DNA of 64,000 nucleotides, from contig JASFEM010000001.1 in NCBI GenBank assembly GCA_050124835.1, forward strand, positions 15,280 to 79,279, given 5' to 3'. The position numbers and the translations under genes were made by a program. Positions 1 to 64,000 of the stretch are shown in pieces (position 1 is the stretch's first letter; each line of letters opens with the position of its first letter). The notes beneath the pieces were generated by a model. The model ran no database searches, was not told the DNA's origin, and saw only the letters and a list, made by a program, of their open reading frames with translations. Source of the DNA: Syntrophobacterales bacterium (lineage in GTDB: Bacteria > Desulfobacterota > Syntrophobacteria > BM002).

Positions 1-786
1 CACTCCTTTGACCCTCAACACAAGATCTTCCCCTCGCGCCAACTCCTGCAGCCTGACGTTGTCAGCATGTACTCTTCCCACCACGACCCGTCTGCCCGAG
101 GGAAGTCTCAGATGACGACCCCATTTTAGGAGTTCCACGTCGTGGAGTCCCACATTTTCCTGGGTGGTGAAAAGATCCCTCAACCTGTCGGCAAACCCGG
201 CTTTGGTGAGAATGCACCCGCCACCAGGACTCGGGTATTCCTTGATTCCATAATCAGCTGCTAGAGCCATTTGTCTCTTGCGAGAGCGACCGTGAATGTC
301 CAGCAGCCTCTGGCGATCAACTTTACCCAATTCTTCCGGTATGGTCTGCCAAAGCAACTTGGCACTCAGCGGACGTAAAATATACCCTCCGTAGCCCGAA
401 AGTTTGTCGACGGCCTTGAGCGCATCCTTTCGCTGCGACATTGGGCGCTGGCCCAACACCTCCCCCGTGGCAAGGAAGTCAAATCCTTCTGTCTCCATTA
501 TCTTACCGGCCGTGCGGAGCATGAGGGCGTGACAGTCAATGCAGGGATTCATCTGGCTGCCATAACCGTATTTGGGGTTCTTAAGCATCTCGAGATGAGA
601 TTCTCCAATATCCACCACCCGCAGGGGAATCTCTAGCTGACTGGCCGCCTGCTGCGCACCCTCAGGGCCAAAGAAAGGAGTCTCAAAGGTAATACCGGCC
701 ATCTCGATCTGCTGGTCCTGGAGCACCCTGACTGCCAGCATGCTGTCGAGACCTCCGGACATGAGACCAAGGGCACGAACCCTCAT
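1..786 (-). CDS. PP-loop superfamily ATPase (ThiI/TtuA/MnmA-like sulfurtransferase family), 3' part truncated by the window edge. Starts MRVRALGLMSGGLDSMLA.
   Basis: Reverse-strand translation gives an N-terminal SGGxDS PP-loop motif and a CxxC pair (NPCIDCH). The ATG lies at 784-786 on the minus strand. Confidence 0.7.
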   Translation of the reverse strand, partial: MRVRALGLMSGGLDSMLAVRVLQDQQIEMAGITFETPFFGPEGAQQAASQLEIPLRVVDIGESHLEMLKNPKYGYGSQMNPCIDCHALMLRTAGKIMETEGFDFLATGEVLGQRPMSQRKDALKAVDKLSGYGGYILRPLSAKLLWQTIPEELGKVDRQRLLDIHGRSRKRQMALAADYGIKEYPSPGGGCILTKAGFADRLRDLFTTQENVGLHDVELLKWGRHLRLPSGRRVVVGRVHADNVRLQELARGEDLVLRVKGV

Positions 787-845
787 CGAACTCCTCGCCT
801 TTGCGCAGGTAATATCTTGAAGCCTAATCAAACTCTATATTCAGG

Positions 846-1040
846 CAGATCCTAGCGGGTTCGAAATCCAAATATCGAATATCGAAATCCCAAACAAATT
901 CAAAATGCAAATTCTCCAATGTTCAAAACAGAATCGTAATTTTGATCACTGAAATCCGTTGTCTTCTCGTTTTGAATTTCGTGCTTTGGTCATTTGGATT
1001 TGTTTCGAATTTCGGATTTCGTGCTTCGAATTTATCATTA
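846..1040. repeat. MITE/REP-like intergenic element. Imperfect inverted-repeat arms made of heptamer words (cgaaatc/atatcga/tttcgaa) flank a core containing aattctccaatgttcaaaaca. A second copy sits at 40316-40490.
   Basis: The 21-mer aattctccaatgttcaaaaca is identical at 910-930 and 40372-40392. The flanking arms are mutually reverse-complementary heptamer arrays. Confidence 0.6.
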
Positions 1041-1094
1041 TGATCACAGTGTCACCGTGTGACCGTGTCACCGCGTCGCCACCGCTGCCTGCTG

Positions 1095-1754
1095 CTAGCT
1101 GCCAGCTGTCCTCTGGCCGTGGTCGCAGTGTTCCACCAATGGACAATCCGGGCACTTTGGCTTCCTCGCTGTGCATATTTTCCGACCATGCTGAATAAGC
1201 TGGTGGGAGAAAACCGTCCACTTTTCTCTTGGAATAAGCTCCATCAGGTCAAACTCAATTTTCACTGGATCTCGCTGCCGGGTTAGACCTATCCGCTGGG
1301 TGATTCGTCCCACATGGGTATCGACGACAATCCCCGGCGTATTGAAAGCACTACCCAGAATGACGTTTGCCGTCTTTCTGCCAATGCCAGGGAGCTTGAC
1401 CAACTCCTCGAGGCTGTTCGGCACCTCACCCTTATATTTCTCCACCAGCGCTAAGCCACAGTTTTTCAAGCTCTTGGCCTTGTTCCTGAAGAACCCTGTG
1501 GGCCGTATATCCTCCTCCAACTCGTTGAGAGGACCATTGGCATAATCTGCCGCGGCTTGATACTTCTTAAAAAGGTTTTTGGTCACCTGATTAACCCGCT
1601 CATCAGTACACTGAGCTGAAAGTACGGTGGCCACGAGAAGTTCCAAAGGATTCTTGAAGTCCAAACTACATTTTGCTTTGGGGTACATCTGGTCCAGAAT
1701 TTCAAGTATTGCCGGTACGTTCTTCATACGGTCTCCCCAATCAAAAGACGGCAC
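1095..1754 (-). CDS. nth: Endonuclease III (DNA glycosylase/AP lyase Nth).
   Basis: 219-aa ORF with the HhH-GPD motif (LPGIGRKTANVIL) and a C-terminal 4Fe-4S Cys cluster (CTARKPKCPDCPLVEHC). The true start may be the internal MKNVP. Confidence 0.9.
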   Translation of the reverse strand: MPSFDWGDRMKNVPAILEILDQMYPKAKCSLDFKNPLELLVATVLSAQCTDERVNQVTKNLFKKYQAAADYANGPLNELEEDIRPTGFFRNKAKSLKNCGLALVEKYKGEVPNSLEELVKLPGIGRKTANVILGSAFNTPGIVVDTHVGRITQRIGLTRQRDPVKIEFDLMELIPREKWTVFSHQLIQHGRKICTARKPKCPDCPLVEHCDHGQRTAGS

Positions 1755-1977
1755 GAGGCACCTTAATCAGCTGGAAGCTGATTAAACGGTCCAATCCCAG
1801 AATGCTGCCTGCTGTCGGCTGCCCTCTGCCAGCTGATTACCACTCTATGCTTCTATAACATAAAAAGTTTTGCATACATACCCAACCACCTGTTTGCTCA
1901 CCCCATTTCACTTGACCCAACATGCCGGTTCAGTTAGCATCACAGCCTCGGAAGGTAATATTTTCGGAGTATAGACC

Positions 1978-2448
1978 GTGAATCAGATTTCTGCCCCTCT
2001 TAAAGGCAAAATCGTGGCAGTTTCCACTAGTAGCCGTAAGGGGAAGAAGAAAACAAACCTCGCCCGTTGTGAGCTCTTGGAAAACAAAGGGCTCGACGGT
2101 GATGCACACGCCGGCGACTGGCATCGCCAGGTAAGCCTCCTGGCCACGGAGAGTATTGCCAAGATTCAAGAGAAAGGTCTTGAAGTCGCTCCCGGGGACT
2201 TTGCCGAAAACATCACCACTACCGGGCTCAAGCTCTGGAAACTTCCTTTAGGCACTCAGATTGCCTTGGGAAAGCAAGCATTATTAGAAGTTACACAGAT
2301 CGGCAAAGAGTGTCATGATCGTTGCGCCATCTACCACCAGGTGGGTGACTGTGTCATGCCAAGGGAGGGAATTTTTGCTCGCGTTCTCCGGGGCGGTACC
2401 ATCAAACCTGGAGATGAAATCAGCATTATACTCCCGGCCGGCTCATAA
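1978..2448 (+). CDS. MOSC domain-containing protein (YiiM-like).
   Basis: 156-aa ORF with a MOSC-like beta-barrel signature (GDxHAG, FAENITT, GKQALLEVTQIGKEC). Confidence 0.7.
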   Translation: MNQISAPLKGKIVAVSTSSRKGKKKTNLARCELLENKGLDGDAHAGDWHRQVSLLATESIAKIQEKGLEVAPGDFAENITTTGLKLWKLPLGTQIALGKQALLEVTQIGKECHDRCAIYHQVGDCVMPREGIFARVLRGGTIKPGDEISIILPAGS

Positions 2449-2572
2449 AATCCTTGACTTCAGGAGCTTATTAACCTAGGAATGACGAACTTGGAATTTT
2501 AGACTATCGCCTGCATAATTTCTCAATTGTCCTTGTCAAGTAACCCCTAATCGCGCGAAACGGAGATCGCTC

Positions 2573-2917
2573 ATGATCCTTAACATTGTTTGTCCTTTCT
2601 GCGAGAGAAAGCACCCCATTCCCATGGATTTCGACGATGTGTATACCTGTGACTGTGGAGCCTGCTACAGGATTTGTAGCAGCAATCTCCTTGAAAATGG
2701 ATTGACCCTCATCGCCAAGGAAGTCTGGGAAACCGACTACCTGCCCCTTCCTGAGGAGGAGGAAATGGGATTCTGCCAGGTGGTGGTTAACCGTGAGTTC
2801 GATCAACTCATTTCACTTAAACAGTCAATGGGTGAACCGTCCGAAATGCGTTTCTGCAAATATGACCCGTCCGCGGAACTTGCCCTAGTCTGGCTCAAGA
2901 GACCATTAGGGGGCTAG
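2573..2917 (+). CDS. Small Cys-rich (zinc-ribbon-like) hypothetical protein of 114 aa that ends in Gly-Gly.
   Basis: ORF with CPFC...CDCGAC motifs and a GGAG-type RBS 9 nt upstream. It sits immediately upstream of the B12-radical-SAM gene. Confidence 0.45.
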   Translation: MILNIVCPFCERKHPIPMDFDDVYTCDCGACYRICSSNLLENGLTLIAKEVWETDYLPLPEEEEMGFCQVVVNREFDQLISLKQSMGEPSEMRFCKYDPSAELALVWLKRPLGG

Positions 2918-2946
2918 GATGGTTTAAAACCAAGTGGAATTCAGTC

Positions 2947-4806
2947 GTGGCATCATTTCGACTCGCCCTCATCTCCATGCCCTGGCCGCTGGCTAACCGT
3001 CCTTCAATACAATTGGGAACCCTCAAGAGTTTCCTCAGAGTCAAGGCACCAGACATACAGGTTGACTGTTACCATCCCTACCTCGAGGTGGCCAATCTCC
3101 TGGGGCTGAAGGCTTACAATACCATCGCCGAGCGGACATGGGTGGCAGAGTCCGTTTACGCTTATCTGTTTAACCCGAAGAGAAGACCTGAGATAACTGA
3201 GCTAGTCTCCAAGGAATACCGTGCCGGAGGGCATCCTCCAGATCTTGAAAATATCTCTAGACAAATTCACCGCTTGCACCAAAGAAAGCATCTTAATTCG
3301 GCCTGGTCTTCTTATGATCTCATCGGTCTTTCTATCTGTCTTTCCCAGTTGACCTCATCTCTCTATATGATTAGGGAGATCCACAGGCATCATCCCCATT
3401 GCCTCATAGCGGTTGGCGGATCCAGTTGCTCCGGCGAACTGGGTTACTCGCTCCTTGCCAACTCACCCGAGATCGACTTCGTGGTGAGTGGAGAGGGTGA
3501 ACTGCCACTTTTGACTTTAATCAACCGAATCAAGAATGACGACTCTAAAGGTGATGACTCTGCTGGCCTGCTTTGGCGGGATAAACAGGGTAATGTCACC
3601 GGAGGTGGGCTGAAACAGCTGTCGAACCTAAAAGAACTTCCTGTGCCAGACTACACCGACTATTTTGAGCAATTAAGCCGTCAGTCTCGATTGTTTAATC
3701 TTATTCCCAATTTACCGGTGGAAACCTCTCGAGGATGCTGGTGGCACAGAGTAAAGTCTGGCACGGTCGATCGTGCTTGCAAATTCTGCAATCTTAATTT
3801 GCAGTGGCGAGGGTACAGGAGCAAAGAACCGACTCAAGTAGCGCGGGAAATGGAAGAGTTGGCTCGCAAACACTCTAGTCTGAAATTCTCCTTTGCTGAC
3901 AACATTCTTGACAGCCGGAAGCTCAAAGGACTCTTTAAATCTATCACTGAGTTAGATCGGAGCTTCGAGATCTTTACTGAACTAAGGGCATCTGTCTCTC
4001 GTGGCGACCTCATTCAGATGCGGAGAGCCGGGGTCAATCGGGTCCAGATTGGAGTTGAGGCCTTGAGCACCAGCCTCCTTGCCAAAATAAACAAAGGGAC
4101 CACGGCCATCCAAAACATTGAGGTGATGAAACACTGCGAGGAACTGGGTATCCACCATTCATCCAACCTTATCCTAGGCTTTCCAACAAGCGACAGCAGG
4201 GATGTTGAGGAAACCCTTGACAACCTCGAGTTTGTCCTACCCTACCTACCTCTTCGCAAGGTCCGTTTCTGGCTGGGGCAAAACAGCCCGGTGGACCTTC
4301 ACCCTGAACAATTTGGCATCCGCAGGGTGGCCAATCACCCGTACTACAAAAAGTTGCTACCGAACTCGCTCGCAGATTCACTCTGCTTAATGATAAAAAC
4401 TTACATAGGCGATCGCACCAAACAAAAGAAGCTCTGGATGCCGGTAGCTAGGGCTCTTGACCGCTGGCAAGAGCAGTACCACTCTCTGCGAAAAGACCAA
4501 TTCCCGGCTCCTTTACTTGGCTATCGTGACGGTGGAGATTTTCTCTTAATCCGAAGGCGAAGCAAAAATTACCAGATGGAGACCTTTCGACTCAAGGGCT
4601 ACTCACGGGGTATTTATCGACTCTGTGAAACACGTAGAACTTTGGGCCAAATCCTCCATGAATTTCAAAACGTCTCTTCAGATAAGCTGGAGAATTTCAT
4701 TTCACATATGGTTGAAAAACGGCTCATGTTTCGAGAGGGTGATCAGGTTCTGAGTCTGGCAGTGAACGAGGAACCGCACAGGGTGTTATGCGACGCCGGA
4801 AACTAA
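2947..4806 (+). CDS. B12-binding-domain radical SAM enzyme with a C-terminal RRE/PqqD-like region (RiPP-maturase-like).
   Basis: 619-aa ORF. The N-terminal B12-binding-like region (CLIAVGGSSCSGE) is followed by an atypical radical-SAM cluster motif, CWWHRVKSGTVDRACKFC (C-x14-C-x2-C). A C-terminal roughly 150-aa domain follows. Confidence 0.7.
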   Translation: MASFRLALISMPWPLANRPSIQLGTLKSFLRVKAPDIQVDCYHPYLEVANLLGLKAYNTIAERTWVAESVYAYLFNPKRRPEITELVSKEYRAGGHPPDLENISRQIHRLHQRKHLNSAWSSYDLIGLSICLSQLTSSLYMIREIHRHHPHCLIAVGGSSCSGELGYSLLANSPEIDFVVSGEGELPLLTLINRIKNDDSKGDDSAGLLWRDKQGNVTGGGLKQLSNLKELPVPDYTDYFEQLSRQSRLFNLIPNLPVETSRGCWWHRVKSGTVDRACKFCNLNLQWRGYRSKEPTQVAREMEELARKHSSLKFSFADNILDSRKLKGLFKSITELDRSFEIFTELRASVSRGDLIQMRRAGVNRVQIGVEALSTSLLAKINKGTTAIQNIEVMKHCEELGIHHSSNLILGFPTSDSRDVEETLDNLEFVLPYLPLRKVRFWLGQNSPVDLHPEQFGIRRVANHPYYKKLLPNSLADSLCLMIKTYIGDRTKQKKLWMPVARALDRWQEQYHSLRKDQFPAPLLGYRDGGDFLLIRRRSKNYQMETFRLKGYSRGIYRLCETRRTLGQILHEFQNVSSDKLENFISHMVEKRLMFREGDQVLSLAVNEEPHRVLCDAGN

Positions 4807-4936
4807 TTAGGAGGCTCAGAGCAGCAGGCGGCCGTTTCGACTAGGCACTAGGGACTAAGCACTAGGCACTGAAGAGCGACACGGTGAAACGCCGACGCGC
4901 TGATCAAAAAGCAACGAATCTAGCAGCTTTGCGCTT

Positions 4937-5818
4937 ATGATCTGGACTCAACTCCCACAATTTCTTGTCTCGGGCATCACCAGCGGCAGTATTTATGCCC
5001 TCATCGCCCTGGGATTCGGGATTATTCATAACGCCACGGGCATTGTCAACTTCGCTCAAGGGGAGTTTGTCATGATCGGGGCCATGACTATGATTAGTCT
5101 CACCCAGGTTGCTGGATTGCCGGTGCCCATAGCTTTTCCTCTGGCTGTATTGGCTGTAATGGCAGTGGGTTGGTTAATGGAGATTGGGCCTATTCGCAGG
5201 GCGCGCTCCAATAGCATTCTGATTCTGGTGATGATCACCGTGGGCGCCTCCATCACCATGCGGGAGGCAGCCATGCTTGTCTGGGGAAAGACCCCACGTA
5301 CGCTGCCGTCATTTTCCGGCGATGAACCTCTAGTCTGGGGCCATGCCGCAATTCTGCCCCAAACCCTCTGGATTTTGGGAATCACGCTGCTGGTGGTTGT
5401 TTTACTCGGCATATTTTTCAATAGGACCATGGTCGGCAAAGCCATGAGAGCAGTGGCGGAGAATCGTAGGGGGGCAGCACTCGTGGGTATCGCTGTCTAC
5501 CGCATGACGCTGCTTTCTTTCGTTCTCAGTGGCGGCATCGGCGCAGTGGCCGGTATCATCATTACCCCCATTACCACCATGTCTTACAGCGCCGGTGTTA
5601 TGCTAGCCCTAAAAGGTTTTGCTGCTGCTATATTGGGTGGGTATGGCAGTATGCTGGGTGCGGTAGTCGGTGGCCTTCTCCTTGGGATTATGGAGTCCTT
5701 TGGTGCTGGATTTATCTCATCAGCTTATAAGGATGCCTTTGCCTTTATGATTCTGCTACTTGTGCTTTTTGTCAGACCTACAGGGCTTTTTGGCAAGGAA
5801 GAGATTAAGAGAGTATAG
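4937..5818 (+). CDS. livH: Branched-chain amino acid ABC transporter permease LivH.
   Basis: 293-aa polytopic membrane ORF with typical LivH N-terminus and motifs. Confidence 0.9.
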   Translation: MIWTQLPQFLVSGITSGSIYALIALGFGIIHNATGIVNFAQGEFVMIGAMTMISLTQVAGLPVPIAFPLAVLAVMAVGWLMEIGPIRRARSNSILILVMITVGASITMREAAMLVWGKTPRTLPSFSGDEPLVWGHAAILPQTLWILGITLLVVVLLGIFFNRTMVGKAMRAVAENRRGAALVGIAVYRMTLLSFVLSGGIGAVAGIIITPITTMSYSAGVMLALKGFAAAILGGYGSMLGAVVGGLLLGIMESFGAGFISSAYKDAFAFMILLLVLFVRPTGLFGKEEIKRV

Positions 5819-5825
5819 AGAAACA

Positions 5826-6044
5826 TTGCGGATTTCGGATTGCGAATTAAAGAAAGGTGCAAGGCACAGGGCACAAGGCACAAGGTAAAAAAGATAGAAT
5901 TCAGGAGTCAGTAGGCAGGAGCCAGGAGAAAAGAGAGATTCGATTTTAATCTTTTCATTCTGGATTCTGTCTCCCGGATTCTGACTCCTCGCTACTTAGT
6001 TTGTCGCGGCTAAAAGCCGCTCCCACAGAGTACTGAAACCTGAT
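5826..6044. repeat. Roughly 220-bp intergenic insertion between livH and livM. It holds the dispersed-repeat family 'A' 50-mer at 5837-5886 plus inverted GGAGTCAG/CTGACTCC arms.
   Basis: The 50-mer ggattgcgaattaaagaaaggtgcaaggcacagggcacaaggcacaaggt matches 10201-10250 at 47 of 50 positions. The spacer is made of heptamer words (acaaggc). Confidence 0.7.
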
Positions 6045-7010
6045 ATGAGCAAAACCCAGAAAAAATGGATTTACTTCTTAGGACTGGCGGGGGTGGTGGG
6101 CCTGCTTCCCTTTGTGGTCAAAGGAGGCTATTACCTGCTGGTCTTAAATATCATTGCCATAAACGGCCTCGTTGTTCTTGGCTTGAACCTGCTCATCGGC
6201 TTTGCCGGTCAAATCTCCCTGGGCCATGCGGCTTTCTTTGGGATAGGGGCTTATTTGTCGGCCATCTCTACAGCCATGTACAACGCACCGCCTTGGCCAA
6301 CCCTACTGGCGGTAATGGTTTTCACTGCTGTGGTCGCATACGTACTGGGTATACCAACTCTGCGGCTCGAGGGCCACTACCTGGTCATGGCAACCCTGGG
6401 TTTCAATATCATTGTCTACATTCTCATGGTTCAGATGGAATATTGGACGGGCGGACCTTCTGGTTTCGCTGGCATTCCTCCCCTTAACCTGGGGCCTTTT
6501 CCTATCGAGGGTGACCTCCACTATTACTGGCTATTATGGTCTTTTTTCCTGGCAATTTTCTTTCTCTCACTCAACCTGGTTGATTCACGTGTGGGCCGCG
6601 CCCTTCGCGCCATTCATGAAAATGAACTTGTGGCTAACGCCATGGGAGTTAACACCGAAAGATACAAGGTGATCATTTTTGCGGTCAGTGCGGCTTATGC
6701 TTCTTTGGCCGGCAGCCTTTACGCGCACTACCTTTCGTTTATAAGTCCCAAGACATTTGATATCTTTTATTCCGTTCAGGTTGTCACTATGGTGGTGGTA
6801 GGAGGTATTGGAAATCTATGGGGAGGCCTGCTGGGCGCGGCTGTGCTTACGGCTTTGCCTGAAGTGCTTCATGCAATGCGTGATTATGCCCTTTTGCTTT
6901 ATGGCGTCATTTTGATGGGAGCGCTGGTGTTTTTCCCCGAGGGCTTGTTACCGGGTCTCATAAAGTTATGGTCTGATAAGCGAGCCGCAAAGCTCGGAGT
7001 CTCAGAGTAA
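6045..7010 (+). CDS. livM: Branched-chain amino acid ABC transporter permease LivM.
   Basis: 321-aa membrane ORF, LivM-like. Confidence 0.9.
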   Translation: MSKTQKKWIYFLGLAGVVGLLPFVVKGGYYLLVLNIIAINGLVVLGLNLLIGFAGQISLGHAAFFGIGAYLSAISTAMYNAPPWPTLLAVMVFTAVVAYVLGIPTLRLEGHYLVMATLGFNIIVYILMVQMEYWTGGPSGFAGIPPLNLGPFPIEGDLHYYWLLWSFFLAIFFLSLNLVDSRVGRALRAIHENELVANAMGVNTERYKVIIFAVSAAYASLAGSLYAHYLSFISPKTFDIFYSVQVVTMVVVGGIGNLWGGLLGAAVLTALPEVLHAMRDYALLLYGVILMGALVFFPEGLLPGLIKLWSDKRAAKLGVSE

Positions 7011-7040
7011 ACAGGGTGGAGAGGGAGTTCCTGGAAGAGT

Positions 7041-7829
7041 ATGAACACTAACGACACTCTCCTTAAGCTGAATCAGGTAAACAAGCAGTTTGACGGTCTA
7101 ATGGCAATTGCAGGGGTCTCGTTCGACTTGAATTCAGGAGAGATTGTCTCCCTCATTGGACCCAACGGTGCAGGAAAAACTACTTTGCTGAACTTGATTT
7201 CAGGGGTTTATCCTCCAACCAGCGGGGAGATCTTACTCCATGGCGCGAACATAACCGGAATGAAGCCTTACCAAATAGCCAAAAAAAAGATTGCACGCAC
7301 CTTCCAGTCAGTCCAGATATTTCAGGAAATGACTGTGCTAGAAAATGTTTTGCTGGGGCTACATCACCGCCTCCGCAGTGGGTTTGTCAAAGGTATGCTA
7401 CACTTTCCCGCAGAAAGACGAGAGGAGCAGACCGCTGTCACACAAGCTGTGGATTCCCTAGAGCAGTTCGGCATCGCCCATCTTGCCGAACGAAAAGCCG
7501 ACAGCATTAGCCTGAAAGAACAAAGGTGTTTGGAAATTGCTCGCTCTGTTGTCTCAGGGCCAAGTCTGCTGCTTTTGGACGAACCTGCCGCCGGCCTCAA
7601 TATTCGGGAAACTGAAGAAATAGCTGAGATTATACAGGGGCTGAGGCAGCATGGTCTTACTATTCTCTTGGTAGAGCACGACATGAACCTTGTCATGAGT
7701 ATCGCGCATCGGGTCATTGCTTTGCACCATGGTCTAAAAATCGCTGAAGGGACACCCGAGGAGATCCAGAGAAATCCAGAGGTAGTGAAGGCATACTTGG
7801 GTGGAACCCCGAGTGTGTTTTCGGAGTAG
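7041..7829 (+). CDS. livG: Branched-chain amino acid ABC transporter ATP-binding protein LivG.
   Basis: Walker A GPNGAGKTT, ABC signature and Walker B LLLDEPAAG. Confidence 0.92.
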   Translation: MNTNDTLLKLNQVNKQFDGLMAIAGVSFDLNSGEIVSLIGPNGAGKTTLLNLISGVYPPTSGEILLHGANITGMKPYQIAKKKIARTFQSVQIFQEMTVLENVLLGLHHRLRSGFVKGMLHFPAERREEQTAVTQAVDSLEQFGIAHLAERKADSISLKEQRCLEIARSVVSGPSLLLLDEPAAGLNIRETEEIAEIIQGLRQHGLTILLVEHDMNLVMSIAHRVIALHHGLKIAEGTPEEIQRNPEVVKAYLGGTPSVFSE

Positions 7830-7943
7830 AAGCTAGCAGCTGGCAGCCGGCAGCTAGCAGCCGACAGTTGATCAAATGGTCTAATCTAAGAATGCTGGCT
7901 GCTGATTAAAGCGCTATGCGCTATGCGCTATGCGAGATTCACA

Positions 7944-8681
7944 ATGCTTCGTGTAAAGAATGTATCCGCATATTACGGCAATATACAAGTTCTGCGGCGG
8001 GTGACCTTTCATGTCAAGCGAGGAGAGGTGGTCTCTCTCATTGGCGGCAATGGTGCAGGAAAGAGTACTCTTCTAAATGTTATTAGCGGACTGCACTCCG
8101 CCAGTTCAGGATCCGTCTTGTTTGAAGACCAGGAAATTCAGAAGCTGGCCCCAGACAAGATGGTTCGCCTTGGCCTACTGCAAGTGCCGGAGCAGAGACA
8201 AATTTTTAACTCTATGACCGTATTAGAAAATCTTGAGCTCGGTTCTTACTCTCTGGCACGAAAAAAGCAAAAACGTATGGCCCGGTCCCAACAGCATGAG
8301 ATCTACCAACTCTTCCCTATCCTGGAAGAACGAGCCCAGCAGAGGGCAGGGACGTTGAGTGGAGGCGAGCAACAGATGCTATCCATCGGACGGGCACTGA
8401 TGGCCAGACCTAAAATGCTTCTCCTTGACGAACCCTCGTTGGGATTGGCGCCCCTAGTGGCACAGGAGATTCTGGAGGTAACTCGCAAGCTTCGTGATGA
8501 TGGCACCACAATCCTTCTAGTTGAACAGAACGCCCAGGCGGCTCTTGAGATTTGCGATCGCGCTTATGTGTTGGAGGCGGGCCGCATCGTCCTTGAGGGC
8601 ACTCCTGCGGAACTCTTGACAAACGATGAGGTGCGTCGGGCATTTTTGGGACGGGATTATAAAGAAAAATGGGAGAGGTAG
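7944..8681 (+). CDS. livF: Branched-chain amino acid ABC transporter ATP-binding protein LivF.
   Basis: Walker A GGNGAGKST, LSGGEQQML signature and LLLDEPSLGLAP. The start was chosen at MLRVKNV. The upstream ATG at 7923 lies inside the gcgctat heptamer repeat. Confidence 0.88.
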   Translation: MLRVKNVSAYYGNIQVLRRVTFHVKRGEVVSLIGGNGAGKSTLLNVISGLHSASSGSVLFEDQEIQKLAPDKMVRLGLLQVPEQRQIFNSMTVLENLELGSYSLARKKQKRMARSQQHEIYQLFPILEERAQQRAGTLSGGEQQMLSIGRALMARPKMLLLDEPSLGLAPLVAQEILEVTRKLRDDGTTILLVEQNAQAALEICDRAYVLEAGRIVLEGTPAELLTNDEVRRAFLGRDYKEKWER

Positions 8682-8900
8682 AGCCGAGATTCAGTTACTT
8701 TAGCAAAGAATTATTCCCGATGCGAAACGACGCGGTGACGCGGCGATGCGGTGACACGGAGAAAGGGTGACGAGATCTAATTATCACTCTATCGCCGCGT
8801 CCCCGTGTCTCCCCTTCCCCGTGTCGCCACCTAGCCCAACGAGGCGAGCCGGTTGAGATCCCACTCGCCTGTTGGTGACAATAAACATGGAGAGCCAGGA

Positions 8901-10190
8901 ATGACTACGTACTGGAACGAAAAGATGGAGACTCTCCCTCGGCAGGAACTTGGCGAACTGCAACTTGAACGTCTGCAGATGACCCTCAACCGTGGATACG
9001 CCAAGGTGGATTTTTACCGGCAACGGTTCGAGGAGTTGGGGTTTCTACCTGAGGATATCAATTCCTTGGACAATTTAGCTCGGATACCTTGTACAACTGC
9101 GGCTGACTTGGCTGAGCATTACCCCTATGGATTATTTTCCGTTCCTCTGAAGTCCATTGTCCGTCTCAAATTCTCGGTAGCTCCGCGGGGAAACCCCATC
9201 GTTATTGGTTATACCCAAAGAGACGTCCAAAATTGGCTGGAAGTGATGGCGCGTCACATGACCGCTATGGGTATCGGCACCCGTGACATTGTGCAGGTTG
9301 CCTTCAATTATGGATTATTCACTGGTGCCTTCACATTCAACCAGGCAGCAGAACTGGTCGGTGCCACCGTCGCCCCCAGCTCTATCGCCTCCGCCACTCT
9401 TCAACTCCAGATTATGCAGGACTTTCGGAGTACAGTGCTAGCTACTTCACCATCATTCGCCTTCCACATTGCCGAGACTAGGGAACGGTTCGGCGTTGAT
9501 ATCAATCAGATTCATCTCAGGATTGGACTTTTCGGGCCGGAGGCCATGTCGCCGGATGTTCGTAAGGCTCTGGAGGAACGGTTCCGTATCCAAGCCTATA
9601 CAGTATACGGTGTAAAGGAGATGGTGGAGCCGGGGGTGGCGGCGGAGTGTCGTGAAAAGTCCGGACTCCACTTGGCCGAAGATCACTTTTATCCGGAAAT
9701 TGTCGATCCCCATTCGTGCCAGCCGCTGCCTCAAGGTCAGGAGGGGGAATTGGTGATCACCACCCTCACCAACGAAGGCTATCCTTTAATCCGTCTCCGG
9801 ACTGGGGATATCACCAAATTGGATCAAAGTCTCTGTCCTTGTGGACGCACCAGTGTAAGGATGTCACCGCCCTTAAGCCGCTCGGATGATTTGTTCATGG
9901 TGCGCGGTATTGCCATTTATCCTGAACAGTTGGCCATGCTACTTGGGGAGGCTGCGCCGAAAGTCGAATACTACCGCGTAATCATTCGTAAACGTGACGG
10001 TCTTAATGACCAGTTGGAACTTCAGGTCGCTTATCCCGAAAACTATGTCTCGGATTGGTACCGAACCCATGCGCTTGCTGACAACATTCGAGCTCATTTG
10101 CGAAGAGCCTTAGGCCTCGGCATCAAAGTGAAGCTGGTTGAGGAGAGTACGTTATCCAGGGAAAAAGGGCAAATCGTGTTTGAGGAGTAG
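8901..10190 (+). CDS. Phenylacetate-CoA ligase (PaaK)-family protein whose AMP-binding P-loop is degenerate.
   Basis: PaaK-like N-terminus (WNEKMETLPRQELGELQLERLQ) and C-terminal domain. The canonical SSGTTGKP is replaced by SVAPRGNPIVIGYTQRD. Confidence 0.75.
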   Translation: MTTYWNEKMETLPRQELGELQLERLQMTLNRGYAKVDFYRQRFEELGFLPEDINSLDNLARIPCTTAADLAEHYPYGLFSVPLKSIVRLKFSVAPRGNPIVIGYTQRDVQNWLEVMARHMTAMGIGTRDIVQVAFNYGLFTGAFTFNQAAELVGATVAPSSIASATLQLQIMQDFRSTVLATSPSFAFHIAETRERFGVDINQIHLRIGLFGPEAMSPDVRKALEERFRIQAYTVYGVKEMVEPGVAAECREKSGLHLAEDHFYPEIVDPHSCQPLPQGQEGELVITTLTNEGYPLIRLRTGDITKLDQSLCPCGRTSVRMSPPLSRSDDLFMVRGIAIYPEQLAMLLGEAAPKVEYYRVIIRKRDGLNDQLELQVAYPENYVSDWYRTHALADNIRAHLRRALGLGIKVKLVEESTLSREKGQIVFEE

Positions 10191-10200
10191 ATGAGATTTT

Positions 10201-10250
10201 GGATTGCGGATTAAAGAAAGGCGCAAGGCACAGGGTACAAGGCACAAGGT
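10201..10250. repeat. Second copy of dispersed repeat family 'A' (50-mer), followed by a ctatgcc heptamer array.
   Basis: 47 of 50 positions match 5837-5886. Confidence 0.75.
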
Positions 10251-10372
10251 CAGAAATATTGCTTTTTTCTCTATGCCCTATGCCCTATGCTCTATGCTTC
10301 TTCCTACTGACTACTGGCTACTGTATTTGAGATGCTGGAAACTGGGATTCTATTAGGCATGGGGAAACTGTA

Positions 10373-11662
10373 ATGACTCGTACGTTTATGCCGAATATTT
10401 CCACTGAGAAAGAACTTCTTGCCTTACAGTTAGATGGTCTGCGCTGGACAGTTCTCCATTCGTATGACAACTCGCCTTTCTATCGCCAGCGGTTGCAGAA
10501 GGCAGGTATACAACCAGACAACATCAAGTCTCTGGATGATTTGATCCGGCTGCCATTCACCACGGCAGACGACCTACGGGAGGGATATCCCTTTCCTTTA
10601 CGCGCGGTGGGCTATGACAAGATTGTCCGCATTCATGCTTCCTCCGGCACCACCGGAAAACGCAAGGTGCTTTGCTATACCCAGAAGGACATCAACGACT
10701 GGGCCGACATGTTTGCTCGCTGTTATGAGATGGCGGGCCTGTCGGCTGAGGACCGCGTCCAAATCGCCGTGGGCTATGGCCTCTGGACTGCTGGTGTTGG
10801 TTTTCAATTGGGCTGTGAAAGACTCGGGGCCATGGCCGTACCTGTAGGCCCTGGAAATACCGAGATGCATTGTGAGATGTTGGTGGACATGCAAAGCACA
10901 GTCTTTTGCGCCACCGCTTCCATGGCACTGCTCATGGGAGAAGAGGTGCAACGGAGGAATCTCCGGGACCAAATAGCGCTGCATAAAGTCATCTTGGGTG
11001 CAGAGCGGCACAGCGAATCCATGGACCGACGCATCAAGGAGCTCCTTGGAGCTGAACACGTGTTTGATATACCTGGCCTCACTGAATTGTACGGACCTGG
11101 AACCGGTCTGGACTGCGGTAAACACGAAGGTATCCACTACTGGGCTGACTATTACATTTTGGAAATCATAGATCCTGAAACTCTCGAGCCGGTTGAACCG
11201 GGAGAATTGGGCGAAATGGTGGTGACAACGCTGTGCAAAGAAGGAGCTCCGCTGATCCGCTATAGAACTCGAGACCTGACGCGGCTTATTCCACAATCAT
11301 GCTCTTGCGGTAACCCCTTACCCATGCATGACCGTATTCTTGGACGATCCGACGACATGTTTATTGTTAGGGCGGTGAACATCTATCCCGGACAAATTGA
11401 TCACGTCCTATCACAGGTAGCGGAAATCGGCAGTGAGTTCCAGGTCCACCTCGAACGTAGAGAGGACGGTCGCGATTACATGATCCTCAAGGTGGAGAGG
11501 CGGCCACGCTACGATGCCCAACACAACGAAGCCATAGCCAAGCGTATTTCCCAGGACGTTCGCAAGCATATGTTGGTGAGTGCTGAAGTGGAAGTCCTTG
11601 ATCACGGCACCCTGCCACGAACTGAGCGCAAGAGCAAACGAGTTTTTGACCACAGAAATTAA
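10373..11662 (+). CDS. Phenylacetate-CoA ligase (PaaK)-family adenylate-forming enzyme with a canonical P-loop.
   Basis: IHASSGTTGKRKV motif and PaaK-like N- and C-terminal domains. Confidence 0.85.
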   Translation: MTRTFMPNISTEKELLALQLDGLRWTVLHSYDNSPFYRQRLQKAGIQPDNIKSLDDLIRLPFTTADDLREGYPFPLRAVGYDKIVRIHASSGTTGKRKVLCYTQKDINDWADMFARCYEMAGLSAEDRVQIAVGYGLWTAGVGFQLGCERLGAMAVPVGPGNTEMHCEMLVDMQSTVFCATASMALLMGEEVQRRNLRDQIALHKVILGAERHSESMDRRIKELLGAEHVFDIPGLTELYGPGTGLDCGKHEGIHYWADYYILEIIDPETLEPVEPGELGEMVVTTLCKEGAPLIRYRTRDLTRLIPQSCSCGNPLPMHDRILGRSDDMFIVRAVNIYPGQIDHVLSQVAEIGSEFQVHLERREDGRDYMILKVERRPRYDAQHNEAIAKRISQDVRKHMLVSAEVEVLDHGTLPRTERKSKRVFDHRN

Positions 11663-11933
11663 TTTATCATTTCGCATTTCAGATTTATCGTTTATCATTG
11701 CGGATATTTCCATCTTTTACTCACAACTATTACCACCAAATACGGTTACAAATACGCTGCCGTGTTCGGCATGACGGTTGAAGCTACTTCAGGACTCTTT
11801 CGATATCTCAAAGATGACAAGTGCGAAATGATAAATGGTAAATCATAAATGTATTGGGGGAGGTGATATGAGAAAGGTTCGAAATAGGTACTTTGGCTTC
11901 TTATGTACTGTCCAGAGAAGGGGGGTTTTTAGC

Positions 11934-13130
11934 ATGAACTCAATGAGAAGAATTACGGTTTTGCTCTGTATCATCATGATGGCCTTTTCCTTCGGGTATG
12001 TCGCGGACCAGGCAGCGGCGGCAGAATCAATCAAAATTGGTGCCTTTTTTGATCTCTCCGGTACTGCGTCCTTTATCGGTACTCCCACCAAACTGGTGGC
12101 TGAGATGGTGGTTGAAAAGATCAACAAGGAAGGCGGGATCAACGGCCGTCAGCTCGAACTTGTGATCGGTGATACCGAGGGCGATCCCACCCGGGCGCTA
12201 ATGGTGGCCAAAAGGCTCGTCGAGCAGGAAAATGTCGTGGCTCTTATCGGTCCCACCCGAACAGGCACGGGCATGGCGGTTAAAAAATATCTTGAACAAA
12301 AGCAAATACCGACCGTTATGACCGTCGGTGGTGATCCGGTGATCATGGAGGGAGTACACGGGGGTAAAGATTTCGGTTCTGCCAAGTGGATATTCAAATC
12401 GCCACAAAGGAGTTCGGTAGCCGTCAAAAAAGTCTACCAGTATCTAAAGGCCAAGAAAGTCAAGAAAGTTGCTCTCATTACTGCGTCAGACGGATTCGGT
12501 CGCGATGGCAAGCGCTGGCTTACCAAATTAGCCCCTGGATTTGGTCTGGAGATTGTGGCTGACGAGTCCTTTGGCGTCAGGGATGCTGACATGACCACCC
12601 AGCTCACTAAGATCAAAAATACTGACGCTCAGATCATCATCTGTTGGACCATCGGCCCGGCCGGATCAATAGTTGCCAAGAATGTAAAGCAGCTTGCCGT
12701 TAAACTGCCGCTCGTTCAGTGTCACGGTCTACCTGATCCCAAATACATCGAATTAGCGGGAAGCGCCGCCGAAGGCAACGTCATGCCAGCCACCAAGTTA
12801 ATGGCCTATGACCAGCTGTCGGCAAATGACCCACAAAAGGCCACCATAGAAGAATTTGTGAGCCTTTACAACAATGTGTACGACTATGACAAGCAATTTC
12901 CCATCAATACCCACTCCGGCTATGCCTGGGATGCCATCTACATTGTGGCCAACGCCATGAAGAAGGCTGGTACTGATAAGGAGAAATTGCGCGATGCCAT
13001 TGAGCAAACCGAGAATTATGTGGGCATCAGCGGTATCTATAATATCACCCCAAAAGACCATAATGGTTTGGGCACCGACTCCATGGTCATGGTCATGATC
13101 TGGACTGGTGAATGGAAACTGGTGTATTAA
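11934..13130 (+). CDS. livK: Branched-chain amino acid ABC transporter substrate-binding protein (LivK-like).
   Basis: Signal peptide MNSMRRITVLLCIIMMAFSFGYVADQAAAAES, then a type-I periplasmic binding-protein fold. An alternative start at 11868 has a strong GGGAGGTG RBS. Confidence 0.85.
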   Translation: MNSMRRITVLLCIIMMAFSFGYVADQAAAAESIKIGAFFDLSGTASFIGTPTKLVAEMVVEKINKEGGINGRQLELVIGDTEGDPTRALMVAKRLVEQENVVALIGPTRTGTGMAVKKYLEQKQIPTVMTVGGDPVIMEGVHGGKDFGSAKWIFKSPQRSSVAVKKVYQYLKAKKVKKVALITASDGFGRDGKRWLTKLAPGFGLEIVADESFGVRDADMTTQLTKIKNTDAQIIICWTIGPAGSIVAKNVKQLAVKLPLVQCHGLPDPKYIELAGSAAEGNVMPATKLMAYDQLSANDPQKATIEEFVSLYNNVYDYDKQFPINTHSGYAWDAIYIVANAMKKAGTDKEKLRDAIEQTENYVGISGIYNITPKDHNGLGTDSMVMVMIWTGEWKLVY

Positions 13131-13178
13131 AGAGGAGGTTTCACCTAGAAAACCGGTTCTGCGGTAACCTAAAAAACT

Positions 13179-13236
13179 AATTGGGCGCTTTAGACCTTTG
13201 ATTATCCGGGGTCTGAGCGCCCAATTTATTATCATC
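13179..13236 (+). terminator. Rho-independent terminator downstream of livK.
   Basis: Long inverted repeat AATTGGGCGCTTTAGACC...GGTCTGAGCGCCCAATT followed by TATTATCAT. Confidence 0.6.
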
Positions 13237-13341
13237 CGAGCAGGCTTGTGCAATCAATTTGGCCCGAATCGGCGAGCTTGGTCTTCAACTGAAAATGATA
13301 AATTCGCTGGCCGCTTAACAAAGTGAGCCAGTCTTCAGCCT

Positions 13342-13557
13342 TTATTCAAGTCTGCGAAGACAATCCTGCGGGAAACGATGAGTTCCCCCGGTCCCGTCGA
13401 GCGTGACCCGCACCAGCGCTTGAGGGTCATTGATAACGGTATCAGGGTCTGTCACCACACCATGGAAGCCTATATACTCCTCCATGTAGCTTTCCCAGTT
13501 TTCGTCCCCTGACTTTCGATAAATCTCAACCCGATCACCCTGCCGAAACGGTTGCAT
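13342..13557 (-). CDS. Hypothetical small protein (71 aa).
   Basis: Isolated ORF with no recognisable family. Confidence 0.4.
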   Translation of the reverse strand: MQPFRQGDRVEIYRKSGDENWESYMEEYIGFHGVVTDPDTVINDPQALVRVTLDGTGGTHRFPQDCLRRLE

Positions 13558-13715
13558 GGCTGCCTCCTGTTTTCTTGTCTCAGACTAGTTTCGGCCGATG
13601 TAATGAATGGTTTCTACTTTTACCACAAAGGACACGAAGATCACAAAGTGTTTTAAATACGTGCGAATCCTTTGTGTGCTTTGTAATCTCTGTGCTTCGG
13701 TAATTACCGTCCATC

Positions 13716-13750
13716 CAAAAAAATACTTTCCCCTCCCCTGGCGGGAGGGG
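13716..13750 (-). terminator. Rho-independent terminator of the minus-strand oxidoreductase operon.
   Basis: On the minus strand, the CCCCTCCC-GCCAG-GGGAGGGG hairpin is followed by AAAGTATTTTTTT. Confidence 0.65.
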
Positions 13751-13796
13751 ATCAAGGGGAGCGGGAGGAGATTTTTTATTCGTGGACGGATATGAA

Positions 13797-15968
13797 TTAG
13801 GTTTTCTTTACCCTGGGAATGGACATCTCTGACTTGAACTCTGCGGTGGCCTTTCTTGCGCACTCAGAGCACAGCTTCCGCCCCCCAAAGGCTGGGCTTA
13901 TCGTCTCGGTGCGCTTGTTTACATAATCAAGATACCTGGCCGGCCCTAGGACCTCGTTGCATCTATCACAGTGTTCCAACTTTTCCCGACAAAGAATAGT
14001 GCCGCAGAGGCTGAGTTGACGATCGCCGTTTCTATCTTCAACTACGATAGCTCCGGTAGGACAATTTGCGGCGCAGGCGCCACACAAAATGCATCTCTCG
14101 GCGGTGATTCTAAAATCACTGGGGCCAGGCTGGTCGAAATCCAAGTAACCAAATTGGAGGGCATCTACTTCCATCTTATCGCGGCAGATACTGACACAGA
14201 GGCCACACCTCTTGCAAATGTCGCACCTCAAACATCGCCGTCCCTCTTCCCGTGCCATGGCCTCGGATAGCCCCAACTCCACCTGTTGAAAGGTGATTCT
14301 CCTTCGGTCCGGGTTGAGCATGGGCATCTCGGGTCGACTCAAGCTCATTTTGGTGACAGCCGGAACCTCGAGCCATTCAACCCTCTGGTGACGCACCGGT
14401 ACCTGAGGCATTTTAGGTTGAGGCAGCCCTCGGAGATACCGGTCTATGCCCGCAGCGGCGAACTTCCCCGCACCGATAGCCTCCACTACTGTGGCTGGCC
14501 CCAAAACCGCATCCCCGCCGGCAAACATCCCCTTCTCATCGGTGGTTCCACTTATTGTGTCCGCCATAATCGTGTTACGCCTGGACCATTTCAACTTTTC
14601 CAATGAGTCGAGACCCTCAGAGGAAGTCGTTTGCCCGATGGCCGTTATAATGGCGTCAACTTCATACAGGTGGTCACTCCCTTCCACCGGCACCGGCCTT
14701 CTCCGTCCACTCTTGTCAGCAGCTCCAAGTTCAGCTCGGAGGCACTTCAATCCTGTCAGCTGGCCATTATCACCAATCGCCTCAATGGGAATTGTAAGGA
14801 AGGCAAAATCCACCCCTTCTTCTTCAGCCTGTTCCACCTCCTCCACGCTGGCAGGCATTTCAGAACGGGTCCGCCGGTAGAGAATGATCACATCCTCACA
14901 GCCCAGCCGGATACATGTCCGAGCCGCGTCTATGGCCACGTTACCACCGCCGACAACAGCCACTCTCTTACCAGGTTTGTGCCTTTCACCCATTGCCACT
15001 TGCAGCAGGAAACTTATGGCGTCTACTACCTGGGAAAAATCTTCTTCTCCGGCGACTCCCAGTTTGTAGCAGCCATGGGCCCCCACAGCTATGAAGAAGG
15101 CCTCAAATCCTTCCTGTTTGAGCTCCTTGATGGTGGTATCTTTGCCTAATCTGGTGTTATAGCGAATTTCAACACCCAGATCCTCGATCATGGCCACTTC
15201 CCGGTCGATAACCTCTCGGGGCAGCCGATAGCGGGGGATGCCAACCATCATCATGCCACCGGCCATGGGTAGAGCTTCGATTACGGTAACCCCATAGCCT
15301 TTCAAGGCCAAATAGTAAGCAGCTGTGAGACCCGCAGGCCCTGCGCCGATGACACACACTTTACGGCCATTGTCCGGAGCCTTTTGTGGGTTGATGTATT
15401 CCCCAGCAGACATGGCTCTTTCGGCGGTAAAGGCTTTTAGGTCTTTTATTGCAATGGGGCTGTCCATGCGTCCCCTTACACACATGTATTCACATGGATG
15501 GGTGCAAACCAGACCGCAGACCCAAGGGAACGGGTTGTCTTTGCGAATCAATTCCACAGCTTCCGCATCACGCCCCTGGCCGATCAAACTCACATAACTG
15601 GAGACATCGATCCCCGCAGGACAGGCCATCTGGCAGGGGGCTGGAGTGAGGATATCGCAATCCCCGGTTGGGCAATTGTGAGTTTCAATGTGACTCTCAT
15701 ATACTTCCCGGTACTGGGCCAAACCCTCGGAGGCAATTTGACCGAACCGAATCCCCTGCTCGTCTTCCCCTTCCACAAGACGGTTAGCCAGTGATTCCAT
15801 AGCAGGGAAGTGCTCGGGCCCGCCCCTACCTCGAGAGACATCCTCCATGAGCTCCAGGAGTGATTCAGCTCTCTGTTGCGCCCTGGGCACAGTTATCCTG
15901 TGCCTTTCCAGAGCTTCTTGCAGATTCCTATAGGATTGGGCAACTGGGCAGATAGCAGTTTCAGACAT
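13797..15968 (-). CDS. GltD-like (glutamate synthase small-subunit family) NAD(P)H:FAD oxidoreductase with several 4Fe-4S ferredoxin motifs. Probable NAD(P)H-linked electron-transfer subunit (FdhB-like) of the adjacent molybdoenzyme.
   Basis: 723 aa. Dinucleotide-binding motifs VCVIGAGPAGLTAAYYL and VAVVGGGNVAIDAA sit between N-terminal and C-terminal ferredoxin-type Cys clusters (CxxCxxCxxxCP). Confidence 0.8.
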   Translation of the reverse strand: MSETAICPVAQSYRNLQEALERHRITVPRAQQRAESLLELMEDVSRGRGGPEHFPAMESLANRLVEGEDEQGIRFGQIASEGLAQYREVYESHIETHNCPTGDCDILTPAPCQMACPAGIDVSSYVSLIGQGRDAEAVELIRKDNPFPWVCGLVCTHPCEYMCVRGRMDSPIAIKDLKAFTAERAMSAGEYINPQKAPDNGRKVCVIGAGPAGLTAAYYLALKGYGVTVIEALPMAGGMMMVGIPRYRLPREVIDREVAMIEDLGVEIRYNTRLGKDTTIKELKQEGFEAFFIAVGAHGCYKLGVAGEEDFSQVVDAISFLLQVAMGERHKPGKRVAVVGGGNVAIDAARTCIRLGCEDVIILYRRTRSEMPASVEEVEQAEEEGVDFAFLTIPIEAIGDNGQLTGLKCLRAELGAADKSGRRRPVPVEGSDHLYEVDAIITAIGQTTSSEGLDSLEKLKWSRRNTIMADTISGTTDEKGMFAGGDAVLGPATVVEAIGAGKFAAAGIDRYLRGLPQPKMPQVPVRHQRVEWLEVPAVTKMSLSRPEMPMLNPDRRRITFQQVELGLSEAMAREEGRRCLRCDICKRCGLCVSICRDKMEVDALQFGYLDFDQPGPSDFRITAERCILCGACAANCPTGAIVVEDRNGDRQLSLCGTILCREKLEHCDRCNEVLGPARYLDYVNKRTETISPAFGGRKLCSECARKATAEFKSEMSIPRVKKT

Positions 15969-15971
15969 GGG

Positions 15972-16574
15972 CTAGGCCTCTTTTGGTTTTTTCTTTCCTT
16001 TGGCCTTCTTTTTTCTGGGTTTGGGCACCCCCGGCTTGGCACCTGACACGGGCCGGGCCAATGTGACCTCCCAGCCCACTGCGGCCATGGCCTTAGCGTG
16101 ACGTTCCCGCCGGGCATCGGACATTTTTGAAGGTTCACCAAAGTGGAGACAATGAGTGACACATTTGGCGACGCAGGCAGGCGAGAGTCCTTCATCTATA
16201 CGGTCCATGCAATAATCGCATTTTGCTGCCTTGCCCGTTTCAGGATTCCATTGGGGGGCACCCCAGGGGCAAGCTCTCATGCAGGCCTTGCAGCCCACAC
16301 AAAGTTCTTCATCAACAAAGACAATGCCGTCCTTTGCTCGCTTTTGCATAGCCCCTGTCGGGCAGGCCGCCACGCACCAGGGCTGCTCACAATGGAAACA
16401 AGGCATGAAGATAAAGTCCATCTTGGGAATGTTGTTTACCATTTTCGGCCCAACCGTTTGGATCCGACACAGCCTTGGCCCTACAGGGAGCCGTTTGTTC
16501 TCCTTGCAATGAATCTCGCAGGACAGACAGGCAATGCATCTGGCACTGTCATGAAAAAGGTAATATTGACTCAT
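15972..16574 (-). CDS. 4Fe-4S ferredoxin-type iron-sulfur subunit (FdhB/PsrB/HybA-like) with a lysine-rich C-terminal tail.
   Basis: 200 aa with four CxxCxxCxxxCP-type motifs. The C-terminus is PKPRKKKAKGKKKPKEA. Confidence 0.8.
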   Translation of the reverse strand: MSQYYLFHDSARCIACLSCEIHCKENKRLPVGPRLCRIQTVGPKMVNNIPKMDFIFMPCFHCEQPWCVAACPTGAMQKRAKDGIVFVDEELCVGCKACMRACPWGAPQWNPETGKAAKCDYCMDRIDEGLSPACVAKCVTHCLHFGEPSKMSDARRERHAKAMAAVGWEVTLARPVSGAKPGVPKPRKKKAKGKKKPKEA

Positions 16575-16630
16575 CGATTTACTCCTTGAAATGAACGCTC
16601 ACTAATCATCTCCAATGTATTGACCATAGC

Positions 16631-18718
16631 TTACTCGGATAGAGGTCTCACCCTCACAAAGGTGTCATGCAGGCCGGGACTTCCGCCAATCATGTCTGTC
16701 ACATTCTCCTGTAGTAAGGTGTCGCTGGCGCCCTTGTTGTAGCACCTCGTCGTTGCTGGTACCTGGCGGCCGAAGCCGTGGAGCATGAAAACCGCCTCTG
16801 GGTGGATGAAGTCGGTCACAAAGGCTTTGATCTTGCCAAAGCCTTGATCTGAGGAGACCTCCACGTATTGACCGTCAGCAATTCCCAGCTTCTCCGCTTC
16901 CTCGGTGTTGATCCAGAGGACGTTCTCCGGCACCAATTCATTGAGATAGGGATTGTTCTGGGTGGAGACGTGGGTGTGGACCGCACACCTTCCCACAGTA
17001 AGCCTGAAGGATCCCTCATCCGGAGCCGTGATCTCATCATAGTGAGGGCAGGAAGGAAACTTATGCTCCTCCAGCAAGTGAGAGACCAACTCGATCTTCC
17101 CGGAGATGGTCTTGAACTTGATTCCATCTTTGCGGTCCCAGAGGATATTCTTATCCGAAAGCGTAACGAACCCTTTGTCGTCAAAATCCTCGATTTTTAT
17201 ACCCATATCCTTGAGCTGCATATTCCAGATATCTTCTATGGTCTCGTAGGGAAAGTACTGCCCAACCCCCAACCTCTCGGCCAACCCTTTGATGATCTCC
17301 CACTGTGGCTTGGTGTCGTACCTTGGCGGAACACACTGCCGCCGCATGAAGATAGTAGGCTTCAGGCTGTTGGCCATCATCAGGGAATCAGCTCGCTCGA
17401 GATAGATGGACTCGGGCAGAATCACATCTGAATACCAGGCAGTCTCGCTGAAGTTTACGTCAATGGTGACGATCAGATCCAACTTGTCGAAGGCCCTCTT
17501 GTTGAGGTTGTAGTCCGGTATGGAAAGCAGAGGATCGAAGCGGTTGGAAATGGCCGCCTTGATGGGATATGGATCCTCGTTCAAAATGGCGTTGGGGACC
17601 ATTGAAGGCACACCGTGGGCCGGATCGCAGACGGGAAGCTTTGGTCCCCCGACCCCATCGTATCTTTCCACCTCCACTTTGGGCAGCCCCTCCTGATCCA
17701 CCAGCTTGCCGAAGGAGCCATATCCCGCATCCTTGGGACCTTTCTTGAAATAAAGGCCTCCTTTAGTCTCGATGCTTCCCATCAAAGCATTGAGAACAAT
17801 AATGGAGCGTCTGAAACAGATTTCGTTGCTATGGTTGGCGCCCCGGTAGCCGTAGTTGAAAATCACCTGGGGCTTATCTCTGCTAATTTCCCTGGCCAAG
17901 GCGACGATCTCCTCCGCGGGGATGCCGGTTTCCTCCTCAGCCCACTCGGGAGTATATGGTTCCACAAAGGCCCTATACTCTTTTATTCCCGTGACCCAAC
18001 TGTTTACATACTTCTCGTCGTAGAGGTTTTCCTTGAAAATAACGTGAATAAGAGCGTAGTTGAGGGCAAGATCGGTTCCCGGCCTGATCATCCAGAAACG
18101 ATCCGCGTGGGAAGCTGTCACTGTGGATCTTATATCGATATAGGTAATCTTCGCCCCTTTTTCCCTTGCCTTCATCAGGGCCTGGATCGGTTTAAGCTGA
18201 AGGGATTCGAAGAAATTGCGCCCATAGAAAACCACGTGCTTCGTGTTGGCGAAGTCCATATTCACCTGGCCGTCGGTATAACCGGTGAGGGAGCGAAAGG
18301 CGGTGTTCACCGAACCCTTGCACAGGGCATCGTGGGTGTAGTGGTTGGGAGAACCAATAGCCCGCATGAAAGTCTTGCTAATGTGCGTGTTAAGGTTCGT
18401 CCTTTCGCCAAAGATCACGCTCTGAGGACCGTGTTTGTCCATGATGCCCTTGAGCTTGTCCGCGGTGTAATTCAGGGCCTCATCCCAACTGACTCTTTTC
18501 CATTTGCCCTCGCCCCGAGCACCCTCACGGATCATGGGATAGCGCAGCCTCTCGCTGTCGTATAGCAAAGCAGTGCCTGCACTTCCTTTGGCGCAAAGGG
18601 CTCCATTGAGCTGGTGAGGGTTGCCTTCAATCCATCTGACAGCACCGTCCTCCACCGTGACCTTGATAGGACATCTGATGGAGCACATGAAACATATGCT
18701 GTATACCTCTTTCCGCAT
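16631..18718 (-). CDS. Molybdopterin (bis-MGD) oxidoreductase catalytic subunit, DMSO-reductase superfamily (FdhA/PsrA/acetylene-hydratase-like), cytoplasmic.
   Basis: N-terminal 4Fe-4S motif CFMCSIRCP. A Cys (ALCAKG) sits at the usual Mo-ligand position rather than selenocysteine. There is no twin-arginine signal. An AAGGAGG RBS precedes the MRKEVY start at 18718. Confidence 0.8.
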   Translation of the reverse strand: MRKEVYSICFMCSIRCPIKVTVEDGAVRWIEGNPHQLNGALCAKGSAGTALLYDSERLRYPMIREGARGEGKWKRVSWDEALNYTADKLKGIMDKHGPQSVIFGERTNLNTHISKTFMRAIGSPNHYTHDALCKGSVNTAFRSLTGYTDGQVNMDFANTKHVVFYGRNFFESLQLKPIQALMKAREKGAKITYIDIRSTVTASHADRFWMIRPGTDLALNYALIHVIFKENLYDEKYVNSWVTGIKEYRAFVEPYTPEWAEEETGIPAEEIVALAREISRDKPQVIFNYGYRGANHSNEICFRRSIIVLNALMGSIETKGGLYFKKGPKDAGYGSFGKLVDQEGLPKVEVERYDGVGGPKLPVCDPAHGVPSMVPNAILNEDPYPIKAAISNRFDPLLSIPDYNLNKRAFDKLDLIVTIDVNFSETAWYSDVILPESIYLERADSLMMANSLKPTIFMRRQCVPPRYDTKPQWEIIKGLAERLGVGQYFPYETIEDIWNMQLKDMGIKIEDFDDKGFVTLSDKNILWDRKDGIKFKTISGKIELVSHLLEEHKFPSCPHYDEITAPDEGSFRLTVGRCAVHTHVSTQNNPYLNELVPENVLWINTEEAEKLGIADGQYVEVSSDQGFGKIKAFVTDFIHPEAVFMLHGFGRQVPATTRCYNKGASDTLLQENVTDMIGGSPGLHDTFVRVRPLSE

Positions 18719-19345
18719 ACTATCCTCCTTAGGTAATCTTATTCGTTTTTTCTCAGTCCGTTTCTTAGAAGAAACTTGCCCTGTCGGCCTATCCCTTTGG
18801 CCAACCAGACACAACAAGACTATAAGCTATCTCAGCCGCACCAGGTTCTAATAGTGGTTCTTGAAATAGAGTGCAATATGGAAGATCGCTTTCACTATGT
18901 CTGGGCTTGGGGAGAAAAGTTTAAAAACTTACAGCATCACAAGTGAGTCATGTGGTCAAGCAAATTTGGTGCCTCAAAAGCGAACTATGTCGGTCAAAGA
19001 ATAACTAATTGAAAATATTAATTATTTTTCGTCTCATAAATTATAACCCGGCTATGGCTAAGAAAAAACGCATATTTTTCTTTGCACCATGTAGATGTCT
19101 CTGGGCCTTCAATCAGTTAAGCTGTGTAACCTGAGGGGTGTGAAAGATGAGAATTGCACTGCATAAAAAAAATTGCATCATACGCGATTCTAGACTGCGA
19201 TTCCCTTGACATAGTGAGGGAAACACATCTAGAGTGATTGAGGATTGTAGATTTTAGATTTAAGAACGAACCCTTGGGATGTATCAATTTATCGGGAACC
19301 CTCAATCTGAAATCTGAAATCTGAAATCTCAAAAAGGAGGACCCC

Positions 19346-20452
19346 ATGCCGAGTCAGGTATTTGCCATGGATTTGCGGGCTAGCTTACAGGAAAACCTTT
19401 ACGTCAAGCTGGATCGGTTGCTCGATGCTGCTGGGCTCGATGACATTATCAAGGAAAGGCATTTGATTGCCATTAAGCTCCACTTTGGCGAGAAGGGCAA
19501 TACGGCCTACATCCCACCCACTCATTTACGTCATTTGGTCAATCGAGTCCAGAACTTGGGAGGCAAACCCTTTTTAACCGATACGAACACGCTCTACGTG
19601 GGTAGCAGAACCAACAGCGTGGATCATATCACCACGGCCATCCAAAATGGCTTTGCCTATGCTGTGGCCGGTGCGCCTCTGACCATCGCTGACGGTCTGA
19701 GAGGCAACGCTGAGGTTGCCGTAACAGTGAATATGCCTATCTATGACGAAGTCTATATAGGCTCGGATGTGGTGCAGGCAGACGCCCTCATCAGCGCCGC
19801 CCACTTCAAAGGACATGAACTTGCAGGGTTTGGCGGAACGATTAAAAATTTAGGTATGGGCTGTGCCTCCAGAAAAGGAAAACTTGCCCAACATTGCGAA
19901 ATTTCGCCCGAATTCGACGCCAAAAAGTGTATCGGCTGTGGTGAATGCGTGACCCACTGTCCTGCTGAAGCAATCGAACTGCTAAAGAAAAAAGCCAAAA
20001 AGGATTCCGAGAAATGTATCGGCTGCGGCGAGTGCGTAGCAGTTTGCCCGGAAGAGGCTGTCTCCATCCCCTGGGATAGCGACACGGCTCGATTTCAGAA
20101 AAAGATGGTAGAGTACACCGTGGGAGTCCTCAAAGGCAAGGAAGACCGTACTTTCTACCTCAGTTTCGTCAGCCGGGTAACTCCGCAGTGCGACTGCTAT
20201 GGCTTTAGTGATGTCCCGCTGGTAAGAGACCTGGGTATTCTGGCAAGCAAAGATCCGGTGGCCATCGATCAGGCTTCAGTGGATCTAGTCAATGCGCAAC
20301 CCGCTTTGGCTGACTGCTGCCTCGAGAACAACAGAGGGCCTGGTGAGGACAAGTTCCGCGGCGTCTATCCTCACATTGACTGGTCTGTCCAGTTGGGTTA
20401 CTCAGAAGAGTTGGGGTTGGGCAGTAGGGAATACAAGCTTGAGTATGTGTAG
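19346..20452 (+). CDS. DUF362 domain protein with two 4Fe-4S ferredoxin motifs.
   Basis: 368 aa. DUF362-like N-terminus, then CIGCGECVTHCP and CIGCGECVAVCP. Confidence 0.75.
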   Translation: MPSQVFAMDLRASLQENLYVKLDRLLDAAGLDDIIKERHLIAIKLHFGEKGNTAYIPPTHLRHLVNRVQNLGGKPFLTDTNTLYVGSRTNSVDHITTAIQNGFAYAVAGAPLTIADGLRGNAEVAVTVNMPIYDEVYIGSDVVQADALISAAHFKGHELAGFGGTIKNLGMGCASRKGKLAQHCEISPEFDAKKCIGCGECVTHCPAEAIELLKKKAKKDSEKCIGCGECVAVCPEEAVSIPWDSDTARFQKKMVEYTVGVLKGKEDRTFYLSFVSRVTPQCDCYGFSDVPLVRDLGILASKDPVAIDQASVDLVNAQPALADCCLENNRGPGEDKFRGVYPHIDWSVQLGYSEELGLGSREYKLEYV

Positions 20453-20465
20453 ATTAGTTTAAAAA

Positions 20466-20545
20466 ATCCCCCTTTAAAAAAGGGGGACTTTTCCGGACCC
20501 CAACGAATCTTTTGCCCCCCTTTTCTAAAGGGGGGTTGGGGGGAT
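20466..20545 (+). terminator. Tandem hairpin terminators downstream of the DUF362 gene.
   Basis: CCCCCTTT-AAA-AAAGGGGG followed by CTTTT. A second hairpin CCCCCCTTTTCTAAAGGGGGG follows. Confidence 0.55.
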
Positions 20546-20586
20546 TTGCCCCAAGCGATTGATCCTCCATTTTATCAGGCAACTGA

Positions 20587-21084
20587 ATGATCCTTAGAAC
20601 CTTACGACATAACACAATTTGGGCCAAGATTCTCACTCTTTGCTGCTTCTTTATCTTCTGCCCCAGAGCAGCCTGGGCCCTCCAAACGCACCCGGCCCCG
20701 GAGGGCCTTTATGCTCATATGCTGGCGCACCTCTTCTTTATTGCCACCCTGGGTATATTCACCTACTGGCTGCAGACCACCGGGCTAGTCAGAGAAAGGG
20801 GCTGGCGTCTGATCCAAATCTCCTGCCTCATGTTCATTTTGTGGAATCTGGACACCTTCACGGTTCATTGGATCGAACATACCATGACAAAAGAGATGTT
20901 CATTACCACTGGACTCGACTGGTCACGAAGGCTTGCCTTGACCGGAGGTCTGCGGAGCTGGGTGTATTATTTTGGCAAATTTGATCATTTACTCTGTGTG
21001 CCCGCCATGCTTTTCCTTGTATTTGGCCTACGCGATCTTTATAGAAAAACGGGCACTGAGGGGCTTTCACATCATGAGCAATAG
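20587..21084 (+). CDS. Integral membrane protein (hypothetical, signal peptide plus TM helices), translationally coupled to the downstream histidine kinase.
   Basis: 165-aa hydrophobic ORF. Its stop codon overlaps the ATG of the kinase gene by 11 nt. Confidence 0.6.
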   Translation: MILRTLRHNTIWAKILTLCCFFIFCPRAAWALQTHPAPEGLYAHMLAHLFFIATLGIFTYWLQTTGLVRERGWRLIQISCLMFILWNLDTFTVHWIEHTMTKEMFITTGLDWSRRLALTGGLRSWVYYFGKFDHLLCVPAMLFLVFGLRDLYRKTGTEGLSHHEQ

Positions 21085-22597
21085 TCTCCCCCTCTTTCCA
21101 GTGTGGTTTGTTGATATAGTGGGTTCGGCCCTGATGATCATCATCTCCTTTGTCTGCGTCCGCTACGCCCAATTGCTTCGTCGAACTGACAGAGACAACG
21201 TTATCTGGACTTATCTGCTCTGGCTCTCTTTGGCCTTGGCTCTTTTTTCCGTCTCGCGTTCAGTGGGCCACATTGCTAAACGGTTGCTACTTCTTGCAGG
21301 ACATAGTGACATCTGGGTGGCACTTAGACCTTATAGCGGCTCGATCAACAGCTTGACCTTCGTTATTGCGGGCAGCATAACTCTCTTTTTTCAAAGAGTT
21401 CACCGGATTAATGTCCAGATCCTCCAAGACAAAAAGGCCATCGAAAAAGCGAGTGAAGAACTCAGATGGCTCAACCGAAATTTGGAAGATATGGTACGGC
21501 AGCGCACGCAGGAACTCAGCAAATCCGAGGAAAAGTATCGGCGCATATTCGAAGGATCCATGGACATTATTCTAGTTCTCGACCCGGGAGGCAGATTCTT
21601 GGACATAAACCAGGCCGGGCTCAGTATCCTAGGATATGGGTCAAAGGATGAACTGGCCTCCAGCGCAACCTTTGCTGACATAATTGTCTCACCCCAAAAT
21701 CCTCAACATTTGCTGGAAGAGACCGCGGCCGCCGGCTTCCGCAAAGACCTGGAATGTGAAGTACGGAACCGGGAGGGGGAGATTCGGGTCTGGCTTTTTA
21801 GTTTGACAGTCAGGAAAAAGACCGCGGGGGAGATAGCAGGATTCGAGGGCATTGCCAAGGATATAACCCTTCGTAAGAAGATGGAGCAACAGCTACTCCA
21901 GGCAGATCGGTTAGCCTCGCTGGGAGAGCTTTCTGCCGGTGTGGCCCACGAGGTCAATAACCCTCTTGGCATGATACTTGGCTATACCCAGTTAATGCTT
22001 CGTACCGAGCCGCAGGATACCCAGAATTTTCAGGATCTCAAAACCATTGAAAAACACACACGAAACTGTAAAAAGATTGTCGAGGATCTCCTAAATTTTG
22101 CTCGTAACGCGGAAACCCAAAAGGGGCGACTTGACATCAATGAACTTCTCCGGGAAGTTGTCTCGGTGGTAGAGCACCAATTTAAACTGGACAACGTCGC
22201 CATAGAAATCCAGCTTGACACCTCTGTTCCCACGCTCTGGGCCGACGGCGAGAAACTGAAGCAGGTGTTCATGAACCTCTTGATGAACGCTAAGCAGTCC
22301 ATTGCTACCTCAGGGCGTATCCAGATTGGTACAAGCCATGATTCGTCTGAAAATAAGATCGTCGTCACGGTGGCTGACACAGGTTCGGGCATAGATCCTG
22401 AAATTTTGGACAAGATTTTCGATCCCTTTTTTACCACCAAACCCACCGGACACGGCACTGGTTTGGGGTTGTCGGTGAGTTATGGTATCGTCAAAGATCA
22501 CCATGGCGACGTAGTTGTCCAAAGTACACTTGAAAAGGGGAGTATATTTACTGTCTTCCTACCCATCGACGGGGAGGGTAGTGAAGAAGCTTGTTGA
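21074..22597 (+). CDS. PAS-domain sensor histidine kinase (membrane-anchored).
   Basis: N-terminal TM segments, a coiled coil, a PAS-like region, the HisKA motif [16 protein letters not shown], and HATPase_c motifs DTGSGI and GTGLGLS. Confidence 0.88.
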
Positions 22598-22670
22598 GAC
22601 ATATCGCAAAAGGAATAGGACAGCCTACGGGGACCTGTAGTCTCTGTGAAAGCCAGCCTAAAACGTTATT

Positions 22671-24074
22671 ATGACTGAAGAGGTAAAAGACAGACTGCTC
22701 GTTGTTGATGATGAGACCGACATGCTTCATTTACTACAGCGAAGTATTCGTCAAGACCTCGATTGTGAAATTGATACGGCTACCTCCGGGAAGGAGGCCC
22801 TGAGATTGCTCGAGAGGAAAAACTATGATTTGGCCCTGGTGGACATTCGGATGTCTGGAATGGATGGCATTGAACTGCTCGAGCGTGTCAAACAGATCAA
22901 CCCTTGGATGACCGTAGTGATGATGACCGCTCATGGAGTGGTGGAGCTGGCAGTTAAATCCATCAAAAAGGGCGCGTACGATTTCATCACCAAACCATTT
23001 GATCATGCGGAACTCATCCACCTGCTGCGCAAAGCCTTGGAGCGTAGTCAGCTTCTCCGAGAGAATCTGAATCTTCAGCGGCGGATTAAAGAGAGAGAGC
23101 CGTTTGAGAATCTGGTCGGTCGCAGCCAAGCCATGCAGCGAGTCTACCAGACCATCCAGATGATAGCCAAAACCGATGTTACTGTTCTCATCACCGGAGA
23201 ATCCGGTACTGGCAAGGATCTGGCGGCCAGGGCAATCCATGCTCTTAGTCATCGCTCTGACCAGTCCTACGTAACGGTGAACTGTCCCACCCTGCCGGAA
23301 AATATTCTGGAAAGCGAACTCTTTGGCTACAAGAAAGGCGCATTTACCGATGCCAGCAGTGACAAGATCGGACTGTTTGAGGAAGCCCGGGGTGGTACGA
23401 TTTATCTAGATGAAATTGGTGACATCGCTCCGACCATTCAGACCAAACTGTTGAGGGTGCTCCAGGAAAAAGAGATCAAACCCTTGGGTCAGACCAAATC
23501 AATCAAGGTGGATGTCAGAGTTGTTGCCTCCACCAATCGTGAGCTCAAAGAAAAAATTCGTAATCAGGAGTTCAGAGAAGATCTCTTTTACCGATTAAAT
23601 GTGCTTACGGTTCACATGCCTCCCTTGCGAGAACGCAAGGAAGACATTCCCCTCTTAGCTGAACACTTCCTTAAATACTACTGCGAGGAGTTCGGCAAAC
23701 CGTCCAAATCTTTATCCCCGGAGCTCATGGATTTACTTTTGCGGCGGAACTGGGAGGGCAACGTCAGAGAACTGGAAAACATAATCAACCGAGCAATTCT
23801 TCTTTCGACTGGGGATGTTATCAAGCCTTACGAAATAGGCTGGACTGCTGAGGTATCTGATAGCTGCGTGGTGGGAAGGGAGATTCAAGGGATGCATTAC
23901 AAAGCGGCGAAGGAGGAGGTACTTCACCGCTTCCACGCTGAGTATTTGGGAGATCTTCTGCGCCGCAACAACGGAAATGTTACCCATTCAGCCCGCGAAT
24001 GTGGACTGGAAAGACAGGCCCTGCAACAAATAATGAGACGCTACGGTCTCAAATCTCAAGATTTCCGCTCCTAG
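22671..24074 (+). CDS. Sigma-54-dependent response regulator (NtrC/AtoC family: receiver, AAA+ and Fis-type HTH).
   Basis: Receiver LVVDDE...D, Walker A GESGTGKD, GAFTDA, ESELFGY, and a C-terminal HTH. Confidence 0.92.
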   Translation: MTEEVKDRLLVVDDETDMLHLLQRSIRQDLDCEIDTATSGKEALRLLERKNYDLALVDIRMSGMDGIELLERVKQINPWMTVVMMTAHGVVELAVKSIKKGAYDFITKPFDHAELIHLLRKALERSQLLRENLNLQRRIKEREPFENLVGRSQAMQRVYQTIQMIAKTDVTVLITGESGTGKDLAARAIHALSHRSDQSYVTVNCPTLPENILESELFGYKKGAFTDASSDKIGLFEEARGGTIYLDEIGDIAPTIQTKLLRVLQEKEIKPLGQTKSIKVDVRVVASTNRELKEKIRNQEFREDLFYRLNVLTVHMPPLRERKEDIPLLAEHFLKYYCEEFGKPSKSLSPELMDLLLRRNWEGNVRELENIINRAILLSTGDVIKPYEIGWTAEVSDSCVVGREIQGMHYKAAKEEVLHRFHAEYLGDLLRRNNGNVTHSARECGLERQALQQIMRRYGLKSQDFRS

Positions 24075-24183
24075 CCGCTGTGCGGTGCCGTTTCGAAGAT
24101 GCAGCCCATTTTACAACCAGCCACTGCCCTAGGGTCGGTATTGCTCACCCCGCAGAACTGCTGAATCGCGGCTGCCTGCCACC

Positions 24184-24259
24184 CCGCCCGCCTCGCCTTG
24201 CCCGCCCGGCAATCGCCTGAGGCGAAGCCGATGGCGGACGGCCAAGGCGAGGCGGGCGG
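24184..24259. repeat. Perfect 17-bp inverted repeat (CCGCCCGCCTCGCCTTG / CAAGGCGAGGCGGGCGG) upstream of lpd.
   Basis: The two arms are exact reverse complements separated by 42 bp. A 15-mer aagccgctcccacag shared with the livM upstream region follows at 24263-24277. Confidence 0.6.
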
Positions 24260-24301
24260 GGAAAGCCGCTCCCACAGGATACCTTTTAGGAGACGTTCAT
24301 C

Positions 24302-25699
24302 ATGCCTCAATATGATACGGTGATTCTAGGGGCCGGACCCGGTGGCTATGTGGCAGCTATTCGGGGAGCCCAATTAGGCGCCAAAGTCTGCATCATTGAA
24401 AAGGAACTGGTGGGCGGAACCTGTCTCAACTGGGGCTGCATTCCCACCAAGGCCATGTACAAATCCGCGGTCTTATTTCAACAAATGCGCAATGCGGAAG
24501 CATTTGGCTTGAGTTGCGACCGGCCTCTCGCCCATTTAGACAAAATTGTCAGCCGGAATCAGCAGATCGTCGCAGAGCTCAGAGAGGGAGTTGAACGATT
24601 GTTCACGAAACACAAGGTTAACCTGATCGTGGGCAGGGGTCAGGTGAGCGGCCCTGGCGAGATTGAGGTTGTGACGGAGGATGGACAAAACCTGACGGTT
24701 CGTGGCACCCAGCTCATCATAGCCACTGGCTCTGAACCCCTTTCCCTGGATCTTTTGCCCTGGGACCATCAAAAGGTATTCAACACCCGTAGCATCCTGG
24801 AATTGACCCGAATTCCCCAAAGCCTATTTATTTTGGGCGGCGGTGTCTCCGGCTGTGAATTCGCCCTTCTATTCGGTGCGCTGGGCTCCACAATTCACAT
24901 GACCAAACGCAGCAAGGAACCGATTAAAGGACTTGATCGGGATATTAATAGAGCACTGATTCGAGCGCTAAAAAAACGAAAAGTCAAACTGCATCTTGGA
25001 GACCCTCCCGTCTCTGGATCCCACACATCATCCGGAGTGGAAATCGTGCTTAGCTCGGGCAAACGGATCGAGACGGAAGCAGTGCTCGTTACGGTGGGAA
25101 GAGCGCCAGTTTCTCACAGGATAGGGCTGAATCAAACTGGCGTCAATTTGCAGCATAGCTATGTTCAGGTAGATGAACACTGTCAGACCAACGTGCCTGG
25201 GGTTTACGCCATCGGAGACGTTACAGGCAAAAAAGAACTCGCTCACTTTGCCTCTCATCAGGGAATCGTGGCAGTGGAGCATGGCTTGGGAAATCAGGAA
25301 GCAAAAGTGGAAGAAGACGGTGTGCCTGTGGCCATATTTACCAGTCCGGAGGTTGCCAGCGTTGGACTTACCAGTCAACAGTGTGATGAGCGGGGCATTG
25401 GTTATCTCGAGGGATCGTTTCCTTTTCGCGCCCTCGGCAAATCGCATGCTATCGGTGAAATAGACGGTTTTGTAAAAGTGATCGCCCGGAACACCGATGA
25501 AAAGATAATCGGCATCCATATCATAGGCCCGGATGCCAGCACATTGATTGCTGAATGTACCGTCGCGGTTAATCAGGGCGTGACCCTTAGTAAAATGGCT
25601 CGAACCATACATGCGCACCCAACTGTTGCGGAAGCGCTGTGGGAAGCTGTTGAGGATGCCAGGGGATTGTCGATACATAAACTGGACCTCGGTTTGTAG
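24302..25699 (+). CDS. lpd: Dihydrolipoyl dehydrogenase.
   Basis: FAD motif GAGPGGY, redox-active CLNWGCIPTK, and an NAD motif. Confidence 0.93.
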   Translation: MPQYDTVILGAGPGGYVAAIRGAQLGAKVCIIEKELVGGTCLNWGCIPTKAMYKSAVLFQQMRNAEAFGLSCDRPLAHLDKIVSRNQQIVAELREGVERLFTKHKVNLIVGRGQVSGPGEIEVVTEDGQNLTVRGTQLIIATGSEPLSLDLLPWDHQKVFNTRSILELTRIPQSLFILGGGVSGCEFALLFGALGSTIHMTKRSKEPIKGLDRDINRALIRALKKRKVKLHLGDPPVSGSHTSSGVEIVLSSGKRIETEAVLVTVGRAPVSHRIGLNQTGVNLQHSYVQVDEHCQTNVPGVYAIGDVTGKKELAHFASHQGIVAVEHGLGNQEAKVEEDGVPVAIFTSPEVASVGLTSQQCDERGIGYLEGSFPFRALGKSHAIGEIDGFVKVIARNTDEKIIGIHIIGPDASTLIAECTVAVNQGVTLSKMARTIHAHPTVAEALWEAVEDARGLSIHKLDLGL

Positions 25700-25877
25700 G
25701 TCAGCAGGCAGTAAGGCGTGAATGGTCACGCGCAACAATACCGAACCAGAAACCACCTGGCGCAAGGCTTAGGGCGCAAGGCACAAGGAGTTGCCTTGTA
25801 AGGAAGATTTTTAAATTCCCTGAGCCTTTAGCCTTGAGCCTTATGCCTCAGACCAAATGACTATTGACCAATGACCA

Positions 25878-26621
25878 ATGACTAATGACCTACAAGATGG
25901 ATGGATCGTAAACCTCGGGCAGGCCAGGTACCTCGAGGTCCTCGACCTGCAGAGAAGACTGGTCGAACTGCGTCAGGGAAACTTTGTGCCTGACACTCTA
26001 CTGCTGGTGGAGCACGAACCGATCATAACCTTGGGTCGGCGTGGCAGCAAGGACAACATTCTGTCCCACGCTGAAGAGTTGGCCTCGCAGGGAATAAAAA
26101 TTCAAAGAGTTGAACGAGGAGGAGATGTCACCTACCATGGCCCCGGGCAGTTGGTCGTCTATCCCATCGTTCATCTGACTCAAAGAAACCTCTCCGTCCG
26201 TGGGTTTGTCGATTTGCTCGAAGAAATTATAATACAGGTTCTTGCCGATTTCGGCATTCAAGCTCACCGTGATCCGCAACACCGCGGCGTTTGGGTGGAG
26301 GACCTCAAAGTGGCTGCCCTCGGCGTTGCCATCAGGCGATGGGTCAGCTTTCATGGCATTGCTTTAAACGTCTCCCCCAATATGGATCATTTTTGCCATA
26401 TTCACCCCTGCGAGCTCAGAAGCGAGCAGGTGACTTCAATGGCCAAGTTGTTGAGAGAAACTCCCAGCATGGAACAGGTGGTCCAAAAGGTTGTGGGCAG
26501 ATTTGTTGAGCATTTTCCCGGAAGGTGGCGCGAAATTTCGCCCAATGAAGTCTTCGAAGGAAGCCGGATCAAGCGAGAGTTCGGGCGAACTCGCACGGCG
26601 GGGGTGGTTGCGAGCAGGTAA
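25878..26621 (+). CDS. lipB: Octanoyltransferase (lipoyl(octanoyl) transferase LipB).
   Basis: LipB motifs LLLVEHEPIITLGRRG, RGGDVTYHGPGQLV and a KV catalytic region. Confidence 0.88.
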   Translation: MTNDLQDGWIVNLGQARYLEVLDLQRRLVELRQGNFVPDTLLLVEHEPIITLGRRGSKDNILSHAEELASQGIKIQRVERGGDVTYHGPGQLVVYPIVHLTQRNLSVRGFVDLLEEIIIQVLADFGIQAHRDPQHRGVWVEDLKVAALGVAIRRWVSFHGIALNVSPNMDHFCHIHPCELRSEQVTSMAKLLRETPSMEQVVQKVVGRFVEHFPGRWREISPNEVFEGSRIKREFGRTRTAGVVASR

Positions 26622-26712
26622 ACCCCACCCCTACTCAAGTCCAAACTATATTATTTTTTGTGAGTCGCAACGGACTACGGACCACGGACTGCGGACAACA
26701 GGAGGAGGCGAC

Positions 26713-27102
26713 ATGACGAATGGGACATTGAAAATCAGCCAAGATCACGTCTATGTGCAAGCTAACGATGATGGTGCACAGGTGGGCATTTCCGACTTTG
26801 CTGCCGAGGCCCTCGGCACCATTATTTATGTGGAACTTCCAGAGGTTGGCGATGAGGTCATAAAGGGTGAACCTTTTGCCGCGGTGGAATCAGGAAAAGC
26901 CAGTGTTGAGCTCCCTGCACCCATATCGGGCAAAGTTCTTAAAGTGAATGAAGAGCTCGAAGACGCTCCTGACCTCATAAACCAAGACACCTATGGCAAG
27001 GGCTGGATCGCAGCCCTGGCCATTGAAGAGGTCACGGAACTCGACGAACTGATGAGCAAGGCTGACTATGATCTGTTCGTAGCTGGCGCCGAAGAAGGGT
27101 AG
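26713..27102 (+). CDS. gcvH: Glycine cleavage system H protein (lipoyl carrier).
   Basis: 130 aa with a GGAGGAGG RBS. Lipoyl-lysine motif ESGKASVELPAPISGKV. Confidence 0.88.
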   Translation: MTNGTLKISQDHVYVQANDDGAQVGISDFAAEALGTIIYVELPEVGDEVIKGEPFAAVESGKASVELPAPISGKVLKVNEELEDAPDLINQDTYGKGWIAALAIEEVTELDELMSKADYDLFVAGAEEG

Positions 27103-27124
27103 TTTGCGGAATAAACGCTTCCCT

Positions 27125-27823
27125 ATGATTCAGAAACCAATTCTTATTGTGGAAGACGATAAAAAGACCGCTTCACTAGTAGAACTCTATCTGCAGCGGG
27201 AAGGGTTCCAGACTGTTCTCGCTCTTGATGGTCGGGAAGCTCTGGAACTGGCTCGGCGTTACAACCCCATGCTTGTGGTTCTCGATCTTATGCTTCCCCT
27301 TGTCGATGGCTGGGAAGTCTGCCGGGAGCTCAGGAGTTGGTCGGATGTTCCTATCCTCATGCTCACCGCCAGAGGGGAAGAGGTGGACCGCATTTCGGGG
27401 CTGACATTGGGAGCTGATGATTATGTGGTGAAACCCTTCAGTCCACGGGAACTGGTGGCAAGGGTGAAAGCCATTCTCAGAAGAGTTCGTTCGGACACCA
27501 CTGCCAAAAGGACTGTCTGGTCACATAAAGATCTGGTTCTGGATCTGGATAAGCGCAAGGTGAGTTTAAGCGGGCGAGCAATTTCACTTACCGTTCATGA
27601 GTACAACCTCCTCAAAGCCTTGATGACCAGGCCCGGAAGGGTTTTTACTCGAGCAGAACTTCTGGACCGGCTTTATCCAGACGGTGAATCAGTAATAGAC
27701 CGCGTCATCGACGTCCATATTGGAAAGCTCAGGCAGAAGATCGAAAAGGACTCGTCGCGGCCTCGCCACATTCTCACGGTAAGAGGCATAGGATATCAGT
27801 TTGCCGAGGAGAGCGATTCATGA
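27125..27823 (+). CDS. OmpR-family response regulator (receiver plus winged helix).
   Basis: ILIVEDD, DLMLP and a trans_reg_C-like C-terminus. Confidence 0.9.
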   Translation: MIQKPILIVEDDKKTASLVELYLQREGFQTVLALDGREALELARRYNPMLVVLDLMLPLVDGWEVCRELRSWSDVPILMLTARGEEVDRISGLTLGADDYVVKPFSPRELVARVKAILRRVRSDTTAKRTVWSHKDLVLDLDKRKVSLSGRAISLTVHEYNLLKALMTRPGRVFTRAELLDRLYPDGESVIDRVIDVHIGKLRQKIEKDSSRPRHILTVRGIGYQFAEESDS

Positions 27824-27839
27824 ATGGGGGGATTGGGCC

Positions 27840-28925
27840 GTGACAAATCGAATCCTCTGGAAACTACTCGGGATTAATATCCTAGTCATTGGATTCGTTA
27901 TCATTATCGTATGGCTGGCGGTTGACTACCTCGCCGCCGGCTACTTCATGACTTTGATGGAGAAATACAATATCTCACCAACATCCAGCCACCAAATGTT
28001 CGTGAGCGCCGTTCACCGCTATTTGGTCTGGGCCAGTCTCGGCGCTCTTGTGCTGGCTGTTGGGTTCAGCTTCTTGCTCATGCGAAGAATTTTGCATCCT
28101 CTCACCCAGATGACTGAGATCACGAGCAAGATCGCATCTGGCAATTACTCAGCCAGCGTCCCTGTGAACTCTCAAGATGAAGTTGGCCGGTTGGCGCTTG
28201 CCTTTAACCGGATGGCTGAAAGTCTTCAGATGATTGAGCAACTACGGAAGACGATGATGATCGACGTGGCCCATGAGCTCAGGACTCCCCTAACCAACAT
28301 CAGAGGGTATCTCGAGGCCCTGACTGATGGCGTGGTCAGCCCCTCTGAGGAGACCTTCGAGTTGCTTCAGGAGGAGACCCTCCGGTTGGTACAATTAGTG
28401 GAAGATATCCTTCGGCTGGCCAAAGCTGACGCCGCCAAGGCAAGCCTTCGTCAAGTAGAGATCCATATTGTCGACCTGATTAAGCAAATGCTCGACTCGT
28501 TTCGTCCCCAACTCGAAGAAAAAGGGATCAGGCTGGAGACTCATTTTGCGAATGGCGAAAAAACCGTTTGGGCCGATCCCCACCATTTGTCGCAGGTGAT
28601 ACAAAATTTCCTGCAAAACTCCTGGCAGTATACTCCGTCAGGTGGAACGGTCACGGTCTCAACTGAGCTGATGCCAAGAGCGATCAAGGTTGTTTTTGCC
28701 AACACCGGTGGAGAAATAGCCGAAGATGATCTTCCCTATATATTCGAGCGTTTCTATCGAGGGGAAAAGTCTCGCTCGCGGGAGCACGGGGGTGCTGGCA
28801 TCGGTTTGGCCATAGTCAAAGAACTGGTCGAGGCCCACAGCGGCTCCGTCGGCGCTGAAATGCTCGCCGGTAGCATCCAGATCTGGTTTGAGCTTCCTTT
28901 GGACTCCCCGCGGAGGATAGATTGA
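27840..28925 (+). CDS. Sensor histidine kinase (TM-HAMP-HisKA-HATPase_c), partner of the OmpR-type regulator.
   Basis: HAMP, H-box VAHELRTPL and G-boxes. The GTG start at 27840 is inferred. The ORF track opens with TTG at 27801. Confidence 0.85.
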   Translation: MTNRILWKLLGINILVIGFVIIIVWLAVDYLAAGYFMTLMEKYNISPTSSHQMFVSAVHRYLVWASLGALVLAVGFSFLLMRRILHPLTQMTEITSKIASGNYSASVPVNSQDEVGRLALAFNRMAESLQMIEQLRKTMMIDVAHELRTPLTNIRGYLEALTDGVVSPSEETFELLQEETLRLVQLVEDILRLAKADAAKASLRQVEIHIVDLIKQMLDSFRPQLEEKGIRLETHFANGEKTVWADPHHLSQVIQNFLQNSWQYTPSGGTVTVSTELMPRAIKVVFANTGGEIAEDDLPYIFERFYRGEKSRSREHGGAGIGLAIVKELVEAHSGSVGAEMLAGSIQIWFELPLDSPRRID

Positions 28926-28957
28926 CCCACATATCCTCCCAGTGAAGCCCCACTGCA

Positions 28958-28990
28958 AATCTTTACACAATCTTTACAGTTTCTTTACAC
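28958..28990. repeat. Three-unit 11-bp tandem repeat (aatctttacac-like).
   Basis: aatctttacac aatctttacag tttctttacac is read directly from the sequence. Confidence 0.6.
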
Positions 28991-29045
28991 CATCCTTAAA
29001 TATCAGTCTTATTATTTATCCAAAGAAAACAACAAACCCCGGTCT

Positions 29046-29078
29046 CTTTGGACCGGAACCCTTTTATAACGTTAGAAT
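29046..29078 (+). terminator. Putative intrinsic terminator after the histidine kinase gene.
   Basis: CCGGTC-tctttg-GACCGG hairpin followed by AACCCTTTTAT. Confidence 0.45.
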
Positions 29079-29107
29079 TATATGGTTAGCAGCCGAGGAG
29101 GTATCTC

Positions 29108-30298
29108 ATGAAACCGTTATATATGATAATCATCGCCCTGGTATTGGTCCTCTTGGTCTACCATCAGGTCACTGGAGAAATGGAAAAACAGATTCAGGAT
29201 AAACCCGAGAACACCAAGGAGGCATATTTTGCCGGCGGCTGTTTCTGGTGCACCGAAGCCGATTTTGAGAAAGTTGACGGCGTCATCGACGCTATCTCGG
29301 GTTACACTGGGGGCAACATTGCCAATCCCACCTACAAGCAGGTCTCCAAAGGCGGAACCGGGCACGTGGAGGCCGTGAAAGTGGTATACGACCCCACCAA
29401 GGTCACCTATGAGGAGTTGCTCGAGGTGTTCTGGATGCATGTGGATCCCACCGATGGAGACGGACAGTTTGTGGATCGCGGCTCCCAGTATCGTAGTGTT
29501 ATCTTTTACAGTAACGAACAAGAGCACCGTTTGGCTGAAGCCTCTAGGAAACGATTGGCGGCTTCGGGCCGCTTCGACAAGCCGATAGCGACCGATATCC
29601 TTCCGCTGGGCCCCTTTTACCCGGCTGAGGACTACCACCAGGATTACTACAAAAGAAATTCCATCCGCTACCGCTGGTACCGTCACGGCTCTGGCCGGGA
29701 CCAATTCCTGAAAAATGTATGGGAAGACAAGGAGTCAGATATGAAACCGCAAGCCAAAAAGGTTGAGATGGAAGATGAAATAAAGGAGAGTCGAATGAGC
29801 GCTGACAAGATAAAAGAAAAGACCGACGCCCGTATGGCATCTGACATGGAAGCCGGCCGGATGTACAACCGTCCCGGCGAGGAAGAGCTGCGTCGGCAAT
29901 TGACGCCCATGCAATACAAGGTCACCCAAAAAGACGGTACGGAGCCACCCTTCAAAAACGCTTACTGGAATAATCACGAGATGGGCATCTACGTGGACAT
30001 TGTCTCGGGGGAGCCTCTTTTCAGCTCGAAGGATAAGTTCGACTCTGGTACGGGCTGGCCCAGCTTCACCAAGCCTTTGGAGCCAGATAATATAGTGGAG
30101 AAGACGGACCGGAGTTTTTTTATGACTCGTATCGAGGTACGGAGCAAGCATGGCGACTCGCACCTCGGTCATGTATTCAACGACGGCCCCGAGCCCACGG
30201 GTCTGCGCTACTGCATCAACTCGGCCGCCCTAAGATTCATTCCCGAGTCGGACTTGGAAAAGGAAGGCTACGAAATATACCGGAAGCTGTTCGAGTGA
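29108..30298 (+). CDS. msrAB: Bifunctional peptide-methionine sulfoxide reductase MsrA/MsrB fusion with an N-terminal membrane anchor.
   Basis: MsrA GCFWC motif and MsrB motifs (CINSAAL, HLGHVF). Confidence 0.92.
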
Positions 30299-30318
30299 TG
30301 AGAACTGGGGAGTTTCGC

Positions 30319-30609
30319 ATGAAAGTATTTACGACAATACTCATGAGTTTTTTGCTTGTCGGATATATCTGGGCAGGGGCGGTTCATTCAAATGAGCCGT
30401 CCCTTGCCAAAATCGTCTTTTACGTTAGCTGATACGATGTGGGCAAATCAGCCCTGGAGGGGCTGAAAGGTATAAAAGAAGTAAGCAATGGTTTTCGCGG
30501 GTTCCGGGAGATCAACACCGTGACCTACGACCCGAGCGTAATCACGGCGGATGAGATGGTATCGGCCCTGGAAGCGGCCGGCACCTATCTCGGACTGGCG
30601 GAGGATTGA
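30319..30609 (+). other. Secreted HMA-fold-like small ORF interrupted by an in-frame TGA at 30430-30432. Either a pseudogene or UGA recoding (selenocysteine).
   Basis: Signal peptide MKVFTTILMSFLLVGYIWAGAVHS, then ...KIVFYVS-TGA-YDVGKSALEGLKGIKEV...TVTYDPSVITADEMVSALEAAG (HMA-like beta-alpha-beta-beta-alpha-beta pattern). A 7-bp hairpin TCAGCCC-TGGAG-GGGCTGA sits 15 nt downstream of the TGA. Confidence 0.4.
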
Positions 30610-30839
30610 TTCCAGTATTGAACGAGGGTGACTATGGTGCATTTTTTTTATTGCACTGCATCTGTTTTTGTTCTTTTCTTTAACCTACCGTTTCTTCAAA
30701 TTAAATTCTTTTGCCACCCTAATTCTGCAGTATTTTACCTGCAGCCTATCCAGGCAATTTTGATCCTACCCTTCTTTCTCGTCTAGGTAATTATTAACAA
30801 TATTAATAGCTTATATTTTCGATCTCTTTCAGTTTCTTC

Positions 30840-30855
30840 TGGCACATCCCTTGCG
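30840..30855 (+). promoter_or_regulatory. Sigma-54 (-24/-12) promoter: TGGCAC-N5-TTGC.
   Basis: cTGGCACatcccTTGCg matches the consensus exactly, about 65 nt upstream of the receiver ORF. Confidence 0.65.
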
Positions 30856-30920
30856 TTCAGGGTGCGCCACACTCATTCATTAGCCAGAAAAATGTTTGGA
30901 AGGAAGATTCCACAAGAGCC

Positions 30921-31277
30921 GTGGCCAAATCACTCGTGTTGCATGAAGAATCTGATTGTCGTGAACTGATCAAGAGGGTCCTGCTAGAGAACGGCCATGA
31001 AGTGGTTGCTTTCGATGAGCCGGAAGAGGCCCTCGCCTGGACGCGTTCCAACCCCGTGGATCTGGCTATCGTTAGCTTGGAGTCGAGTGTAAGTCAGAAT
31101 GACGTTTGGCAGCAACTGAAACATTTTAACAAGAATCTCAAAATCCTTATCCTGACTAGATTCGCCGCTAAAGATTCGGCCAAGAGGGCGCTGGAAGAAG
31201 GCGCCGATGATTATCTCCTCAAGCCTATCGACATAGAGGCATTGGAAACCAAGGTAAAAAGCCTGAAAGAAGACTAA
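30921..31277 (+). CDS. Stand-alone CheY-like receiver with an atypical acidic pocket (DD replaced by HE). It has a GTG start.
   Basis: 118 aa. SLVLHEESD, VDLAIVS, ILILT and LLKP receiver landmarks. Paralog of the receiver at 39092-39457. Confidence 0.6.
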   Translation: MAKSLVLHEESDCRELIKRVLLENGHEVVAFDEPEEALAWTRSNPVDLAIVSLESSVSQNDVWQQLKHFNKNLKILILTRFAAKDSAKRALEEGADDYLLKPIDIEALETKVKSLKED

Positions 31278-31476
31278 TCTCGTTCGGTATTTGATGACTA
31301 GTACAGCTTGATATAGTTGTCTATTTAATCGTTGGTATCGTCTGCACTGAATTGGGTGCAATTTTAGCAATTAAATATTTGAAACTTAGTCAATGAAATC
31401 GAAAAAGTTTTATAGGAAGGAGGTGTCAGTCGTTCTTTTTTTGTTCCCATATTATAAAACAATGAAGGAGGAAACC

Positions 31477-33168
31477 GTGAAGAAAGTATCTTTCGTATTG
31501 ACCCTATTGATTGTCGGAATTGCCCTCATGGCTGCGGTTCCCAACAGCGCCCTGGCAGCAGCAAAAATCTCTGCTACCGAATATAAAGTTGGGGATACTG
31601 TCACTATAGAGGGAAGCATCGAGCCCGGCAAAGATCTCTACGTCACCGTAGTCTCGCATACCACGTTTGCACCTAAAGACACGGATGGTGTACACGAGGT
31701 GGCTCGGCTCAAGAAAGAGGCCCAAAAAAGAGGCTTCACCAATGAGACTAGGATACCTGTCTTTTATTACCTGCTAACCTCCAATCCCTCGCAATTTGGA
31801 AAGGTTACCAAGAAAAAATTTGGTGGGCCATCCTTCCTGCCGGGACTCTACAGCACAACCATGTTCAAGCTGGCAAAGTTTGACCAGCTTGATGCTGAGG
31901 CCAAGAATGTTTTGGGCCCCATCAAAAGCAAAGATGAGTGGAATTTCTTCAGATTCGCCCACGAATCTGCCTATGGCATCAACACCATTACCAAGGAAGG
32001 AGCCAAGAGAGGAAAAATCGTAATATTTGCCCGTAGTATCCTGGGAGATTACGGCACAAGCAAGAATTACTGGGACAAGGGCACGTCAGTTCAGTTGGAC
32101 AAGAGCACTGGAAAATTCACGGCCTCTTTCAAAACTTTCCGTCACACCCCGCCTAACAGCAAGTTTGACGTCTATGTGAACGGTGCCAAGGCCGGAACAT
32201 ATAACTTGCAGCCGAAAGGCTTCTGGCTGAGCAGGGGTTACCGTTACATGAACCCGATCATAATCACACTCGGCGCCATTGTTGTTGGTATTTTCTTCAC
32301 CATGATCGGCGCCGCCGGCGGCATGCTCATGGCGGCCTATCAGGTCATCGTTGTTCAGACCGCCGGTCCTATCGGCATTAACGCTGCCAACGTGCTGCGC
32401 TCATCGAACATAGCTTTGACCCTGTTCGCGCCACTGGGCGCTTTTTACCGGTACGCTGTGGTGGAGAAGCGGGTTGCCTGGCCTGTTGGTATCTCTTTTG
32501 GTGTGGGAATTTTGATCGGCTCCATCTGGTTGGGGAAATATGCAACTGCATACCTGCCCATGAAAAGCTATAAGGAGTGGTTGGCGGTTCTGGTTGTGAT
32601 CATGGGTATCAGAACCCTTTATGAGCTCACACCCAAGGTCATGGAAAAGAGGAAAGCCATCAAAGCGATGGTCAAAAAGTTTAATGAAGAGGTTGCACGG
32701 GCAAAAGCTGAAGGGCGCGCCGTTGAAATGGGTAAAATTGAAACGGTTAAGACCGGTCTTACTAGTTATCATTTCAAGTTTTGGGGTGAAGACTTCAGTA
32801 TTAACCCATTGCTCTTCGGTATCCTTGGCATAGTAATCGGGATAGTCTCTCGCTCGTTCGGTATCGGCGGCGGCTTCCTATTGGTGCCCGCCATGACCAC
32901 CCTGGGTGCTCTGCCCATGTACGTGGCCGTGCCTGTTGGGCTGATTGGTACTTCCTTCAGCAGCATCGGTTCCTTTATCGGCTACGCCATGAACAGGTAC
33001 TGGCCCGACTTGTGGATATTCATTGCCGTTATCATTGGTGGCTTTGTCGGGGGCATGCTTGGCAGTCGCTTCCAGAAGCTTTTCAGTGAGAGAGTCCTGA
33101 AGTGGGTGTTGGCAATTACCCTATTTTTCCTTTTCTTCCGCTTTTTCAAGATCGAAATCTGGATCTAG
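31477..33168 (+). CDS. TauE/SafE (DUF81) family membrane transporter fused to a roughly 270-aa N-terminal secreted domain of unknown function.
   Basis: An AAGGAGG RBS precedes the GTG start, giving MKKVSFVLTLLIVGIALMAAVPNSALA. An Lys-rich soluble domain is followed by two TauE-type 4-TM repeats with Gly-rich motifs (GAAGGMLM, GIGGGFLLVP). Confidence 0.7.
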   Translation: MKKVSFVLTLLIVGIALMAAVPNSALAAAKISATEYKVGDTVTIEGSIEPGKDLYVTVVSHTTFAPKDTDGVHEVARLKKEAQKRGFTNETRIPVFYYLLTSNPSQFGKVTKKKFGGPSFLPGLYSTTMFKLAKFDQLDAEAKNVLGPIKSKDEWNFFRFAHESAYGINTITKEGAKRGKIVIFARSILGDYGTSKNYWDKGTSVQLDKSTGKFTASFKTFRHTPPNSKFDVYVNGAKAGTYNLQPKGFWLSRGYRYMNPIIITLGAIVVGIFFTMIGAAGGMLMAAYQVIVVQTAGPIGINAANVLRSSNIALTLFAPLGAFYRYAVVEKRVAWPVGISFGVGILIGSIWLGKYATAYLPMKSYKEWLAVLVVIMGIRTLYELTPKVMEKRKAIKAMVKKFNEEVARAKAEGRAVEMGKIETVKTGLTSYHFKFWGEDFSINPLLFGILGIVIGIVSRSFGIGGGFLLVPAMTTLGALPMYVAVPVGLIGTSFSSIGSFIGYAMNRYWPDLWIFIAVIIGGFVGGMLGSRFQKLFSERVLKWVLAITLFFLFFRFFKIEIWI

Positions 33169-33184
33169 AGGACTGACAAAAAAA

Positions 33185-33218
33185 TGGGAAGGGGAAGGAG
33201 CAGTTTCCTTCCCCTTCC
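33185..33218. terminator. Perfect 14-bp-stem hairpin (GGGAAGGGGAAGGA...TCCTTCCCCTTCCC), possibly a bidirectional terminator.
   Basis: The inverted repeat is read directly. A-rich sequence lies on one side and T-rich sequence on the other. Confidence 0.5.
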
Positions 33219-33241
33219 CAAAAAAGAAAGAGTTAACTGAA

Positions 33242-33886
33242 ATGGAAGAATTTCTAGATACTTTGTGGTTTAGAATAGAAGTCTTAATTGATTATCTGAG
33301 AAGCTTTCTTGATTTCTTATTCGGCCCTCTCAATTCTTTGGGGCCGGCCGTTGCCATAGCAACGATGGCCTTGATCACGGTTGCAGTAACAAAGTACTTT
33401 ACCAAGAAGTTTAAAACCAAGCGATACAGAGAGTTAAAAAAGGAGTTTGCCCATTGGTACAATGTCCGTCAAGAGGCGACAAGATGTGAAGATTACGAAA
33501 AAGGAAAGCTTCTTGCCAAAAATATAGACAGTGCCAAGTTAAACAAGGTCTATTACGACTTCTTTCTTGAGGGGCTTTTGAACAATGTCTTAACGATGTA
33601 TTTACCCATTTTACTTGTTTTGGCTTATGTCAACGAGACTTACAACAGTGCTCATTTACTCAAGCTATTTGGGCGAGAATATGTATTCAGGCTCTGGAGC
33701 TTTAATGGAGACACGCTCGCTGTGGGAGCTGCTTTCTGGTTTGTCCTTTCCCTTTTGCTCATTTATCTGTGCTGGTTCATAGTAGAAAAGATATATGTAA
33801 AATTTGTAGTTGAAAAAAGAAACAACCGGGTACCGTATTGGGGGGCGAAGAGCCAGTTTTATGAGCAGTATCGTGACGCAGGCTAA
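33242..33886 (+). CDS. Hypothetical membrane protein (214 aa). TM segments flank a charged coiled-coil segment.
   Basis: Hydrophobic segments with a KKFKTKRYRELKKEF charged stretch. No confident family assignment. Confidence 0.5.
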   Translation: MEEFLDTLWFRIEVLIDYLRSFLDFLFGPLNSLGPAVAIATMALITVAVTKYFTKKFKTKRYRELKKEFAHWYNVRQEATRCEDYEKGKLLAKNIDSAKLNKVYYDFFLEGLLNNVLTMYLPILLVLAYVNETYNSAHLLKLFGREYVFRLWSFNGDTLAVGAAFWFVLSLLLIYLCWFIVEKIYVKFVVEKRNNRVPYWGAKSQFYEQYRDAG

Positions 33887-33895
33887 CCCGTCGCT

Positions 33896-34270
33896 CTAGA
33901 AGAGATGGTAACCAACAAGGAAGATTCCCAGCAATTCACCCAAACCTGCCGACAGGTGAAAGTGTCTTTCCTCAATATTTCTTGCCAGATGACCACAGAT
34001 TACCACAAAGCCGACAATTATGATTGCGACCATCGGCCAGCCCATTGCCAGCTCGAACCAAGACAATATCCATTTGGCAGTGAGGACGGCCACCGACCCC
34101 ATGGCGATACCCTGGATTAAGGGAACAAGGTATTTGGATATCCAGCTGAAACGCTCGAAAGGACTCACTAGAGGGGTGAGGATTATTCCACTGATCGCTC
34201 CAGCGACCAGTTTTCCATTTAGCAGTGCCAGGACCAATGCTACTCCATAACCTATGAATAGTCTCATCAC
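33896..34270 (-). CDS. Small hypothetical membrane protein (124 aa, roughly 4 TM).
   Basis: Strongly hydrophobic ORF on the opposite strand between plus-strand genes. Confidence 0.45.
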   Translation of the reverse strand: MMRLFIGYGVALVLALLNGKLVAGAISGIILTPLVSPFERFSWISKYLVPLIQGIAMGSVAVLTAKWILSWFELAMGWPMVAIIIVGFVVICGHLARNIEERHFHLSAGLGELLGIFLVGYHLF

Positions 34271-34366
34271 TATGTGCTCTGGTGGGATTACATTTTGACA
34301 ACCACAAAAATTCTATAGTATTTAGAAAGCTACGTCTAGTTTCCAATTTCGAGGAGGTCCTCCGTC

Positions 34367-34504
34367 ATGTGTAGCCGAGAGAAAACTCTCTGTATGTTTC
34401 CCGAAAAGTTGAAAGAGAAACCAAAAGCATGCACTCCGGAACAGATCAAGGAGTGCCATGGCGATGACAAGAACCATCCCTGCGTCTCTGAGAAGAAAAG
34501 CTAG
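34367..34504 (+). CDS. Small Cys-rich peptide (45 aa: MCSREKTLCMFPEKLKEKPKACTPEQIKECHGDDKNHPCVSEKKS).
   Basis: Perfect GAGGAGG RBS 6 nt upstream. The peptide has five Cys and sits 40 nt upstream of the TauE/SafE gene. It is missing from the ORF track because it is under 60 aa. Confidence 0.5.
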   Translation: MCSREKTLCMFPEKLKEKPKACTPEQIKECHGDDKNHPCVSEKKS

Positions 34505-34544
34505 CACAGTCTCCCGCTAAGAGGGTGAAATAGGTCCTACTCTC

Positions 34545-35297
34545 ATGTCCTGGTTCCTGCTCATGCCTATCATCTTTGCGAGCTCGCTTGTTCTCACCAT
34601 GGTGGGCCTAGGGGGTGGGCTCATCTTCTCCCCCCTATTTGTTCTCCTTTCCTTCCCGGTCTCCACGGCGGTCTCTGCCTCTCTTTTTCTGAACGGCATC
34701 GCTGCTCTGTCCGCGGCCATTACCTATTTTCGCAAGAAAATGATAGACGTGCAGGTTGGGGGGCCCCTCATCCTTGCCTCAGCCCTGGCCGCTCCTCTGG
34801 GTGCGCTTACCACCTCCAGGGTAAATATCAAGATCTTTACTGCCATTCTGGCAGGGGTGATCTTTCTGGCTTCTCTGCGCATGCTCTTCTCAGGCAAAAT
34901 AGAGGCTGCGACTGAGGAGGTCGGTACCAGGAGGAGGGTCATTGGCGGTGGTGCCATTGGCTTGGTTATTGGCTTCATGGCAGGGCTTCTAGGAATCGGT
35001 GGTGGGGTTTTCATTGTCCCCTTACTGATTTACATCTTGAGGGTACCCACAAAGATCGCGGCCGCCACCTCCATCTTTATCGTGGTCTTTTCCTCATGTA
35101 GCGGCTTCATTACCCATGCGTCTTTGGCTAGGGCCGACTGGAATTTCATCTTGGTGGCTGCCTGCTTCTCCTTTGCCGGCGGTCAGGTGGGCTCGCGAAT
35201 CATGGCAGAGAAGCTCAAAGGAAGGACCGTGCGGAGGCTCTTCGGAATTGTGCTCTTGGCTTTTGCCTTTAAGCTGATTCAGCGGGTGTGGTGGTAA
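34545..35297 (+). CDS. TauE/SafE (DUF81) family membrane transporter (sulfite/anion exporter family).
   Basis: 250 aa with duplicated 4-TM repeats carrying GLGGGLIFSPL and GIGGGVFIVPLL motifs. Confidence 0.85.
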   Translation: MSWFLLMPIIFASSLVLTMVGLGGGLIFSPLFVLLSFPVSTAVSASLFLNGIAALSAAITYFRKKMIDVQVGGPLILASALAAPLGALTTSRVNIKIFTAILAGVIFLASLRMLFSGKIEAATEEVGTRRRVIGGGAIGLVIGFMAGLLGIGGGVFIVPLLIYILRVPTKIAAATSIFIVVFSSCSGFITHASLARADWNFILVAACFSFAGGQVGSRIMAEKLKGRTVRRLFGIVLLAFAFKLIQRVWW

Positions 35298-35323
35298 GCT
35301 TGATTTACTGGCAGACCCTTTTC

Positions 35324-36457
35324 TCATTTGGAGGAGTTCAGATATTCGAAGTACTTCTGGACAAATTTTCCCGAAACCGCATCTGCCAGCGTGAAGACGA
35401 GTCTCCTTTCGACTGCATTAGACGTGGTGAGGGCGTGAAACATATTCTCAGAAGTCCTAGCCAGTACTGCATCCACTTGATCATAGTCGAGCCTGGCACC
35501 ATCTGCCGCCACCTCACCTTGATCAGCAAAGATTCGGACCTTACCCTCATGGGAAACAGGTAGGCCATAGAGCCTACACGCAGTCGGTCGTATGGGGTAT
35601 ACGGTACATCTGGAGTTAACATTAAGGGGGCACCTTATCTCTTCTTGAGCATATATCTCAGCGAACTTGTGCGAATCATCCTTAGTTTCGCTACCAGCCC
35701 GCAGCCTTTTCTCAAGATCTCCAATCTTTTTCGACACTCCCACCGCCCGTTGGATCGCCTCCTTGCGCTCAGTGCTGGTGAGGTGAAGGCTCATCTTGTG
35801 GTTTAGATAGGCCGCTTCTATAAACTGAAGATCAACCGGTCGGTAGCAGCACGCTTCACTTTCCAGACCGCAACTCAAGAGTCCCCCACCGGTGGTTTCG
35901 GCAGTTCTCTGAAACGCATGATCAATGAGATTTAAGAGAGTTTCATACTCTTGGAAGTACGGGTTCAAATCAGCGATGGGTCCGTTATCCAAAGAAGGTT
36001 GCCGGAATTCTAAGGTCCCAGCCTGCTTGTGGTATTTTCTCAACAATCGCCACTGAGAGAAACTACTGGAGACAGCCCGCGTTTCCTCGACCCTCTTTCT
36101 GGCCAGCTTCAAGCCATATCCTTTTCGAAGCAGATAGGCCATAACAAAGGTCGCTGTTCTGCCAATCCCAAAACGGCAATGGACGAGAACCTTCTTTCCC
36201 AGATAAAGGGCCTCGTCCAGCCAATCCAGCGCCTTTTCAAGCTCATCCATAGAAGGCACTTCATTATCGCAGGTGGGCAGATAGTACACTTCAAAGTCAT
36301 ACTCTTTTTGAATTTCATGAAGATTACAGAATTCTCCACATAGGTTCACAATAGCATTGATCCCTTGTTGTCTCATTGATTCCATTTCTCCATGAGACAA
36401 GGGAGCGTGGCCGAGACCAAGGCTCTCTGTCAACCAGGAAATGAGATAATCTGTCAT
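35324..36457 (-). CDS. Dual-specificity protein phosphatase domain fused to a YkgJ/UPF0153 (CxxCxxCC) putative Zn/Fe-chelating domain.
   Basis: DSP signature VLVHCRFGIGRTATF (HCxxGxxR). The C-terminus has CGLESEACCYRP...CPLNVNSRCTVYPIRPTACRLYG. Confidence 0.75.
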   Translation of the reverse strand: MTDYLISWLTESLGLGHAPLSHGEMESMRQQGINAIVNLCGEFCNLHEIQKEYDFEVYYLPTCDNEVPSMDELEKALDWLDEALYLGKKVLVHCRFGIGRTATFVMAYLLRKGYGLKLARKRVEETRAVSSSFSQWRLLRKYHKQAGTLEFRQPSLDNGPIADLNPYFQEYETLLNLIDHAFQRTAETTGGGLLSCGLESEACCYRPVDLQFIEAAYLNHKMSLHLTSTERKEAIQRAVGVSKKIGDLEKRLRAGSETKDDSHKFAEIYAQEEIRCPLNVNSRCTVYPIRPTACRLYGLPVSHEGKVRIFADQGEVAADGARLDYDQVDAVLARTSENMFHALTTSNAVERRLVFTLADAVSGKFVQKYFEYLNSSK

Positions 36458-36470
36458 TTTCTCTATACCC

Positions 36471-39038
36471 TCATCTTCGCTGCAATGGGCTGAAATCGTA
36501 GATGCCGTTCATAAATCTTTCAATCAGTTCTTCCACCTGCGAACCATCTTTCAGAGACATATCCAGCACTCTGGTGCATCCCAGCAGTTGTCCCAATACC
36601 TCTAGTTTGGCCTCCAAGGTTTGGCGGTCATTTCTGCTCAGTTGAGCATCAATCATATCGCCCTTTTTTTCAACTTTAAAGCCATGGTGTGACAAAATGC
36701 CTTCCAGGAATTTCAGCCTCAAGAACTTCGAGTACAAATCACCACCTCCACCGGCAAACCTTAGCATAATATAGTTTTCGTCAAGCTCATGGCCGCAAAG
36801 GGTATCGAGAACTACAAAATGAAAGCCAAAATGGATATTGAAGTTAAGGTAGTCATGGGAAAGAATTGCATAACTGCCCAAGAATTTGGATTCTGGCCGG
36901 ACAACACTATCACTGCTACTAATTCTGGCGAACTCCTGCCAATCGTAATGCCTCACATTAGGGTCCCAGTATATCCCAGGATTACTGAGGCCCTTCCACA
37001 GTGCTTTTAGTGGAATGTTGGTAATATCGTTGAGCTCAATTTCTTTCTTAGTGCGCGCTTCCTCAACAAGGCCACCACCAAGGTCGAGCAAATAAATTAT
37101 TATAGGTATCTCTGAAATCAGTCTTTTTGCTCCTGCGGCCCTTCTGCTTCCCTTGTCACCCAACAAAAACATCTGTTGGATGGATTTTTCGTGGGCAAAT
37201 CTGAGGATATCATGTAGGCTCTCACAGCCCTCGGGCGCAAAAGCCTCCGCGAGAGGATCTACCAGGTTTAGGGGCGAAATGTCGCTGAGAATCTTTTCCA
37301 TGCTCACCATGAAGGGGCTGTCTGTCAAAAGGGATCTCACGGAACATGCACTTCCCACTAGCTGCTCAACTATACCTTCGTATACAATCTTGGCTTCCGC
37401 GTAGACAGTGACCTCTTGTCCTGAAGTGAGGCTGTTCATGGCCACGCCTGTGTTTACCAATGTAGGAATGCCGAACTCTCTGGCCACCGAGGCGAAGTGC
37501 CCTGCCGTGCTGCCCACATCCGTTATCACTGCACTTATTTTCCCCACCACTTTGACCAAATCGGGGGACGGCACCTTGGCCACCACGACTGCCCCTTGCG
37601 GGAGGCTCTCTAAATCTTTCGATCTCTCTACTTTGTAAACTTCACCAGCAGCGATGCCTCCGCAAGCGCTATTCCCACCAGACAACAACACCCGGCTATC
37701 CACCTCAATATTGCTACAGTCAATTTTCTGCTGATCCTTATCTTCAATATGGAGAGGTCTGGACTGCAGAATGAAAAGCTTGCCCTCGTTGTCCATGCAC
37801 CATTCGATGTCTTGAGGGGTTCCTTGAAAGTCTTCCAGTTTGGTTGCCCATTCCATCAACTCGAGAGCAGACTGATCATCCAGGGCCAGATTCGCCGGCA
37901 AGTCATCCACCCCAGAGACTACTTGAATACCGCCTTTCTTAAGTGGAACCGCTTTCACGGGCTGAAATATCTCCTTGTCTCGCTCAAGCTGGTGGGGTGG
38001 TTCCCTCGTCACCCTGATAACGCTGGGGGTAACGCTGCCGTCTACAAGCAACTTCCCCAAACCCCATATGGAATGGATAGCCAATGTGCCACCACCAGTC
38101 TCCTCAGGATCGAGCGTATATATCACCCCGCTCACCCCGGCATCAATCATCTCCAAGACCAATACTGCCATGGGAGTCTCTCGGTCAGACAGCCCGTAGT
38201 TGATACGGTAATTGAGTGCCCGAGGTGAATACTTACTGGCAATGACTTCTTTATAAGCGTCAACGATTCTATTCGGTTGCACATTAAGAACCGACTCGTA
38301 CTGCCCAGCGAAAGAGGCCGCGCTGTCCTCGCCAACAGCACTACTGCGTACTGAGACCCGAAGTCTCCCAACTTGGTCCCCGCTGATCTCTTTGAGCGCA
38401 GTGCTGATTTCCTCTTCTATTGCCTTCGGGACTCGGGCTAATTGAATGAGTTTCACCAAATCCTCTGAGGTTTTCTCCACTGAACTGGCAGAATTGAGGT
38501 CGAGTTGAGCCAGCCGCTCATCAATCTTCTCGCGGAGGTTGTTTTCCTCTATTAAATAGTTAAATGAGTTGGCAGTAACGACAAAGCCTCTCGGCACCGG
38601 TAAGCCCAACCCTTTACGCACCGTGGCCAAATTGAACGCTTTACCGCCAACCAACAGGTGGCTGTCTGTACCCAGTTCATCAAGTGTTAGAGTGAAAGGC
38701 GGAGAGAAGTCATAGGAACTGGGGGCCAAAACTTGTTGTATCCTCTGGTCTATGGCGCGGAAGCAATCATCAAGTTTTGGATAGCAGGTGGGGCATATTT
38801 CGCTGAGCGACTTGACAACTTTCGTAACAGACGAGGACAGCTGCTTGCATTTGTGCTCTATTGCGGCAAAATCGACTTTGAGCTGCTCGTAGTAGATCTG
38901 CTCCAACTCGGCGATCAGTTCATGGCTTTTTTTGTCGTGCTCCAGCAAATTCCTGAATGCTTCATATTTCTCCTGAACCAGAAGGCCAGGAGCGAAGATT
39001 TTGTACGTCCAGTGTTTAAATAGATTAGCAACGTACAT
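36471..39038 (-). CDS. PEP-utilizing-enzyme-family dikinase (PpsA/PPDK-like): ATP-grasp domain, phospho-histidine swivelling domain, and a non-canonical 300-aa C-terminal domain.
   Basis: 855 aa. PPDK_N-like region (GGKAFNLATV...SVRSSAVGEDSAASFAGQ), then a mobile His domain (GGNSACGGIAAGEV...GSTAGHFASVAREFGIPTLVNTG). The C-terminal third lacks PEP/pyruvate TIM-barrel motifs. Confidence 0.8.
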   Translation of the reverse strand: MYVANLFKHWTYKIFAPGLLVQEKYEAFRNLLEHDKKSHELIAELEQIYYEQLKVDFAAIEHKCKQLSSSVTKVVKSLSEICPTCYPKLDDCFRAIDQRIQQVLAPSSYDFSPPFTLTLDELGTDSHLLVGGKAFNLATVRKGLGLPVPRGFVVTANSFNYLIEENNLREKIDERLAQLDLNSASSVEKTSEDLVKLIQLARVPKAIEEEISTALKEISGDQVGRLRVSVRSSAVGEDSAASFAGQYESVLNVQPNRIVDAYKEVIASKYSPRALNYRINYGLSDRETPMAVLVLEMIDAGVSGVIYTLDPEETGGGTLAIHSIWGLGKLLVDGSVTPSVIRVTREPPHQLERDKEIFQPVKAVPLKKGGIQVVSGVDDLPANLALDDQSALELMEWATKLEDFQGTPQDIEWCMDNEGKLFILQSRPLHIEDKDQQKIDCSNIEVDSRVLLSGGNSACGGIAAGEVYKVERSKDLESLPQGAVVVAKVPSPDLVKVVGKISAVITDVGSTAGHFASVAREFGIPTLVNTGVAMNSLTSGQEVTVYAEAKIVYEGIVEQLVGSACSVRSLLTDSPFMVSMEKILSDISPLNLVDPLAEAFAPEGCESLHDILRFAHEKSIQQMFLLGDKGSRRAAGAKRLISEIPIIIYLLDLGGGLVEEARTKKEIELNDITNIPLKALWKGLSNPGIYWDPNVRHYDWQEFARISSSDSVVRPESKFLGSYAILSHDYLNFNIHFGFHFVVLDTLCGHELDENYIMLRFAGGGGDLYSKFLRLKFLEGILSHHGFKVEKKGDMIDAQLSRNDRQTLEAKLEVLGQLLGCTRVLDMSLKDGSQVEELIERFMNGIYDFSPLQRR

Positions 39039-39091
39039 AATTTTCCTGATTGACCATAAGTCCTATGTTGTTAATTAAATTCAAAATTTGG

Positions 39092-39457
39092 TCAGTCTTG
39101 ACCTGCCAAGACTTTTTCCACTTTCTCTTCTATTTCATCAATGTCGATAGGCTTAATGAGGTATTCATTCGCTCCGAGAGTAAGCGCTTCCCGGGCTGAC
39201 TCTAGAGTAGGATAACCGGTGAGCATTATCACCTTCATGTGTGGGTCTATTTTCTTTAGCTCCTCGAGGACTTCAATCCCAAGAATCTTTTTTAGTCTAA
39301 TGTCAAGAATTGCCAGATCGACCTTATTTGTCCTGGCATGGCCAATTGCTTCCTCTTCCTCAGTAAAAGAAAGAACCTGATGGCCTTTCTCCACAAGAAT
39401 CCTTTGGAGCAGGATAACCGCATCCGGTTCATCATCGAGTACAAGAATGGTGGCCAT
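39092..39457 (-). CDS. Stand-alone CheY-like response regulator receiver.
   Basis: 121 aa with ILVLDDEPD, DLAILDIRL, IMLTGY and LIKP. Confidence 0.88.
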   Translation of the reverse strand: MATILVLDDEPDAVILLQRILVEKGHQVLSFTEEEEAIGHARTNKVDLAILDIRLKKILGIEVLEELKKIDPHMKVIMLTGYPTLESAREALTLGANEYLIKPIDIDEIEEKVEKVLAGQD

Positions 39458-39497
39458 CAGTTTTATTTCCCCCTTATTTTAGCCGCAATATGCCTGC

Positions 39498-40388
39498 TCA
39501 GGAAAGAGTCATCGGATCAAGCGGGTGGTGCTGGGAGGCCAGGGTGATCCTCAGACTCTCCCGCATGTGGCGAGGAAGCATGCTAGCAAAGGTCTTCATA
39601 ACCATTTCTGAGGAATTGTTGGTATCACTCACATGAGCGAAGATGACCTCTTGCAGATCTTCGCTATAAACTTGAGAGAGAACTATTACCGACTGCTCAT
39701 TGGAAAGATGACCAAATCGACTTCTGATTCGCTGTTTCACCGGCCAGGGATAGGGGCCATTTTTCAGCATTTCAACATCATGGTTTGCCTCCAGAACCAG
39801 GATGGAGCAGTTCTCGAGATGACGATGAACCAGGTTGGTAGCCGCTCCCAGATCAGTGCAAACTCCAACCTTTACCGAGCCATTGACCAGGGCAAACCCT
39901 ACCGGGTCGGCGGCATCGTGTGAAATGGCAAAGGGATGAATAGTGGTGTCTTCAACAGAGAAACTTTTTCCGGTTCTAAACTCAACTTTCTCCCCCAGTC
40001 GCCCCACCATCTCCGGGAGATGGGCATGGGTCAGCTGGTTTAGATAAACCGGCAGCTTATATCTCCTTGCAAGACTACCCAGGCCCCGGACGTGGTCCAG
40101 GTGTTCATGGGTCACGATGATCCCATCAAGATCTTTAGGGTTGACACCTACGGTGGCCAGACGGTGCTTTGTCTCCCGCCCACTGAGACCGGCATCTATG
40201 AGTAGACGAACCCTCTCGGTGGCAAGGTAGATGCTGTTACCCCGAGACCCACTAGCTAAGACGGACAATCTTATGCTCAACTTTGCCCCCTGATCACGCG
40301 CTATTCTCTTGCCTGGGCCAGGTTCAAATCCGAATATCGAAGCACGAATTTCGAGACAAATCCGAAATACGAATTCTCCAATGTTCAA
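39498..40388 (-). CDS. MBL-fold metallo-hydrolase (YycJ/WalJ- or PhnP-like).
   Basis: HxHxDH motif IIVTHEHLDHVRG. The real start is probably a downstream TTG giving MSIRLSVLASGSRGNS, because the 5' part of the ORF runs into the repeat element. Confidence 0.75.
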   Translation of the reverse strand: MNIGEFVFRICLEIRASIFGFEPGPGKRIARDQGAKLSIRLSVLASGSRGNSIYLATERVRLLIDAGLSGRETKHRLATVGVNPKDLDGIIVTHEHLDHVRGLGSLARRYKLPVYLNQLTHAHLPEMVGRLGEKVEFRTGKSFSVEDTTIHPFAISHDAADPVGFALVNGSVKVGVCTDLGAATNLVHRHLENCSILVLEANHDVEMLKNGPYPWPVKQRIRSRFGHLSNEQSVIVLSQVYSEDLQEVIFAHVSDTNNSSEMVMKTFASMLPRHMRESLRITLASQHHPLDPMTLS

Positions 40389-40490
40389 AACAAAAGATTA
40401 GATACATTTCAATCAAAATTTTGGAAATTTGAATTTGTTTGGGATTTCGTGCTTGGGATTTCGGATTTAGGCTCACCCATTGGGTGAGCT
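40316..40490. repeat. Second copy of the MITE/REP-like element seen at 846-1040. Inverted heptamer-word arms flank the shared core.
   Basis: The 21-mer is identical at 40372-40392. Arms aaatccgaatatcgaagcacgaatttcg and cgtgcttgggatttcggattt are reverse-complementary in word content. Confidence 0.6.
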
Positions 40491-40491
40491 G

Positions 40492-40983
40492 CTAACGTCC
40501 GGTATGCCCAAATCCTCCCTCGTTGCGCTCGGTCTCGTCTAGGTCTTGCCTGAGATCCCACTGTACCCGGTAGATTCTGCTTATGATCATCTGGGCAATC
40601 CGATCGCCCCTCTTAATGGTAAAGGGATTCTTCCCCAGGTTAATCAGCGCCACCCTGATTTCGCCCCGATAGTCACTATCTATCGTCCCTGGCGCATTTA
40701 TGACAGCAAGACCATGCGAAATTGCCAGCCCACTGCGTGCCCGGATCTGTCCTTCATAGCCCTCGGGTATGGCCACCGCCAACCCGGTTGAGATCAAGGC
40801 AGCTTCCTGGGGTTGGATGGTTAGGTCTTCATCTATGGCGGCAACAAGGTCCATTCCCGCTGCTCGGGAACTCATGTATTGAGGCAGGGGTAGGTCTTTG
40901 TCAGCCTCCCTCCGCAGACGACGGATGGGGATAGAGAGAATTTTGCTGCGGGTTCCTGTGCTCGCGTCTACCGGTTCGGTCAT
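40492..40983 (-). CDS. dut: dUTP diphosphatase.
   Basis: Dut motifs AGMDL, RSGLA, GTIDSDYRGE and GGFGHTG. Confidence 0.9.
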   Translation of the reverse strand: MTEPVDASTGTRSKILSIPIRRLRREADKDLPLPQYMSSRAAGMDLVAAIDEDLTIQPQEAALISTGLAVAIPEGYEGQIRARSGLAISHGLAVINAPGTIDSDYRGEIRVALINLGKNPFTIKRGDRIAQMIISRIYRVQWDLRQDLDETERNEGGFGHTGR

Positions 40984-41032
40984 GGCAGGTTTGTCGATTG
41001 CAGATTTCAGATTGTAGATTGAAGATTGTAGA

Positions 41033-42289
41033 TTACAGATCTAAGAATGTTTGGTCTAAGCCAAGCCCGTCCACCTGTCCCAAAAGCACGGAGGACATGA
41101 CCTCCGGCCGGAAGATTTCCTGAGCTAGAGCTTGAACATCTTCAGAGGTAACCTTCTCGAGGCCGGCCTCTATCTCCTCGTAAGTGACAAACCGGCCGAA
41201 GATCATCTCGTTTTTAGCCAGACGACTCATACGATTGTCAGTGTTTTCGGCGGCCAGGTAGATGCCCCCCTTGATATGTTCTTTGGCGGCACGAAGTTCG
41301 ACATCACTGATGGGCTTCTGTTTTAAGCTTCGGAGTTCATGCCGAATCACCTCAAGGGTTTCCTTAATATTGTCGGGTCGAACCGCGCCGTAAATTCCCA
41401 GCATCCCAGAATCAGTGTGTGAAGAAAGAAAGGAGTAAATTGAGTAGGCCAGCCCACGACGCTCCCGCACCTCCTGAAATAGTCTGGAACTCATACTGCC
41501 ACCCAGGATGACATTCAGGATACTGCAGCAATATCGCTCATCTTCTACCAGGGAGGCTCCCCGTGTTCCCAGGCAAAGGTGGATCTGTTCCAGATCTCTA
41601 GGATAAAGCTCTACGCCTGAGACAATGGTTGGAGGAGTGCGGTTGAGGTTGTGTGAATGCCTCTTGACGTTACGGAAAGCCGGCTCCACTAATTCTAGAA
41701 ATTCTTGGTGATCCACATTACCTGCTGCGCTCAAGACAATGCGATCTGGGTGGTAGCCGCGGTTCAGGTAGCCCAAAATAATCTCCCTGGTGAAGCTCTG
41801 TACCGTCTGGGCATTGCCAAAGATCGGCCGGGCCAAGGGATTCCCGTCCCAAAAAGCCTGGTTGAAAAGCACGTGGACGTATTCGTCGGGGGTATCTTCC
41901 ACCATGTTGATTTCCTGGAGGATAACCTCACGCTCGCGTTCCACTTCCTGATGATCAAATACCGAGTGGAGAAAAATATCAGCTAGTATATCCACGACAA
42001 GGGGCAGATGAGCATCCAAGACCTTGGCATGAAAGCAGGTGTTTTCTTTGCTGGTAAAGGCATTGGACATGCCCCCCACAGCATCCAGTTGCTTGGCTAT
42101 TTCCAGAGCACTTCTCTTCTTCGTGCCTTTGAAGAGCATGTGCTCGATGAAGTGGGTCAAGCCGCTCTCGCTTTCGGCTTCATCACGGGAGCCCACATTC
42201 AGCCAGATACCCATGGAGACCGAATGAAGATGGGGAATCCTCTCAGTCACCACCCGCATCCCATTGTCCAAGATGGTTCTTTTATACAA
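41033..42289 (-). CDS. M16-family zinc peptidase (pitrilysin-like).
   Basis: Inverted zinc motif HFIEHMLF and a downstream Glu. Confidence 0.88.
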   Translation of the reverse strand: MYKRTILDNGMRVVTERIPHLHSVSMGIWLNVGSRDEAESESGLTHFIEHMLFKGTKKRSALEIAKQLDAVGGMSNAFTSKENTCFHAKVLDAHLPLVVDILADIFLHSVFDHQEVEREREVILQEINMVEDTPDEYVHVLFNQAFWDGNPLARPIFGNAQTVQSFTREIILGYLNRGYHPDRIVLSAAGNVDHQEFLELVEPAFRNVKRHSHNLNRTPPTIVSGVELYPRDLEQIHLCLGTRGASLVEDERYCCSILNVILGGSMSSRLFQEVRERRGLAYSIYSFLSSHTDSGMLGIYGAVRPDNIKETLEVIRHELRSLKQKPISDVELRAAKEHIKGGIYLAAENTDNRMSRLAKNEMIFGRFVTYEEIEAGLEKVTSEDVQALAQEIFRPEVMSSVLLGQVDGLGLDQTFLDL

Positions 42290-42494
42290 CCCGTGTCTCC
42301 CTCTCTAACTCTGTCCGTTGTCAGTTGTCAGTGGTCCGTGGTACCGTCGCTCACCTTATTCGCGACCGGCTCAAGGCGCAGGGCGCAAGGCATAAGGCAA
42401 ATCCATAGAATCCATTTGCTGCTCTATGCTTCGTGTTCTATGCTCTGCGCTTTTTTCGCAACGGACGACTGACCAGACCCAATTGGGCATTTTA

Positions 42495-44588
42495 CTAGTT
42501 GCTAATGGTTTCTCCTAAAGCGGCCTTTCGACTCAAGCGAATGCGTCCATCCCTATCGATTTCCAGTACCTTGACCAGCACCTCATCCCCTTCATTGAGA
42601 ATATCGCGAACTCTTTGCACTCTCTTATGGTCCAGCTGCGAAATGTGAATCAAGCCATCGGTGCCTGGAAGGATCTCCACAAAAGCGCCAAAATCTGTTA
42701 TTTTGCGCACCTTGCCAAGATAGAGACCACCGACCTCCGCTTCTGCGGTGAGCTGTTTGATCATCTCCACCGCCTTCTGGCAGCCGGCAAGATCTGGACT
42801 CATGATGACCACCTTACCATCGTCATCCACGTCGATCTTGGTACTGGTTTCGGCAATAATTTGGCGGATGACCTTGCCACCCGGACCGATAACGTCACGA
42901 ATTTTGTCGGGATGTATTTCAATGCTCACAACTCGAGGCGCATAGGGTGAGAGTTCTTTACGGGGCGCCGGGATGGCGTGGTTCATCTTCTCGAGGATAC
43001 TCAACCGTCCCTCTCTGGCCTGAAAAAGAGCCTGGCGCATCACCTCACGAGGTACACCGGCCACCTTTATATCCATCTGCAAAGCGACAACGCCCTCAGA
43101 ACTTCCGGTAACCTTGAAATCCATATCTCCCAGGTAGTCCTCGTCGCCAAGGATGTCGCTAAGGATGGCTACCTGGTCACCTTCCATGATCAAACCCATG
43201 GCGATCCCCGCAATTGAATTCTTTAAAGGTACCGCCGCATCCATTAAAGCCAGAGAACTGGCACATACCGAGGCCATGGAAGAGGAACCGTTGGATTCCA
43301 ACACTTCGGCCACCACTCGCACGGTGTAGGGGAAATCTTCATGGGAGGGCATCACTGCTTTAATGGTCCTTTCAGCCAAGGCCCCATGGCCGATTTCCCG
43401 CCGACTAGGTCCACGAAGGAACCTGGCCTCCCCCACACAATAGGGAGGAAAGTTGTAGTGGAGCATAAAGGTCTTCCACTCATCACCTTCCAACGCCTCG
43501 ATCTTCTGTTCGTCAGAAGAGGATCCTAAAGTGACCACGGAGAGCACCTGGGTCTCCCCGCGGGTAAAAAGTCCAGAGCCATGGGTGCGCGGCAGCCGGC
43601 CAACCTGGCAATCAATTGTCCGAATGTCGGCGAGATTTCGTTTATCGATCCTAGTTTTCCGCGTGAGGATCATCTGGCGCACAAATTTCTTTTCGAGATT
43701 TTGCAGAATCTCCCGCACTTCCCCCTCTCGCTCCGCAAAATCCGGACCGAGTTTTTCCATCACCTCTTGGATCACCGCATTCCGCAGGAGATAGCGGGCT
43801 TCTTTTTCGGCAGTGGTGTTGGCTTCCTCAATTTTCCCCTGGGAAAGCTCTGCCACCCGAGCGGCCAGGGCTTCGTCTTCTTGTGGAGGCTCGTATTGTC
43901 TTTTATTTTTACCGCAGCGAGACTTGAGCGTCTCTTGCATATCCAAAATGGGCTGTATGGCATCGTGGGCTCTATAGAGAGCCTCCAATAAATCATCCTC
44001 ACTCACAAACTGAGCGCTACCCTCCACCATGACGATACCCTGGCGGTTGCCAGCCACAACCACATTGAAGTCGCTCATTTCTAACTGGTCTGCAGTGGGA
44101 TTGATTACCATTTGTCCATTGGCTCGACCAACCCGAACCGCTCCGATGGGTCCTTGAAACGGAATATCCGAGATTTCGAGTGCGGCAGATGCCCCCACCA
44201 TTGCCACCGTATCCGGATCGTTATCAGGATCCGCAGAGAGCACGGTGGCAATCACCTGGATTTCCTTTCTATATTTCTTGGGAAACAGGGGTCGGATTGG
44301 GCGGTCGATAAGGCGCGATGTCAAAGTTTCCCGTTCGCTGGGACGTCCGATCTCGCGGCGGAAAAAACCGCCAGGGATCCTGCCCACTGCAAAGCCCTTT
44401 TCCATGTAGTCCACGCTGAGCGGCAGGAAATCAATACCCTCGCGGATCCTTTCCTCACCAACCGCGGTTACAAGAACCACCGTTTCTCCGTAACTGGCGA
44501 GTACAGCACCGCTGGCCTGCTTGGCCATCTCCCCAGTTTCGAGTCTGAATTGCCGACCGCCTAACTCTATTTCAATATTTTCTTTCAT
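42495..44588 (-). CDS. pnp: Polyribonucleotide nucleotidyltransferase (PNPase).
   Basis: 697 aa with two RNase PH domains, KH, and S1 at the C-terminus. Confidence 0.95.
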
Positions 44589-44785
44589 AATCTTTCCCTT
44601 TTTCTACTCCAACTCTGGCATGCGCAAATGATAAGAGTCGCTCATGAACAGGTTTGACATGTGTTGATAAATTTGAGATCAATTTCTAATCTCCGGTATA
44701 CAATGCTGCTAAAACTTGCACGTTTTCCTCTGAAGCCTCCCAAAAAACCATTGGCCGACTCCTGCCGGATCCTCGCTGCCGTTCG

Positions 44786-45055
44786 CTAACGGCGAAGACC
44801 CAATCTCTCTAGGACCTCCCGGTATCTACCCACATCCTTTCGCTTGAGGTAATCCAACAGCCGCCGGCGTTGGCCCACCAGTTTTAGCAACCCCCGCCGC
44901 GAATGATGGTCCTTCTTGTGAGTCTTAAAGTGTTCAGTGAGATAGGTAATTCGCTCGCTGAGCAAAGCTATCTGCACTTCTGGAGAGCCGGTATCGGTCT
45001 CGTGTGTTTTGAAATTCTCAATGACTTCTTTTTTCCTCTCAGCAGTTAGTGCCAC
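44786..45055 (-). CDS. rpsO: 30S ribosomal protein S15.
   Basis: [21 protein letters not shown] motif. A GTG start is preferred because GAGGAGG lies 8 nt upstream and it gives the canonical 89-aa length. The track ORF extends to 45079. Confidence 0.9.
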
Positions 45056-45120
45056 CGTAAGTCCCTCCTCGTAATTCAAACCGGAACCTCGTCCCGCTTA
45101 ATAAAAAAAGTACCTCCATA

Positions 45121-46128
45121 CTAGGAAAATTTTGGCTGTGTCTTGGAAACATTCCCAAAAACGCGCAGAGTCTTGAAGACGATCTCCTTGTCCGGGAGAT
45201 CATCAGCTGATTTGACGACCATCGCCACCAACTGATTATCAGGGTCCAAAACTTTGGCCGGCCCTCTCGGCCAACTCTTGCCGCTGTATTCGTCAATAAG
45301 ATGTGCTGATTCCAAGACGCCGCCCTGGCGAATTCTCTTGGCGGCTGGATGCGATACTCGAAGTTTTGGGTATCCCTCCAAAGCTGCCACTTGACTAATA
45401 AGCAAGCGGTCTAACTCACTTTTGGACACCACCTCCTCGAGTTGCTCAAGGGTCACAGCCTGACTCAAACGAAAGCCCCCGCTTCTTAGCCGTCGCAACT
45501 CACTTACATGCCCATTACAGTTCAGATAATGGGCCAAATCCACCCCAAGGGATCGCACATAGGTTCCCTTGGAGCAGGTGACTTTAAAGGTTGCCTCTGG
45601 CCAGCTTAACTGTTGCAATGACAGGGTTATGATCCTCACTTTGCGACTGGGTGGAGTTACCTGGACACCGCGGCGTGCCAGTTGGTACAACCGCTTACCC
45701 CCCACTCGCACTGCCGAGTAGCGCGGCACCGTCTGCTCTATTTCACCAGTGAACGCAGCGCACGCCTCTCTGATTACAGTCTCCTGGAGCGGCTCAGATT
45801 GCGTCTGAGCCACCACCCTCCCGGTGCAATCCTGCGTGTCTGTTTCAACACCAAAGCAGACTTTGAAAAGATAGGTCTTTTCCTGATCCACCAAAAAGGG
45901 CGAAAGCTTGGTGGCCTCGTTGACCAAAACAATAAGCACCCCAGTGGCAAATGGATCAAGCGTGCCGCTGTGGCCCACTTTGGCACCACCGAGCTTCTTT
46001 TTCACCTGCTGCACGACATCATGAGAGGTTAACCCTTTGGGCTTGTCCAAAATCAGAACACCATGGCCGGTAAATTTCGGTTCATTCTGATGTTCGCTGT
46101 TTTCTCGCACAATAGGGCTGGACCTCAC
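45121..46128 (-). CDS. truB: tRNA pseudouridine(55) synthase.
   Basis: GHSGTLDP catalytic Asp motif and a PUA-like C-terminus. Confidence 0.9.
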   Translation of the reverse strand: MRSSPIVRENSEHQNEPKFTGHGVLILDKPKGLTSHDVVQQVKKKLGGAKVGHSGTLDPFATGVLIVLVNEATKLSPFLVDQEKTYLFKVCFGVETDTQDCTGRVVAQTQSEPLQETVIREACAAFTGEIEQTVPRYSAVRVGGKRLYQLARRGVQVTPPSRKVRIITLSLQQLSWPEATFKVTCSKGTYVRSLGVDLAHYLNCNGHVSELRRLRSGGFRLSQAVTLEQLEEVVSKSELDRLLISQVAALEGYPKLRVSHPAAKRIRQGGVLESAHLIDEYSGKSWPRGPAKVLDPDNQLVAMVVKSADDLPDKEIVFKTLRVFGNVSKTQPKFS

Positions 46129-47093
46129 TGGGCGCCTCCAGCGATAAATACTTCTGCTGCCGCCAACACTTTTTCTACCACCTCTGAGAGGGATCCGTGA
46201 CAGCGAAAGGCTGCAGCATTTTGGTGGCCACCGCCATCATAGGTCCGAGCGAATTCAGCAACGTCTTGCCCACCCCGAGATCGCAAACTGACGTTCACTT
46301 GACCCGAGTCCATTTCTCTGAAAAAGATGGCCACCTCAGCCGTATTGATCGAACGGGGGTAATTGACAAAGCCGTCAGTGTCCATGACACTGGTCCCCGT
46401 CTCTGCCAACATCTTCTGACTAACCACCATGGCGGCCAGGCGGCCATTATCCCTGAGAGTCAGGGTATTGAGGCTGAGCGCCAGTAGCCTCAGCCGCTCC
46501 GGCCTCCTGCTGTCGTAGACGTGGCTGGCCACTTTTACAGGCGCTGCTCCCAGCAAGACCATTTCTGCCGCTATGGCCAGGGCTCTGGCTGTCGTGTTGG
46601 CAAAACGGAATGATCCTGTATCGGTCAAAATGGCGGTGTAGATGTTTTCTGCTGCCTCCGGCGTCAAGGCGACTGGAATGGTCTGAAAAATCTCATAGAG
46701 AATCTCGGCGGTGCTACTGCACTCAGGGCGGACAAGATTTATTTGGCCGAAATCATTACTGGAGCTATGATGATCGATATGAATAACTTTCCCTACGTGC
46801 TGCAAAATCTCGGCAGCACTTCCGATCCGGTCAAGCTCACCACAATCCAGCACCACCGCTACATCAAAACGGTCAGACGTGGGAACCTCCCTGACAATTC
46901 TGTCTGCATAGGGCAAGAATCGTAAAAATCCGGGAACCTCATCCTGGCAGTAGGCCACCACCTGCTTACCCATCTCCTCAAGCACCAAGGCAAGCGCACC
47001 CAATGAACCGATGGCGTCGCCGTCTGGATTTACGTGTGTCGCCAACAGGAAGCTATTATTGCGCCTGAATTCTCTTGCAATGGTCGAGATCAT
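46125..47093 (-). CDS. nrnA: DHH/DHHA1 phosphoesterase (NrnA-like nanoRNase/pAp phosphatase).
   Basis: DHH motifs (HVNPDGDAIGS, DHH) and DHHA1 GGGH. Confidence 0.85.
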   Translation of the reverse strand: MISTIAREFRRNNSFLLATHVNPDGDAIGSLGALALVLEEMGKQVVAYCQDEVPGFLRFLPYADRIVREVPTSDRFDVAVVLDCGELDRIGSAAEILQHVGKVIHIDHHSSSNDFGQINLVRPECSSTAEILYEIFQTIPVALTPEAAENIYTAILTDTGSFRFANTTARALAIAAEMVLLGAAPVKVASHVYDSRRPERLRLLALSLNTLTLRDNGRLAAMVVSQKMLAETGTSVMDTDGFVNYPRSINTAEVAIFFREMDSGQVNVSLRSRGGQDVAEFARTYDGGGHQNAAAFRCHGSLSEVVEKVLAAAEVFIAGGAQ

Positions 47094-47443
47094 TCCGTAT
47101 CAGATTCCTTCAACTCTGTAAGGAGACGGTCAATGTGAGATCCGTATTCTAGAGAACCATCGAAGCAAAATTCGATGTCAGGGATGCGCCGCAGATGCAA
47201 CCGTTTGCTAAGCTCACGTTTGACAAATCCGCTCGCACTCTCCAGTCCAAGAGCCGCTGCAGCCCTCCTTTCATCATCACCAAACAAGCTATAAAATATT
47301 TTGGCATGTCGAAGGTCTGGCGACACCTTCACATCGGTCAAAGTGATCTCATGGAGACGAGGGTCTTTAACCTTACGGAGCAGAACCTCTGCAAGCTCTT
47401 TCAATATGAGGTCCGCAACCCGATCAGCCCGTTTGTGTTCCAT
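47090..47443 (-). CDS. rbfA: Ribosome-binding factor A.
   Basis: 117 aa. RbfA KH-like signature with a 4-bp overlap with nrnA. Confidence 0.9.
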   Translation of the reverse strand: MEHKRADRVADLILKELAEVLLRKVKDPRLHEITLTDVKVSPDLRHAKIFYSLFGDDERRAAAALGLESASGFVKRELSKRLHLRRIPDIEFCFDGSLEYGSHIDRLLTELKESDTE

Positions 47444-47490
47444 GATTTCCTTGATTCTCCATACTAGATCCTCGATCCTGGATCGAGTGT

Positions 47491-47778
47491 CTAGAAGTGA
47501 ATCAACTCTCTTTGAACATCCACAATCTCAGCCAACTGCAGGTCTTCGACGAAATTGATTGCCTTGTCCAATTTTGAGTCAATGTATCTCGACTGATTGC
47601 CAACTGCGACAATTCCCAACTCTCCAGTCTGCCATATATCTTGGGCATCGGTCTCAGCCACCGCTAAATTGAAACGCTGACGCAGTCGCTCGCAAATTCG
47701 CTTTATTACCTTACGTTTGCCCTTGAGGCTGTGGTTACCCGGCAACCGCAAACTCAGCTTGACAATTCCCACAACCAT
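47491..47778 (-). CDS. DUF503 family protein (YlxP-like), in its conserved position between infB and rbfA.
   Basis: 95 aa with a conserved GKR-rich N-terminus and the expected position. Confidence 0.75.
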   Translation of the reverse strand: MVVGIVKLSLRLPGNHSLKGKRKVIKRICERLRQRFNLAVAETDAQDIWQTGELGIVAVGNQSRYIDSKLDKAINFVEDLQLAEIVDVQRELIHF

Positions 47779-47975
47779 CTTTCCGCCTCGGCGAAGCTCC
47801 CAATCATTGACATAGATCGAAAAGGTGGAAGGATATTTGAGATTTTAGATTTGAGAATGCAGATTTAAGCTTTAAGAGGCTAGAACCAAACAGTTAAGGA
47901 ACGTATGCAACCTCAATCTGCGATCTGAAATCTTAAATTATATTTCTTTGTGGCTACTTGGTTTGGCCGCCCTAT

Positions 47976-50621
47976 CTATTCCTTCTTGTTATCTTTACCA
48001 GGCTCCAGGACCGCTTTGATCTCTTCAATGGTGTAGGTTTCCAAAATATCGCCAATTTTAATATCGTTGAAATTTGCTATGCCAATACCACAATCCTGAC
48101 CTGCCTTGACCTCTTTGACTTCATCTTTGTAGCGCCTGAGTGAGGCGATTTTGCTGTCGTTGATCACCACGTCATCACGCAAAACTCTGATCTTGGCTCC
48201 AAGTTCCACCCGGCCTTCCTCTACCATACAGCCAGCCACTGTCCCCACACGGGACACCTTAAAAGTCTTGAGCACCTCGGCCCGCCCCATGGAGTGCTCT
48301 TTGTAGATGGGCTCCAGCATGCCTTCCATTGCGTCTTTTACATCAGCAACCAGTTGATAGATGACGTCGTAGAAGCGCAGATCCACCTTCTCAGCTTCGG
48401 CCAACTCTTGAACTTTCTGAGGGGCCCTAACGCTAAAGCCAATAACTATGGCGTCAGAAGCTGAGGCCAGCATTATATCAGTCTCGGTAACCGCCCCAGC
48501 AGCACTGTGAATGACGTTAACTTTGATTTCCTCGGTACTGAGGTTGTTCAAGGAGTCTATAATTGCCTCCAAGGAGCCCTGCACGTCAGCTTTGAGAACC
48601 ATCTTGAGCTCTTTGGTTTCCCCTTCTTTGATTCGGGCGAAAAGGTTATCCAAGGTCACCTTGGTCGCTCTGGAAAGCTCAGCTTCGCGGAGCTTCAGCT
48701 GCCTGTGGGCTGCTACCTGTCTTGCCTGTTTCTCATCGTCCACAACCACAAACTCGTCGCCTGCCTGTGGCACCCCTGATATACCGTGGACCTCCACCGG
48801 CATCGAGGGCAGTGCTTGTTCCACTTTGCGCCCATGATCATCTAGCATGGCTCGCACTCTTCCGTGGAATGTCCCACAGACGAAAGGATCTCCGGCTCGC
48901 AGGGTCCCCGCCTGCACCAAAACGGTAGCCAACGGGCCTTTGCCTGTGTCCAATCTAGCCTCGATCACCCGGCCTCTGGACTTCTTGTTGGGATTGGCCT
49001 TGAGTTCCATAAGCTCTGCCTGGAGCAGGATTAGCTCGAGCAATTCATCCAGACCTATCTTCTTCTTGGCAGAGACTTCAACCATTGTGGTGCTGCCACC
49101 CCACTCCTCCGGGGACAGATCCCTTTCAGCCAGCTCTCGTTTAACTCGATCTGGATTGGCGTTATCCTTATCTATTTTATTGATGGCCACAAGGATGGGA
49201 ATATCTGCCGCCTGGGCATGGTTGATTGCCTCAACCGTTTGCTGCATGACCCCATCGTCCGCCGCCACCACTAAAACAACCAGATCTGTTACCCGGGCAC
49301 CGCGGGCCCGCATGGCGGTAAAGGCCTCATGCCCAGGTGTGTCCAAGAAAACAACCTGCCCGGCATCTAGGCTGACATTGTAGGCACCAATATGCTGGGT
49401 GATACCTCCAGCCTCTCTCTCTGTCACCCTCGTCTCTCTGATGGCATCAAGCAGGGAGGTTTTACCGTGGTCAACGTGTCCCATAATGGTTACTACCGGA
49501 GGTCTAGGTTTCAGGTCTTCCTCCCGATCAGGTGTGGACTGGATGATTTCTGTTTCCTCAAAACCTGTCTTCTCCGCCTCATAGTCAAATTCCGCTGTTA
49601 CCAGAACGGCGGTGTCAAAATCAATTGCCTGGTTCATGGTTGCCATAAGGCCCAAATCCATGAGCTTCTTGATCACTTCGCCACCTTTGACTCCCATGCG
49701 CTTGGCTAGACTAGCGACGGTAATAGCCTCGTCGAGTTTGATTCTCCGCTTGACCGCCTTAGGTACGGTAATCTCAGTTTTCTTGACATCTTTGGCAACA
49801 GGACGCGCAATCTTCCGGCCTTTCATGACCCGGCCCGGCATGGAACGTTTTTCGTAAAGATCAGCCCCGCTTACCACCTCCTTACGGCGACTCGGAAATT
49901 TTTTTCTAGCGGGCCGAGCCTCTTCGTCTTCCACCCGTGCTTTTCTGCCTTTTTTCCTCTTTGCTTTGGCTGGCTTTTTTTCTTCCTCTAATCCAGGTGC
50001 AGGCTCTGAGGGCAAGGGTTCAACCGCTTTAGCCACTTGTCTTGCTGGCTTCTCAGTTTCGGGCTCTTCTTCAGATGGGGGAGGCGCAACTTCAGGAGCT
50101 CGCTCAGGAAGCTTGATGATCTTTGCAGCGGGCTCTCTTTTAACTTTCCGCCGGGGCTTTTTAACCTTCTTTTTTTCCTCAGCTATTTTTTTCTTTGGTT
50201 TCGGCTTCTTAACAACCTCCGGTGCTGGCTCAACCTCTTCCTTTTCTTCGGGTTCTGCTTCTGGCTGGGGCTCCTCCTCGGCTGGCATTTCCTCCAGCTC
50301 CACTTCTTCCACCGACAAATCGGGGGGAGCGTCTGTGGCGGCTACTTCATCTACCTCAGCTTCAAGCTCCATCTCTTCAGGCGCTGGCTCAGCCTTGACG
50401 ATTTTTCGCCGTCTGCGGATGACCCCACGTCGAACCCGCTTTTCGACAATTAGTTGTTGCGAGCGACCTTCCACTGTGTCACGCACCAGCTGGGCCTCCT
50501 CTTCATCCAATGAACTCATATGCCCTTTAATCTGAATGCCCAAATCGCTGATGCGTTCAACCAGCTCTTTGTTGGCCATGTCCAGTTCTTTTGCTAGCTC
50601 GTAAACCCTCAACTTCGCCAT
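47976..50621 (-). CDS. infB: Translation initiation factor IF-2.
   Basis: 881 aa. A Lys/Glu/Pro-rich N-terminal region, then G-domain GHVDHGKT and DTPGH, then C-terminal beta-barrels. Confidence 0.95.
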   Translation of the reverse strand: MAKLRVYELAKELDMANKELVERISDLGIQIKGHMSSLDEEEAQLVRDTVEGRSQQLIVEKRVRRGVIRRRRKIVKAEPAPEEMELEAEVDEVAATDAPPDLSVEEVELEEMPAEEEPQPEAEPEEKEEVEPAPEVVKKPKPKKKIAEEKKKVKKPRRKVKREPAAKIIKLPERAPEVAPPPSEEEPETEKPARQVAKAVEPLPSEPAPGLEEEKKPAKAKRKKGRKARVEDEEARPARKKFPSRRKEVVSGADLYEKRSMPGRVMKGRKIARPVAKDVKKTEITVPKAVKRRIKLDEAITVASLAKRMGVKGGEVIKKLMDLGLMATMNQAIDFDTAVLVTAEFDYEAEKTGFEETEIIQSTPDREEDLKPRPPVVTIMGHVDHGKTSLLDAIRETRVTEREAGGITQHIGAYNVSLDAGQVVFLDTPGHEAFTAMRARGARVTDLVVLVVAADDGVMQQTVEAINHAQAADIPILVAINKIDKDNANPDRVKRELAERDLSPEEWGGSTTMVEVSAKKKIGLDELLELILLQAELMELKANPNKKSRGRVIEARLDTGKGPLATVLVQAGTLRAGDPFVCGTFHGRVRAMLDDHGRKVEQALPSMPVEVHGISGVPQAGDEFVVVDDEKQARQVAAHRQLKLREAELSRATKVTLDNLFARIKEGETKELKMVLKADVQGSLEAIIDSLNNLSTEEIKVNVIHSAAGAVTETDIMLASASDAIVIGFSVRAPQKVQELAEAEKVDLRFYDVIYQLVADVKDAMEGMLEPIYKEHSMGRAEVLKTFKVSRVGTVAGCMVEEGRVELGAKIRVLRDDVVINDSKIASLRRYKDEVKEVKAGQDCGIGIANFNDIKIGDILETYTIEEIKAVLEPGKDNKKE

Positions 50622-50684
50622 GCAACCCCCCGATTGCTATGAATCTACTTCCCATTGTTAATCAAAGCTGCACTCCGACGTGCT

Positions 50685-50996
50685 TTATTGGAGTTGTCGT
50701 TCATTGAGGTGCTCGCCATAGCTCTGGAGAGCTTCCGCCATTGTCAAAGCGGGATCCCAGCCATCAGCGGATAGTGACTGTCGGAATGCTTTTTGGAGCT
50801 GCTCAAGTTTCAGCCGCGCCAGACATTCCGGCCTCGAGCAGACATAGCCACCCCGACCGGAGTATCTTTGGCGTCGGTCCAAGCACACCCTGCTTTCATC
50901 ATCCAGCGCCAATCTAAGTAGCTCCATTTTGGCTTTCTTGCCGCCACAGACAATGCAGGTGCGCTGCGGCACTCGGCTCTTCTCTCTTTTGCTCAT
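50685..50996 (-). CDS. ylxR: YlxR/DUF448 family RNA-binding protein.
   Basis: RTCIVCG motif and its position between nusA and infB. Confidence 0.8.
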   Translation of the reverse strand: MSKREKSRVPQRTCIVCGGKKAKMELLRLALDDESRVCLDRRQRYSGRGGYVCSRPECLARLKLEQLQKAFRQSLSADGWDPALTMAEALQSYGEHLNERQLQ

Positions 50997-52294
50997 GATT
51001 CTGCTTCGTCACCCTCTTCGACCGTGCTGCTTTCTTTCTCCTCGGCAGCAGCCTCCTCTTGCTCGACCACGTAGTCCTTGGCCGCCTCAACAAACTTTGT
51101 CGCCTTCTGCTGGCTGATACCCGGAATTGCCACCAACTCTTCAGACTGGGCGCTAGCCAGTTCTTCGGCCGAGCCAAAGCCAGCCTCGTAAAGATGTTCT
51201 GCGGTAGCATCCCCAATACCAGGTAGTGCCATAAGCGATTGGAAACCTTCTTTAAGTGATTTTTGGTATTTAGCTTCACTCTTGACGTCAATGCGCCACT
51301 CTGCAAGCTTCGAAGCCAATCGCACATTCTGACCGCGCTTGCCGATGGCTAGCGAGAGCTGATCGTCGGGAACAATGACCTCCATGAGCCGATTTGCCTG
51401 GTCAATTACCACTTTAGAGATAACTGCAGGTGCCAGTGCATTGCATACGAACTTGGCCGGATCCGGGTTGTATTCGATGATGTCAATCTTCTCGCCTCGC
51501 AGTTCCTGGACGACGCTTTGCACCCTAGATCCCTTCATTCCCACGCAGGCACCCACCGGATCAATGTCGGGATCTTTTGAAGTGACGGCTATTTTAGCCC
51601 TGCTTCCCGGCTCCCGGGTCGCTCCCATGATCGTTACAATCCCTTCAGCAATCTCGGGCACCTCTAAAGTGAAAAGGTTGATGAGGAAATCTGGGTGGGT
51701 GCGGCTGAGGATAATTTGCGGCCCGCGAGCTTCTCTGTTGACCTCGAGAACGTAAGCCCGAATGCGATCTCCTCTCCTGTAAGTTTCTCGGGGGACCTGC
51801 TCCCGATATGGTATGACGGCTTCGGCTCGACCCAAGTTAACGGTAATCCCCCCTTTGTCCAGCCGCTGAACTATGCCATTGATGATCTCACCACGGCGGT
51901 CCTTGTAATCCTCGTAGATCATCTCTCGCTCTGCATCCTTCATTTTCTGGATGATGACCTGCTTGGCAGACTGGGCCGCAATACGACCAAAGGTGTCGGT
52001 GTCGAGCTTGATACCCAGGCTGTCGCCGAGCTCGCAATCAGGATCCAGTTGACGTCCCTCCTTGAGGGATATTTCCAGCATCGGATCCGCCACCTTTTCC
52101 ACGACCTCTTTGAATTGAAAGGCTTCGATTTCTCCGTACTCATCGTTGTAGGCTACCTCCAGATCGAGATCATGGCCGTACTTCTTCCTGGCGGCAGAAC
52201 GCATGGCCTCCTCTAAGGTGGTAATGAGCACATCTCGTTCGATGCCTTTATCTCTACTGACCTGCTCGATTAGCCTTTTTAAGTCCGGGATCAT
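50993..52294 (-). CDS. nusA: Transcription termination/antitermination factor NusA.
   Basis: N-terminal domain, S1 and KH1/KH2 domains, and an acidic C-terminal repeat. The start was chosen at MIPDLKRLIEQ. Confidence 0.93.
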   Translation of the reverse strand: MIPDLKRLIEQVSRDKGIERDVLITTLEEAMRSAARKKYGHDLDLEVAYNDEYGEIEAFQFKEVVEKVADPMLEISLKEGRQLDPDCELGDSLGIKLDTDTFGRIAAQSAKQVIIQKMKDAEREMIYEDYKDRRGEIINGIVQRLDKGGITVNLGRAEAVIPYREQVPRETYRRGDRIRAYVLEVNREARGPQIILSRTHPDFLINLFTLEVPEIAEGIVTIMGATREPGSRAKIAVTSKDPDIDPVGACVGMKGSRVQSVVQELRGEKIDIIEYNPDPAKFVCNALAPAVISKVVIDQANRLMEVIVPDDQLSLAIGKRGQNVRLASKLAEWRIDVKSEAKYQKSLKEGFQSLMALPGIGDATAEHLYEAGFGSAEELASAQSEELVAIPGISQQKATKFVEAAKDYVVEQEEAAAEEKESSTVEEGDEAES

Positions 52295-52493
52295 AACCAC
52301 TGTTCTCCATAAGTTGGGACACACATTTTCACAGACACACACGGATGGCTAAAATATCGCCATACCTTGAACAGCTGTCCGCCTGGCCTGACCCTTTCTT
52401 GCGACCGGGCACCGCGAAACCAGCAGATAATTCCGGCTGAGAGTGTTGGTATGGATATCCTGATAATCTGTGTTCATCTGTTTCCTACTGCAG

Positions 52494-52964
52494 TCAAAAC
52501 TCGTGCACCAAGTTGGCCTTCTTGATGTCCTCCAAGGCGACAGAGCAACGGCCATCCGGGGCAGCTACAATCACCGCCTCGTCTTCTATTCCCACGAGCT
52601 GACCAACTATCTTCTTCCGCCCCTCTATGGGCGAGACCAGCCTCAGCTGTATCTTGCGGCCGGCAAAACGAGAAAAGTCCTCCTTCTTGCGAATTCGTCT
52701 ATCCAAGCCCGGTGAAGAAACTTCCAGCACGTAAGCCTGGGGAATTATGTCTTTTACATCAAGCAAATCTCCCAGCTGCCGGCTAATATAAGCGCAATCA
52801 TCGACAGTGACTCCGCCGTCTTTGTCAATGAAAAGCCTCACCACCCAACGGGATCCCTCCCTGCGATACTCGAGGTCCACCAACTCCATCCCCTCTGAGG
52901 TCACAAGGGATTCGGCAACTTCCTCCACCTGTGTTTGAATCTGTGCTTGTAACTCTTTGTTCAT
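52494..52964 (-). CDS. rimP: Ribosome maturation factor RimP.
   Basis: RimP signature VLEVSSPGLDR. The start was chosen at MNKELQ. Confidence 0.88.
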   Translation of the reverse strand: MNKELQAQIQTQVEEVAESLVTSEGMELVDLEYRREGSRWVVRLFIDKDGGVTVDDCAYISRQLGDLLDVKDIIPQAYVLEVSSPGLDRRIRKKEDFSRFAGRKIQLRLVSPIEGRKKIVGQLVGIEDEAVIVAAPDGRCSVALEDIKKANLVHEF

Positions 52965-53199
52965 ATACAAAAAAAGTGGGCTAGCGCCCACTTCTCTTAG
53001 CAGACTAGATTATAACGCAATTGACTACAAAAGTTAGCTTTTGAAGCAAATAAAATTATAACCTAAAAATCCACTAATCGAAGTAAGCTTGCTGCCGCTG
53101 ACTATCTGTCAACCGAGCGGCCACCTCAAAAAGGGATCTGAACAACGGCCTTTGCCGTGCTCCCTCCGGCGTTCTTTCCAGACTTGCTGGACCAGCCGA

Positions 53200-53275
53200 T
53201 GGAGCGGGCAACGGGACTCGAACCCGCGACACCGAGCTTGGGAAGCTCGTACTCTACCAGCTGAGCTATGCCCGC
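53200..53275 (-). tRNA. tRNA-Gly (anticodon CCC), CCA-encoded.
   Basis: The cloverleaf was folded by hand. Acceptor stem GCGGGCA/TGCCCGC, U8, D-loop AGCTGGTA, anticodon loop TTCCCAA, T-loop TTCGAGT, discriminator U. It is close to E. coli glyU. Confidence 0.9.
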
Positions 53276-53496
53276 TCAAACGTAAGGCAGTCTAATCAAT
53301 TGGGTATTTTTTGTCAACCTTTTTCGCCTCTATTCAACCACAGTTACGGCGATTTCAGTCACTGAACCCACCGCGTTCTGGCATTGACACAAACATGGTC
53401 GTGTGATACCCAAACTCAGATCTGCTGAATCCATTCTATCCGTAAGGAAACCGGGCTTTTTGTTCGGAGGGATGAGATGAGAAAGGAGGGAAACTC

Positions 53497-54582
53497 TTGT
53501 CTAGCACGGTTAAAAAATTCCAACCTCTTGGTGCTGCCACCCTGATTGGCAGTCTGCCGCATCAAAACCGGGACAAGGCCATAAATTTGGTATTTGAGGA
53601 AATCGGTGAAATACCCGTATGGCCGCAGCTCTCCCCATATCCATCCGAACAAATGTTGCTGCAGTATAATGAGGGATTGCCCGGATTGGTTCGCCAAAAC
53701 AATGGTGCACTATTTATCACCTCGGACCCGAGCTTTGAAGACGAGCTTCTTCGCTTCTATGAAGAATACCTGGCGGTCACCAACGGCGAACTGGATTTGA
53801 CCCAGTCCCGCTTCCAATTTGGCGTGGATAGTGGCAAGACCTTTTTTTCCTTTTTGGACCGCTTGGATCGGCAACAGCCACCTCCCACTGCAGTGAAGGG
53901 GCAGACTACCGGTCCTTTTACACTGCTGGCAGGACTCAAAGACGAAAATGACCGCCTTGCTCTCTACGATCCGAGGCTTCGAGATGCGGTGGTTAAAACC
54001 TTGGCATTGAAGGCACAGTGGCAGGTGGAACAGCTGAGCCGGTTCTCACTCCCTACAATTTTGTTTATCGACGAACCAGCTTTGGCCGGCTTCGGGTCAT
54101 CGGCCTTCATCAGCATTTCGGCAGAAGAGGTCACCACCATGCTTGAGGAGGTAACCAGTCACATTCACAAAGCTGGCGGCCTCGCCGGGATTCACGTTTG
54201 TGCAAACACTGATTGGTCCCTTTTTTTCGGCGGCTCTCTCGATGTGATCAATTTCGATGCCTATACCTACTTTGATCGTTTCGCCCTCTATCGGCAGGAT
54301 CTGGTTTCGTTTTTTGACAGGGGTGGCATTATCGCTTGGGGTATCATTCCCACCATGGATGCAAAGGATATTGAACAAGAGAGTGCCGACTCCCTGGTCA
54401 GCCGCTGGCGCCAGCAGATTGATGAGTTGACCGGCAAAGATCTCCCACTGGAGACCATCTTTGCACAGTCGCTCATAACACCAAGTTGCGGCTGCGGAAC
54501 GCTTAACGAATCTCTGGCCGAACGAGTCATTCATCTCACCCGTGCGGTGTCAGAACAGTTGCGGCGAGAGATAGGTAATTAG
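53497..54582 (+). CDS. Short cobalamin-independent methionine-synthase-like (MetE C-terminal/Meth_synt_2 fold) methyltransferase-family protein.
   Basis: 361 aa. Zn-site-like motifs FIDEPAL, HVCANTDW and PSCGCGTL. TTG start with a GAAAGGAGGG RBS. Confidence 0.65.
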   Translation: MSSTVKKFQPLGAATLIGSLPHQNRDKAINLVFEEIGEIPVWPQLSPYPSEQMLLQYNEGLPGLVRQNNGALFITSDPSFEDELLRFYEEYLAVTNGELDLTQSRFQFGVDSGKTFFSFLDRLDRQQPPPTAVKGQTTGPFTLLAGLKDENDRLALYDPRLRDAVVKTLALKAQWQVEQLSRFSLPTILFIDEPALAGFGSSAFISISAEEVTTMLEEVTSHIHKAGGLAGIHVCANTDWSLFFGGSLDVINFDAYTYFDRFALYRQDLVSFFDRGGIIAWGIIPTMDAKDIEQESADSLVSRWRQQIDELTGKDLPLETIFAQSLITPSCGCGTLNESLAERVIHLTRAVSEQLRREIGN

Positions 54583-54761
54583 GCCAGAAAGTCTCCCTCC
54601 ACTCAGTGCCACTCGTTCAAATCAGGAATCCGGAAAGAATCTGCCAGAGCAATCGTTTGCGTTTGTGTTCTTTTTAGCTTCATTGTATGTATAAGAGCCG
54701 ATCTGATTGTGCAATCACGCAACAGCAGGTCAGCCATATTTCTAATTGATAAGGGGAATCA

Positions 54762-56060
54762 ATGGATATCAAGCAAACAGCGATACAGGCCAAGGAAGCA
54801 TCCATTAGGCTTGCGGCGGTCAGAAGCGAGATGAAAGACCGGGCGCTCGCCGCAATCGCCCGGGCACTGGAGATCAACAAGACTGAAATCATATCGGCCA
54901 ACCGTGCCGATATGGAAAGGTCCGAAAGAGAGAATTTGGCCGCACCTTTGCTGAAGAGATTAAGATTTGCTGAAGATAAGATCAAAGAAGCGTGTGAGGG
55001 TCTGGAGAGTTTAATTGGGCTTGAGGATCCTGTGGGAATTACTTTGAGTGCTTTGGAGATGGACGAAGGCCTTGAGCTCTATAAGGTAAGTTGTCCCATT
55101 GGCGTGATCGGCGTTGTTTTTGAATCCAGACCCGACGCCCTTGTGCAGATATCGTCGCTTTGCCTAAAAAGTGGCAACGCAGTCCTTCTAAAAGGTGGCA
55201 GTGAGGCGGCTGAAACAAACCGCATTCTGGCGGATATCATTGATAGGGCAAGTGTCCAAGCAGGTATCCCCGCAGGCTGGCTCGGGCTTTTGGAAACCCG
55301 GGCCGATGTTGCCGACATGCTTGGGATGGATAATTACATCGACCTCATCGTGCCCCGAGGCAGCAACGAGTTTGTTCAGCATATCATGGAAAACACAAAC
55401 ATCCCTGTCTTGGGTCACGCCGACGGCATATGCCATGTTTATGTTGACAGTCAGGCGGATCTAGACATGGCTGTCCGCATCGTCGTGGACAGCAAATGTC
55501 AGTATGTCGCGGTGTGTAATGCTGCCGAGACCTTACTGGTGCACCAGGATATCGCTTCCGTTTTCTTGCCACAACTGAAAGTGGCCCTTGAAGAAAAAGG
55601 GGTAGAAATCCGTGGCTGCGAGGAGACTCTCCAGATAATTGACGTCAAACCTGCAACAGAGCAAGACTGGCAAACCGAATATCTGGATTTAATCCTGGCG
55701 GTCAAAATCGTCGACAGTCTGGACGAGGCGATCAATCACATCAACAGATACGGCTCGGGACACACCGACGTGATCGTGACCGCCGACAAGGCGAGGAGCA
55801 TCAAATTCATGGACCACGTGGATTCTGCCGGCGTATTTGTCAACTGCAGCAGCAGGTTCGCCGACGGGTTTCGTTATGGTTTGGGGGCAGAGGTCGGCAT
55901 CAGCACCAACAAGATCCACGCACGCGGGCCGGTGGGATTGGAAGGGCTGGTGATCTACAAATGGCGGCTCATCGGCAAGGGCCAACTGGTTGCAGATTAT
56001 TCGGGCAAGGACGCTAGAGCTTTTACCCACAGAAGACTCGAGAAAGATTTTATATTGTAG
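54762..56060 (+). CDS. proA: Gamma-glutamyl phosphate reductase.
   Basis: 432-aa aldehyde dehydrogenase-type ProA with catalytic Cys motif AVCNAAETLLVH. Confidence 0.92.
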   Translation: MDIKQTAIQAKEASIRLAAVRSEMKDRALAAIARALEINKTEIISANRADMERSERENLAAPLLKRLRFAEDKIKEACEGLESLIGLEDPVGITLSALEMDEGLELYKVSCPIGVIGVVFESRPDALVQISSLCLKSGNAVLLKGGSEAAETNRILADIIDRASVQAGIPAGWLGLLETRADVADMLGMDNYIDLIVPRGSNEFVQHIMENTNIPVLGHADGICHVYVDSQADLDMAVRIVVDSKCQYVAVCNAAETLLVHQDIASVFLPQLKVALEEKGVEIRGCEETLQIIDVKPATEQDWQTEYLDLILAVKIVDSLDEAINHINRYGSGHTDVIVTADKARSIKFMDHVDSAGVFVNCSSRFADGFRYGLGAEVGISTNKIHARGPVGLEGLVIYKWRLIGKGQLVADYSGKDARAFTHRRLEKDFIL

Positions 56061-56244
56061 ATTGCAGATTGCAGAATGCAGATTTCCTAGACTGGATTTA
56101 GGATCTGACCTCCAGGTACATTTGTTGCAAATATATGCAGAGGGGAGCTGTATTAAACTGTGACTTTGCTGCCTGCAAAAGCAGGCATAGAAGCAGGATG
56201 GCTCTCAGATTTGCAATCGAAACTGCCCTCTGGACGTTATCTTT

Positions 56245-56628
56245 TTGGATACACCTATGAACGAAAAAGGGCACAGATTCTCAGCAGTGGAAGTCTGCTA
56301 CCCTGTCACTGTGCTGACAGCTGATGGAAACCTGGAAGGAGAAACACGCCTGATCAACAGCAAAGGAGCACTTATCCGCTGTCAAAGACCGCCACGCCTG
56401 TACGAAAGGGCCACTATCAGTATTGATATTTCTGAGCGTGAGACACTAATAGCCGAGGCCGAGGTGGTTCGGTTGGAATTCTACGAGTCGGATGAAAATC
56501 AGGTGATGGCCCCGCGCGGAATGGTGGTACGTTTTACGAACCTCTCAAATCTGGGTCGCCAGCGATTGCGCAATGTAATCGCCAAGCACTATGAGAAAAA
56601 GGTCAAACGATTGACTGCTAAGAACTGA
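56245..56628 (+). CDS. PilZ-domain-like small protein (hypothetical).
   Basis: 127 aa. Weak PilZ-like RxxxR...DxSxxG pattern (QRPPRLY...DISERE). Confidence 0.45.
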   Translation: MDTPMNEKGHRFSAVEVCYPVTVLTADGNLEGETRLINSKGALIRCQRPPRLYERATISIDISERETLIAEAEVVRLEFYESDENQVMAPRGMVVRFTNLSNLGRQRLRNVIAKHYEKKVKRLTAKN

Positions 56629-56769
56629 AGCGCTCCTGATCTACAGGTCGCTTCTTCCTTATCTCGCCTACCACTAAGACCTTGCCTGTCCCGCCCGTCT
56701 CGAGCGAAGCCGCGGGGGACTTCGTCGCGGCGAGCTTGCTTGCCCTCCGGCGGACATAGGCGAGGCTAG

Positions 56770-57402
56770 CTACTTACTGGTCTTCTTGCGCGCCAAGACC
56801 GCCATCCAAGTAAAACTCCCTGACGGGGGTACGGCGTAGAAAGTCAGATCTTCACTCAACCAACGTTCCGCAACAAGGCCTAGCCGGCGCATCTCAGGTT
56901 CCAAAAGAGGTCTATCCACATCCTGAAATCCAGAAAGGATCAGCGAAGCGTTAGCGCCGCTCAACCGAACCAGTTCAGTGAGCTTTTCCTTCAGCACAAC
57001 CAAAGGCAAATTGGCCACTAGCAACTCGAAAGGACCAGCCACGGCCTCTGCTGAGCCTCTCACGAGCAAAAGACGTCCGGCAAGGTGGTTGAGTTCGGCA
57101 TTGGCGCGACTGGTGCTGATGGCCTGGGGGCAGAGGTCCAGGCCCACGGCACACTCCACACCCAATTTCAATCCAGCCAGCGAAAGAATGCCGCTGCCGC
57201 AACCCACGTCTACCAGATTCCGACACTGGTTTTCTCTAAGGTCTTGGAGCATGAGACGCAGGCACATTTTTGTGGTGGGATGGCTGGGCGGAAAGACACT
57301 GCCCGGCCGGAGATGAATCCAGACAGGCGATCTGGAAAGTAGTCTGCGCCACCAGGGAGCACCAACTGCCAGGAAGTCATCAATACGATAGAAAAAAAGC
57401 AC
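56770..57402 (-). CDS. Class I SAM-dependent methyltransferase, PrmA-like catalytic domain, lacking the N-terminal L11-binding domain.
   Basis: Motif I VDVGCGSGILSLAGLKLG and DPQAISTSRANAELN, which resembles PrmA. Confidence 0.7.
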   Translation of the reverse strand: MLFFYRIDDFLAVGAPWWRRLLSRSPVWIHLRPGSVFPPSHPTTKMCLRLMLQDLRENQCRNLVDVGCGSGILSLAGLKLGVECAVGLDLCPQAISTSRANAELNHLAGRLLLVRGSAEAVAGPFELLVANLPLVVLKEKLTELVRLSGANASLILSGFQDVDRPLLEPEMRRLGLVAERWLSEDLTFYAVPPSGSFTWMAVLARKKTSK

Positions 57403-57404
57403 GG

Positions 57405-57434
57405 CTATCTCCTTTCGCGAAGCGAAGGAGATAG
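57405..57434. repeat. Perfect 30-bp palindrome (CTATCTCCTTTCGC-GA-AGCGAAGGAGATAG).
   Basis: Read directly from the sequence, immediately upstream of the PrmA-like gene start. Confidence 0.6.
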
Positions 57435-57630
57435 TAGGCAGCTAGCAGGGGGCAGCAGGCAGCTTTTGAATTGCTTGAGTTGTGAAATATTAATGAGCTT
57501 AAATTTACTGTACTTTTTAGCAATCTTCTGGCTCAAACCAGTTTTACCTTTTGCCGGCACTTTGGCCCACTACAATCTATTATACAGGAGCAATCGCTGC
57601 CAGCTGCGAGCTGCTGACTGCCTGCTGGAA

Positions 57631-58716
57631 TTACCCGTGCTTCCTTTCGAACTCCGCCATGAAGGAAACGAGAGCCTGAACAGCCTCCAGGGATGAGGCA
57701 TTGTAGATAGATGCCCTACAGCCGCCCACGGAGCGATGGCCTTTTAACCCGCCAAGACCATTTGCCAGAGCTTCAGCAATGAAGGTCTCCTCCAGGGACT
57801 CATCCGTCAACCTGAAAGTGATGTTCATGATTGACCGATCTTCCTTCTCCGCAGTGCCACGATAGAAATAGCTTTCGTCCAGATAGTTATAAAGTAACTC
57901 GGCCTTTTTCCGATTGATCTCCTCCATATTGGCAATACCGCCAATGGTTTCCTCAAGCCATTTCATTACCAACTGCAATACGTAAATGGCGAAGCACGGG
58001 GGCGTGTTGAACATGGAGTTCTTGGCAGCGTAAGTCGTGTACTTCAACATGGTGGGAAGATTATCTGGTACCCGTTCCAGCATATCCTGCCGAATGATCG
58101 CTACGGTGACGCCTGACGGTCCTAAGTTCTTTTGGGCCCCCGCGTAAATGAGTCCGAAGGGGGCAACATCAAAGGTCCGCCCCATAATGTCAGAAGACAT
58201 GTCACTGACTAAAGGTACGCCACCAGTATCAGGAAAGCTTTGCCATTGGGTCCCTCTGATGGTGTTGTTGGAGGTGATATGCACATAGGCTGCGTCTGCA
58301 TCAAAAGCAATATCTTTTGGTATATAGTTGAAATCACGGTCTTCCGAAGAGGCCACCACTCGCACCTTTTTATTGATAATCTGTGCTTCTTTGATGGCCT
58401 TGACGGACCATGAACCAGTGTTTACGTAGTCGGCGACCTGGTCGTCAGCCAGGAAATTCAGGGGCACCATGGTGAATTGTAGGCTCGCCCCTCCGTGCAA
58501 GAACAACACCTTGTAATTTTCCCCCAGGTTAAGAAGACGTTTAACCCTCACCACGGCGTCGTTGATCACCTCATCGAACCAACTGGAGCGGTGGCTCACC
58601 TCGGTGATGGACATGCCGCATCCTTTATAATCCAAAAACTCCGCCTGGATTTCTTCAAGAACCGACAGTGGTAGCGCGGCTGGGCCGGCATTAAAGTTAA
58701 AAATCCGCTTGGCCAT
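57631..58716 (-). CDS. serC: Phosphoserine aminotransferase.
   Basis: 361 aa with a SerC N-terminus (FNFNAGPAALP) and a PLP-Lys region. Confidence 0.92.
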   Translation of the reverse strand: MAKRIFNFNAGPAALPLSVLEEIQAEFLDYKGCGMSITEVSHRSSWFDEVINDAVVRVKRLLNLGENYKVLFLHGGASLQFTMVPLNFLADDQVADYVNTGSWSVKAIKEAQIINKKVRVVASSEDRDFNYIPKDIAFDADAAYVHITSNNTIRGTQWQSFPDTGGVPLVSDMSSDIMGRTFDVAPFGLIYAGAQKNLGPSGVTVAIIRQDMLERVPDNLPTMLKYTTYAAKNSMFNTPPCFAIYVLQLVMKWLEETIGGIANMEEINRKKAELLYNYLDESYFYRGTAEKEDRSIMNITFRLTDESLEETFIAEALANGLGGLKGHRSVGGCRASIYNASSLEAVQALVSFMAEFERKHG

Positions 58717-59014
58717 TATCTTGCTCCTCCCTAGACGCGATGACTCCCTAGCTTGATCCCCTCAATTCATTGAACCACAAAGCCAATGGTGCAACTAAGC
58801 ACTAAACACTAGGCACCATTAATTCCACATTGCTAAGATCTCAATTCTCAAGTACCATTTGGCTTTGTTCGCTATATGTTGATATCCATTTAATCATCCT
58901 GTCAGAATGCAAAATGACATAATCTAAAATGCCAATAGTGACAAGAGAAATCACAATAGTTCCTACTGCCTAGTGCTTAGTGCCTACTGCGCACAGCGCA
59001 CGACGTTGTGCGCT

Positions 59015-59266
59015 TTAGTCTTTGAGGAAGTAGCGGTGGTACTCAGCTTCCTTCAGGTGTGTTTTTAGCAGACCAGTAAGACGGTCCACCAGTTCCTCAA
59101 TCTCCTCGTCACTGAGTCGACTAGTCAAAAGTTTCATGAGATCATCATCTGAAAATTTCTGCAAGAATACAATGAGGGAGCGCTCATCTTCCTCTCGAGA
59201 ATAGCCGAAAGCCATCATTCCATCATACGTTTCCACAAATTCATGCCGATGTCGGCGCATACGCAC
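59015..59266 (-). CDS. Hypothetical small acidic protein (83 aa).
   Basis: ORF only. Confidence 0.4.
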   Translation of the reverse strand: MRMRRHRHEFVETYDGMMAFGYSREEDERSLIVFLQKFSDDDLMKLLTSRLSDEEIEELVDRLTGLLKTHLKEAEYHRYFLKD

Positions 59267-59412
59267 CTCTCAACTTAGGAATTGCGAATTCAGGAATTAT
59301 GAGATTAATAGATATAGGGCTTTGGAGCCTCGGGAGTTAAGAGGATGGGCGTTTTAAAGTTAAAGTCGGAATTCCTTAAATCTCAATTCGTAATACCTAG
59401 ATTCACTAATTC

Positions 59413-59928
59413 CTAAGTCTCTGAATTATCTATCCAGTTAGCCAACTCCCGCAAGTTCTGACGGATGAGACGTCGCAGTTGGCTTTCAACCGTCCGTCGT
59501 TTCAGCCCGTTATCCAGCTCCGCCTCAAGATAGTAACTCACCCGACTTCCCGCTCCGGCCAAGCTCGGATCTACCCGCCAATGGCCGCAGAAAGAGGCAA
59601 ATGACCCGAGACGTTGATTGAAGTAGAGGAAAGGTCTTTCCTCTACAACATCCATGATTACCTTGAGAGAGAAGGACATTAAAGGAACACGAACTTTTGC
59701 AGTCTGTTCCACCAACCGATAGCTTCCCTCTCGCTTCAAAATCTTGCTGTGTTCTATAGCGCTCAAGTAGGTAGGCATCTTCTCAAAGGAGGTTAGAACA
59801 CGCCAGACGCGTTCTTCGGATGCCCCCACCTTAATCTCTTCCAAGACACCCTTTCCCTGCCTACAGAAACTAATCTGACCATGTGTATTCGGATTCAACT
59901 GTTTACCTCGTTGCTGTACCACTCCCAC
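59413..59928 (-). CDS. SRPBCC (START/Bet v1/polyketide-cyclase-like) family protein.
   Basis: Size and beta-strand/helix pattern typical of cyclase/dehydrase-fold proteins. Weak. Confidence 0.5.
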   Translation of the reverse strand: MGVVQQRGKQLNPNTHGQISFCRQGKGVLEEIKVGASEERVWRVLTSFEKMPTYLSAIEHSKILKREGSYRLVEQTAKVRVPLMSFSLKVIMDVVEERPFLYFNQRLGSFASFCGHWRVDPSLAGAGSRVSYYLEAELDNGLKRRTVESQLRRLIRQNLRELANWIDNSET

Positions 59929-60149
59929 CAGTTACTATTTACCATTCAATTGAACCATAATTGAGTTTTAACTCAATCAGGGTCCAACAGCAATGTTCCA
60001 TTTGCAGACTCGAAGCGAGAGGTGTCAAAATCCCTCATCTACCCAACGATTGAAGCTAACCCTCTCTTGCCAGCAGTGAAATCAAAACCCCACTTTGGCC
60101 GCCTGTGGCAAAGCGGGGTTGCGCTACCTACCGGTCTCACCCGATCTCT

Positions 60150-60353
60150 TTAAAGATGGCACTCCTGAGCGAACTCCGGACACGCAGACTTTACCTGCTC
60201 AGTGTGCACCAGACTACACTCAGGACAGGTGAACTCGATGTTCTCCCTATCGATGGTTTTGGACTCAATCTCCTCCGCAGTGAGATGGTAAATTGAGCCG
60301 CAAGCACATTGAGGGCAAGTTCCCTTGACCTGGTAGCGCTTCTTCTCGGCCAT
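60150..60353 (-). CDS. Small zinc-ribbon protein (two CxxC pairs).
   Basis: CPQCACGS...CPECS motifs. The start was chosen at MAEKKRYQ. Confidence 0.45.
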   Translation of the reverse strand: MAEKKRYQVKGTCPQCACGSIYHLTAEEIESKTIDRENIEFTCPECSLVHTEQVKSACPEFAQECHL

Positions 60354-60643
60354 GAACAAATCCTTTTGCTGTTTGGCTATCTGCTTGGTTTGTTTTGGCG
60401 CTAACAATGCCTAAGCCCAGAGGGTTTGTCAAGGGCAATTGTCTATATTTGTCTTCGGACAGCTATGCACTGAGATTTTAACTGGTCACGTTACCTTCAA
60501 AGTAGAGCAATCGCTCAAAAAAATTAGTAAAAACTTGATATATCGATTTTTTTTGGTATTTACAGGTTATATGGAACTTTACAGCTAAATAAACTGAATT
60601 TTCGCGCTTGAATTTTTTTCACTAATCGGTAAAGTTCTCGATG

Positions 60644-60670
60644 TTAGCACTCATCATTCTTGAGTGCTAA
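60644..60670 (+). promoter_or_regulatory. CIRCE operator (HrcA-binding inverted repeat) upstream of groES.
   Basis: TTAGCACTC-N9-GAGTGCTAA matches the consensus exactly. Confidence 0.92.
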
Positions 60671-60761
60671 TAATTTTAGAAGAAAGGCCCGAACCCCATT
60701 GAATCAAAACTGATGCTGCACTCTAAGAGGGTGCCTAATTTTAAAAAAGGAGAGTGATGCT

Positions 60762-61049
60762 ATGAAGCTCAGACCACTGCACGATCGGGTTATCGTCAAA
60801 CGGATTGAGGAAGAGGAAAAGACCTCGGGAGGTATCATTATTCCCGATACAGCCAAGGAGAAGCCCCAGCAAGGCAAGGTCATTGCCATCGGCAAAGGAA
60901 AGATCCTTGAAAATGGGAAGGTTAGTCCGCTGACCGTAAAAAAGGGGGATCGAATCCTTTTCGGAAAATATGCGGGTACCGACATCAAGATTGATGGAGA
61001 AGAACATCTTATCATGCGTGAGGACGATATTCTTGCTGTGATTAAATAG
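60762..61049 (+). CDS. groES: Co-chaperonin GroES.
   Basis: 95-aa Hsp10 with a mobile-loop motif. Confidence 0.95.
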
Positions 61050-62741
<1,692 letters not shown>

Positions 62742-62780
62742 ACTGCCGATATCGCTGAAGCAAATAGTATGAATATATAA

Positions 62781-62810
62781 ACCCACGCCCTTTGGGGTGT
62801 GGGTTTTTTT
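62781..62810 (+). terminator. Rho-independent terminator of groESL.
   Basis: ACCCACGCC-ctttgg-GGTGTGGGT followed by TTTTTTTG. Confidence 0.85.
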
Positions 62811-62891
62811 GTGAGTTCGACAACTATAGTAGAATTCCTCAATCTTCCATTTCCAAATCTGCAATCTAAAATCTACAATCTGAAATATCTT

Positions 62892-63803
62892 TTATTCATA
62901 TTCAATGACTTCAATTTGAGAAAAGTCACGAGTCTTTTCTGGATAGGGGCTGAATTGTTCTCTGATTGCATTTTGGCGAAACTGGAAGTAAGCGCTTCTT
63001 AAAGCAACGTATGGATCGAGAGCCATCTCCTTGAGCTTTTCATATTCTCCCAGTGTTAAGGAAGTCTTGTTGATCTGCTCGCCAGCCTTTACGCCAATGG
63101 CGGCAGGAAGTCCAATGGATATGAAGCTCAGGGGATCGAGGAAGGCATCCCCCAGACGACCCAGCCCATCGCGAAAACTGGATGGCCCCAAGAAAGGCAA
63201 AGTAAGGTAGACTCCGTTTCCGAATCCCCAGACTCCCAAGGTCTGGCCAAGATCCTCATCCTGTTTTGGAAGGTTCAGTCCTTTTGTAGCCACATCAAAA
63301 AAACCGCCAATGCCGAAAATCGAGTTCATGGTAAAACGGGAAAACTCGATGTAGGCGCCGGTCAATTGGCCCTGAAGCAGGCAATTGACAAACCTGACAG
63401 GGAAGGCCAAGTTGGAGAAAATGTTGCGTATGCCAATCCGCAACTCCTCAGGAAGCACTGCCCCGTAACCTCTAGCCACTGGCTTGAGTATCCAGAAGTA
63501 GAGCTTGTCATTGAAATGGAAAAAAGCCCTATTCATGGGCTCCAAAGGGTCAGGAATGCTCTCCTGAGGCTTTTCCAATTCCTCAGCTTCAAAGACATCG
63601 GCAAAAGGATCTTCAAAATCCTCCTCATCCTCCTCGTAGTCCAGTGACTCTTCTTCCTGGGGTGGAGAGGTATCATCGTCCGCTAAGGTGAAGGGAATAT
63701 TTTTTTCGAAAGGAGGGGGTGATTGCAGTTGTCTGGAGGCACAACCGGATAAAGAAGCAAAGCAAAAGATAGCAAGGAAAAGGAGCCAGGACCTCATTTT
63801 CAT
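62892..63803 (-). CDS. mlaA: MlaA/VacJ family outer-membrane lipoprotein.
   Basis: Lipobox LSGC plus conserved MlaA motifs (NRAFFHFNDKLY, DPLSF). Acidic linker near the N-terminus. Confidence 0.85.
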   Translation of the reverse strand: MKMRSWLLFLAIFCFASLSGCASRQLQSPPPFEKNIPFTLADDDTSPPQEEESLDYEEDEEDFEDPFADVFEAEELEKPQESIPDPLEPMNRAFFHFNDKLYFWILKPVARGYGAVLPEELRIGIRNIFSNLAFPVRFVNCLLQGQLTGAYIEFSRFTMNSIFGIGGFFDVATKGLNLPKQDEDLGQTLGVWGFGNGVYLTLPFLGPSSFRDGLGRLGDAFLDPLSFISIGLPAAIGVKAGEQINKTSLTLGEYEKLKEMALDPYVALRSAYFQFRQNAIREQFSPYPEKTRDFSQIEVIEYE

Positions 63804-63902
63804 AGGAGTTGGCCCTCTGCCACAAGGTCTAAGCGGTGTAGGTTAGCTTCTGAATTCCAGATTCTATGTTGGCTTCCTCGGAGCGGTTATCGATCCGAGG
63901 CT

Positions 63903-64000
63903 TTATTCGTTTGCGACCTTCTTTCTCAACTGTTCAACTAAGTCTTCGTATGAAGACTTGAGGATAATGTCGTTGAATTGTTGCCGATAATTGTTAATCA
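63903..64000 (-). CDS. 3' end of a minus-strand ORF entering from beyond the window (...INNYRQQFNDIILKSSYEDLVEQLRKKVANE*). Function unknown.
   Basis: Open frame up to the window edge, with the stop at 63903-63905. Confidence 0.3.
   Translation of the reverse strand, partial: INNYRQQFNDIILKSSYEDLVEQLRKKVANE

Follow-up and report, generated by a model that had tools for sequence, protein, structure and literature searches.

Several cobalamin-dependent radical-SAM (B12-rSAM) enzymes that modify ribosomally made peptides or proteins have been described. Reviews cite PoyB and PoyC as class B rSAM enzymes whose methylation targets are unactivated sp3 carbons in the ribosomal peptide polytheonamide. 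Binding of a co-encoded peptide or protein has been described for TmoD with TmoA (PMC9303977) and for MpcB with MpcA (PMC10849626), the latter being a characterised RiPP enzyme with a non-canonical CX7CX2C cluster motif, and Mmp10 and QCMT are B12-rSAM C-methyltransferases of methyl-coenzyme M reductase (PMC8828468, PMC9401015). Genome-mining tools routinely report matches to one family of such enzymes, TIGR03975 (rSAM_ocin_1), as RiPP clusters; manual inspection of antiSMASH BGCs called by the TIGR03975 rule led to their being discarded as likely false positives (PMC9426513). Here we analyze a two-gene locus in a stretch of 64,000 nt from a Syntrophobacterales bacterium (contig JASFEM010000001.1, positions 15,280 to 79,279; hereafter, the window), in which a gene for a small Cys-rich protein precedes a gene for a TIGR03975-like enzyme and which a sequence-only reading had likened to a RiPP-maturase cassette of the TIGR03975 type.

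Domain organization of the rSAM enzyme

The features of the locus are collected in Table 1. The product of the second gene matches TIGR03975 with 379 bits against a cutoff of 281.85 (E 4e-113, NCBIfam HMM), and the alignment is full length, with residues 7-606 placed onto profile positions 2-606 of 606. The protein has 2362 homologues, carrying the NCBI name 'RiPP maturation radical SAM C-methyltransferase', and its N-terminus, MASFRLALISMPWPLANRPS, agrees with theirs. The rSAM core and the cobalamin-like N-terminal domain that had been proposed from the sequence were both recovered, the latter as a weak match (Table 1); among solved structures, the protein is nearest by sequence to OxsB (E 9.5e-8) and TokK, two cobalamin-dependent rSAM enzymes with which the region of aa 122-189 also aligns. 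Placement in a clade of primary metabolism such as HpnR/BchE, which had been named as the outcome that would speak against this assignment, was not what the HMM check returned: the BchE, HpnJ and HpnR models gave merely 53-72 bits against cutoffs of 481-650. A search for fusions among 267 rSAM homologues found a domain like the small protein in none. Judging by these profile matches, the second gene encodes a bona fide member of the TIGR03975 family, with the predicted activity of a cobalamin/radical-SAM C-methyltransferase.

Table 1. Features of the two-gene locus and its upstream neighbors (positions in the window; aa, residues of the encoded protein)
Feature	Positions	Strand	Details
nth, endonuclease III	1095..1754	-	TIGR01083, 276.7 bits; divergent neighbor of the small gene
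MOSC-domain gene	1978..2448	+	PF03473; inserted between nth and the small gene
Small 8-Cys gene	2573..2917	+	114 aa, ends ...KRPLGG; ORF check
Zinc-ribbon-like N-terminal region	2591..2677	+	aa 7-35, CPFC-x15-CxCGACxxxC
Highly conserved C-terminal half	2771..2905	+	aa 67-111, FCQVVVNREFDQLISLKQ...RFCKYDPS.ELALVWLKRP; contains Val70-Val72
Leu-Gly-Gly tail	2906..2914	+	lineage-specific; alignments
Intergenic spacer	2918..2946	+	29 nt
rSAM gene	2947..4806	+	GTG start, 619 aa
Cobalamin-binding-like Rossmann segment	3310..3513	+	aa 122-189; PF02310, 26.9 bits, weak, below the gathering score of 32.1
[4Fe-4S] cluster motif	3736..3789	+	SRG-C264-x13-C278-x2-C281
Radical SAM core	3772..4221	+	aa 276-425; PF04055, 58.5 bits
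Predicted C-terminal winged helix, βββ-ααα-ββ	4516..4755	+	aa 524-603; AF2 model of aa 436-619

The cluster motif of the enzyme, CWWHRVKSGTVDRACKFC at aa 264-281, does replace the usual CxxxCxxC by an expanded first loop, as had been claimed, but the spacing is x13 rather than the x14 originally given. This length is common to 118 of the 120 closest homologues. Across 147 diverse family representatives, the first loop measures x3 in 20, x4 in 36, x12 in 13, x13 in 8 and x14 in 54, and the family span is x3 to x28. The motif had been considered unusual for B12-rSAM enzymes, a view that does not hold: the expanded first Cys loop appears from these alignments to be a variable family trait, normal for TIGR03975, and the MpcB motif is non-canonical as well.

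The C-terminal tail had been compared to a PqqD-type RRE. In the AF2 model, the winged helix has block pLDDT values of 72-97, with 89-97 over most of the domain (~90), and comprises strands at fragment residues 89-93, 97-103 and 109-115, helices at 116-124, 131-137 and 143-155, and then a β-hairpin. A three-stranded sheet followed by three helices, in the same order, is what the predicted tail shares with the PqqD-type RRE, whereas the C-terminal β-hairpin is extra and sequence or profile similarity to PqqD is lacking. Neither PF05402 nor TIGR03859 matched the protein at E <= 10 (Pfam, NCBIfam), a PDB profile search returned no RRE, and hhalign against a K. pneumoniae PqqD sequence, validated at 126 bits against NF002535, gave a probability of 0.3%; Foldseek against the PDB yielded generic winged-helix matches alone, at E >= 0.007. 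The domain corresponds to TIGR03975 profile positions 522-606 (~85 aa), being part of the family model, and is conserved equally in the sister clades D and E of the enzyme. The description 'RRE-like' holds for this tail at the level of predicted fold topology only.

The small eight-Cys protein

The 114-aa upstream ORF is Cys-rich and ends in Gly-Gly, as the sequence-only reading stated, with eight Cys in all. No above-threshold family match for the protein was found in Pfam or NCBIfam; single-sequence search gathered 41 homologue clusters and profile search at least 206. The residues invariant in the alignment are C7, P8, F9, C10, P17, F20, C26, C28, G29, C68, V71, F76, R93, F94, K96, L103 and W107. 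While C7, C10, C26 and C28 are essentially invariant throughout, C31, C35 and C95 are lost as a unit in one sublineage, which keeps the rSAM gene, and the eight conserved Cys appear to form two co-varying groups, apparent metal sites. Of 20 members, 11 gave a weak, sub-threshold match to the zinc ribbon of the LysW carrier (best E 0.006); other matches, equally weak and below threshold, were to fdxN, the CSL zinc finger and Trm112. Two family members carry the JGI label 'ferredoxin'. The most conserved half, aa 67-111, contains two Cys only and no redox motif. From the alignments, the first gene encodes a conserved eight-Cys protein of ~112 aa with what looks like a zinc-ribbon N-terminus.

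The AF2 model of the small protein, built on a 20-sequence alignment, has an overall pLDDT of 56, too poor for a fold search, with values of 67-76 over residues 1-30, 66 over residues 31-40 and below 50 over aa 77-99. The last segment is strongly conserved and yet unplaced by AF2, as would suit a stretch that becomes ordered on binding a partner. A literature search for Sfum_1063, a member of this family, and Sfum_1064 found nothing.

The Gly-Gly end, which had been taken as a precursor feature, is not conserved among homologues. Among those aligned, the Leu-Gly-Gly tail recurs only in P0121, a 114-aa protein of the window lineage that is 99% identical; the tblastn matches in L004, L027 and L030 also span residues 1-114, and the other homologues end in KRP, KRPF, KRPY, KREN or RLF. 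Two kinds of carrier protein were considered and rejected. A LysW/pearlin-like carrier is at odds with the C-terminus, which is not conserved, and with the lack of a ligase or PEARL enzyme nearby; the match to the LysW/ArgW model NF041070 reaches 14.3 bits, with the cutoff at 75, and covers the N-terminal zinc ribbon only, and the variable C-terminus does not offer the conserved acidic attachment residue of such carriers. A sulfur carrier of the ThiS/MoaD type with a GG end is contradicted by the lineage-specific nature of that end.

Genomic neighborhood and phyletic distribution

Analysis of the genomic neighborhoods identified the small gene directly 5' of the rSAM gene in 61 of 61 rSAM-bearing loci of the clade, with adjacency in groups A and B scored wherever the available sequence suffices. 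The 29-nt spacer of the window contains no terminator-like site, and in relatives the start codon of the rSAM gene overlaps or directly follows the stop codon of the small gene, as TGATG (L001, L002), TGAATG (L020) or TAGATG (L021); some members of group A have spacers of 117-235 nt. The junction is unbroken in all 61 loci, across divergence down to ~45% identity, and the flanks are rearranged both upstream (MOSC gene or z60) and downstream (Liv importer, secretin, POR, OmpA) but never between the two genes. Synteny is kept across lineages whose rSAM proteins are as little as 45-50% identical. In a neighbor-joining tree, those rSAM proteins whose genes are preceded by the small gene fall into one clade, and the two proteins diverge to a similar extent, with 50% identity for the rSAM protein and 53% for the small protein between L003 and the window. 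As in the window, nth adjoins the small gene in L001, L003, L020, L021, L025, L026 and L107, and the MOSC gene is found at the locus only in the window lineage and in L001. The genes downstream of the rSAM gene in the window specify an importer of the Liv type, together with a periplasmic binding protein, and a pair of PaaK-like ligases. Positions 2573-4806 are a vertically inherited two-gene operon that belongs to the core genome of Syntrophobacterales-type Desulfobacterota. Of the proposed TIGR03975-type cassette, the enzyme is confirmed, but the surroundings, with nth, the MOSC gene, the Liv importer and the ligases, are not those of a cassette.

The small gene also occurs without an adjacent rSAM gene. 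It is kept at 36 loci that have no rSAM gene, including those of Syntrophobacter fumaroxidans and Desulforhabdus amnigena, with all invariant residues retained and conservation unchanged, so that the small protein must have an independent function; the upstream synteny (HcyBio, PP-loop, ThiI-like, nth) is likewise found together with the small gene in the absence of the rSAM gene. Group C has another small ORF of the zinc-ribbon kind, z60, which disappeared along with the rSAM gene while the small gene stayed, so that z60, rather than the small protein, behaves like a dedicated client. A search for sites relaxed after loss of the rSAM gene found that Val70 and Val72 alone stand out against all rSAM-bearing groups. 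At position 70, Val is present in 60 of the 61 rSAM-linked loci and Ile in 25 of the 36 rSAM-less ones, in raw counts that ignore kinship; because other columns differ equally within group C, the Val70/Val72 signal may be phylogenetic. The sister rSAM clades D and E, ~48% identical and of the same architecture, are encoded at unrelated loci, and no homologue of the small protein was found within 5-6 kb of their rSAM genes, implying that their substrate must be something else.

Function of the two-gene operon

We favor, with a probability of roughly 40%, the possibility that the enzyme C-methylates the co-encoded metalloprotein as an optional protein modification. Under this scenario, the [4Fe-4S] cluster and SAM would generate a 5'-deoxyadenosyl radical, which would take a hydrogen off an unactivated carbon of a small-protein residue, and the carbon radical so formed would receive a methyl group from methylcobalamin, with the winged-helix tail perhaps docking a strand of the small protein in the way an RRE docks a leader peptide. 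The small protein would itself be the functional metalloprotein, its methylation an optional tuning, and no peptide would be cleaved or exported. The likeness we draw is to the C-methylations of methyl-coenzyme M reductase by Mmp10 and QCMT, modifications that some lineages have and others lack while the substrate is retained.

The evidence in favor of methylation of the co-encoded protein comprises the family membership of the enzyme, the invariable adjacency of the two genes with coupled codons and an unbroken junction, the single rSAM clade, the parallel rates of divergence, the retained winged helix, the conserved segment that AF2 leaves unplaced, the Val70 pattern, the precedents of TmoD with TmoA and MpcB with MpcA, and the persistence of the small gene without the rSAM gene, a protein with its own function being what is expected of the target of an optional modification. 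On the other side stand clades D and E, which lack the small protein and conserve the winged helix equally, and the co-loss of z60 in group C; moreover, the Val70 pattern is kinship-blind, the RRE has no support in sequence, AF2 models the small protein with low confidence, and the synteny of the whole region makes adjacency weaker as evidence. A speculative candidate for the methylation site is Val70, part of the conserved FCxVVV strand. A fuller and more doubtful version of the same scenario is that a RiPP-type maturase was domesticated, such that a TIGR03975 B12-rSAM enzyme C-methylates the upstream metalloprotein, possibly at Val70, the protein persists in lineages that lost the enzyme, with a tendency towards Ile at that position, and z60 is a further client in group C.

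Alternatively, the small protein could be a helper for an enzyme whose real substrate is encoded elsewhere, either as a rubredoxin- or ferredoxin-like donor that reduces the [4Fe-4S] cluster or cob(II)alamin, as Dph3/Kti11 serves as the electron donor for Dph1-Dph2, or as a zinc-ribbon scaffold subunit, the role of Trm112 for methyltransferases or of MpcC for MpcB. The eight conserved Cys in two sites, the resemblance of CxCGACxxxC to the ferredoxin motif CxxCxxCxxxC, the weak fdxN, CSL zinc finger and Trm112 matches together with the JGI names, and the translational coupling, which suggests a fixed proportion of the two proteins, are all compatible with such a role, as is the fact that clades D and E manage with no small protein, which an add-on would allow; MpcB, too, needs a separate partner protein, MpcC (PMC10849626). 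We nevertheless consider a helper unlikely. A dedicated helper should vanish with its enzyme, whereas the small gene outlives it at 36 loci under unchanged constraints, so that this explanation requires other clients; in addition, the most conserved half of the protein is not the part rich in Cys, the sublineage without Cys31, Cys35 and Cys95 still has the rSAM gene, and every family match is far below threshold. It is also conceivable, but in our view rather improbable, that there is no direct link, the rSAM gene having been inserted beside an older conserved gene and co-inherited with it, and the substrate being an unlinked peptide, protein or metabolite common to the Desulfobacterota clades A to E. 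The occurrence of the small gene and the upstream synteny without the rSAM gene, the unrelated loci of clades D and E, the long spacers in group A and the likely false-positive status of BGCs called by the TIGR03975 rule (PMC9426513) are consistent with mere co-inheritance, but it does not account well for a junction that stays intact in 61 loci to ~45% identity while both flanks rearrange, or for overlapping stop and start codons in many lineages.

A classical RiPP cassette, in which the 114-aa protein would be a leader or precursor with Gly-Gly cleavage, or an NHLP/Nif11 precursor would be encoded elsewhere, and the product would be a cleaved, exported and methylated peptide, is very improbable. 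It can draw on the TIGR03975 membership of the enzyme, on the RRE-like topology of its tail and on the small ORF directly upstream, the usual position of a precursor. Tested against the described 'grammar' of bacteriocin-type clusters (PMC3023750), however, the locus proves not to be a RiPP cassette of the bacteriocin type. Only the window lineage has the GG end; the small ORF, earlier judged precursor-like, has no hypervariable core but is conserved from end to end, shows two apparent metal sites and is retained under the same constraints without the maturase; no protease or exporter is encoded nearby, the adjoining transporter being an importer with a binding protein; and the distribution is vertical core-genome synteny rather than patchy. 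No NHLP/Nif11 motif was seen in 99 intergenic small ORFs of the 64-kb window by eye and with regular expressions, a weak test; an HMM scan of 79 intergenic small ORFs via a dummy alignment was too dominated by response regulators, among the best 25 families listed, to be informative.

Comparison with known systems

The enzyme type is already known, and the eight-Cys partner is uncharacterised. The locus offers a concrete example of a TIGR03975 'orphan', a vertically inherited operon with a Cys-rich protein and no peptide-antibiotic cassette, and the small-protein family, including Sfum_1063, deserves a family model of its own. For annotation, a C-x13/14-C-x2-C loop should be regarded as normal for TIGR03975, and a terminal GG in one sequence is no evidence of a leader peptide.

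With other TIGR03975 enzymes, the protein shares the cobalamin-type N-terminal domain, the rSAM core with SRG-C-xn-C-x2-C and the C-terminal domain of ~85 aa, but it differs in having no recognisable precursor, protease or exporter near and in being encoded at a core-genome locus behind an eight-Cys protein. The QueE of Burkholderia multivorans, with its CX14CX2C motif, resembles it in the expanded first loop of a three-Cys motif; QueE, however, belongs to an unrelated rSAM subfamily and has no cobalamin domain. PoyC β-methylates valine; unlike the enzyme described here, PoyB and PoyC have a proteusin precursor of the NHLP type as their substrate, in the setting of a large biosynthetic gene cluster. 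The β-C-methyltransferase pair of clavusporin, MpcB/MpcC, is similar in its expanded cluster motif and co-encoded auxiliary protein, with MpcB acting on a ribosomal peptide (PMC10849626). MpcC, however, is a DUF5825 protein that resembles the C-terminus of MpcB, whereas the partner here is Cys-rich and zinc-ribbon-like, and the 39-aa precursor, S9 peptidase and transporter of the clavusporin cluster have no counterpart at the window locus (PMC10849626). Mmp10 and QCMT belong to other B12-rSAM subfamilies (48.5 bits with TIGR04014, whose cutoff is 360) and have another substrate in other organisms; the likeness would be one of function, a C-methyl group placed on a folded housekeeping protein. 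If the co-encoded protein is indeed methylated, the operon would provide a tractable two-gene pair for the study of substrate recognition in the TIGR03975 family and would place a bacterial system for protein-level C-methylation beside Mmp10 and QCMT, the few B12-rSAM enzymes known to modify proteins.

Enzyme Family, Cluster Loop, and C-Terminal Domain

The 619-residue protein, the N-terminus of which (MASFRLALISMPWPLANRPS) agrees with those of its homologs, is a cobalamin (B12)-dependent radical SAM (rSAM) enzyme of the TIGR03975 family, with the expanded loop and winged-helix tail typical of that already known family, to which it adds a member. The TIGR03975 profile, named "RiPP maturation radical SAM C-methyltransferase" in NCBIfam, matched over positions 2-606 of 606 with 379 bits (curated cutoff, 281.85), and an identical protein record bearing this family name was found in a Syntrophobacterales MAG. 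Models of primary-metabolism B12-rSAM enzymes scored far under their cutoffs (BchE, 72 vs 481; HpnJ, 71 vs 578; HpnR, 53 vs 650). Among the solved structures, the closest relatives by sequence are OxsB (E = 9.5e-8) and TokK, both cobalamin-dependent rSAM enzymes; in total, 2362 homologs were found. The two open reading frames, the rSAM core, and the TIGR03975-type assignment thus stand as the sequence-only reading of this DNA had them, and so does the cobalamin-like N-terminal domain, with a PF02310 match that is weak and under the gathering score.

The same reading described the cluster motif as an atypical C-x14-C-x2-C. By count, the string CWWHRVKSGTVDRACKFC at residues 264-281 is C264-x13-C278-x2-C281, and the x13 loop is shared by 118 of the 120 closest homologs; P0163, an ortholog in the same gene arrangement, has an x14 loop. 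Across 147 diverse representatives (30-47% identity, all with SRG-C…C-x2-C), the first loop ranged from x3 to an extreme of x28, with x14 in 54 sequences, x4 in 36, x3 in 20, x12 in 13, and x13 in 8, and CX7CX2C has been reported for MpcB, a characterized RiPP B12-rSAM enzyme of the clavusporin pathway (PMC10849626). These lengths indicate that the expanded loop, although unusual among radical SAM enzymes generally, is an ordinary trait of this family.

AF2 modeling of residues 436-619, with an alignment of 16 sequences, yielded a confidently predicted domain at residues 524-603 (block pLDDT 72-97 across the domain and 89-97 in most of it) with the element order β-β-β-α-α-α-β-β. In the TIGR03975 model, the domain takes up positions 522-606, and it is therefore common to the whole family. 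Its predicted order matches that of PqqD-type peptide-recognition domains (RREs), in which three strands are followed by three helices. Searches of Pfam and NCBIfam with the tail gave no match linking it to PqqD at E <= 10, a profile search of PDB sequences returned no RRE, hhalign against a Klebsiella pneumoniae PqqD sequence (validated at 126 bits) was negative, and Foldseek of the model against the PDB retrieved only generic winged-helix proteins (E >= 0.007). The earlier description of the tail as RRE-like is thus borne out by the element order of the predicted fold and not by sequence or profile similarity; it is a reasonable structural reading but, with no link to PqqD by sequence, not an established one.

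The Eight-Cysteine Protein

No Pfam or NCBIfam family matched the 114-residue upstream protein, for which a single-sequence search found 41 homolog clusters and a profile search 206; the open reading frame is clearly a real gene. The family includes Sfum_1063 of Syntrophobacter fumaroxidans MPOB and one Desulforhabdus amnigena protein. Conservation extends over the entire length, with invariant residues including C7, P8, F9, C10, P17, F20, C26, C28, G29, C68, V71, F76, R93, F94, K96, L103, and W107. All eight cysteines are present in 99 of 125 clusters, across which C7, C10, C26, and C28 are essentially invariant, and one sublineage (patterns CCCCSGCC and CCCCSGCS) has lost C31, C35, and C95 jointly. 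This distribution suggests two putative metal sites, one of the zinc-ribbon type and a second that would join the protein's N- and C-terminal halves. Family matches, which were to zinc ribbons and ferredoxin motifs, were weak and sub-threshold (LysW carrier ribbon, matched by 11 of 20 members, fdxN, CSL finger, and Trm112), and the AF2 model was poor (mean pLDDT 56; ~70 in the N-terminal ribbon). Judged from its sequence, the protein is a putative folded metalloprotein, not a leader-plus-variable-core precursor. Of the two features singled out earlier, the richness in cysteine holds for the family, but the terminal Gly-Gly belongs to the LGG end of the protein studied here, other members ending in KRP, KRPF, KRPY, KREN, or RLF.

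In the chromosome of the closely related MAG bin40 (CP070735.1), the small protein is 99.1% identical and the adjacent rSAM protein only 94.8%, making the former the more constrained in this pair. The window encodes a second small zinc-ribbon protein, unrelated in sequence, beside groES: it has 85 residues, two CxxC knuckles, and a sub-threshold match to the CSL zinc finger (PF05207, E = 8.5e-5, 22.6 bits vs a cutoff of 29.2).

A Conserved Operon in the Core Genome

Linkage was surveyed in 16 genome loci, 80 metagenome loci, and several singly fetched contigs. The rSAM gene directly followed the small gene at 61 loci and did not at 36, the latter counted only where the sequence continued for 400 bp or more downstream; six loci were too short to be classed. 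In groups A and B, the lineages in which the small protein resembles that of the window, the rSAM gene was present at every locus with sufficient sequence. The stop codon of the small gene often overlaps or directly adjoins the rSAM start codon (TGATG, TGAATG, or TAGATG); the lineage of the window has a 29-nt spacer, in which no terminator-like site was found. Both flanks vary, with a MOSC gene (window and locus L001) or, in group C, a 60-residue zinc-ribbon gene (z60) inserted upstream, and a Liv importer, secretin, POR, or OmpA encoded downstream, yet no rSAM-linked locus has an insertion between the two genes. In a neighbor-joining tree, the rSAM proteins with an upstream small gene form one clade. 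The enzyme and the eight-cysteine protein thus form a conserved operon. The sister clades D and E (~48% identical) are located at other loci, with no homolog of the small protein within 5-6 kb. Clade E (Desulfobacteraceae-type) has a conserved acidic 60-residue open reading frame just 3' of the rSAM gene and a secreted protein of 158-170 residues encoded 5' of it, either of which could be a clade-specific partner or substrate.

The window is core genome, containing genes for IF-2, PNPase, S15, RbfA, GroES, PPDK, and molybdopterin oxidoreductases. Downstream of the pair are genes for two Liv-type permeases, two ATPases, two PaaK-like ligases, and a periplasmic binding protein; this transporter is of the importing type, whereas a bacteriocin system would be expected to have an exporter fused to a protease (PMC3023750). 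Inspection of 99 intergenic small open reading frames of the window by eye and by regular expression, neither of them a strong test, revealed no NHLP-like or Nif11-like sequence. A metagenomics study set aside the gene clusters called by the TIGR03975 rule of antiSMASH, judging them likely to be false positives (PMC9426513). No bacteriocin-type cassette is present at this locus, and its surroundings are not those of a RiPP cassette.

The reading frame cut by the left edge of the window encodes a ThiI/tRNA_Me_trans-type PP-loop protein, matching the NFACT-R_2/ThiI-like gene that lies beside nth and the small gene in seven loci (L001, L003, L020, L021, L025, L026, and L107). The wider conserved block of HcyBio, PP-loop ATPase, and ThiI-like genes is a hint that the small Cys-rich protein may belong to a setting of sulfur transfer.

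An intergenic element of ~42 nt, GGATTAAAGAAAGGYGCAAGGCACAGGGYACAAGGCACAAGG, occurs twice, once between liv genes and once between the two PaaK-like ligase genes, a match for which the chance expectation is none; a related GCAAGGC-rich run lies at ~25.77 kb. The AT-rich intergenic region that separates the ThiI-like gene from nth contains inverted and direct repeats of the GGATTTCG/CGAAATCC type, and GGATT(T/G)CG words like those in this region precede both copies of the element.

Coordinates of features in the window and in related loci
Feature	Position	Strand	Remarks
Small gene	2573..2917	+	114 aa, eight Cys, ends LGG
Val70-Val72 ("VVV" of FCxVVV)	2780-2788		small protein
rSAM gene	2947..4806	+	619 aa, GTG start
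B12-binding region	aa 122-189		PF02310, weak, 26.9 bits vs gathering score 32.1
Radical_SAM core	aa 276-425		PF04055, 58.5 bits
ThiI-like gene	1-786	-	cut by left edge
AT-rich repeat stretch	840-1040		
Intergenic element	5844-5885; 10208-10249		
GGATT(T/G)CG words	5830-5850; 10195-10215		
GCAAGGC-rich run	25760-25790		
85-aa zinc-ribbon gene	60150-60407	-	
z60	L020:5427-5609; L021:5388-5570; L107:4411-4593		60 aa; absent from window
Clade E acidic ORF	L022:7925-8107; L024:7063-7245		60 aa

Loci Lacking the Enzyme

The same syntenic slot is filled by the small gene in S. fumaroxidans and D. amnigena, with the order HcyBio, PP-loop ATPase, ThiI-like gene, nth (opposite strand), and small gene, followed by a phosphoribosyltransferase gene, and no rSAM remnant was detectable there. 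On the tree of the small protein, the loci without the rSAM gene are found at two or three positions; at two of these loci (L065 and L086), the OmpA gene that is normally 3' of the rSAM gene directly follows the small gene. The universally conserved residues of the small protein are equally conserved in the rSAM-less set, which indicates a function independent of an adjacent rSAM gene.

The z60 protein, with CxCxxCG…CxxCG and an acidic C-terminus, for which a family search gave only generic zinc-ribbon matches, is encoded between nth and the small gene at all 14 group C loci carrying the rSAM gene, but at none of the 36 rSAM-less loci, nor in groups A and B. z60 and the rSAM gene appear to be lost jointly, with retention of the small gene that they enclose; because the two flank the retained gene, separate deletions would be needed. 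This pattern points to a dependence on the enzyme for z60 but not for the small protein.

In raw counts that ignore kinship, position 70 of the small protein is Val at 60 of 61 rSAM-linked loci and Ile at 25 of 36 rSAM-less loci, and position 72 is Val at 52 of 61 and Ile at 34 of 36, respectively; by these counts, strict constraint on position 70 is confined to loci with the methyltransferase. Within group C, other columns differ as much as Val70, which is a speculative lead for the methylation model considered below.

Candidate Roles of the Pair

The reading that we favor, to which we assign a probability of about 40%, is that the B12-rSAM enzyme C-methylates the co-encoded eight-cysteine protein as an optional modification. 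It fits a junction that is never broken and often coupled, the retention in the enzyme of a domain of the peptide-docking type, a segment of the small protein that is conserved yet cannot be modeled, and a small protein that persists where the enzyme has been lost. The Cys motifs and the translational coupling favor a redox or scaffold partner acting like Dph3, Trm112, or MpcC, but the small gene is retained without the enzyme, and we regard such a role as doubtful. It is rather unlikely that the genes have no direct link, their adjacency being inherited synteny and the substrate of the enzyme having its gene at another place: clades D and E speak for this possibility, and the unbroken junction weakens it.

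A classical RiPP pathway, as the sequence-only reading had it, is very improbable given that the small protein is conserved end to end and its GG end is not kept in homologs. What the sequence-only reading observed at this locus is confirmed in part, and its interpretation is partly supported.

The kind of system is known, and what is new is the pairing of a TIGR03975 enzyme with a conserved eight-cysteine protein in a core-genome locus. For the favored methylation reading, TmoD (with TmoA) and MpcB (with MpcA) set a precedent, each being a B12-rSAM enzyme that binds a peptide encoded alongside it, and methyl-coenzyme M reductase, in which B12-rSAM methylations are variably present, offers an analog of an optional modification.

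Follow-up and report, generated by a model that had tools for sequence, protein, structure and literature searches.

A probable selenoprotein encoded beside msrAB: a small exported HMA/MsrA-like domain with a possible redox role in periplasmic methionine repair

Results

An open reading frame with an internal TGA codon downstream of msrAB

Immediately downstream of a fused msrA-msrB gene lies a short open reading frame, hereafter gene X, with a TGA codon in its interior. Does this codon mark a decayed gene or does it specify selenocysteine (Sec), and in the latter case, what could the selenol of a small exported protein be doing next to methionine sulfoxide reductases (Msr)? The features of the 64-kb window (the whole stretch of DNA analysed) that bear on these questions are the following:

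27104..27823, + strand: OmpR-type response regulator (PF00072 and PF00486), linked to X across loci
27801..28925, + strand: HAMP-HisKA histidine kinase (PF00672, PF00512 and PF02518)
29108..30298, + strand: fused msrA-msrB (PF01625 and PF01641), ending 20 nt 5' of X
30307..30312, + strand: Shine-Dalgarno-like GGGGAG, 6 nt 5' of the ATG at 30319; putative function
30319..30609, + strand: probable selenoprotein gene X, 96 codons, Sec at codon 38, terminal stop TGA at 30607-30609
30319..30390, + strand: predicted Sec-type signal peptide, MKVFTTILMSFLLVGYIWAGAVHS, with probable cleavage after AVHS
30430..30432, + strand: UGA very probably read as selenocysteine (Sec38), from the codon census, the freezing of synonymous sites and the Cys/'W' homologs
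30448..30466, + strand: probable SECIS hairpin UCAGCCC-UGGAG-GGGCUGA, 7 bp with a 5-nt loop containing GG, conserved and in agreement with the bSECIS model

The codons of X read MKVFTTILMSFLLVGYIWAGAVHSNEPSLAKIVFYVS up to the in-frame TGA and YDVGKSALEGLKGIKEVSNGFRGFREINTVTYDPSVITADEMVSALEAAGTYLGLAED from there to the terminal stop, and the translated protein contains no Cys residue. A preliminary description of this DNA had reported the 96-codon frame at 30319-30609, with a TGA at codon 38 and no Cys in place of it, its position right after msrAB and a 7-bp hairpin beginning 15 nt past the TGA; the sequence agrees on each of these points. The GGGGAG stretch is translated as 'GEF' ahead of the start in close homologs, and scans for promoters and terminators returned nothing exceeding shuffled sequences. 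The signal peptide was called by eye from its n-h-c pattern, which is common to all full-length homologs of X; in the AlphaFold2 model of a Cys homolog (see below), this segment forms a low-confidence N-terminal helix apart from the domain.

The TGA codon is conserved and followed by a selected hairpin

The codon was followed through 85 loci with homologs of X, which represent some 76 species-level genomes in Desulfobacterota and Nitrospirota. It is TGA in 80, TGT in three, TGC in one (the Cys-codon loci being L002, L068, L073 and L076) and CGA in one (L071, in which the hairpin is weakened); neither TAA nor TAG occurs among the 85. One search found 65 homologs, either full length or ending at the TGA, and a profile search with HMMER over 1.84 billion representatives gave 219 hits; among the fetched homologs reaching the aligned column, 38 have 'W' and 34 have Cys. 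The database 'W' in P0004 is a TGA in the DNA, and the P0010 record is likewise not reproduced under table 11. Both msrAB and X terminate at TGA, and therefore the code is standard and TGA is otherwise a stop here.

The hairpin is separated from the UGA by a spacer of 15 nt, or of 22 nt when counted to the loop. The published bSECIS model has a stem of 4-16 bp and a loop of 3-9 nt with a G within the first two positions, at 16-37 nt from the UGA and with an MFE <= -7.5 kcal/mol (PMC13188914). With 7 bp, a UGGAG loop, 22 nt and -12.3 kcal/mol when folded alone, the hairpin in the window agrees with this model on four of four criteria, as do 59 of 75 distinct sequences of the family, and the earlier remark that its spacing and loop are compatible with a bacterial SECIS is borne out. 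The other 16 of the 75 failed a strict contiguous-stem test, and nine hairpins have a C-U mismatch. A region of 66 nt is more stable than its dinucleotide shuffles (z = -2.5; 4 of 200 shuffles were equally stable), and the native sequence folds at -14.0 vs -6.9 kcal/mol for synonymous recodings of the same peptide, 0.5% of which fold equally well. At gathering thresholds, Rfam returned tRNA only and no SECIS match. De novo folding of the 75-sequence alignment with RNAalifold gave only a trivial 3-bp helix, and for this reason the named hairpin was tested directly.

At the true register, 85% of cells can pair, vs 22-53% for slid controls. The core, GCCC-UGGAN-GGGC, is invariant across the family, and the outer stem pairs covary (UA/GC/UG and CG/AU/GC alternation); with a core that is constant, there is only modest covariation. 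In the TGA genes the synonymous sites of the hairpin are frozen, Ala being GCC in 78/78, Leu CTG in 78/78 and Gly GGG in 68/78, whereas at other invariant positions GGG is used in only 5-9/78 and CTG in 25/78. The Cys forms have GCT or GCA, CTT or CTA, and GGC at the hairpin codons, with loss of the core. The recoding test on the family gave -13.3 vs -8.8 kcal/mol for TGA genes and a z near 0 for Cys forms. By these comparisons, the hairpin is under RNA-level selection solely where the codon is TGA.

Because the TGA/Cys codon is conserved and the downstream hairpin is selected only in TGA genes, X is very probably a functional selenoprotein gene with genuine Sec decoding. The preliminary description had named a selenoprotein and a pseudogene as the two options, and had pointed to the presence of Cys or TGA in aligned orthologs as a check; with TGA in 80/85 and Cys in 4/85, and a hairpin kept in the TGA genes, the selenoprotein option gains and the pseudogene option falls. 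More generally, a reading without recoding would take the locus for a pseudogene, a sequencing error, a 37-residue peptide followed by a 56-residue 'CopZ' starting at the GTG at 30439, or a gene in which TGA means Trp. Public annotation speaks for it by naming the 56-residue fragment 'copper chaperone CopZ' or 'hypothetical protein', as do the several records that give W at the codon and the L071 homolog, with its CGA and weaker hairpin. However, the stop that 80 loci (~76 species) share at this codon is always TGA, the sequence 5' of it is conserved, likewise in frame, and provides both the signal peptide and strand 1, Cys takes the place of the stop in homologs and hairpin selection is confined to TGA forms; the Trp variant has in addition to face the TGA ends of msrAB and X, i.e., a standard code. 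We consider this reading very improbable, and a pseudogene, a separate 56-residue CopZ and TGA as Trp were all rejected on the comparative data.

None of selA, selB, selC and selD lies within the 64-kb window, the only tRNA of which is tRNA-Gly, and a scan of the window for a second gene with an in-frame TGA gave none that was convincing. In 46 related loci, ARAGORN found no tRNA gene, tRNA-Sec included, and one tmRNA. Related contigs code for a Sec-MsrA (L082) and for a Sec-YHS protein directly 3' of X (L080), and from such relatives the source genome would be Sec competent. Following the established bacterial mechanism, SelB with Sec-tRNA(Sec) would bind the hairpin when the ribosome meets the UGA, and would insert Sec; the 96-residue precursor would then be exported via the Sec pathway and cleaved after about residue 24.

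A family without a curated model

No Pfam or NCBIfam model claims the X family. In databases, X is found either cut down to 55-56 residues ('CopZ' or 'hypothetical') or at full length with a false Trp, a mis-annotation that would spread into surveys of metal homeostasis and of the genetic code. An inventory of 2026 holds 119 prokaryotic selenoprotein families (PMC13188914); HMM tests matched the X family to none of those for which an NCBIfam or Pfam model exists. TsoY (NF047643, UxxV) was considered, as X reads U-Y-D-V, and rejected, there being no match to X (E <= 10) or to 33 members of the family (E <= 0.01). A search of the literature for a single-Sec HMA-like protein beside msrAB found nothing. 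X would represent an unrecognised family of small exported selenoproteins, present in at least ~76 species-level genomes of Desulfobacterota and Nitrospirota.

The predicted fold of X is shared by HMA domains and MsrA

An AlphaFold2 model was made on a Cys homolog that is 66% identical to X. The model has a beta-alpha-beta-beta-alpha-beta, ferredoxin-like fold, with a pLDDT > 93 for the mature domain, which upholds the pattern previously read from the sequence, and it places Cys38 between strand 1 (residues 30-36) and helix 1 (residues 39-47). Mature X is predicted to have ~72 residues, with helix 1 carrying the single Sec/Cys at its N-terminus; judging from the topology of the fold, the invariant Tyr39-Asp40, Arg/Lys63-Glu64 and Thr89-Tyr90 should be near the Sec. 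In all likelihood, X is an exported HMA/MsrA-like domain.

In a Foldseek search the top PDB match was MerP (1osd_A; target-normalised TM-score of 0.81, rmsd 1.6 A), with ATPase HMA domains and CopZ next; MsrA chains were also among the matches. Profile-profile comparison gave a probability of 95% (E 3.9e-8) against HMA, with the Sec on the second Cys of CxxC, and of 93.5% (E 2.3e-7) against MsrA, with the Sec on the catalytic Cys. The motif of the family is [FY]V-x-U-[YF]-D-V-G, with one Sec/Cys, and the GMxCxxC metal-binding motif is absent. Among HMA models, only HMA_PCA1 responded to X (14.6 bits vs a threshold of 24.5); PF00403 was matched at E <= 0.01 by 0/33 members of the family, and X did not reach the Pfam or TIGR00401 thresholds for MsrA (E = 0.094 for TIGR00401, and no Pfam hit). 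The domain had earlier been called HMA-type: this stands at the level of the fold, with MerP on top, but not beyond it, as no HMA model passed and the N-terminal half of MsrA is equally similar. By profile comparison, the X family stands at an equal distance from HMA and from the catalytic half of MsrA, a double likeness that offers a handle on the kinship of these folds. The idea that X is a partial duplicate of the neighbouring msrA was rejected, the identity being limited to 12/32 residues in one block.

X belongs to an Msr module

The msrAB gene adjoins X in ~60/82 loci. Its product carries a hydrophobic anchor at the N-terminus, and a Met-rich linker joins its CFWC MsrA to its 1-Cys MsrB; in the linked homologs, MsrA has CFWC in 53/53 and MsrB has Thr at the position of the resolving Cys in 60/60. 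A histidine kinase is present in 52/82 loci, in several gene orders; that of the window has, as its topology reads from the sequence, only ~33 residues between two membrane helices, FMTLMEKYNISPTSSHQMF. Subsets of the loci add Tat-exported MsrP-like molybdoenzymes (PF00174) and YHS-domain (seleno)proteins; YHS-domain proteins adjoin X in eight loci and extremely Met-rich secreted proteins do so in six. Metal-transport genes are nearly absent from the vicinity of X, with one P-type ATPase motif in 86 loci, and neither a DsbD/CcdA-thioredoxin relay nor MsrQ is conserved in the module. We are confident that X belongs to a conserved, but shuffled, Msr module.

Discussion

Possible roles of the selenol

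The surroundings of X consist of Msr enzymes, not of metal transporters, and a redox role is therefore favoured. The selenol of X would be a redox centre in the periplasmic defence against methionine oxidation, most likely as a nucleophile that comes from outside to resolve or reduce the linked Msr enzymes, whose MsrB always lacks a resolving Cys, or else as a fast oxidant-reactive selenol. We think it somewhat probable that the selenol has this part, and lean slightly towards redox rather than metal chemistry; the explanation of X as a whole, taken together, we hold with moderate confidence. Against a redox role, a single-Sec protein alone cannot supply two electrons, no re-reducing partner (DsbD, CcdA) is conserved in the module, and the best fold match, MerP, and the annotation of NF041115 both speak of metal binding, YHS proteins being putative metal binders as well.

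These last points are taken up by the reading, to our mind possible but rather unlikely, in which the Sec is a soft-metal ligand, as the preliminary description had suggested. X would then resemble MerP/CopZ and, in the periplasm, chaperone or buffer Cu(I), Ag(I), Hg(II) or Cd(II), the metal being bound by a Sec-bridged dimer or by Sec together with Asp/Glu/Tyr. Its co-expression with Msr would be explained by the oxidation of Met ligands in the periplasm under metal stress; similarly, in E. coli, MsrPQ is induced by copper and repairs CusF, a chaperone (PMC9302797). The match to MerP, ATPase HMA domains and CopZ, the HMA profile that sets the Sec on the second Cys of CxxC, the weak match of 31/33 members to NF041115, a 'metal-binding (seleno)protein', the YHS-domain and Met-rich secreted neighbours (eight and six loci) and a short outer loop of the kinase rich in Met and His would all fit. 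Yet the mature domain of X has a single Sec/Cys, and neither Cys nor Met nor His is conserved in it as a second soft ligand, GMxCxxC is missing and no HMA model passed, metal pumps are essentially absent from the 86 loci, the conserved partners are MsrA, MsrB and MsrP-like enzymes, and the invariant polar residues predicted near the Sec resemble an active site more than a chaperone loop. A third role, as an accessory periplasmic redox sensor whose selenol, once oxidised, switches the adjacent kinase and induces msrAB, strikes us as improbable. Sec reacts with oxidants faster than Cys, the kinase itself has hardly any sensing domain outside the membrane, and two-component genes are linked to X in varied orders; however, in many loci X occurs beside Msr genes with no kinase nearby (e.g., L016, L020, L027, L043, L053 and L054), and it is usually found 3' of msrAB and co-oriented with it, an arrangement expected of an effector gene.

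Within the redox role, a narrower proposal, which we put forward tentatively and hold to be doubtful, is that X is a miniature Se-dependent relative of the MsrA catalytic core and the missing redox partner of the exported Msr enzymes. The targets of its selenol would be the sulfenic acid on the 1-Cys MsrB or the disulfide of CFWC in MsrA, or alternatively sulfoxides or oxidants, attacked directly, with X standing in for the DsbD/CcdA-thioredoxin relay used elsewhere. If this is true, the X family is a sequence link between the HMA and MsrA branches of the ferredoxin-like fold. X would tie the use of selenium to extracytoplasmic methionine sulfoxide repair in strict anaerobes, and is a testable candidate for the source of reducing power of their exported MsrA and MsrB.

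Comparison with known systems

The HMA domains of MerP and CopZ (PF00403; PDB 1osd, 1afi and 2qif) and X share the same fold in ~70 residues, a functional Cys/Sec at the start of helix 1 and a C-terminal '...V.YDP..I...E....aG.Y' pattern, and MerP, like X, has a signal peptide. Unlike HMA domains, X has a strand 1-helix 1 loop that is three residues shorter and, in place of GMxCxxC, one Sec/Cys matching the second Cys; unlike MerP, it has no CxxC and no mer genes, and it is never found in a mer or cop operon. MsrA (PF01625) aligns with X, in the profiles, with a single gap over strand 1, the Sec, helix 1 and strand 2, and shares a 'GxxGxxE..V.YDP..[IV][ST]..E[LM]' block in which Glu64 falls on the Glu of GHxE, which we take to be the catalytic Glu; Sec forms of MsrA are also known (GUFW). 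In contrast to MsrA, X is, at 72 residues, less than half as long, with no C-terminal half, no 17-residue MsrA loop, which presumably holds an active-site Tyr, and Tyr-Asp instead of the Phe-Trp pocket.

The nearest curated sequence relatives of X are NF041115, the 'UxxU metal-binding (seleno)protein', and NF041383, the VPGUxxT thioredoxin-like (seleno)protein, type 2 (best E ~1e-7). Both are, like X, selenoproteins of sulfate-reducer lineages, and both were first seen in Olavius symbionts (PMC13188914, Table 1). X scores 29.5 bits with NF041115, and 30/33 members of the family match NF041383 in its HMA-like module; the scores, of 23-30 bits, fall below the cut-offs of the two models, 95 and 275. 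X is set apart by its signal peptide, its gene context, the lack of a thioredoxin domain and a single Sec in place of UxxU.

At the level of the module, the parallels are the periplasmic repair modules HprSR-MsrPQ of E. coli, MrpX-MsrP of Azospira and streptococcal MsrAB with Trx-like lipoproteins (PMC4436054, PMC9302797, PMC9805139 and PMC7034828). These systems, like the X module, combine an envelope two-component system with exported Msr enzymes, and in some loci the X module has a Met-rich secreted protein, like MrpX, along with the MsrP-like PF00174 enzymes. They have no small ferredoxin-fold protein with a single Sec/Cys, and the X module, unlike them, is hosted by strict anaerobes.

The TGA-interrupted gene and its homologs

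The gene X, after which we also name its family, was re-read from the window sequence, and the elements of the preliminary description (frame, TGA at codon 38, spacer, hairpin, msrAB upstream and a translated product with no Cys) were matched exactly, as follows:

29108-30298: msrA-msrB fusion (PF01625 and PF01641), ending at a TGA 20 nt upstream of X
30319-30609, plus strand: X, 96 codons, ATG at 30319 preceded by GGGGAG (both read from the sequence)
30430-30432: in-frame TGA, codon 38
30448-30466: hairpin TCAGCCC-TGGAG-GGGCTGA, after a 15-nt spacer

The stability of the hairpin is above chance expectation: alone it folds at -12.3 kcal/mol, the 66 nt around it have a z of -2.5 relative to dinucleotide shuffles, and when the same 15 codons are replaced by synonymous ones, only 0.5% of the variants are as stable. 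The TGA codons that end X (30607-30609) and msrAB (30296-30298) have no hairpin downstream, so that TGA acts both as a stop and as a Sec codon over a distance of some 300 nt.

A protein search gave a first set of 65 homologs. About 45 are fragments of 55-56 residues starting just past the TGA, because gene callers halted there; about 19 are full length with Trp in the TGA column, and two are full length with Cys. For protein P0004 (locus L001) the 'Trp' codon is TGA in the underlying DNA, and the record of P0010 (L085) is not reproduced by standard-code translation of its DNA, so that its W was taken as TGA. False 'W' full-length proteins occur in many ENA and NCBI metagenome records (P0001-P0011, P0014, P0016-P0019, P0066-P0077 and others; L001, L085), presumably because genetic code 4 or 25 was applied to short contigs. 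Scanning a single genome for each species added 80 loci, from Desulfobacterales, Syntrophobacterales, Syntrophales, Thermodesulfovibrionales and other Nitrospirota, together with two Olavius symbionts and one bin labelled Hyphomicrobiales. The comparison of orthologs suggested earlier, for Cys or Sec at this column, gave TGA in 80 of 85 sequences and Cys codons in four (TGT in three, TGC in one); the remaining codon is CGA, and neither TAA nor TAG occurs. A HMMER profile run against 1.84 billion representative proteins returned only 219 relatives, and the family is therefore tight; of the fetched homologs that extend over the TGA column, 38 have a TGA-derived W and 34 have Cys.

Sec and Cys paralogs coexist in two Nitrospirota MAGs (L073 with L083, L076 with L078), and two family copies per genome are also seen as L008 and L011 (CP070843.1) and as L043 and L051. 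A few homologs have neither residue (P0122, Arg; P0126, Ser; L071, CGA at position 6084). The CGA of L071 is one step from TGA, and an Ala-to-Val change (GCC to GTC) disrupts its hairpin core; this copy seems to have been inactivated or put to a new use recently.

The hairpin is a SECIS element

All 75 distinct TGA sequences share the core GCCC-UGGAN-GGGC without variation. This core encodes Ala-Leu-Glu/Asp-Gly-Leu, so that protein conservation could in principle account for it, but synonymous sites contradict this cause.

Codon use in the hairpin and at other conserved positions
Ala: hairpin, GCC 78/78; other conserved Ala of the same genes, GCC 43-50/68
Leu: hairpin, CTG 78/78; another invariant Leu, CTG 25/78
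Gly: hairpin, GGG 68/78; other invariant Gly, GGG 5-9/78

The four Cys genes encode the same residues through GCT/GCA, CTT/CTA and GGC, and have no hairpin. Pairing in the hairpin helix is 85%, as against 22-53% in controls with the partner slid by 1-3 columns, with UA/GC/UG and CG/AU/GC exchanges in the outer pairs. The folding energy of TGA genes is -13.3 kcal/mol, versus -8.8 for synonymous recodings, and the z of Cys genes is near 0. The bSECIS model comprises a stem of 4-16 bp, a loop of 3-9 nt with G in the first two loop positions, a distance of 16-37 nt from the UGA and an MFE <= -7.5 kcal/mol (PMC13188914); it is satisfied by the window hairpin (7 bp, loop UGGAG, 22 nt, -12.3 kcal/mol) and by 59 of 75 family sequences. 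These tests identify the hairpin as a SECIS, and recoding of UGA38 to Sec through this element, 15 nt downstream, is strongly supported.

Neither sel genes, tRNA-Sec nor further TGA-interrupted genes were found within the 64-kb window; known selenoprotein genes are present on two related contigs:

L082, about 2115-2516, minus strand: MsrA with TGA at the catalytic Cys (ATFALG-U-FWG; GUFWG), then a hairpin, ACTCCCA-GTT-TGGGAGT
L080, 6292-6753: YHS-domain protein with TGA (KYAPQYGGY-U-AYAV), aligned with Cys in L066; directly downstream of an X homolog

On the codon census, the SECIS tests and these related genes, the pseudogene that had been proposed as the alternative to a selenoprotein was rejected, as were X as two ORFs and TGA as Trp, and the selenoprotein stands. 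That no recoding occurs at this TGA is hardly credible.

Fold and sequence relatives of X

Every full-length homolog has, by eye, a signal-peptide-like N-terminal segment, so that export is probable. An AlphaFold2 model of the Cys homolog P0012 (pLDDT above 93 over the mature domain) has a strand (30-36), a helix (39-47), two strands (52-60 and 63-70), a helix (77-87) and a strand (90-94), with Cys38 between strand 1 and helix 1. The top Foldseek match in the PDB is MerP (1osd_A; target-normalised TM-score 0.81, rmsd 1.6 Å), followed by copper ATPase HMA domains and CopZ; MsrA chains are also among the matches (6yev_D, 79 columns, rmsd 2.2 Å). The HMA-type fold first proposed from sequence is thus borne out by the model and its MerP match, although no Pfam model matches the family above threshold. 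The NCBIfam models NF041115 (UxxU metal-binding selenoprotein) and NF041383 (VPGUxxT thioredoxin-like selenoprotein) match 31 and 30 of 33 members, respectively, below cut-off (23-30 bits; cut-offs 95 and 275), and TsoY (NF047643) matches none despite the common nominal motif UxxV. The family is unclaimed by any curated model.

In profile-profile comparisons, X aligns with an HMA/CopZ profile at a probability of 95% (E 3.9e-8, 49 columns), Sec falling on the second Cys of CxxC, and with an MsrA domain profile built from the linked genes at 93.5% (E 2.3e-7; 55 columns with one gap, from strand 1), Sec falling on the catalytic Cys of GCFW; the HMA and MsrA profiles match each other at 39% (E 3.2e-4, 19 columns). 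Because its two scores are similar, X is described as an HMA-sized ferredoxin fold equidistant in sequence from HMA and the catalytic half of MsrA. By BLASTP against the neighbouring MsrAB, Glu64 falls on the Glu of the MsrA GHxE motif, which we take to be the catalytic Glu. Tyr39/Asp40, Gly42, Lys43, Glu64, Asn66, Tyr70/Asp71 and Thr89/Tyr90 are invariant, and the 4-1-3-2 antiparallel sheet topology predicts that Tyr39-Asp40, Arg/Lys63-Glu64 and Thr89-Tyr90 are next to Sec. That this small protein has just one functional Sec/Cys, placed at the N-terminal end of helix 1, is strongly supported.

The gene module around X

Gene order around X varies but gene content persists. The order RR-HK-MsrAB-X (RR, OmpR-type response regulator; HK, HAMP-HisKA histidine kinase) is found in the window and in most Desulfobacterota; a second order has MsrAB-X and then convergent HK-RR, and RR-HK-X-MsrAB is found in Nitrospirota, including all three Cys-form loci known from genomes. 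A genetic tie of X to methionine-sulfoxide reductases acting outside the cytoplasm, and to the regulator of these enzymes, is strongly supported.

Genes within 4.5 kb of X (about 82 loci)
MsrA/MsrB: 60
Histidine kinase: 52
Tat-signal PF00174 molybdoenzymes (MsrP/YedY-like): 13
YHS-domain proteins: 8
VTT/DedA membrane protein and pyridine-nucleotide-disulfide oxidoreductase: 8-9
Extremely Met-rich secreted proteins: 6
Thioredoxin-2: 5

The linked MsrA has the motif CFWC in 53 of 53 cases and the linked MsrB has Thr at the usual resolving-Cys position in 60 of 60; a P-type ATPase motif and a canonical HMA motif were each found at 1 of 86 loci. The window MsrAB has three Cys in total, a linker (residues ~205-255) rich in Met, Lys, Glu and Asp, and an MsrB domain with Thr for the resolving Cys and without zinc CxxC pairs. 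Other genes in or beside the modules are:

27801-28925: window histidine kinase, with only ~33 residues, Met- and His-rich (FMTLMEKYNISPTSSHQMF), between two membrane helices
30921-31277: stand-alone receiver-domain protein, downstream of X
31393-33168 and 34545-35297: TauE/SafE-family (PF01925) membrane proteins, one with a 290-residue extracytoplasmic N-terminal extension
L051 3750-4316, L035 7040-7501, L052 6643-7146 and L064 7032-7493: Met-rich secreted proteins, mainly Met with Lys, Asp, Glu and Gly (MMEKGGMMKDGMMGKDMMMEKGQMMMDKG...), with no Pfam match
L043, L056, L062 (2621-4838), L063, L064, L070 and L075: PF09335 VTT/DedA protein paired with a MerA/Lpd-like oxidoreductase (CxxxxC motif), recurrent in Nitrospirota modules

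The receiver and TauE/SafE genes, all downstream of X, are common only to the closest relatives (L006, L007). The VTT/DedA-oxidoreductase pair could be a candidate route of reducing power across the membrane.

Role of the selenol

The SECIS 15 nt past UGA38 would direct Sec insertion into a small, probably exported protein. On balance, we favour the selenol being a redox centre: the genes linked to X encode all three kinds of Msr enzyme and not metal transporters, its MsrB partner has no resolving Cys, Sec and Glu64 each fall on a residue of the MsrA active-site motifs, only one chalcogen ligand is available and polar residues are predicted around Sec. However, the protein structurally closest to X binds metal, the curated family nearest to it carries a metal-binding annotation, and the YHS and Met-rich neighbours are also compatible with a Cu/Ag response; Sec as a metal ligand, the role to which these points lean, is rather unlikely. 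A redox role also requires a partner (dimer, thiol or sulfide) for two-electron transfer by a lone selenol, and a conserved re-reducing system is absent. The window histidine kinase may detect its signal inside the membrane or depend on an accessory protein; X as its co-sensor seems improbable.

Comparison with known selenoproteins and repair systems

None of the 119 prokaryotic selenoprotein families of a 2026 inventory is a single-Sec exported HMA-like protein (PMC13188914), and in an HMM test X matched none of the NCBIfam/Pfam models cited there. Searches of the main selenoproteome papers turned up no mention of the family, and the selenoprotein families of Haft and Tolstoy (2025) were compared through their NCBIfam models only; a near-identical fragment is present in GenBank and, under the name "copper chaperone CopZ", in JGI. 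X is a bacterial selenoprotein with a canonical SECIS, unusual for its fixed place in periplasmic Msr modules and its sequence position between HMA and MsrA. The Met-rich module proteins resemble MrpX, a hypochlorite-scavenging Met-rich peptide, or a Cu/Ag sponge. The module architecture parallels two-component-controlled periplasmic repair, as in HprSR-MsrPQ of E. coli, whose action extends to anaerobic conditions and copper stress (PMC9805139, PMC9302797), and in Azospira, where MrpX occurs with MsrP (PMC4436054).

Follow-up and report, generated by a model that had tools for sequence, protein, structure and literature searches.

The window, the whole 64,000-nucleotide stretch of Syntrophobacterales DNA analysed here, contains four ORFs on the minus strand, at 35324-36457 (377 aa), 36471-39038 (855 aa), 39092-39457 (121 aa) and 39498-40388 (296 aa). 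They are co-directional and stand 13, 53 and 40 bp apart, in agreement with the original prediction, which read them as an operon of a dual-specificity phosphatase (DSP), a PpsA-like dikinase, a CheY-like receiver and an MBL-fold hydrolase. These domain calls are upheld for all four genes by Pfam matches and motifs; the start of the MBL gene is not, 40280 being likelier than 40388. The genes, the domains of the dikinase and the convergent neighbours are as follows.

35324..36457, minus strand: dual-specificity (CX5R) phosphatase with a six-Cys YkgJ-like domain, 377 aa (DSPc, 5e-16)
36471..39038, minus strand: dikinase, 855 aa, with N-terminal helical bundle, ATP-grasp, phospho-His swivel and novel C-terminal domain (ORF, Pfam and AF2 model)
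38694..39038, minus strand: dikinase residues 1-115, N-terminal helical bundle, family-specific, without a Pfam match
37704..38693, minus strand: dikinase residues 116-445, ATP-grasp nucleotide-binding domain
37359..37703, minus strand: dikinase residues 446-560, swivelling phospho-His domain with GSTAGH motif and catalytic His514 (PEP-utilizers, 7e-15)
36471..37358, minus strand: dikinase residues 561-855, novel alpha/beta domain in place of the PEP/pyruvate TIM barrel, presumed acceptor site
39092..39457, minus strand: single-domain receiver, 121 aa, with a complete set of canonical phospho-acceptor residues (Response_reg, 4.5e-27)
39498..40280 (probable), minus strand: YycJ-like MBL-fold hydrolase, about 260 aa (Lactamase_B_2; homologue lengths)
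31393-33168, plus strand: convergent TauE-family protein, 591 aa (Pfam TauE)
33242-33886, plus strand: convergent membrane protein, 214 aa
34545-35297, plus strand: convergent TauE protein, 250 aa (Pfam TauE)

The MBL gene matches Lactamase_B_2 (7.6e-20, Pfam) and encodes the motif THEHLDH (HxHxDH). Its homologues are 257-260 aa in length and cover 100% of a query begun at TTG 40280; to judge from these lengths the gene probably spans 39498-40280, with 211 bp left after dut. The product is a generic YycJ-like MBL-fold protein. Some sources label it PhnP or phosphoribosyl cyclic phosphodiesterase, but it scores 23.6 bits against PhnP (TIGR03307), for which the cut-off is 272, and the earlier statement that all four products handle phosphoryl groups is not borne out for it. 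Among 82 dikinase loci from other genomes, the MBL gene is found in only three (L001, L005 and L006), all from the closest Syntrophobacterales relatives, and loci L088 and L089 contain the string pnp-M16-dut-MBL without any dikinase. The gene was therefore rejected as a member of the module, and the proposal of a conserved four-gene unit falls with it; it is a lineage-specific bystander that closes a housekeeping pnp-M16-dut string. In the window it is probably co-transcribed with the module genes.

A scan of positions 30000-46000 with Rfam matched no riboswitch or other RNA element, and a scan for sigma-70 promoters and terminators gave counts not above those of shuffled sequence. A 206-aa 'conserved ORF' on the opposite strand inside the dikinase gene (neighbourhood cluster 10) is an antisense shadow ORF. 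Searches with the PADLOC anti-phage models gave no match for the dikinase or the DSP, and only trivial fold-level matches for the receiver and the MBL protein.

The dikinase family and its C-terminal domain

Pfam identifies PPDK_N at residues 129-440 (8e-81) and PEP-utilizers at residues 480-547 of the 855-aa protein. The catalytic motif GSTAGH, with His514, is readable in the sequence, and this His is invariant in an alignment of divergent family members (115/115). The AF2 model of the protein has a pLDDT of 83. A total of 2392 homologues were found, and the family is present in at least 562 species-level genomes and forms about 1400 sequence clusters at 50% identity.

As in PpsA and pyruvate phosphate dikinase, the ATP-grasp domain comes first and the swivelling phospho-His domain, which contains the conserved His, comes after it, and the same AMP-forming dikinase chemistry is presumed. 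The similarity to PpsA stops at about residue 568; NCBIfam PpsA matches end at residue 563 and score 313 bits against a cut-off of 739.75 (TIGR01418) and 321 against 598 (NF005057). No Pfam match was found to PEP-utilizers_C, the C-terminal PEP/pyruvate-binding TIM barrel, and the structural model shows no such barrel at the C-terminus. The place of the barrel is taken by an unrelated alpha/beta domain, and there is an extra helical bundle at the N-terminus. The original prediction held that a standard PpsA C-terminal domain would speak against it; the domain was looked for and is absent, and the view that this is not a bona fide PpsA is borne out. The database label 'pyruvate, water dikinase' or PEP synthase is thus wrong for this family. 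The mislabelling touches all of the genomes and clusters counted above, so that sulfate reducers and syntrophs may be credited, in metabolic reconstructions, with a gluconeogenic step which the gene cannot perform.

Residues 561-855 form a conserved alpha/beta domain for which no relative was found in Pfam or PDB. Its His, Arg, Asp and Glu residues are at least 93% conserved in 115 sequences with 33-49% identity to the window protein, and the AF2 model and the alignment place an invariant His616-Glu617 pair on a long helix. AlphaFold modelling of the isolated domain gave a pLDDT of 70, moderate confidence only. The domain is presumed to be a family-specific acceptor-binding site. The His616-Glu617 helix and weak Foldseek matches to DesK had prompted the idea of a degenerate histidine-kinase core; this was rejected when hhalign gave a probability of 0.6% for a match with the DHp-CA core of the kinases encoded nearby. 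An HPt-like role for the N-terminal bundle was also rejected, since its His39 is invariant in close homologues but only 47% conserved family-wide. About 16 of the best 150 family representatives are longer, at 1023-1084 aa, and two of the four members of this class scanned with Pfam (P0199 and also the truncated P0209) have a C-terminal ConA-like/LamG lectin-type domain. These matches are weak (E 1e-5 to 4e-4) and are confined to a different clade from the window dikinase.

Rifampin phosphotransferase, HpeHI, PigC/RedH and phenylphosphate synthase are PpsA-like kinases that act on non-pyruvate substrates, and this group provides the closest structural match for the ATP-grasp domain as well as a precedent for transfer from phospho-His to a hydroxyl other than that of enolpyruvate. 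Its members differ from the window protein in the acceptor-binding domain and in domain order, and in none of them is there a CX5R phosphatase dedicated to the enzyme or a link to two-component genes. The window dikinase also falls outside the rifampin phosphotransferase family (NF041857), which is defined by an ATP-grasp domain, a substrate-binding domain, a C-terminal swivel His and a score above the cut-off. VadK (Rv1127c) is shorter than the window dikinase and is not known to have a comparable C-terminal domain. It is alike in being a PPDK-derived protein of Mycobacterium tuberculosis that has lost pyruvate/PEP function and serves as a regulatory, His-autophosphorylating kinase (PMC13400623). 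Hydroxyl acceptors and regulatory use have precedents within the superfamily in rifampin phosphotransferase (PMC4844700), HpeHI (PMC12167813) and VadK (PMC13400623).

Partner genes in other genomes

The window phosphatase scores 59 bits against DSPc (cut-off 33.5) and has both the P-loop, HCRFGIGRT, and the general-acid Asp64 by which dual-specificity (CX5R) phosphatases are recognized. Across 63 DSP sequences HCRxGxGRT and Asp64 are at least 95% conserved, with the Cys, the Arg and the general-acid Asp all kept. The match to CxxCxxCC (PF03692, YkgJ) is sub-threshold (19.3 bits, cut-off 23), and the first Cys motif is CX6CC, not CxxCxxCC; nonetheless, six cysteines (Cys196, 203, 204, 276, 284 and 294) are 86-100% conserved in the same 63 sequences.

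Of the 82 dikinase loci surveyed in other genomes, 80 could be scored for DSP adjacency; the counts of receiver, kinase, binding-protein and TauE neighbours refer to the 41 loci with both flanks. In 77 of the 80 scorable loci the dikinase gene is followed immediately, on the same strand, by a DSP gene, which is far beyond chance. Carriers of the pair belong to Desulfobacterales, Desulfobulbales, Syntrophobacterales, Desulfarculaceae, SAR324 and Nitrospiraceae, and the pairing noted originally is therefore conserved across orders and phyla. Most of the adjacent DSP partners (64/77) have the six-Cys YkgJ-like domain; the remaining 13 are bare 150-aa DSP domains without a Cys-rich module. Two proteins, P0149 and P0202, are dikinase-DSP fusions. 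In P0268 an LMW-PTP/ArsC-like domain is fused to the dikinase, and at locus L085 a separate LMWPc gene abuts the dikinase gene, so that the partner slot is filled by two unrelated CX5R folds. Because of the adjacency and the fusions, the CX5R phosphatase is regarded as a near-obligate partner of the dikinase. Apart from the phosphatase, no gene was universally linked to the dikinase among the surveyed loci, and the conserved unit is a two-gene kinase/eraser pair rather than a four-gene operon.

For partners of the LMW-PTP type, thioredoxin-coupled arsenate reductases are the best-scoring models, with matches below the cut-offs, and the proteins contain the relay motif LCSDAxRxC. In addition, the L085 partner has a fused DF-family thioredoxin-like domain (83 bits, cut-off 70). 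Together with the metal/redox-type Cys domain of the long DSP, these ArsC-like proteins hint at a reductive, not purely hydrolytic, chemistry.

The receiver (Response_reg, 94.9 bits) has all of D8, D9, D52, T80 and K102, characteristic of CheY-like receivers. Its orthologues are found near the pair in 28 of the 41 loci, in more than one phylum, and its standing as a recurrent neighbour is upheld. It is frequent but not universal: roughly one locus in three has no receiver within 8 kb, and the LMW-PTP-linked clade lacks it. Histidine kinases are neighbours in 28 of the 41 loci and periplasmic binding proteins in 17. No histidine kinase gene adjoins the receiver in the window; elsewhere, 38 of 54 orthologous receivers adjoin one, and in Desulfacinum hydrothermale the order DIK-SBP-HK-RR-DSP is found on one strand; locus L092 reads SBP-HK-RR-DSP. 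Since the orthologues usually lie beside their own sensor kinase and a periplasmic binding protein, the receiver is probably phosphorylated conventionally.

Orthologues of the 591-aa TauE protein (TauE591) are near the dikinase in 13 of the 41 loci, in several families. The convergent TauE and membrane protein genes recur with the module elsewhere and may therefore be functionally linked to it; at L088, where the dikinase is absent, a TauE gene and an unannotated 193-aa gene adjoin the MBL gene. Recurrent neighbours include TauE anion-permease-like proteins and a cytoplasmic PhsA-like molybdopterin oxidoreductase with Fe-S and GltD-like subunits, sulfur and molybdenum neighbours being present in only about a quarter of loci. 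MsrAB (29108-30298) was rejected as a linked gene, as it is near the dikinase in only two loci. Glycogen or other polysaccharide genes were not recurrent in the 82 neighbourhoods, and no catabolic genes were conserved near the dikinase in those surveyed.

Possible function and alternative explanations

The searched literature contains no description of a dikinase-DSP-receiver system, which agrees with the original view that no described bacterial system is known to combine the four parts. The gene pair is widespread in bacteria and looks like a new reversible phosphorylation switch. There is, in our estimate, an even chance that it operates as a signal-controlled, reversible kinase/phosphatase cycle on an acceptor. 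The dikinase would take the beta-phosphate of ATP onto His514 of the swivel domain, yielding AMP and Pi, in the manner of the PpsA/PPDK/rifampin-phosphotransferase superfamily. It could then deliver the phosphoryl group to an acceptor, most likely a hydroxyl on a protein or other macromolecule, held by the family-specific C-terminal domain that has replaced the pyruvate/PEP barrel. The adjacent or fused CX5R phosphatase would strip this phosphate, making the cycle reversible. In most genomes the companions of the pair appear to be a single-domain receiver, an sCache/PAS histidine kinase and a periplasmic binding protein; most likely, therefore, the receiver is phosphorylated conventionally on Asp52 and serves as an allosteric input, tipping the balance between kinase and phosphatase.

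Without regulation, a kinase accompanied by its own eraser could amount to a futile cycle, and this counts against the switch as an explanation. Further points against it are the loci that lack a receiver, the hints of reductive chemistry from the ArsC-like partners and from the Cys domain of the long DSP, the moderate confidence of the C-terminal model, and the lack of any universally linked gene other than the phosphatase. So too does locus L092, in the order SBP-HK-RR-DSP, where the DSP is found with two-component genes and the dikinase is absent within 15 kb.

The original prediction also envisaged a non-canonical phosphorelay. The receiver's Asp52 could take up the phosphoryl group from phospho-His514 or from another His, in the C-terminal domain; or the flow could be reversed, from the phosphorylated receiver to a dikinase His, for which Spo0F to Spo0B is a model. 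Single-domain receivers are often relay intermediates, and such a role is consistent with a canonical receiver that, in 28 of 41 loci and in more than one phylum, adjoins the pair or lies only a short way off; the invariant His616-Glu617 on a long helix of the C-terminal domain fits it too. However, 38 of 54 receivers have a histidine kinase of their own next door, and the receiver is lacking in roughly one locus in three and in the LMW-PTP clade. The hhalign probability of 0.6% against the DHp-CA core and the 47% conservation of His39 also argue against a relay, and to our knowledge CX5R phosphatases do not act on acyl-phosphate receivers. With the dikinase possessing an invariant, active-site-like C-terminal domain of its own, the receiver is weakened as its phospho-acceptor, and a phosphorelay is unlikely. 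A further reading, which we consider decidedly unlikely, is that the dikinase phosphorylates an oxyanion or oxidized group, on the model of sulfiredoxin or of arsenate activation, and that the CX5R protein is an ArsC-like thiol reductase whose accessory cysteines relay electrons. This would suit the arsenate reductase-like LMW-PTP partners with their LCSDAxRxC motif and the thioredoxin-like fusion at L085, the six-Cys domain of 64 of the 77 adjacent DSPs, and the recurrent TauE and PhsA-like neighbours. It fits poorly with the 13 of 77 partners that are bare 150-aa DSPs without a Cys module, with retention of the general-acid Asp typical of hydrolytic DSPs, with ArsC matches under their cut-offs and with sulfur or molybdenum neighbours in only about a quarter of loci; in addition, we know of no DSP-fold reductase.

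Plant GWD with SEX4 is likewise a pairing of a dikinase with a DSP, and GWD with SEX4/LSF2 or laforin forms a write/erase cycle of reversible glucan phosphorylation. The parallel drawn originally holds as a resemblance, and phosphorylation of a storage or envelope polysaccharide by the dikinase, with dephosphorylation by the DSP, would match it; the lectin-type domain in two of the four longer proteins scanned points the same way. Beyond this the parallel is not supported. GWD has CBM45 domains and its ATP-grasp domain last, and SEX4 and laforin carry CBMs, whereas the window system is bacterial, has a different dikinase domain order and two-component genes nearby, and shows no carbohydrate-binding module in the dikinase or the DSP (Pfam) and no recurrent glycogen or polysaccharide genes in the 82 neighbourhoods. 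The lectin-like matches are weak, such domains also mediate protein contacts, and the two-component linkage is left without explanation; a glycan cycle is very unlikely. We find it still harder to credit a kinase for small molecules, catabolic or detoxifying and comparable to rifampin phosphotransferase, HpeHI or phenylphosphate synthase, to which the phosphatase and receiver are only loosely related neighbours. Against it stand a swivel domain that is internal here but C-terminal in Rph, NCBIfam scores that are all far under the cut-offs, and an absence of conserved catabolic genes nearby; moreover, a near-obligate, even fused, phosphatase would reverse a catabolic or detoxifying phosphorylation. 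Finally, an ordinary PEP synthase (PpsA) for gluconeogenesis, neighbouring unrelated genes by chance, is suggested by the best NCBIfam names (phosphoenolpyruvate synthase) and by the source databases. Scores of 313-321 bits against cut-offs of 598-740, with matches ending at residue 563, and DSP adjacency in 77 of 80 loci make this almost certainly wrong, and where the defining C-terminal domain is concerned it is refuted already, by the lack of PEP-utilizers_C and of a modelled TIM barrel.

On the preferred reading of a regulated kinase/phosphatase cycle, the family offers a testable entry to a phosphorylation system with a conserved writer, a new acceptor domain, a near-obligate eraser of two folds and a two-component input. 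The identity of the acceptor would reveal what this sensory input controls in organisms that dominate anoxic sediments, and could add a kinase class. It is conceivable, if doubtful, that the dikinase is the founding member of a class of AMP-forming protein or macromolecule kinases that use a swivelling phospho-His to place on a hydroxyl a phosphate erased by a dedicated CX5R phosphatase, and that the pair provides the output of a two-component system in sulfate-reducing and syntrophic bacteria. If true, neither Hanks, BY and HPrK kinases nor histidine kinases would be related to this kinase/phosphatase switch. In a stranger variant, the CX5R partner would be a thiol reductase whose substrate is an oxyanion activated by the dikinase. 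The BY-kinase/LMW-PTP (Wzc/Wzb) and Hanks kinase/phosphatase pairs are similar in that a kinase and its cognate cysteine phosphatase are encoded adjacently as a switch, but their kinase folds and mechanisms are wholly unlike those of the window dikinase.

The four genes and the dikinase

The predicted co-directional, four-gene layout on the minus strand is present, with gaps of 13, 53 and 40 bp between ORFs, and Pfam matched the domains expected in all four products; for the Cys-rich CxxCxxCC part of the phosphatase protein the match is below the Pfam threshold.

35324–36457, minus strand: dual-specificity phosphatase (DSP), 377 aa; Pfam DSPc, 5e-16
36471–39038, minus strand: dikinase (DIK), 855 aa; PPDK_N at residues 129–440 (8e-81), PEP-utilizers at 480–547 (7e-15)
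39092–39457, minus strand: receiver (RR), 121 aa; Response_reg, 4.5e-27
39498–40388, minus strand: MBL-fold hydrolase (MBL) as called mechanically, 296 aa; Lactamase_B_2 and Lactamase_B

The GSTAGH motif of the dikinase swivel domain, with His514, is intact, as are the phosphatase catalytic motif (HCRFGIGRT plus Asp64), the canonical receiver residues D8, D9, D52, T80 and K102, and the MBL THEHLDH motif. The dikinase and the DSP each have 100% identical counterparts labelled as a Syntrophobacterales MAG.

The dikinase is not a bona fide PpsA, in line with the original prediction. It scores 313 against TIGR01418 (cut-off 740), 321 against NF005057 (cut-off 598) and 200 against the Rph model (cut-off 999); all NCBIfam matches are far under their cut-offs and stop by residue 563. 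When 75 homologues were aligned into a profile, its matches to PpsA, PPDK and enzyme I chains of solved structure went no further than position 568. An AlphaFold model built on the same alignment (pLDDT 83, pTM 0.73) divides into an N-terminal helical bundle (helices 18–103), the ATP-grasp and swivel domains, and a C-terminal alpha/beta domain (residues 561–855), in which antiparallel strands at about 721–800 are flanked by helices and do not form a (beta/alpha)8 barrel. The pyruvate/PEP barrel has been lost and replaced by a new conserved domain. Modelled alone, this domain reached pLDDT 70; Foldseek returned no match at E <= 1e-3 (TM <= 0.21), and a profile search of PDB sequences none below E 0.5.

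In 115 family members, 33–49% identical to the window dikinase, conservation in the C-terminal domain is 97% or higher at each of H609, D610, R613, H616, E617, W691, Y730, H740, R774 and D826, and 93–96% at S722, D745 and N755 (numbers count Met1; those of alignment A1 are shifted by -1). With its His, Arg and acidic side chains, the set resembles a phosphoryl-transfer site. When representative sequences were searched exhaustively, the domain profile matched 1399 clusters at 50% identity; in full-length proteins among the matches listed, the ATP-grasp and His domains precede this domain. Scanning a single genome per species placed it in at least 562 of them. Of the 80 best loci listed, nearly all are from Thermodesulfobacteriota, including the cultured Desulfacinum hydrothermale DSM 13146, with one each from Desulfovibrionaceae, SAR324, Nitrospiraceae and an Anaerolineales-labelled contig. 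This is a large family that is amenable to experiment and consistently carries the wrong annotation; the function that we infer is set out below.

The phosphatase partner

ORFs were called in 82 non-redundant dikinase loci and matched to the window proteins. The dikinase–DSP gene order proved to be conserved: in 77 of the 80 scorable loci the next gene downstream, in the same orientation, encodes a DSP. The partner is a long form of about 350 aa, DSP plus Cys-rich domain, in 64 of the 77, with the six cysteines of the latter 86–100% conserved, and a bare DSP domain of about 150 aa in 13. In P0149 (1252 aa) and P0202 (1205 aa) dikinase and DSP are fused, the Cys-rich tail being included in P0149. 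P0268 (1248 aa) has an LMW-PTP-fold domain fused N-terminal to the dikinase, and in locus L085 a separate LMWPc gene (234 aa) abuts a 1061-aa dikinase. The partner slot is therefore occupied by two unrelated CX5R folds, adjacent or fused, and this is the strongest evidence that a cysteine phosphatase and the dikinase act in the same process. A CX5R phosphatase, with catalytic Cys, Arg and Asp intact, is the obligate partner of the dikinase.

Thioredoxin-coupled arsenate reductases are the best match for the LMW-PTP-type partners, at scores below the cut-offs, and these partners retain the LCSDAxRxC relay motif; in L085 the protein has an additional N-terminal DF-family thioredoxin-like domain. 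In one clade the dikinase is extended at its C-terminus by about 200 aa; this tail weakly matches ConA-like/LamG lectin domains in P0199 and P0209, and by eye that of P0268 is similar. In both long-tail cases examined (P0199, L085 1493–4678; P0268) the partner is the ArsC-like LMW-PTP, with no DSP.

Three DSP homologues (44–51% identity) served as starting points for a reciprocal check. One locus has RR-DIK-DSP (L091); in another (L090) the receiver gene converges on the DSP gene of a DIK-DSP pair. In the third (L092, 3127–8155), genes for a periplasmic binding protein (SBP), an sCache/PAS histidine kinase (HK), a receiver and a long DSP are in the order SBP-HK-RR-DSP, and the dikinase is absent from the 15-kb locus; thus the phosphatase can remain linked to two-component genes without the kinase nearby.

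A proposed cycle and its alternatives

We put at about even the chance that the module is a receiver-tuned dikinase/phosphatase cycle. The dikinase would autophosphorylate on His514 from ATP, yielding AMP and Pi, and would pass the phosphate to an acceptor held in the C-terminal domain. The phosphatase would undo this transfer, and the receiver, phosphorylated by its own kinase, would shift the balance through protein contact. The architectural basis is ATP-grasp plus phospho-His with an invariant His; the dikinase–DSP pair is often linked to a conventional two-component system, and the phosphatase is the sole gene universally linked to the dikinase. Within the superfamily, rifampin phosphotransferase (PMC4844700) and HpeHI (PMC12167813) are alcoholic/phenolic precedents for passing phospho-His to a hydroxyl, and VadK is a PPDK derivative re-used as a regulatory kinase (PMC13400623). 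If the acceptor proves a protein residue, the system would be a new kinase class.

A direct His–Asp relay between dikinase and receiver is unlikely; the receiver, expected with the dikinase–DSP pair, is indeed a frequent neighbour (28 of the 41 loci having both flanks) and is not universal. The ArsC-like and Cys-rich partners suggest an activate-then-reduce pathway, which we consider slightly less probable still. ConA-like tails in one clade suggest a GWD/SEX4-like glycan cycle, whereas the window system differs from GWD/SEX4 in lacking a CBM; such a cycle seems doubtful. A small-molecule kinase of the Rph type, from which the domain order differs, is more doubtful again, and an ordinary PpsA, given the missing barrel and sub-threshold scores, is very improbable. 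The receiver-tuned cycle would work like known kinase/phosphatase switches, with dikinase chemistry. As predicted, no dikinase–DSP or dikinase–receiver module was found in the full-text literature searched; PADLOC defence models gave no match beyond trivial fold-level hits for the receiver and MBL, and Rfam none at 30000–46000. We classify the system as a new dikinase subfamily with a new putative acceptor domain and a dedicated eraser.

The MBL gene and recurrent neighbours

MBL homologues are 257–260 aa and cover 100% of a query beginning at TTG 40280, which is preceded by GGGGG. Their length indicates that the mechanical ORF is too long, and the true gene is probably 39498–40280 (minus strand), a 211-bp AT-rich spacer then separating it from dut. 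Its proposed membership of the module did not hold: among the 82 dikinase loci it is confined to the closest Syntrophobacterales relatives (L005, L006, L001). In L001 (CP070692.1, 83% identical) RR-DIK-DSP is preceded by a truncated MBL gene of 144 aa (7110–7544), and dut no longer lies before that gene; this arrangement fits a rearrangement breakpoint, and also fits a module that can do without MBL. MBL closes a conserved rimP-nusA-infB-truB-rpsO-pnp-M16-dut-MBL array (39498–52991). Loci found from MBL homologues have truB-rpsO-pnp-M16-dut-MBL without a dikinase (L088, L089) or pnp-M16-MBL-DIK-DSP (L087), contexts that identify MBL as the last member of a string of housekeeping genes. In the window lineage the dikinase module lies directly downstream, and co-transcription with MBL is possible; scans for sigma-70 promoters and for terminators gave no more hits than shuffled sequence did.

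Also near the pair in the 41 loci are orthologues of an sCache_3_2/PAS histidine kinase (28), a Phosphonate-bd-type SBP (17), a sigma-54 response regulator (17), a TauE-family protein resembling the 591-aa window protein TauE591 (13), and a cytoplasmic molybdopterin oxidoreductase (11) with its Fe-S (10) and GltD-like (9) partners. A co-directional histidine kinase adjoins 38 of 54 orthologous receiver genes, and Desulfacinum has DIK-SBP-HK-RR-DSP on one strand. In the window no histidine kinase is adjacent to the receiver (39092–39457); orthologues of other recurrent neighbours lie 12–25 kb off, at 13797–24074 (58–67% identity; sensor kinase 47%).

13797–15968, minus strand: GltD-like NAD(P)H flavoprotein, 723 aa
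15972–16574, minus strand: DmsB-like Fe-S subunit
16631–18817, minus strand: PhsA-like cytoplasmic molybdopterin oxidoreductase
18960–18974, minus strand: sigma-54 site, one mismatch
20587–24074, plus strand: 165-aa membrane protein, PAS histidine kinase (541 aa) and sigma-54 response regulator (467 aa)

Orthologues of the molybdopterin cluster (13797–18974; 59–69% identity) adjoin the dikinase–DSP pair in about a quarter of the other genomes, and the regulator trio also recurs beside it. The trio may drive the sigma-54 promoters at 18960 and 30840. The latter, TGGCACATCCCTTGC (30840–30854, plus strand), is the sole perfect -24/-12 consensus in the window. About 70 nt further downstream is an ORF of 118 aa (30921–31277, plus strand), a second single-domain receiver. 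Replacements at its acceptor Asp and in its acidic pocket (IVSLES, HEESD) make it a likely pseudo-receiver; L006 and L008 have orthologues. Its gene is the first of the TauE591-U214-TauE250 string (591, 214 and 250 aa), which converges on the DSP gene.

Between U214 and TauE250, a minus-strand ORF of 124 aa (33896–34270) matches no Pfam family and has a strong L008 orthologue (178 bits); it may be a genuine small membrane protein gene. U214 itself (33242–33886, plus strand) has no Pfam or NCBIfam match in the window protein. In L087 its homologue has a weak match to EMC3_TMCO1 (insertase-like), and U214 accompanies the long TauE protein in several lineages.
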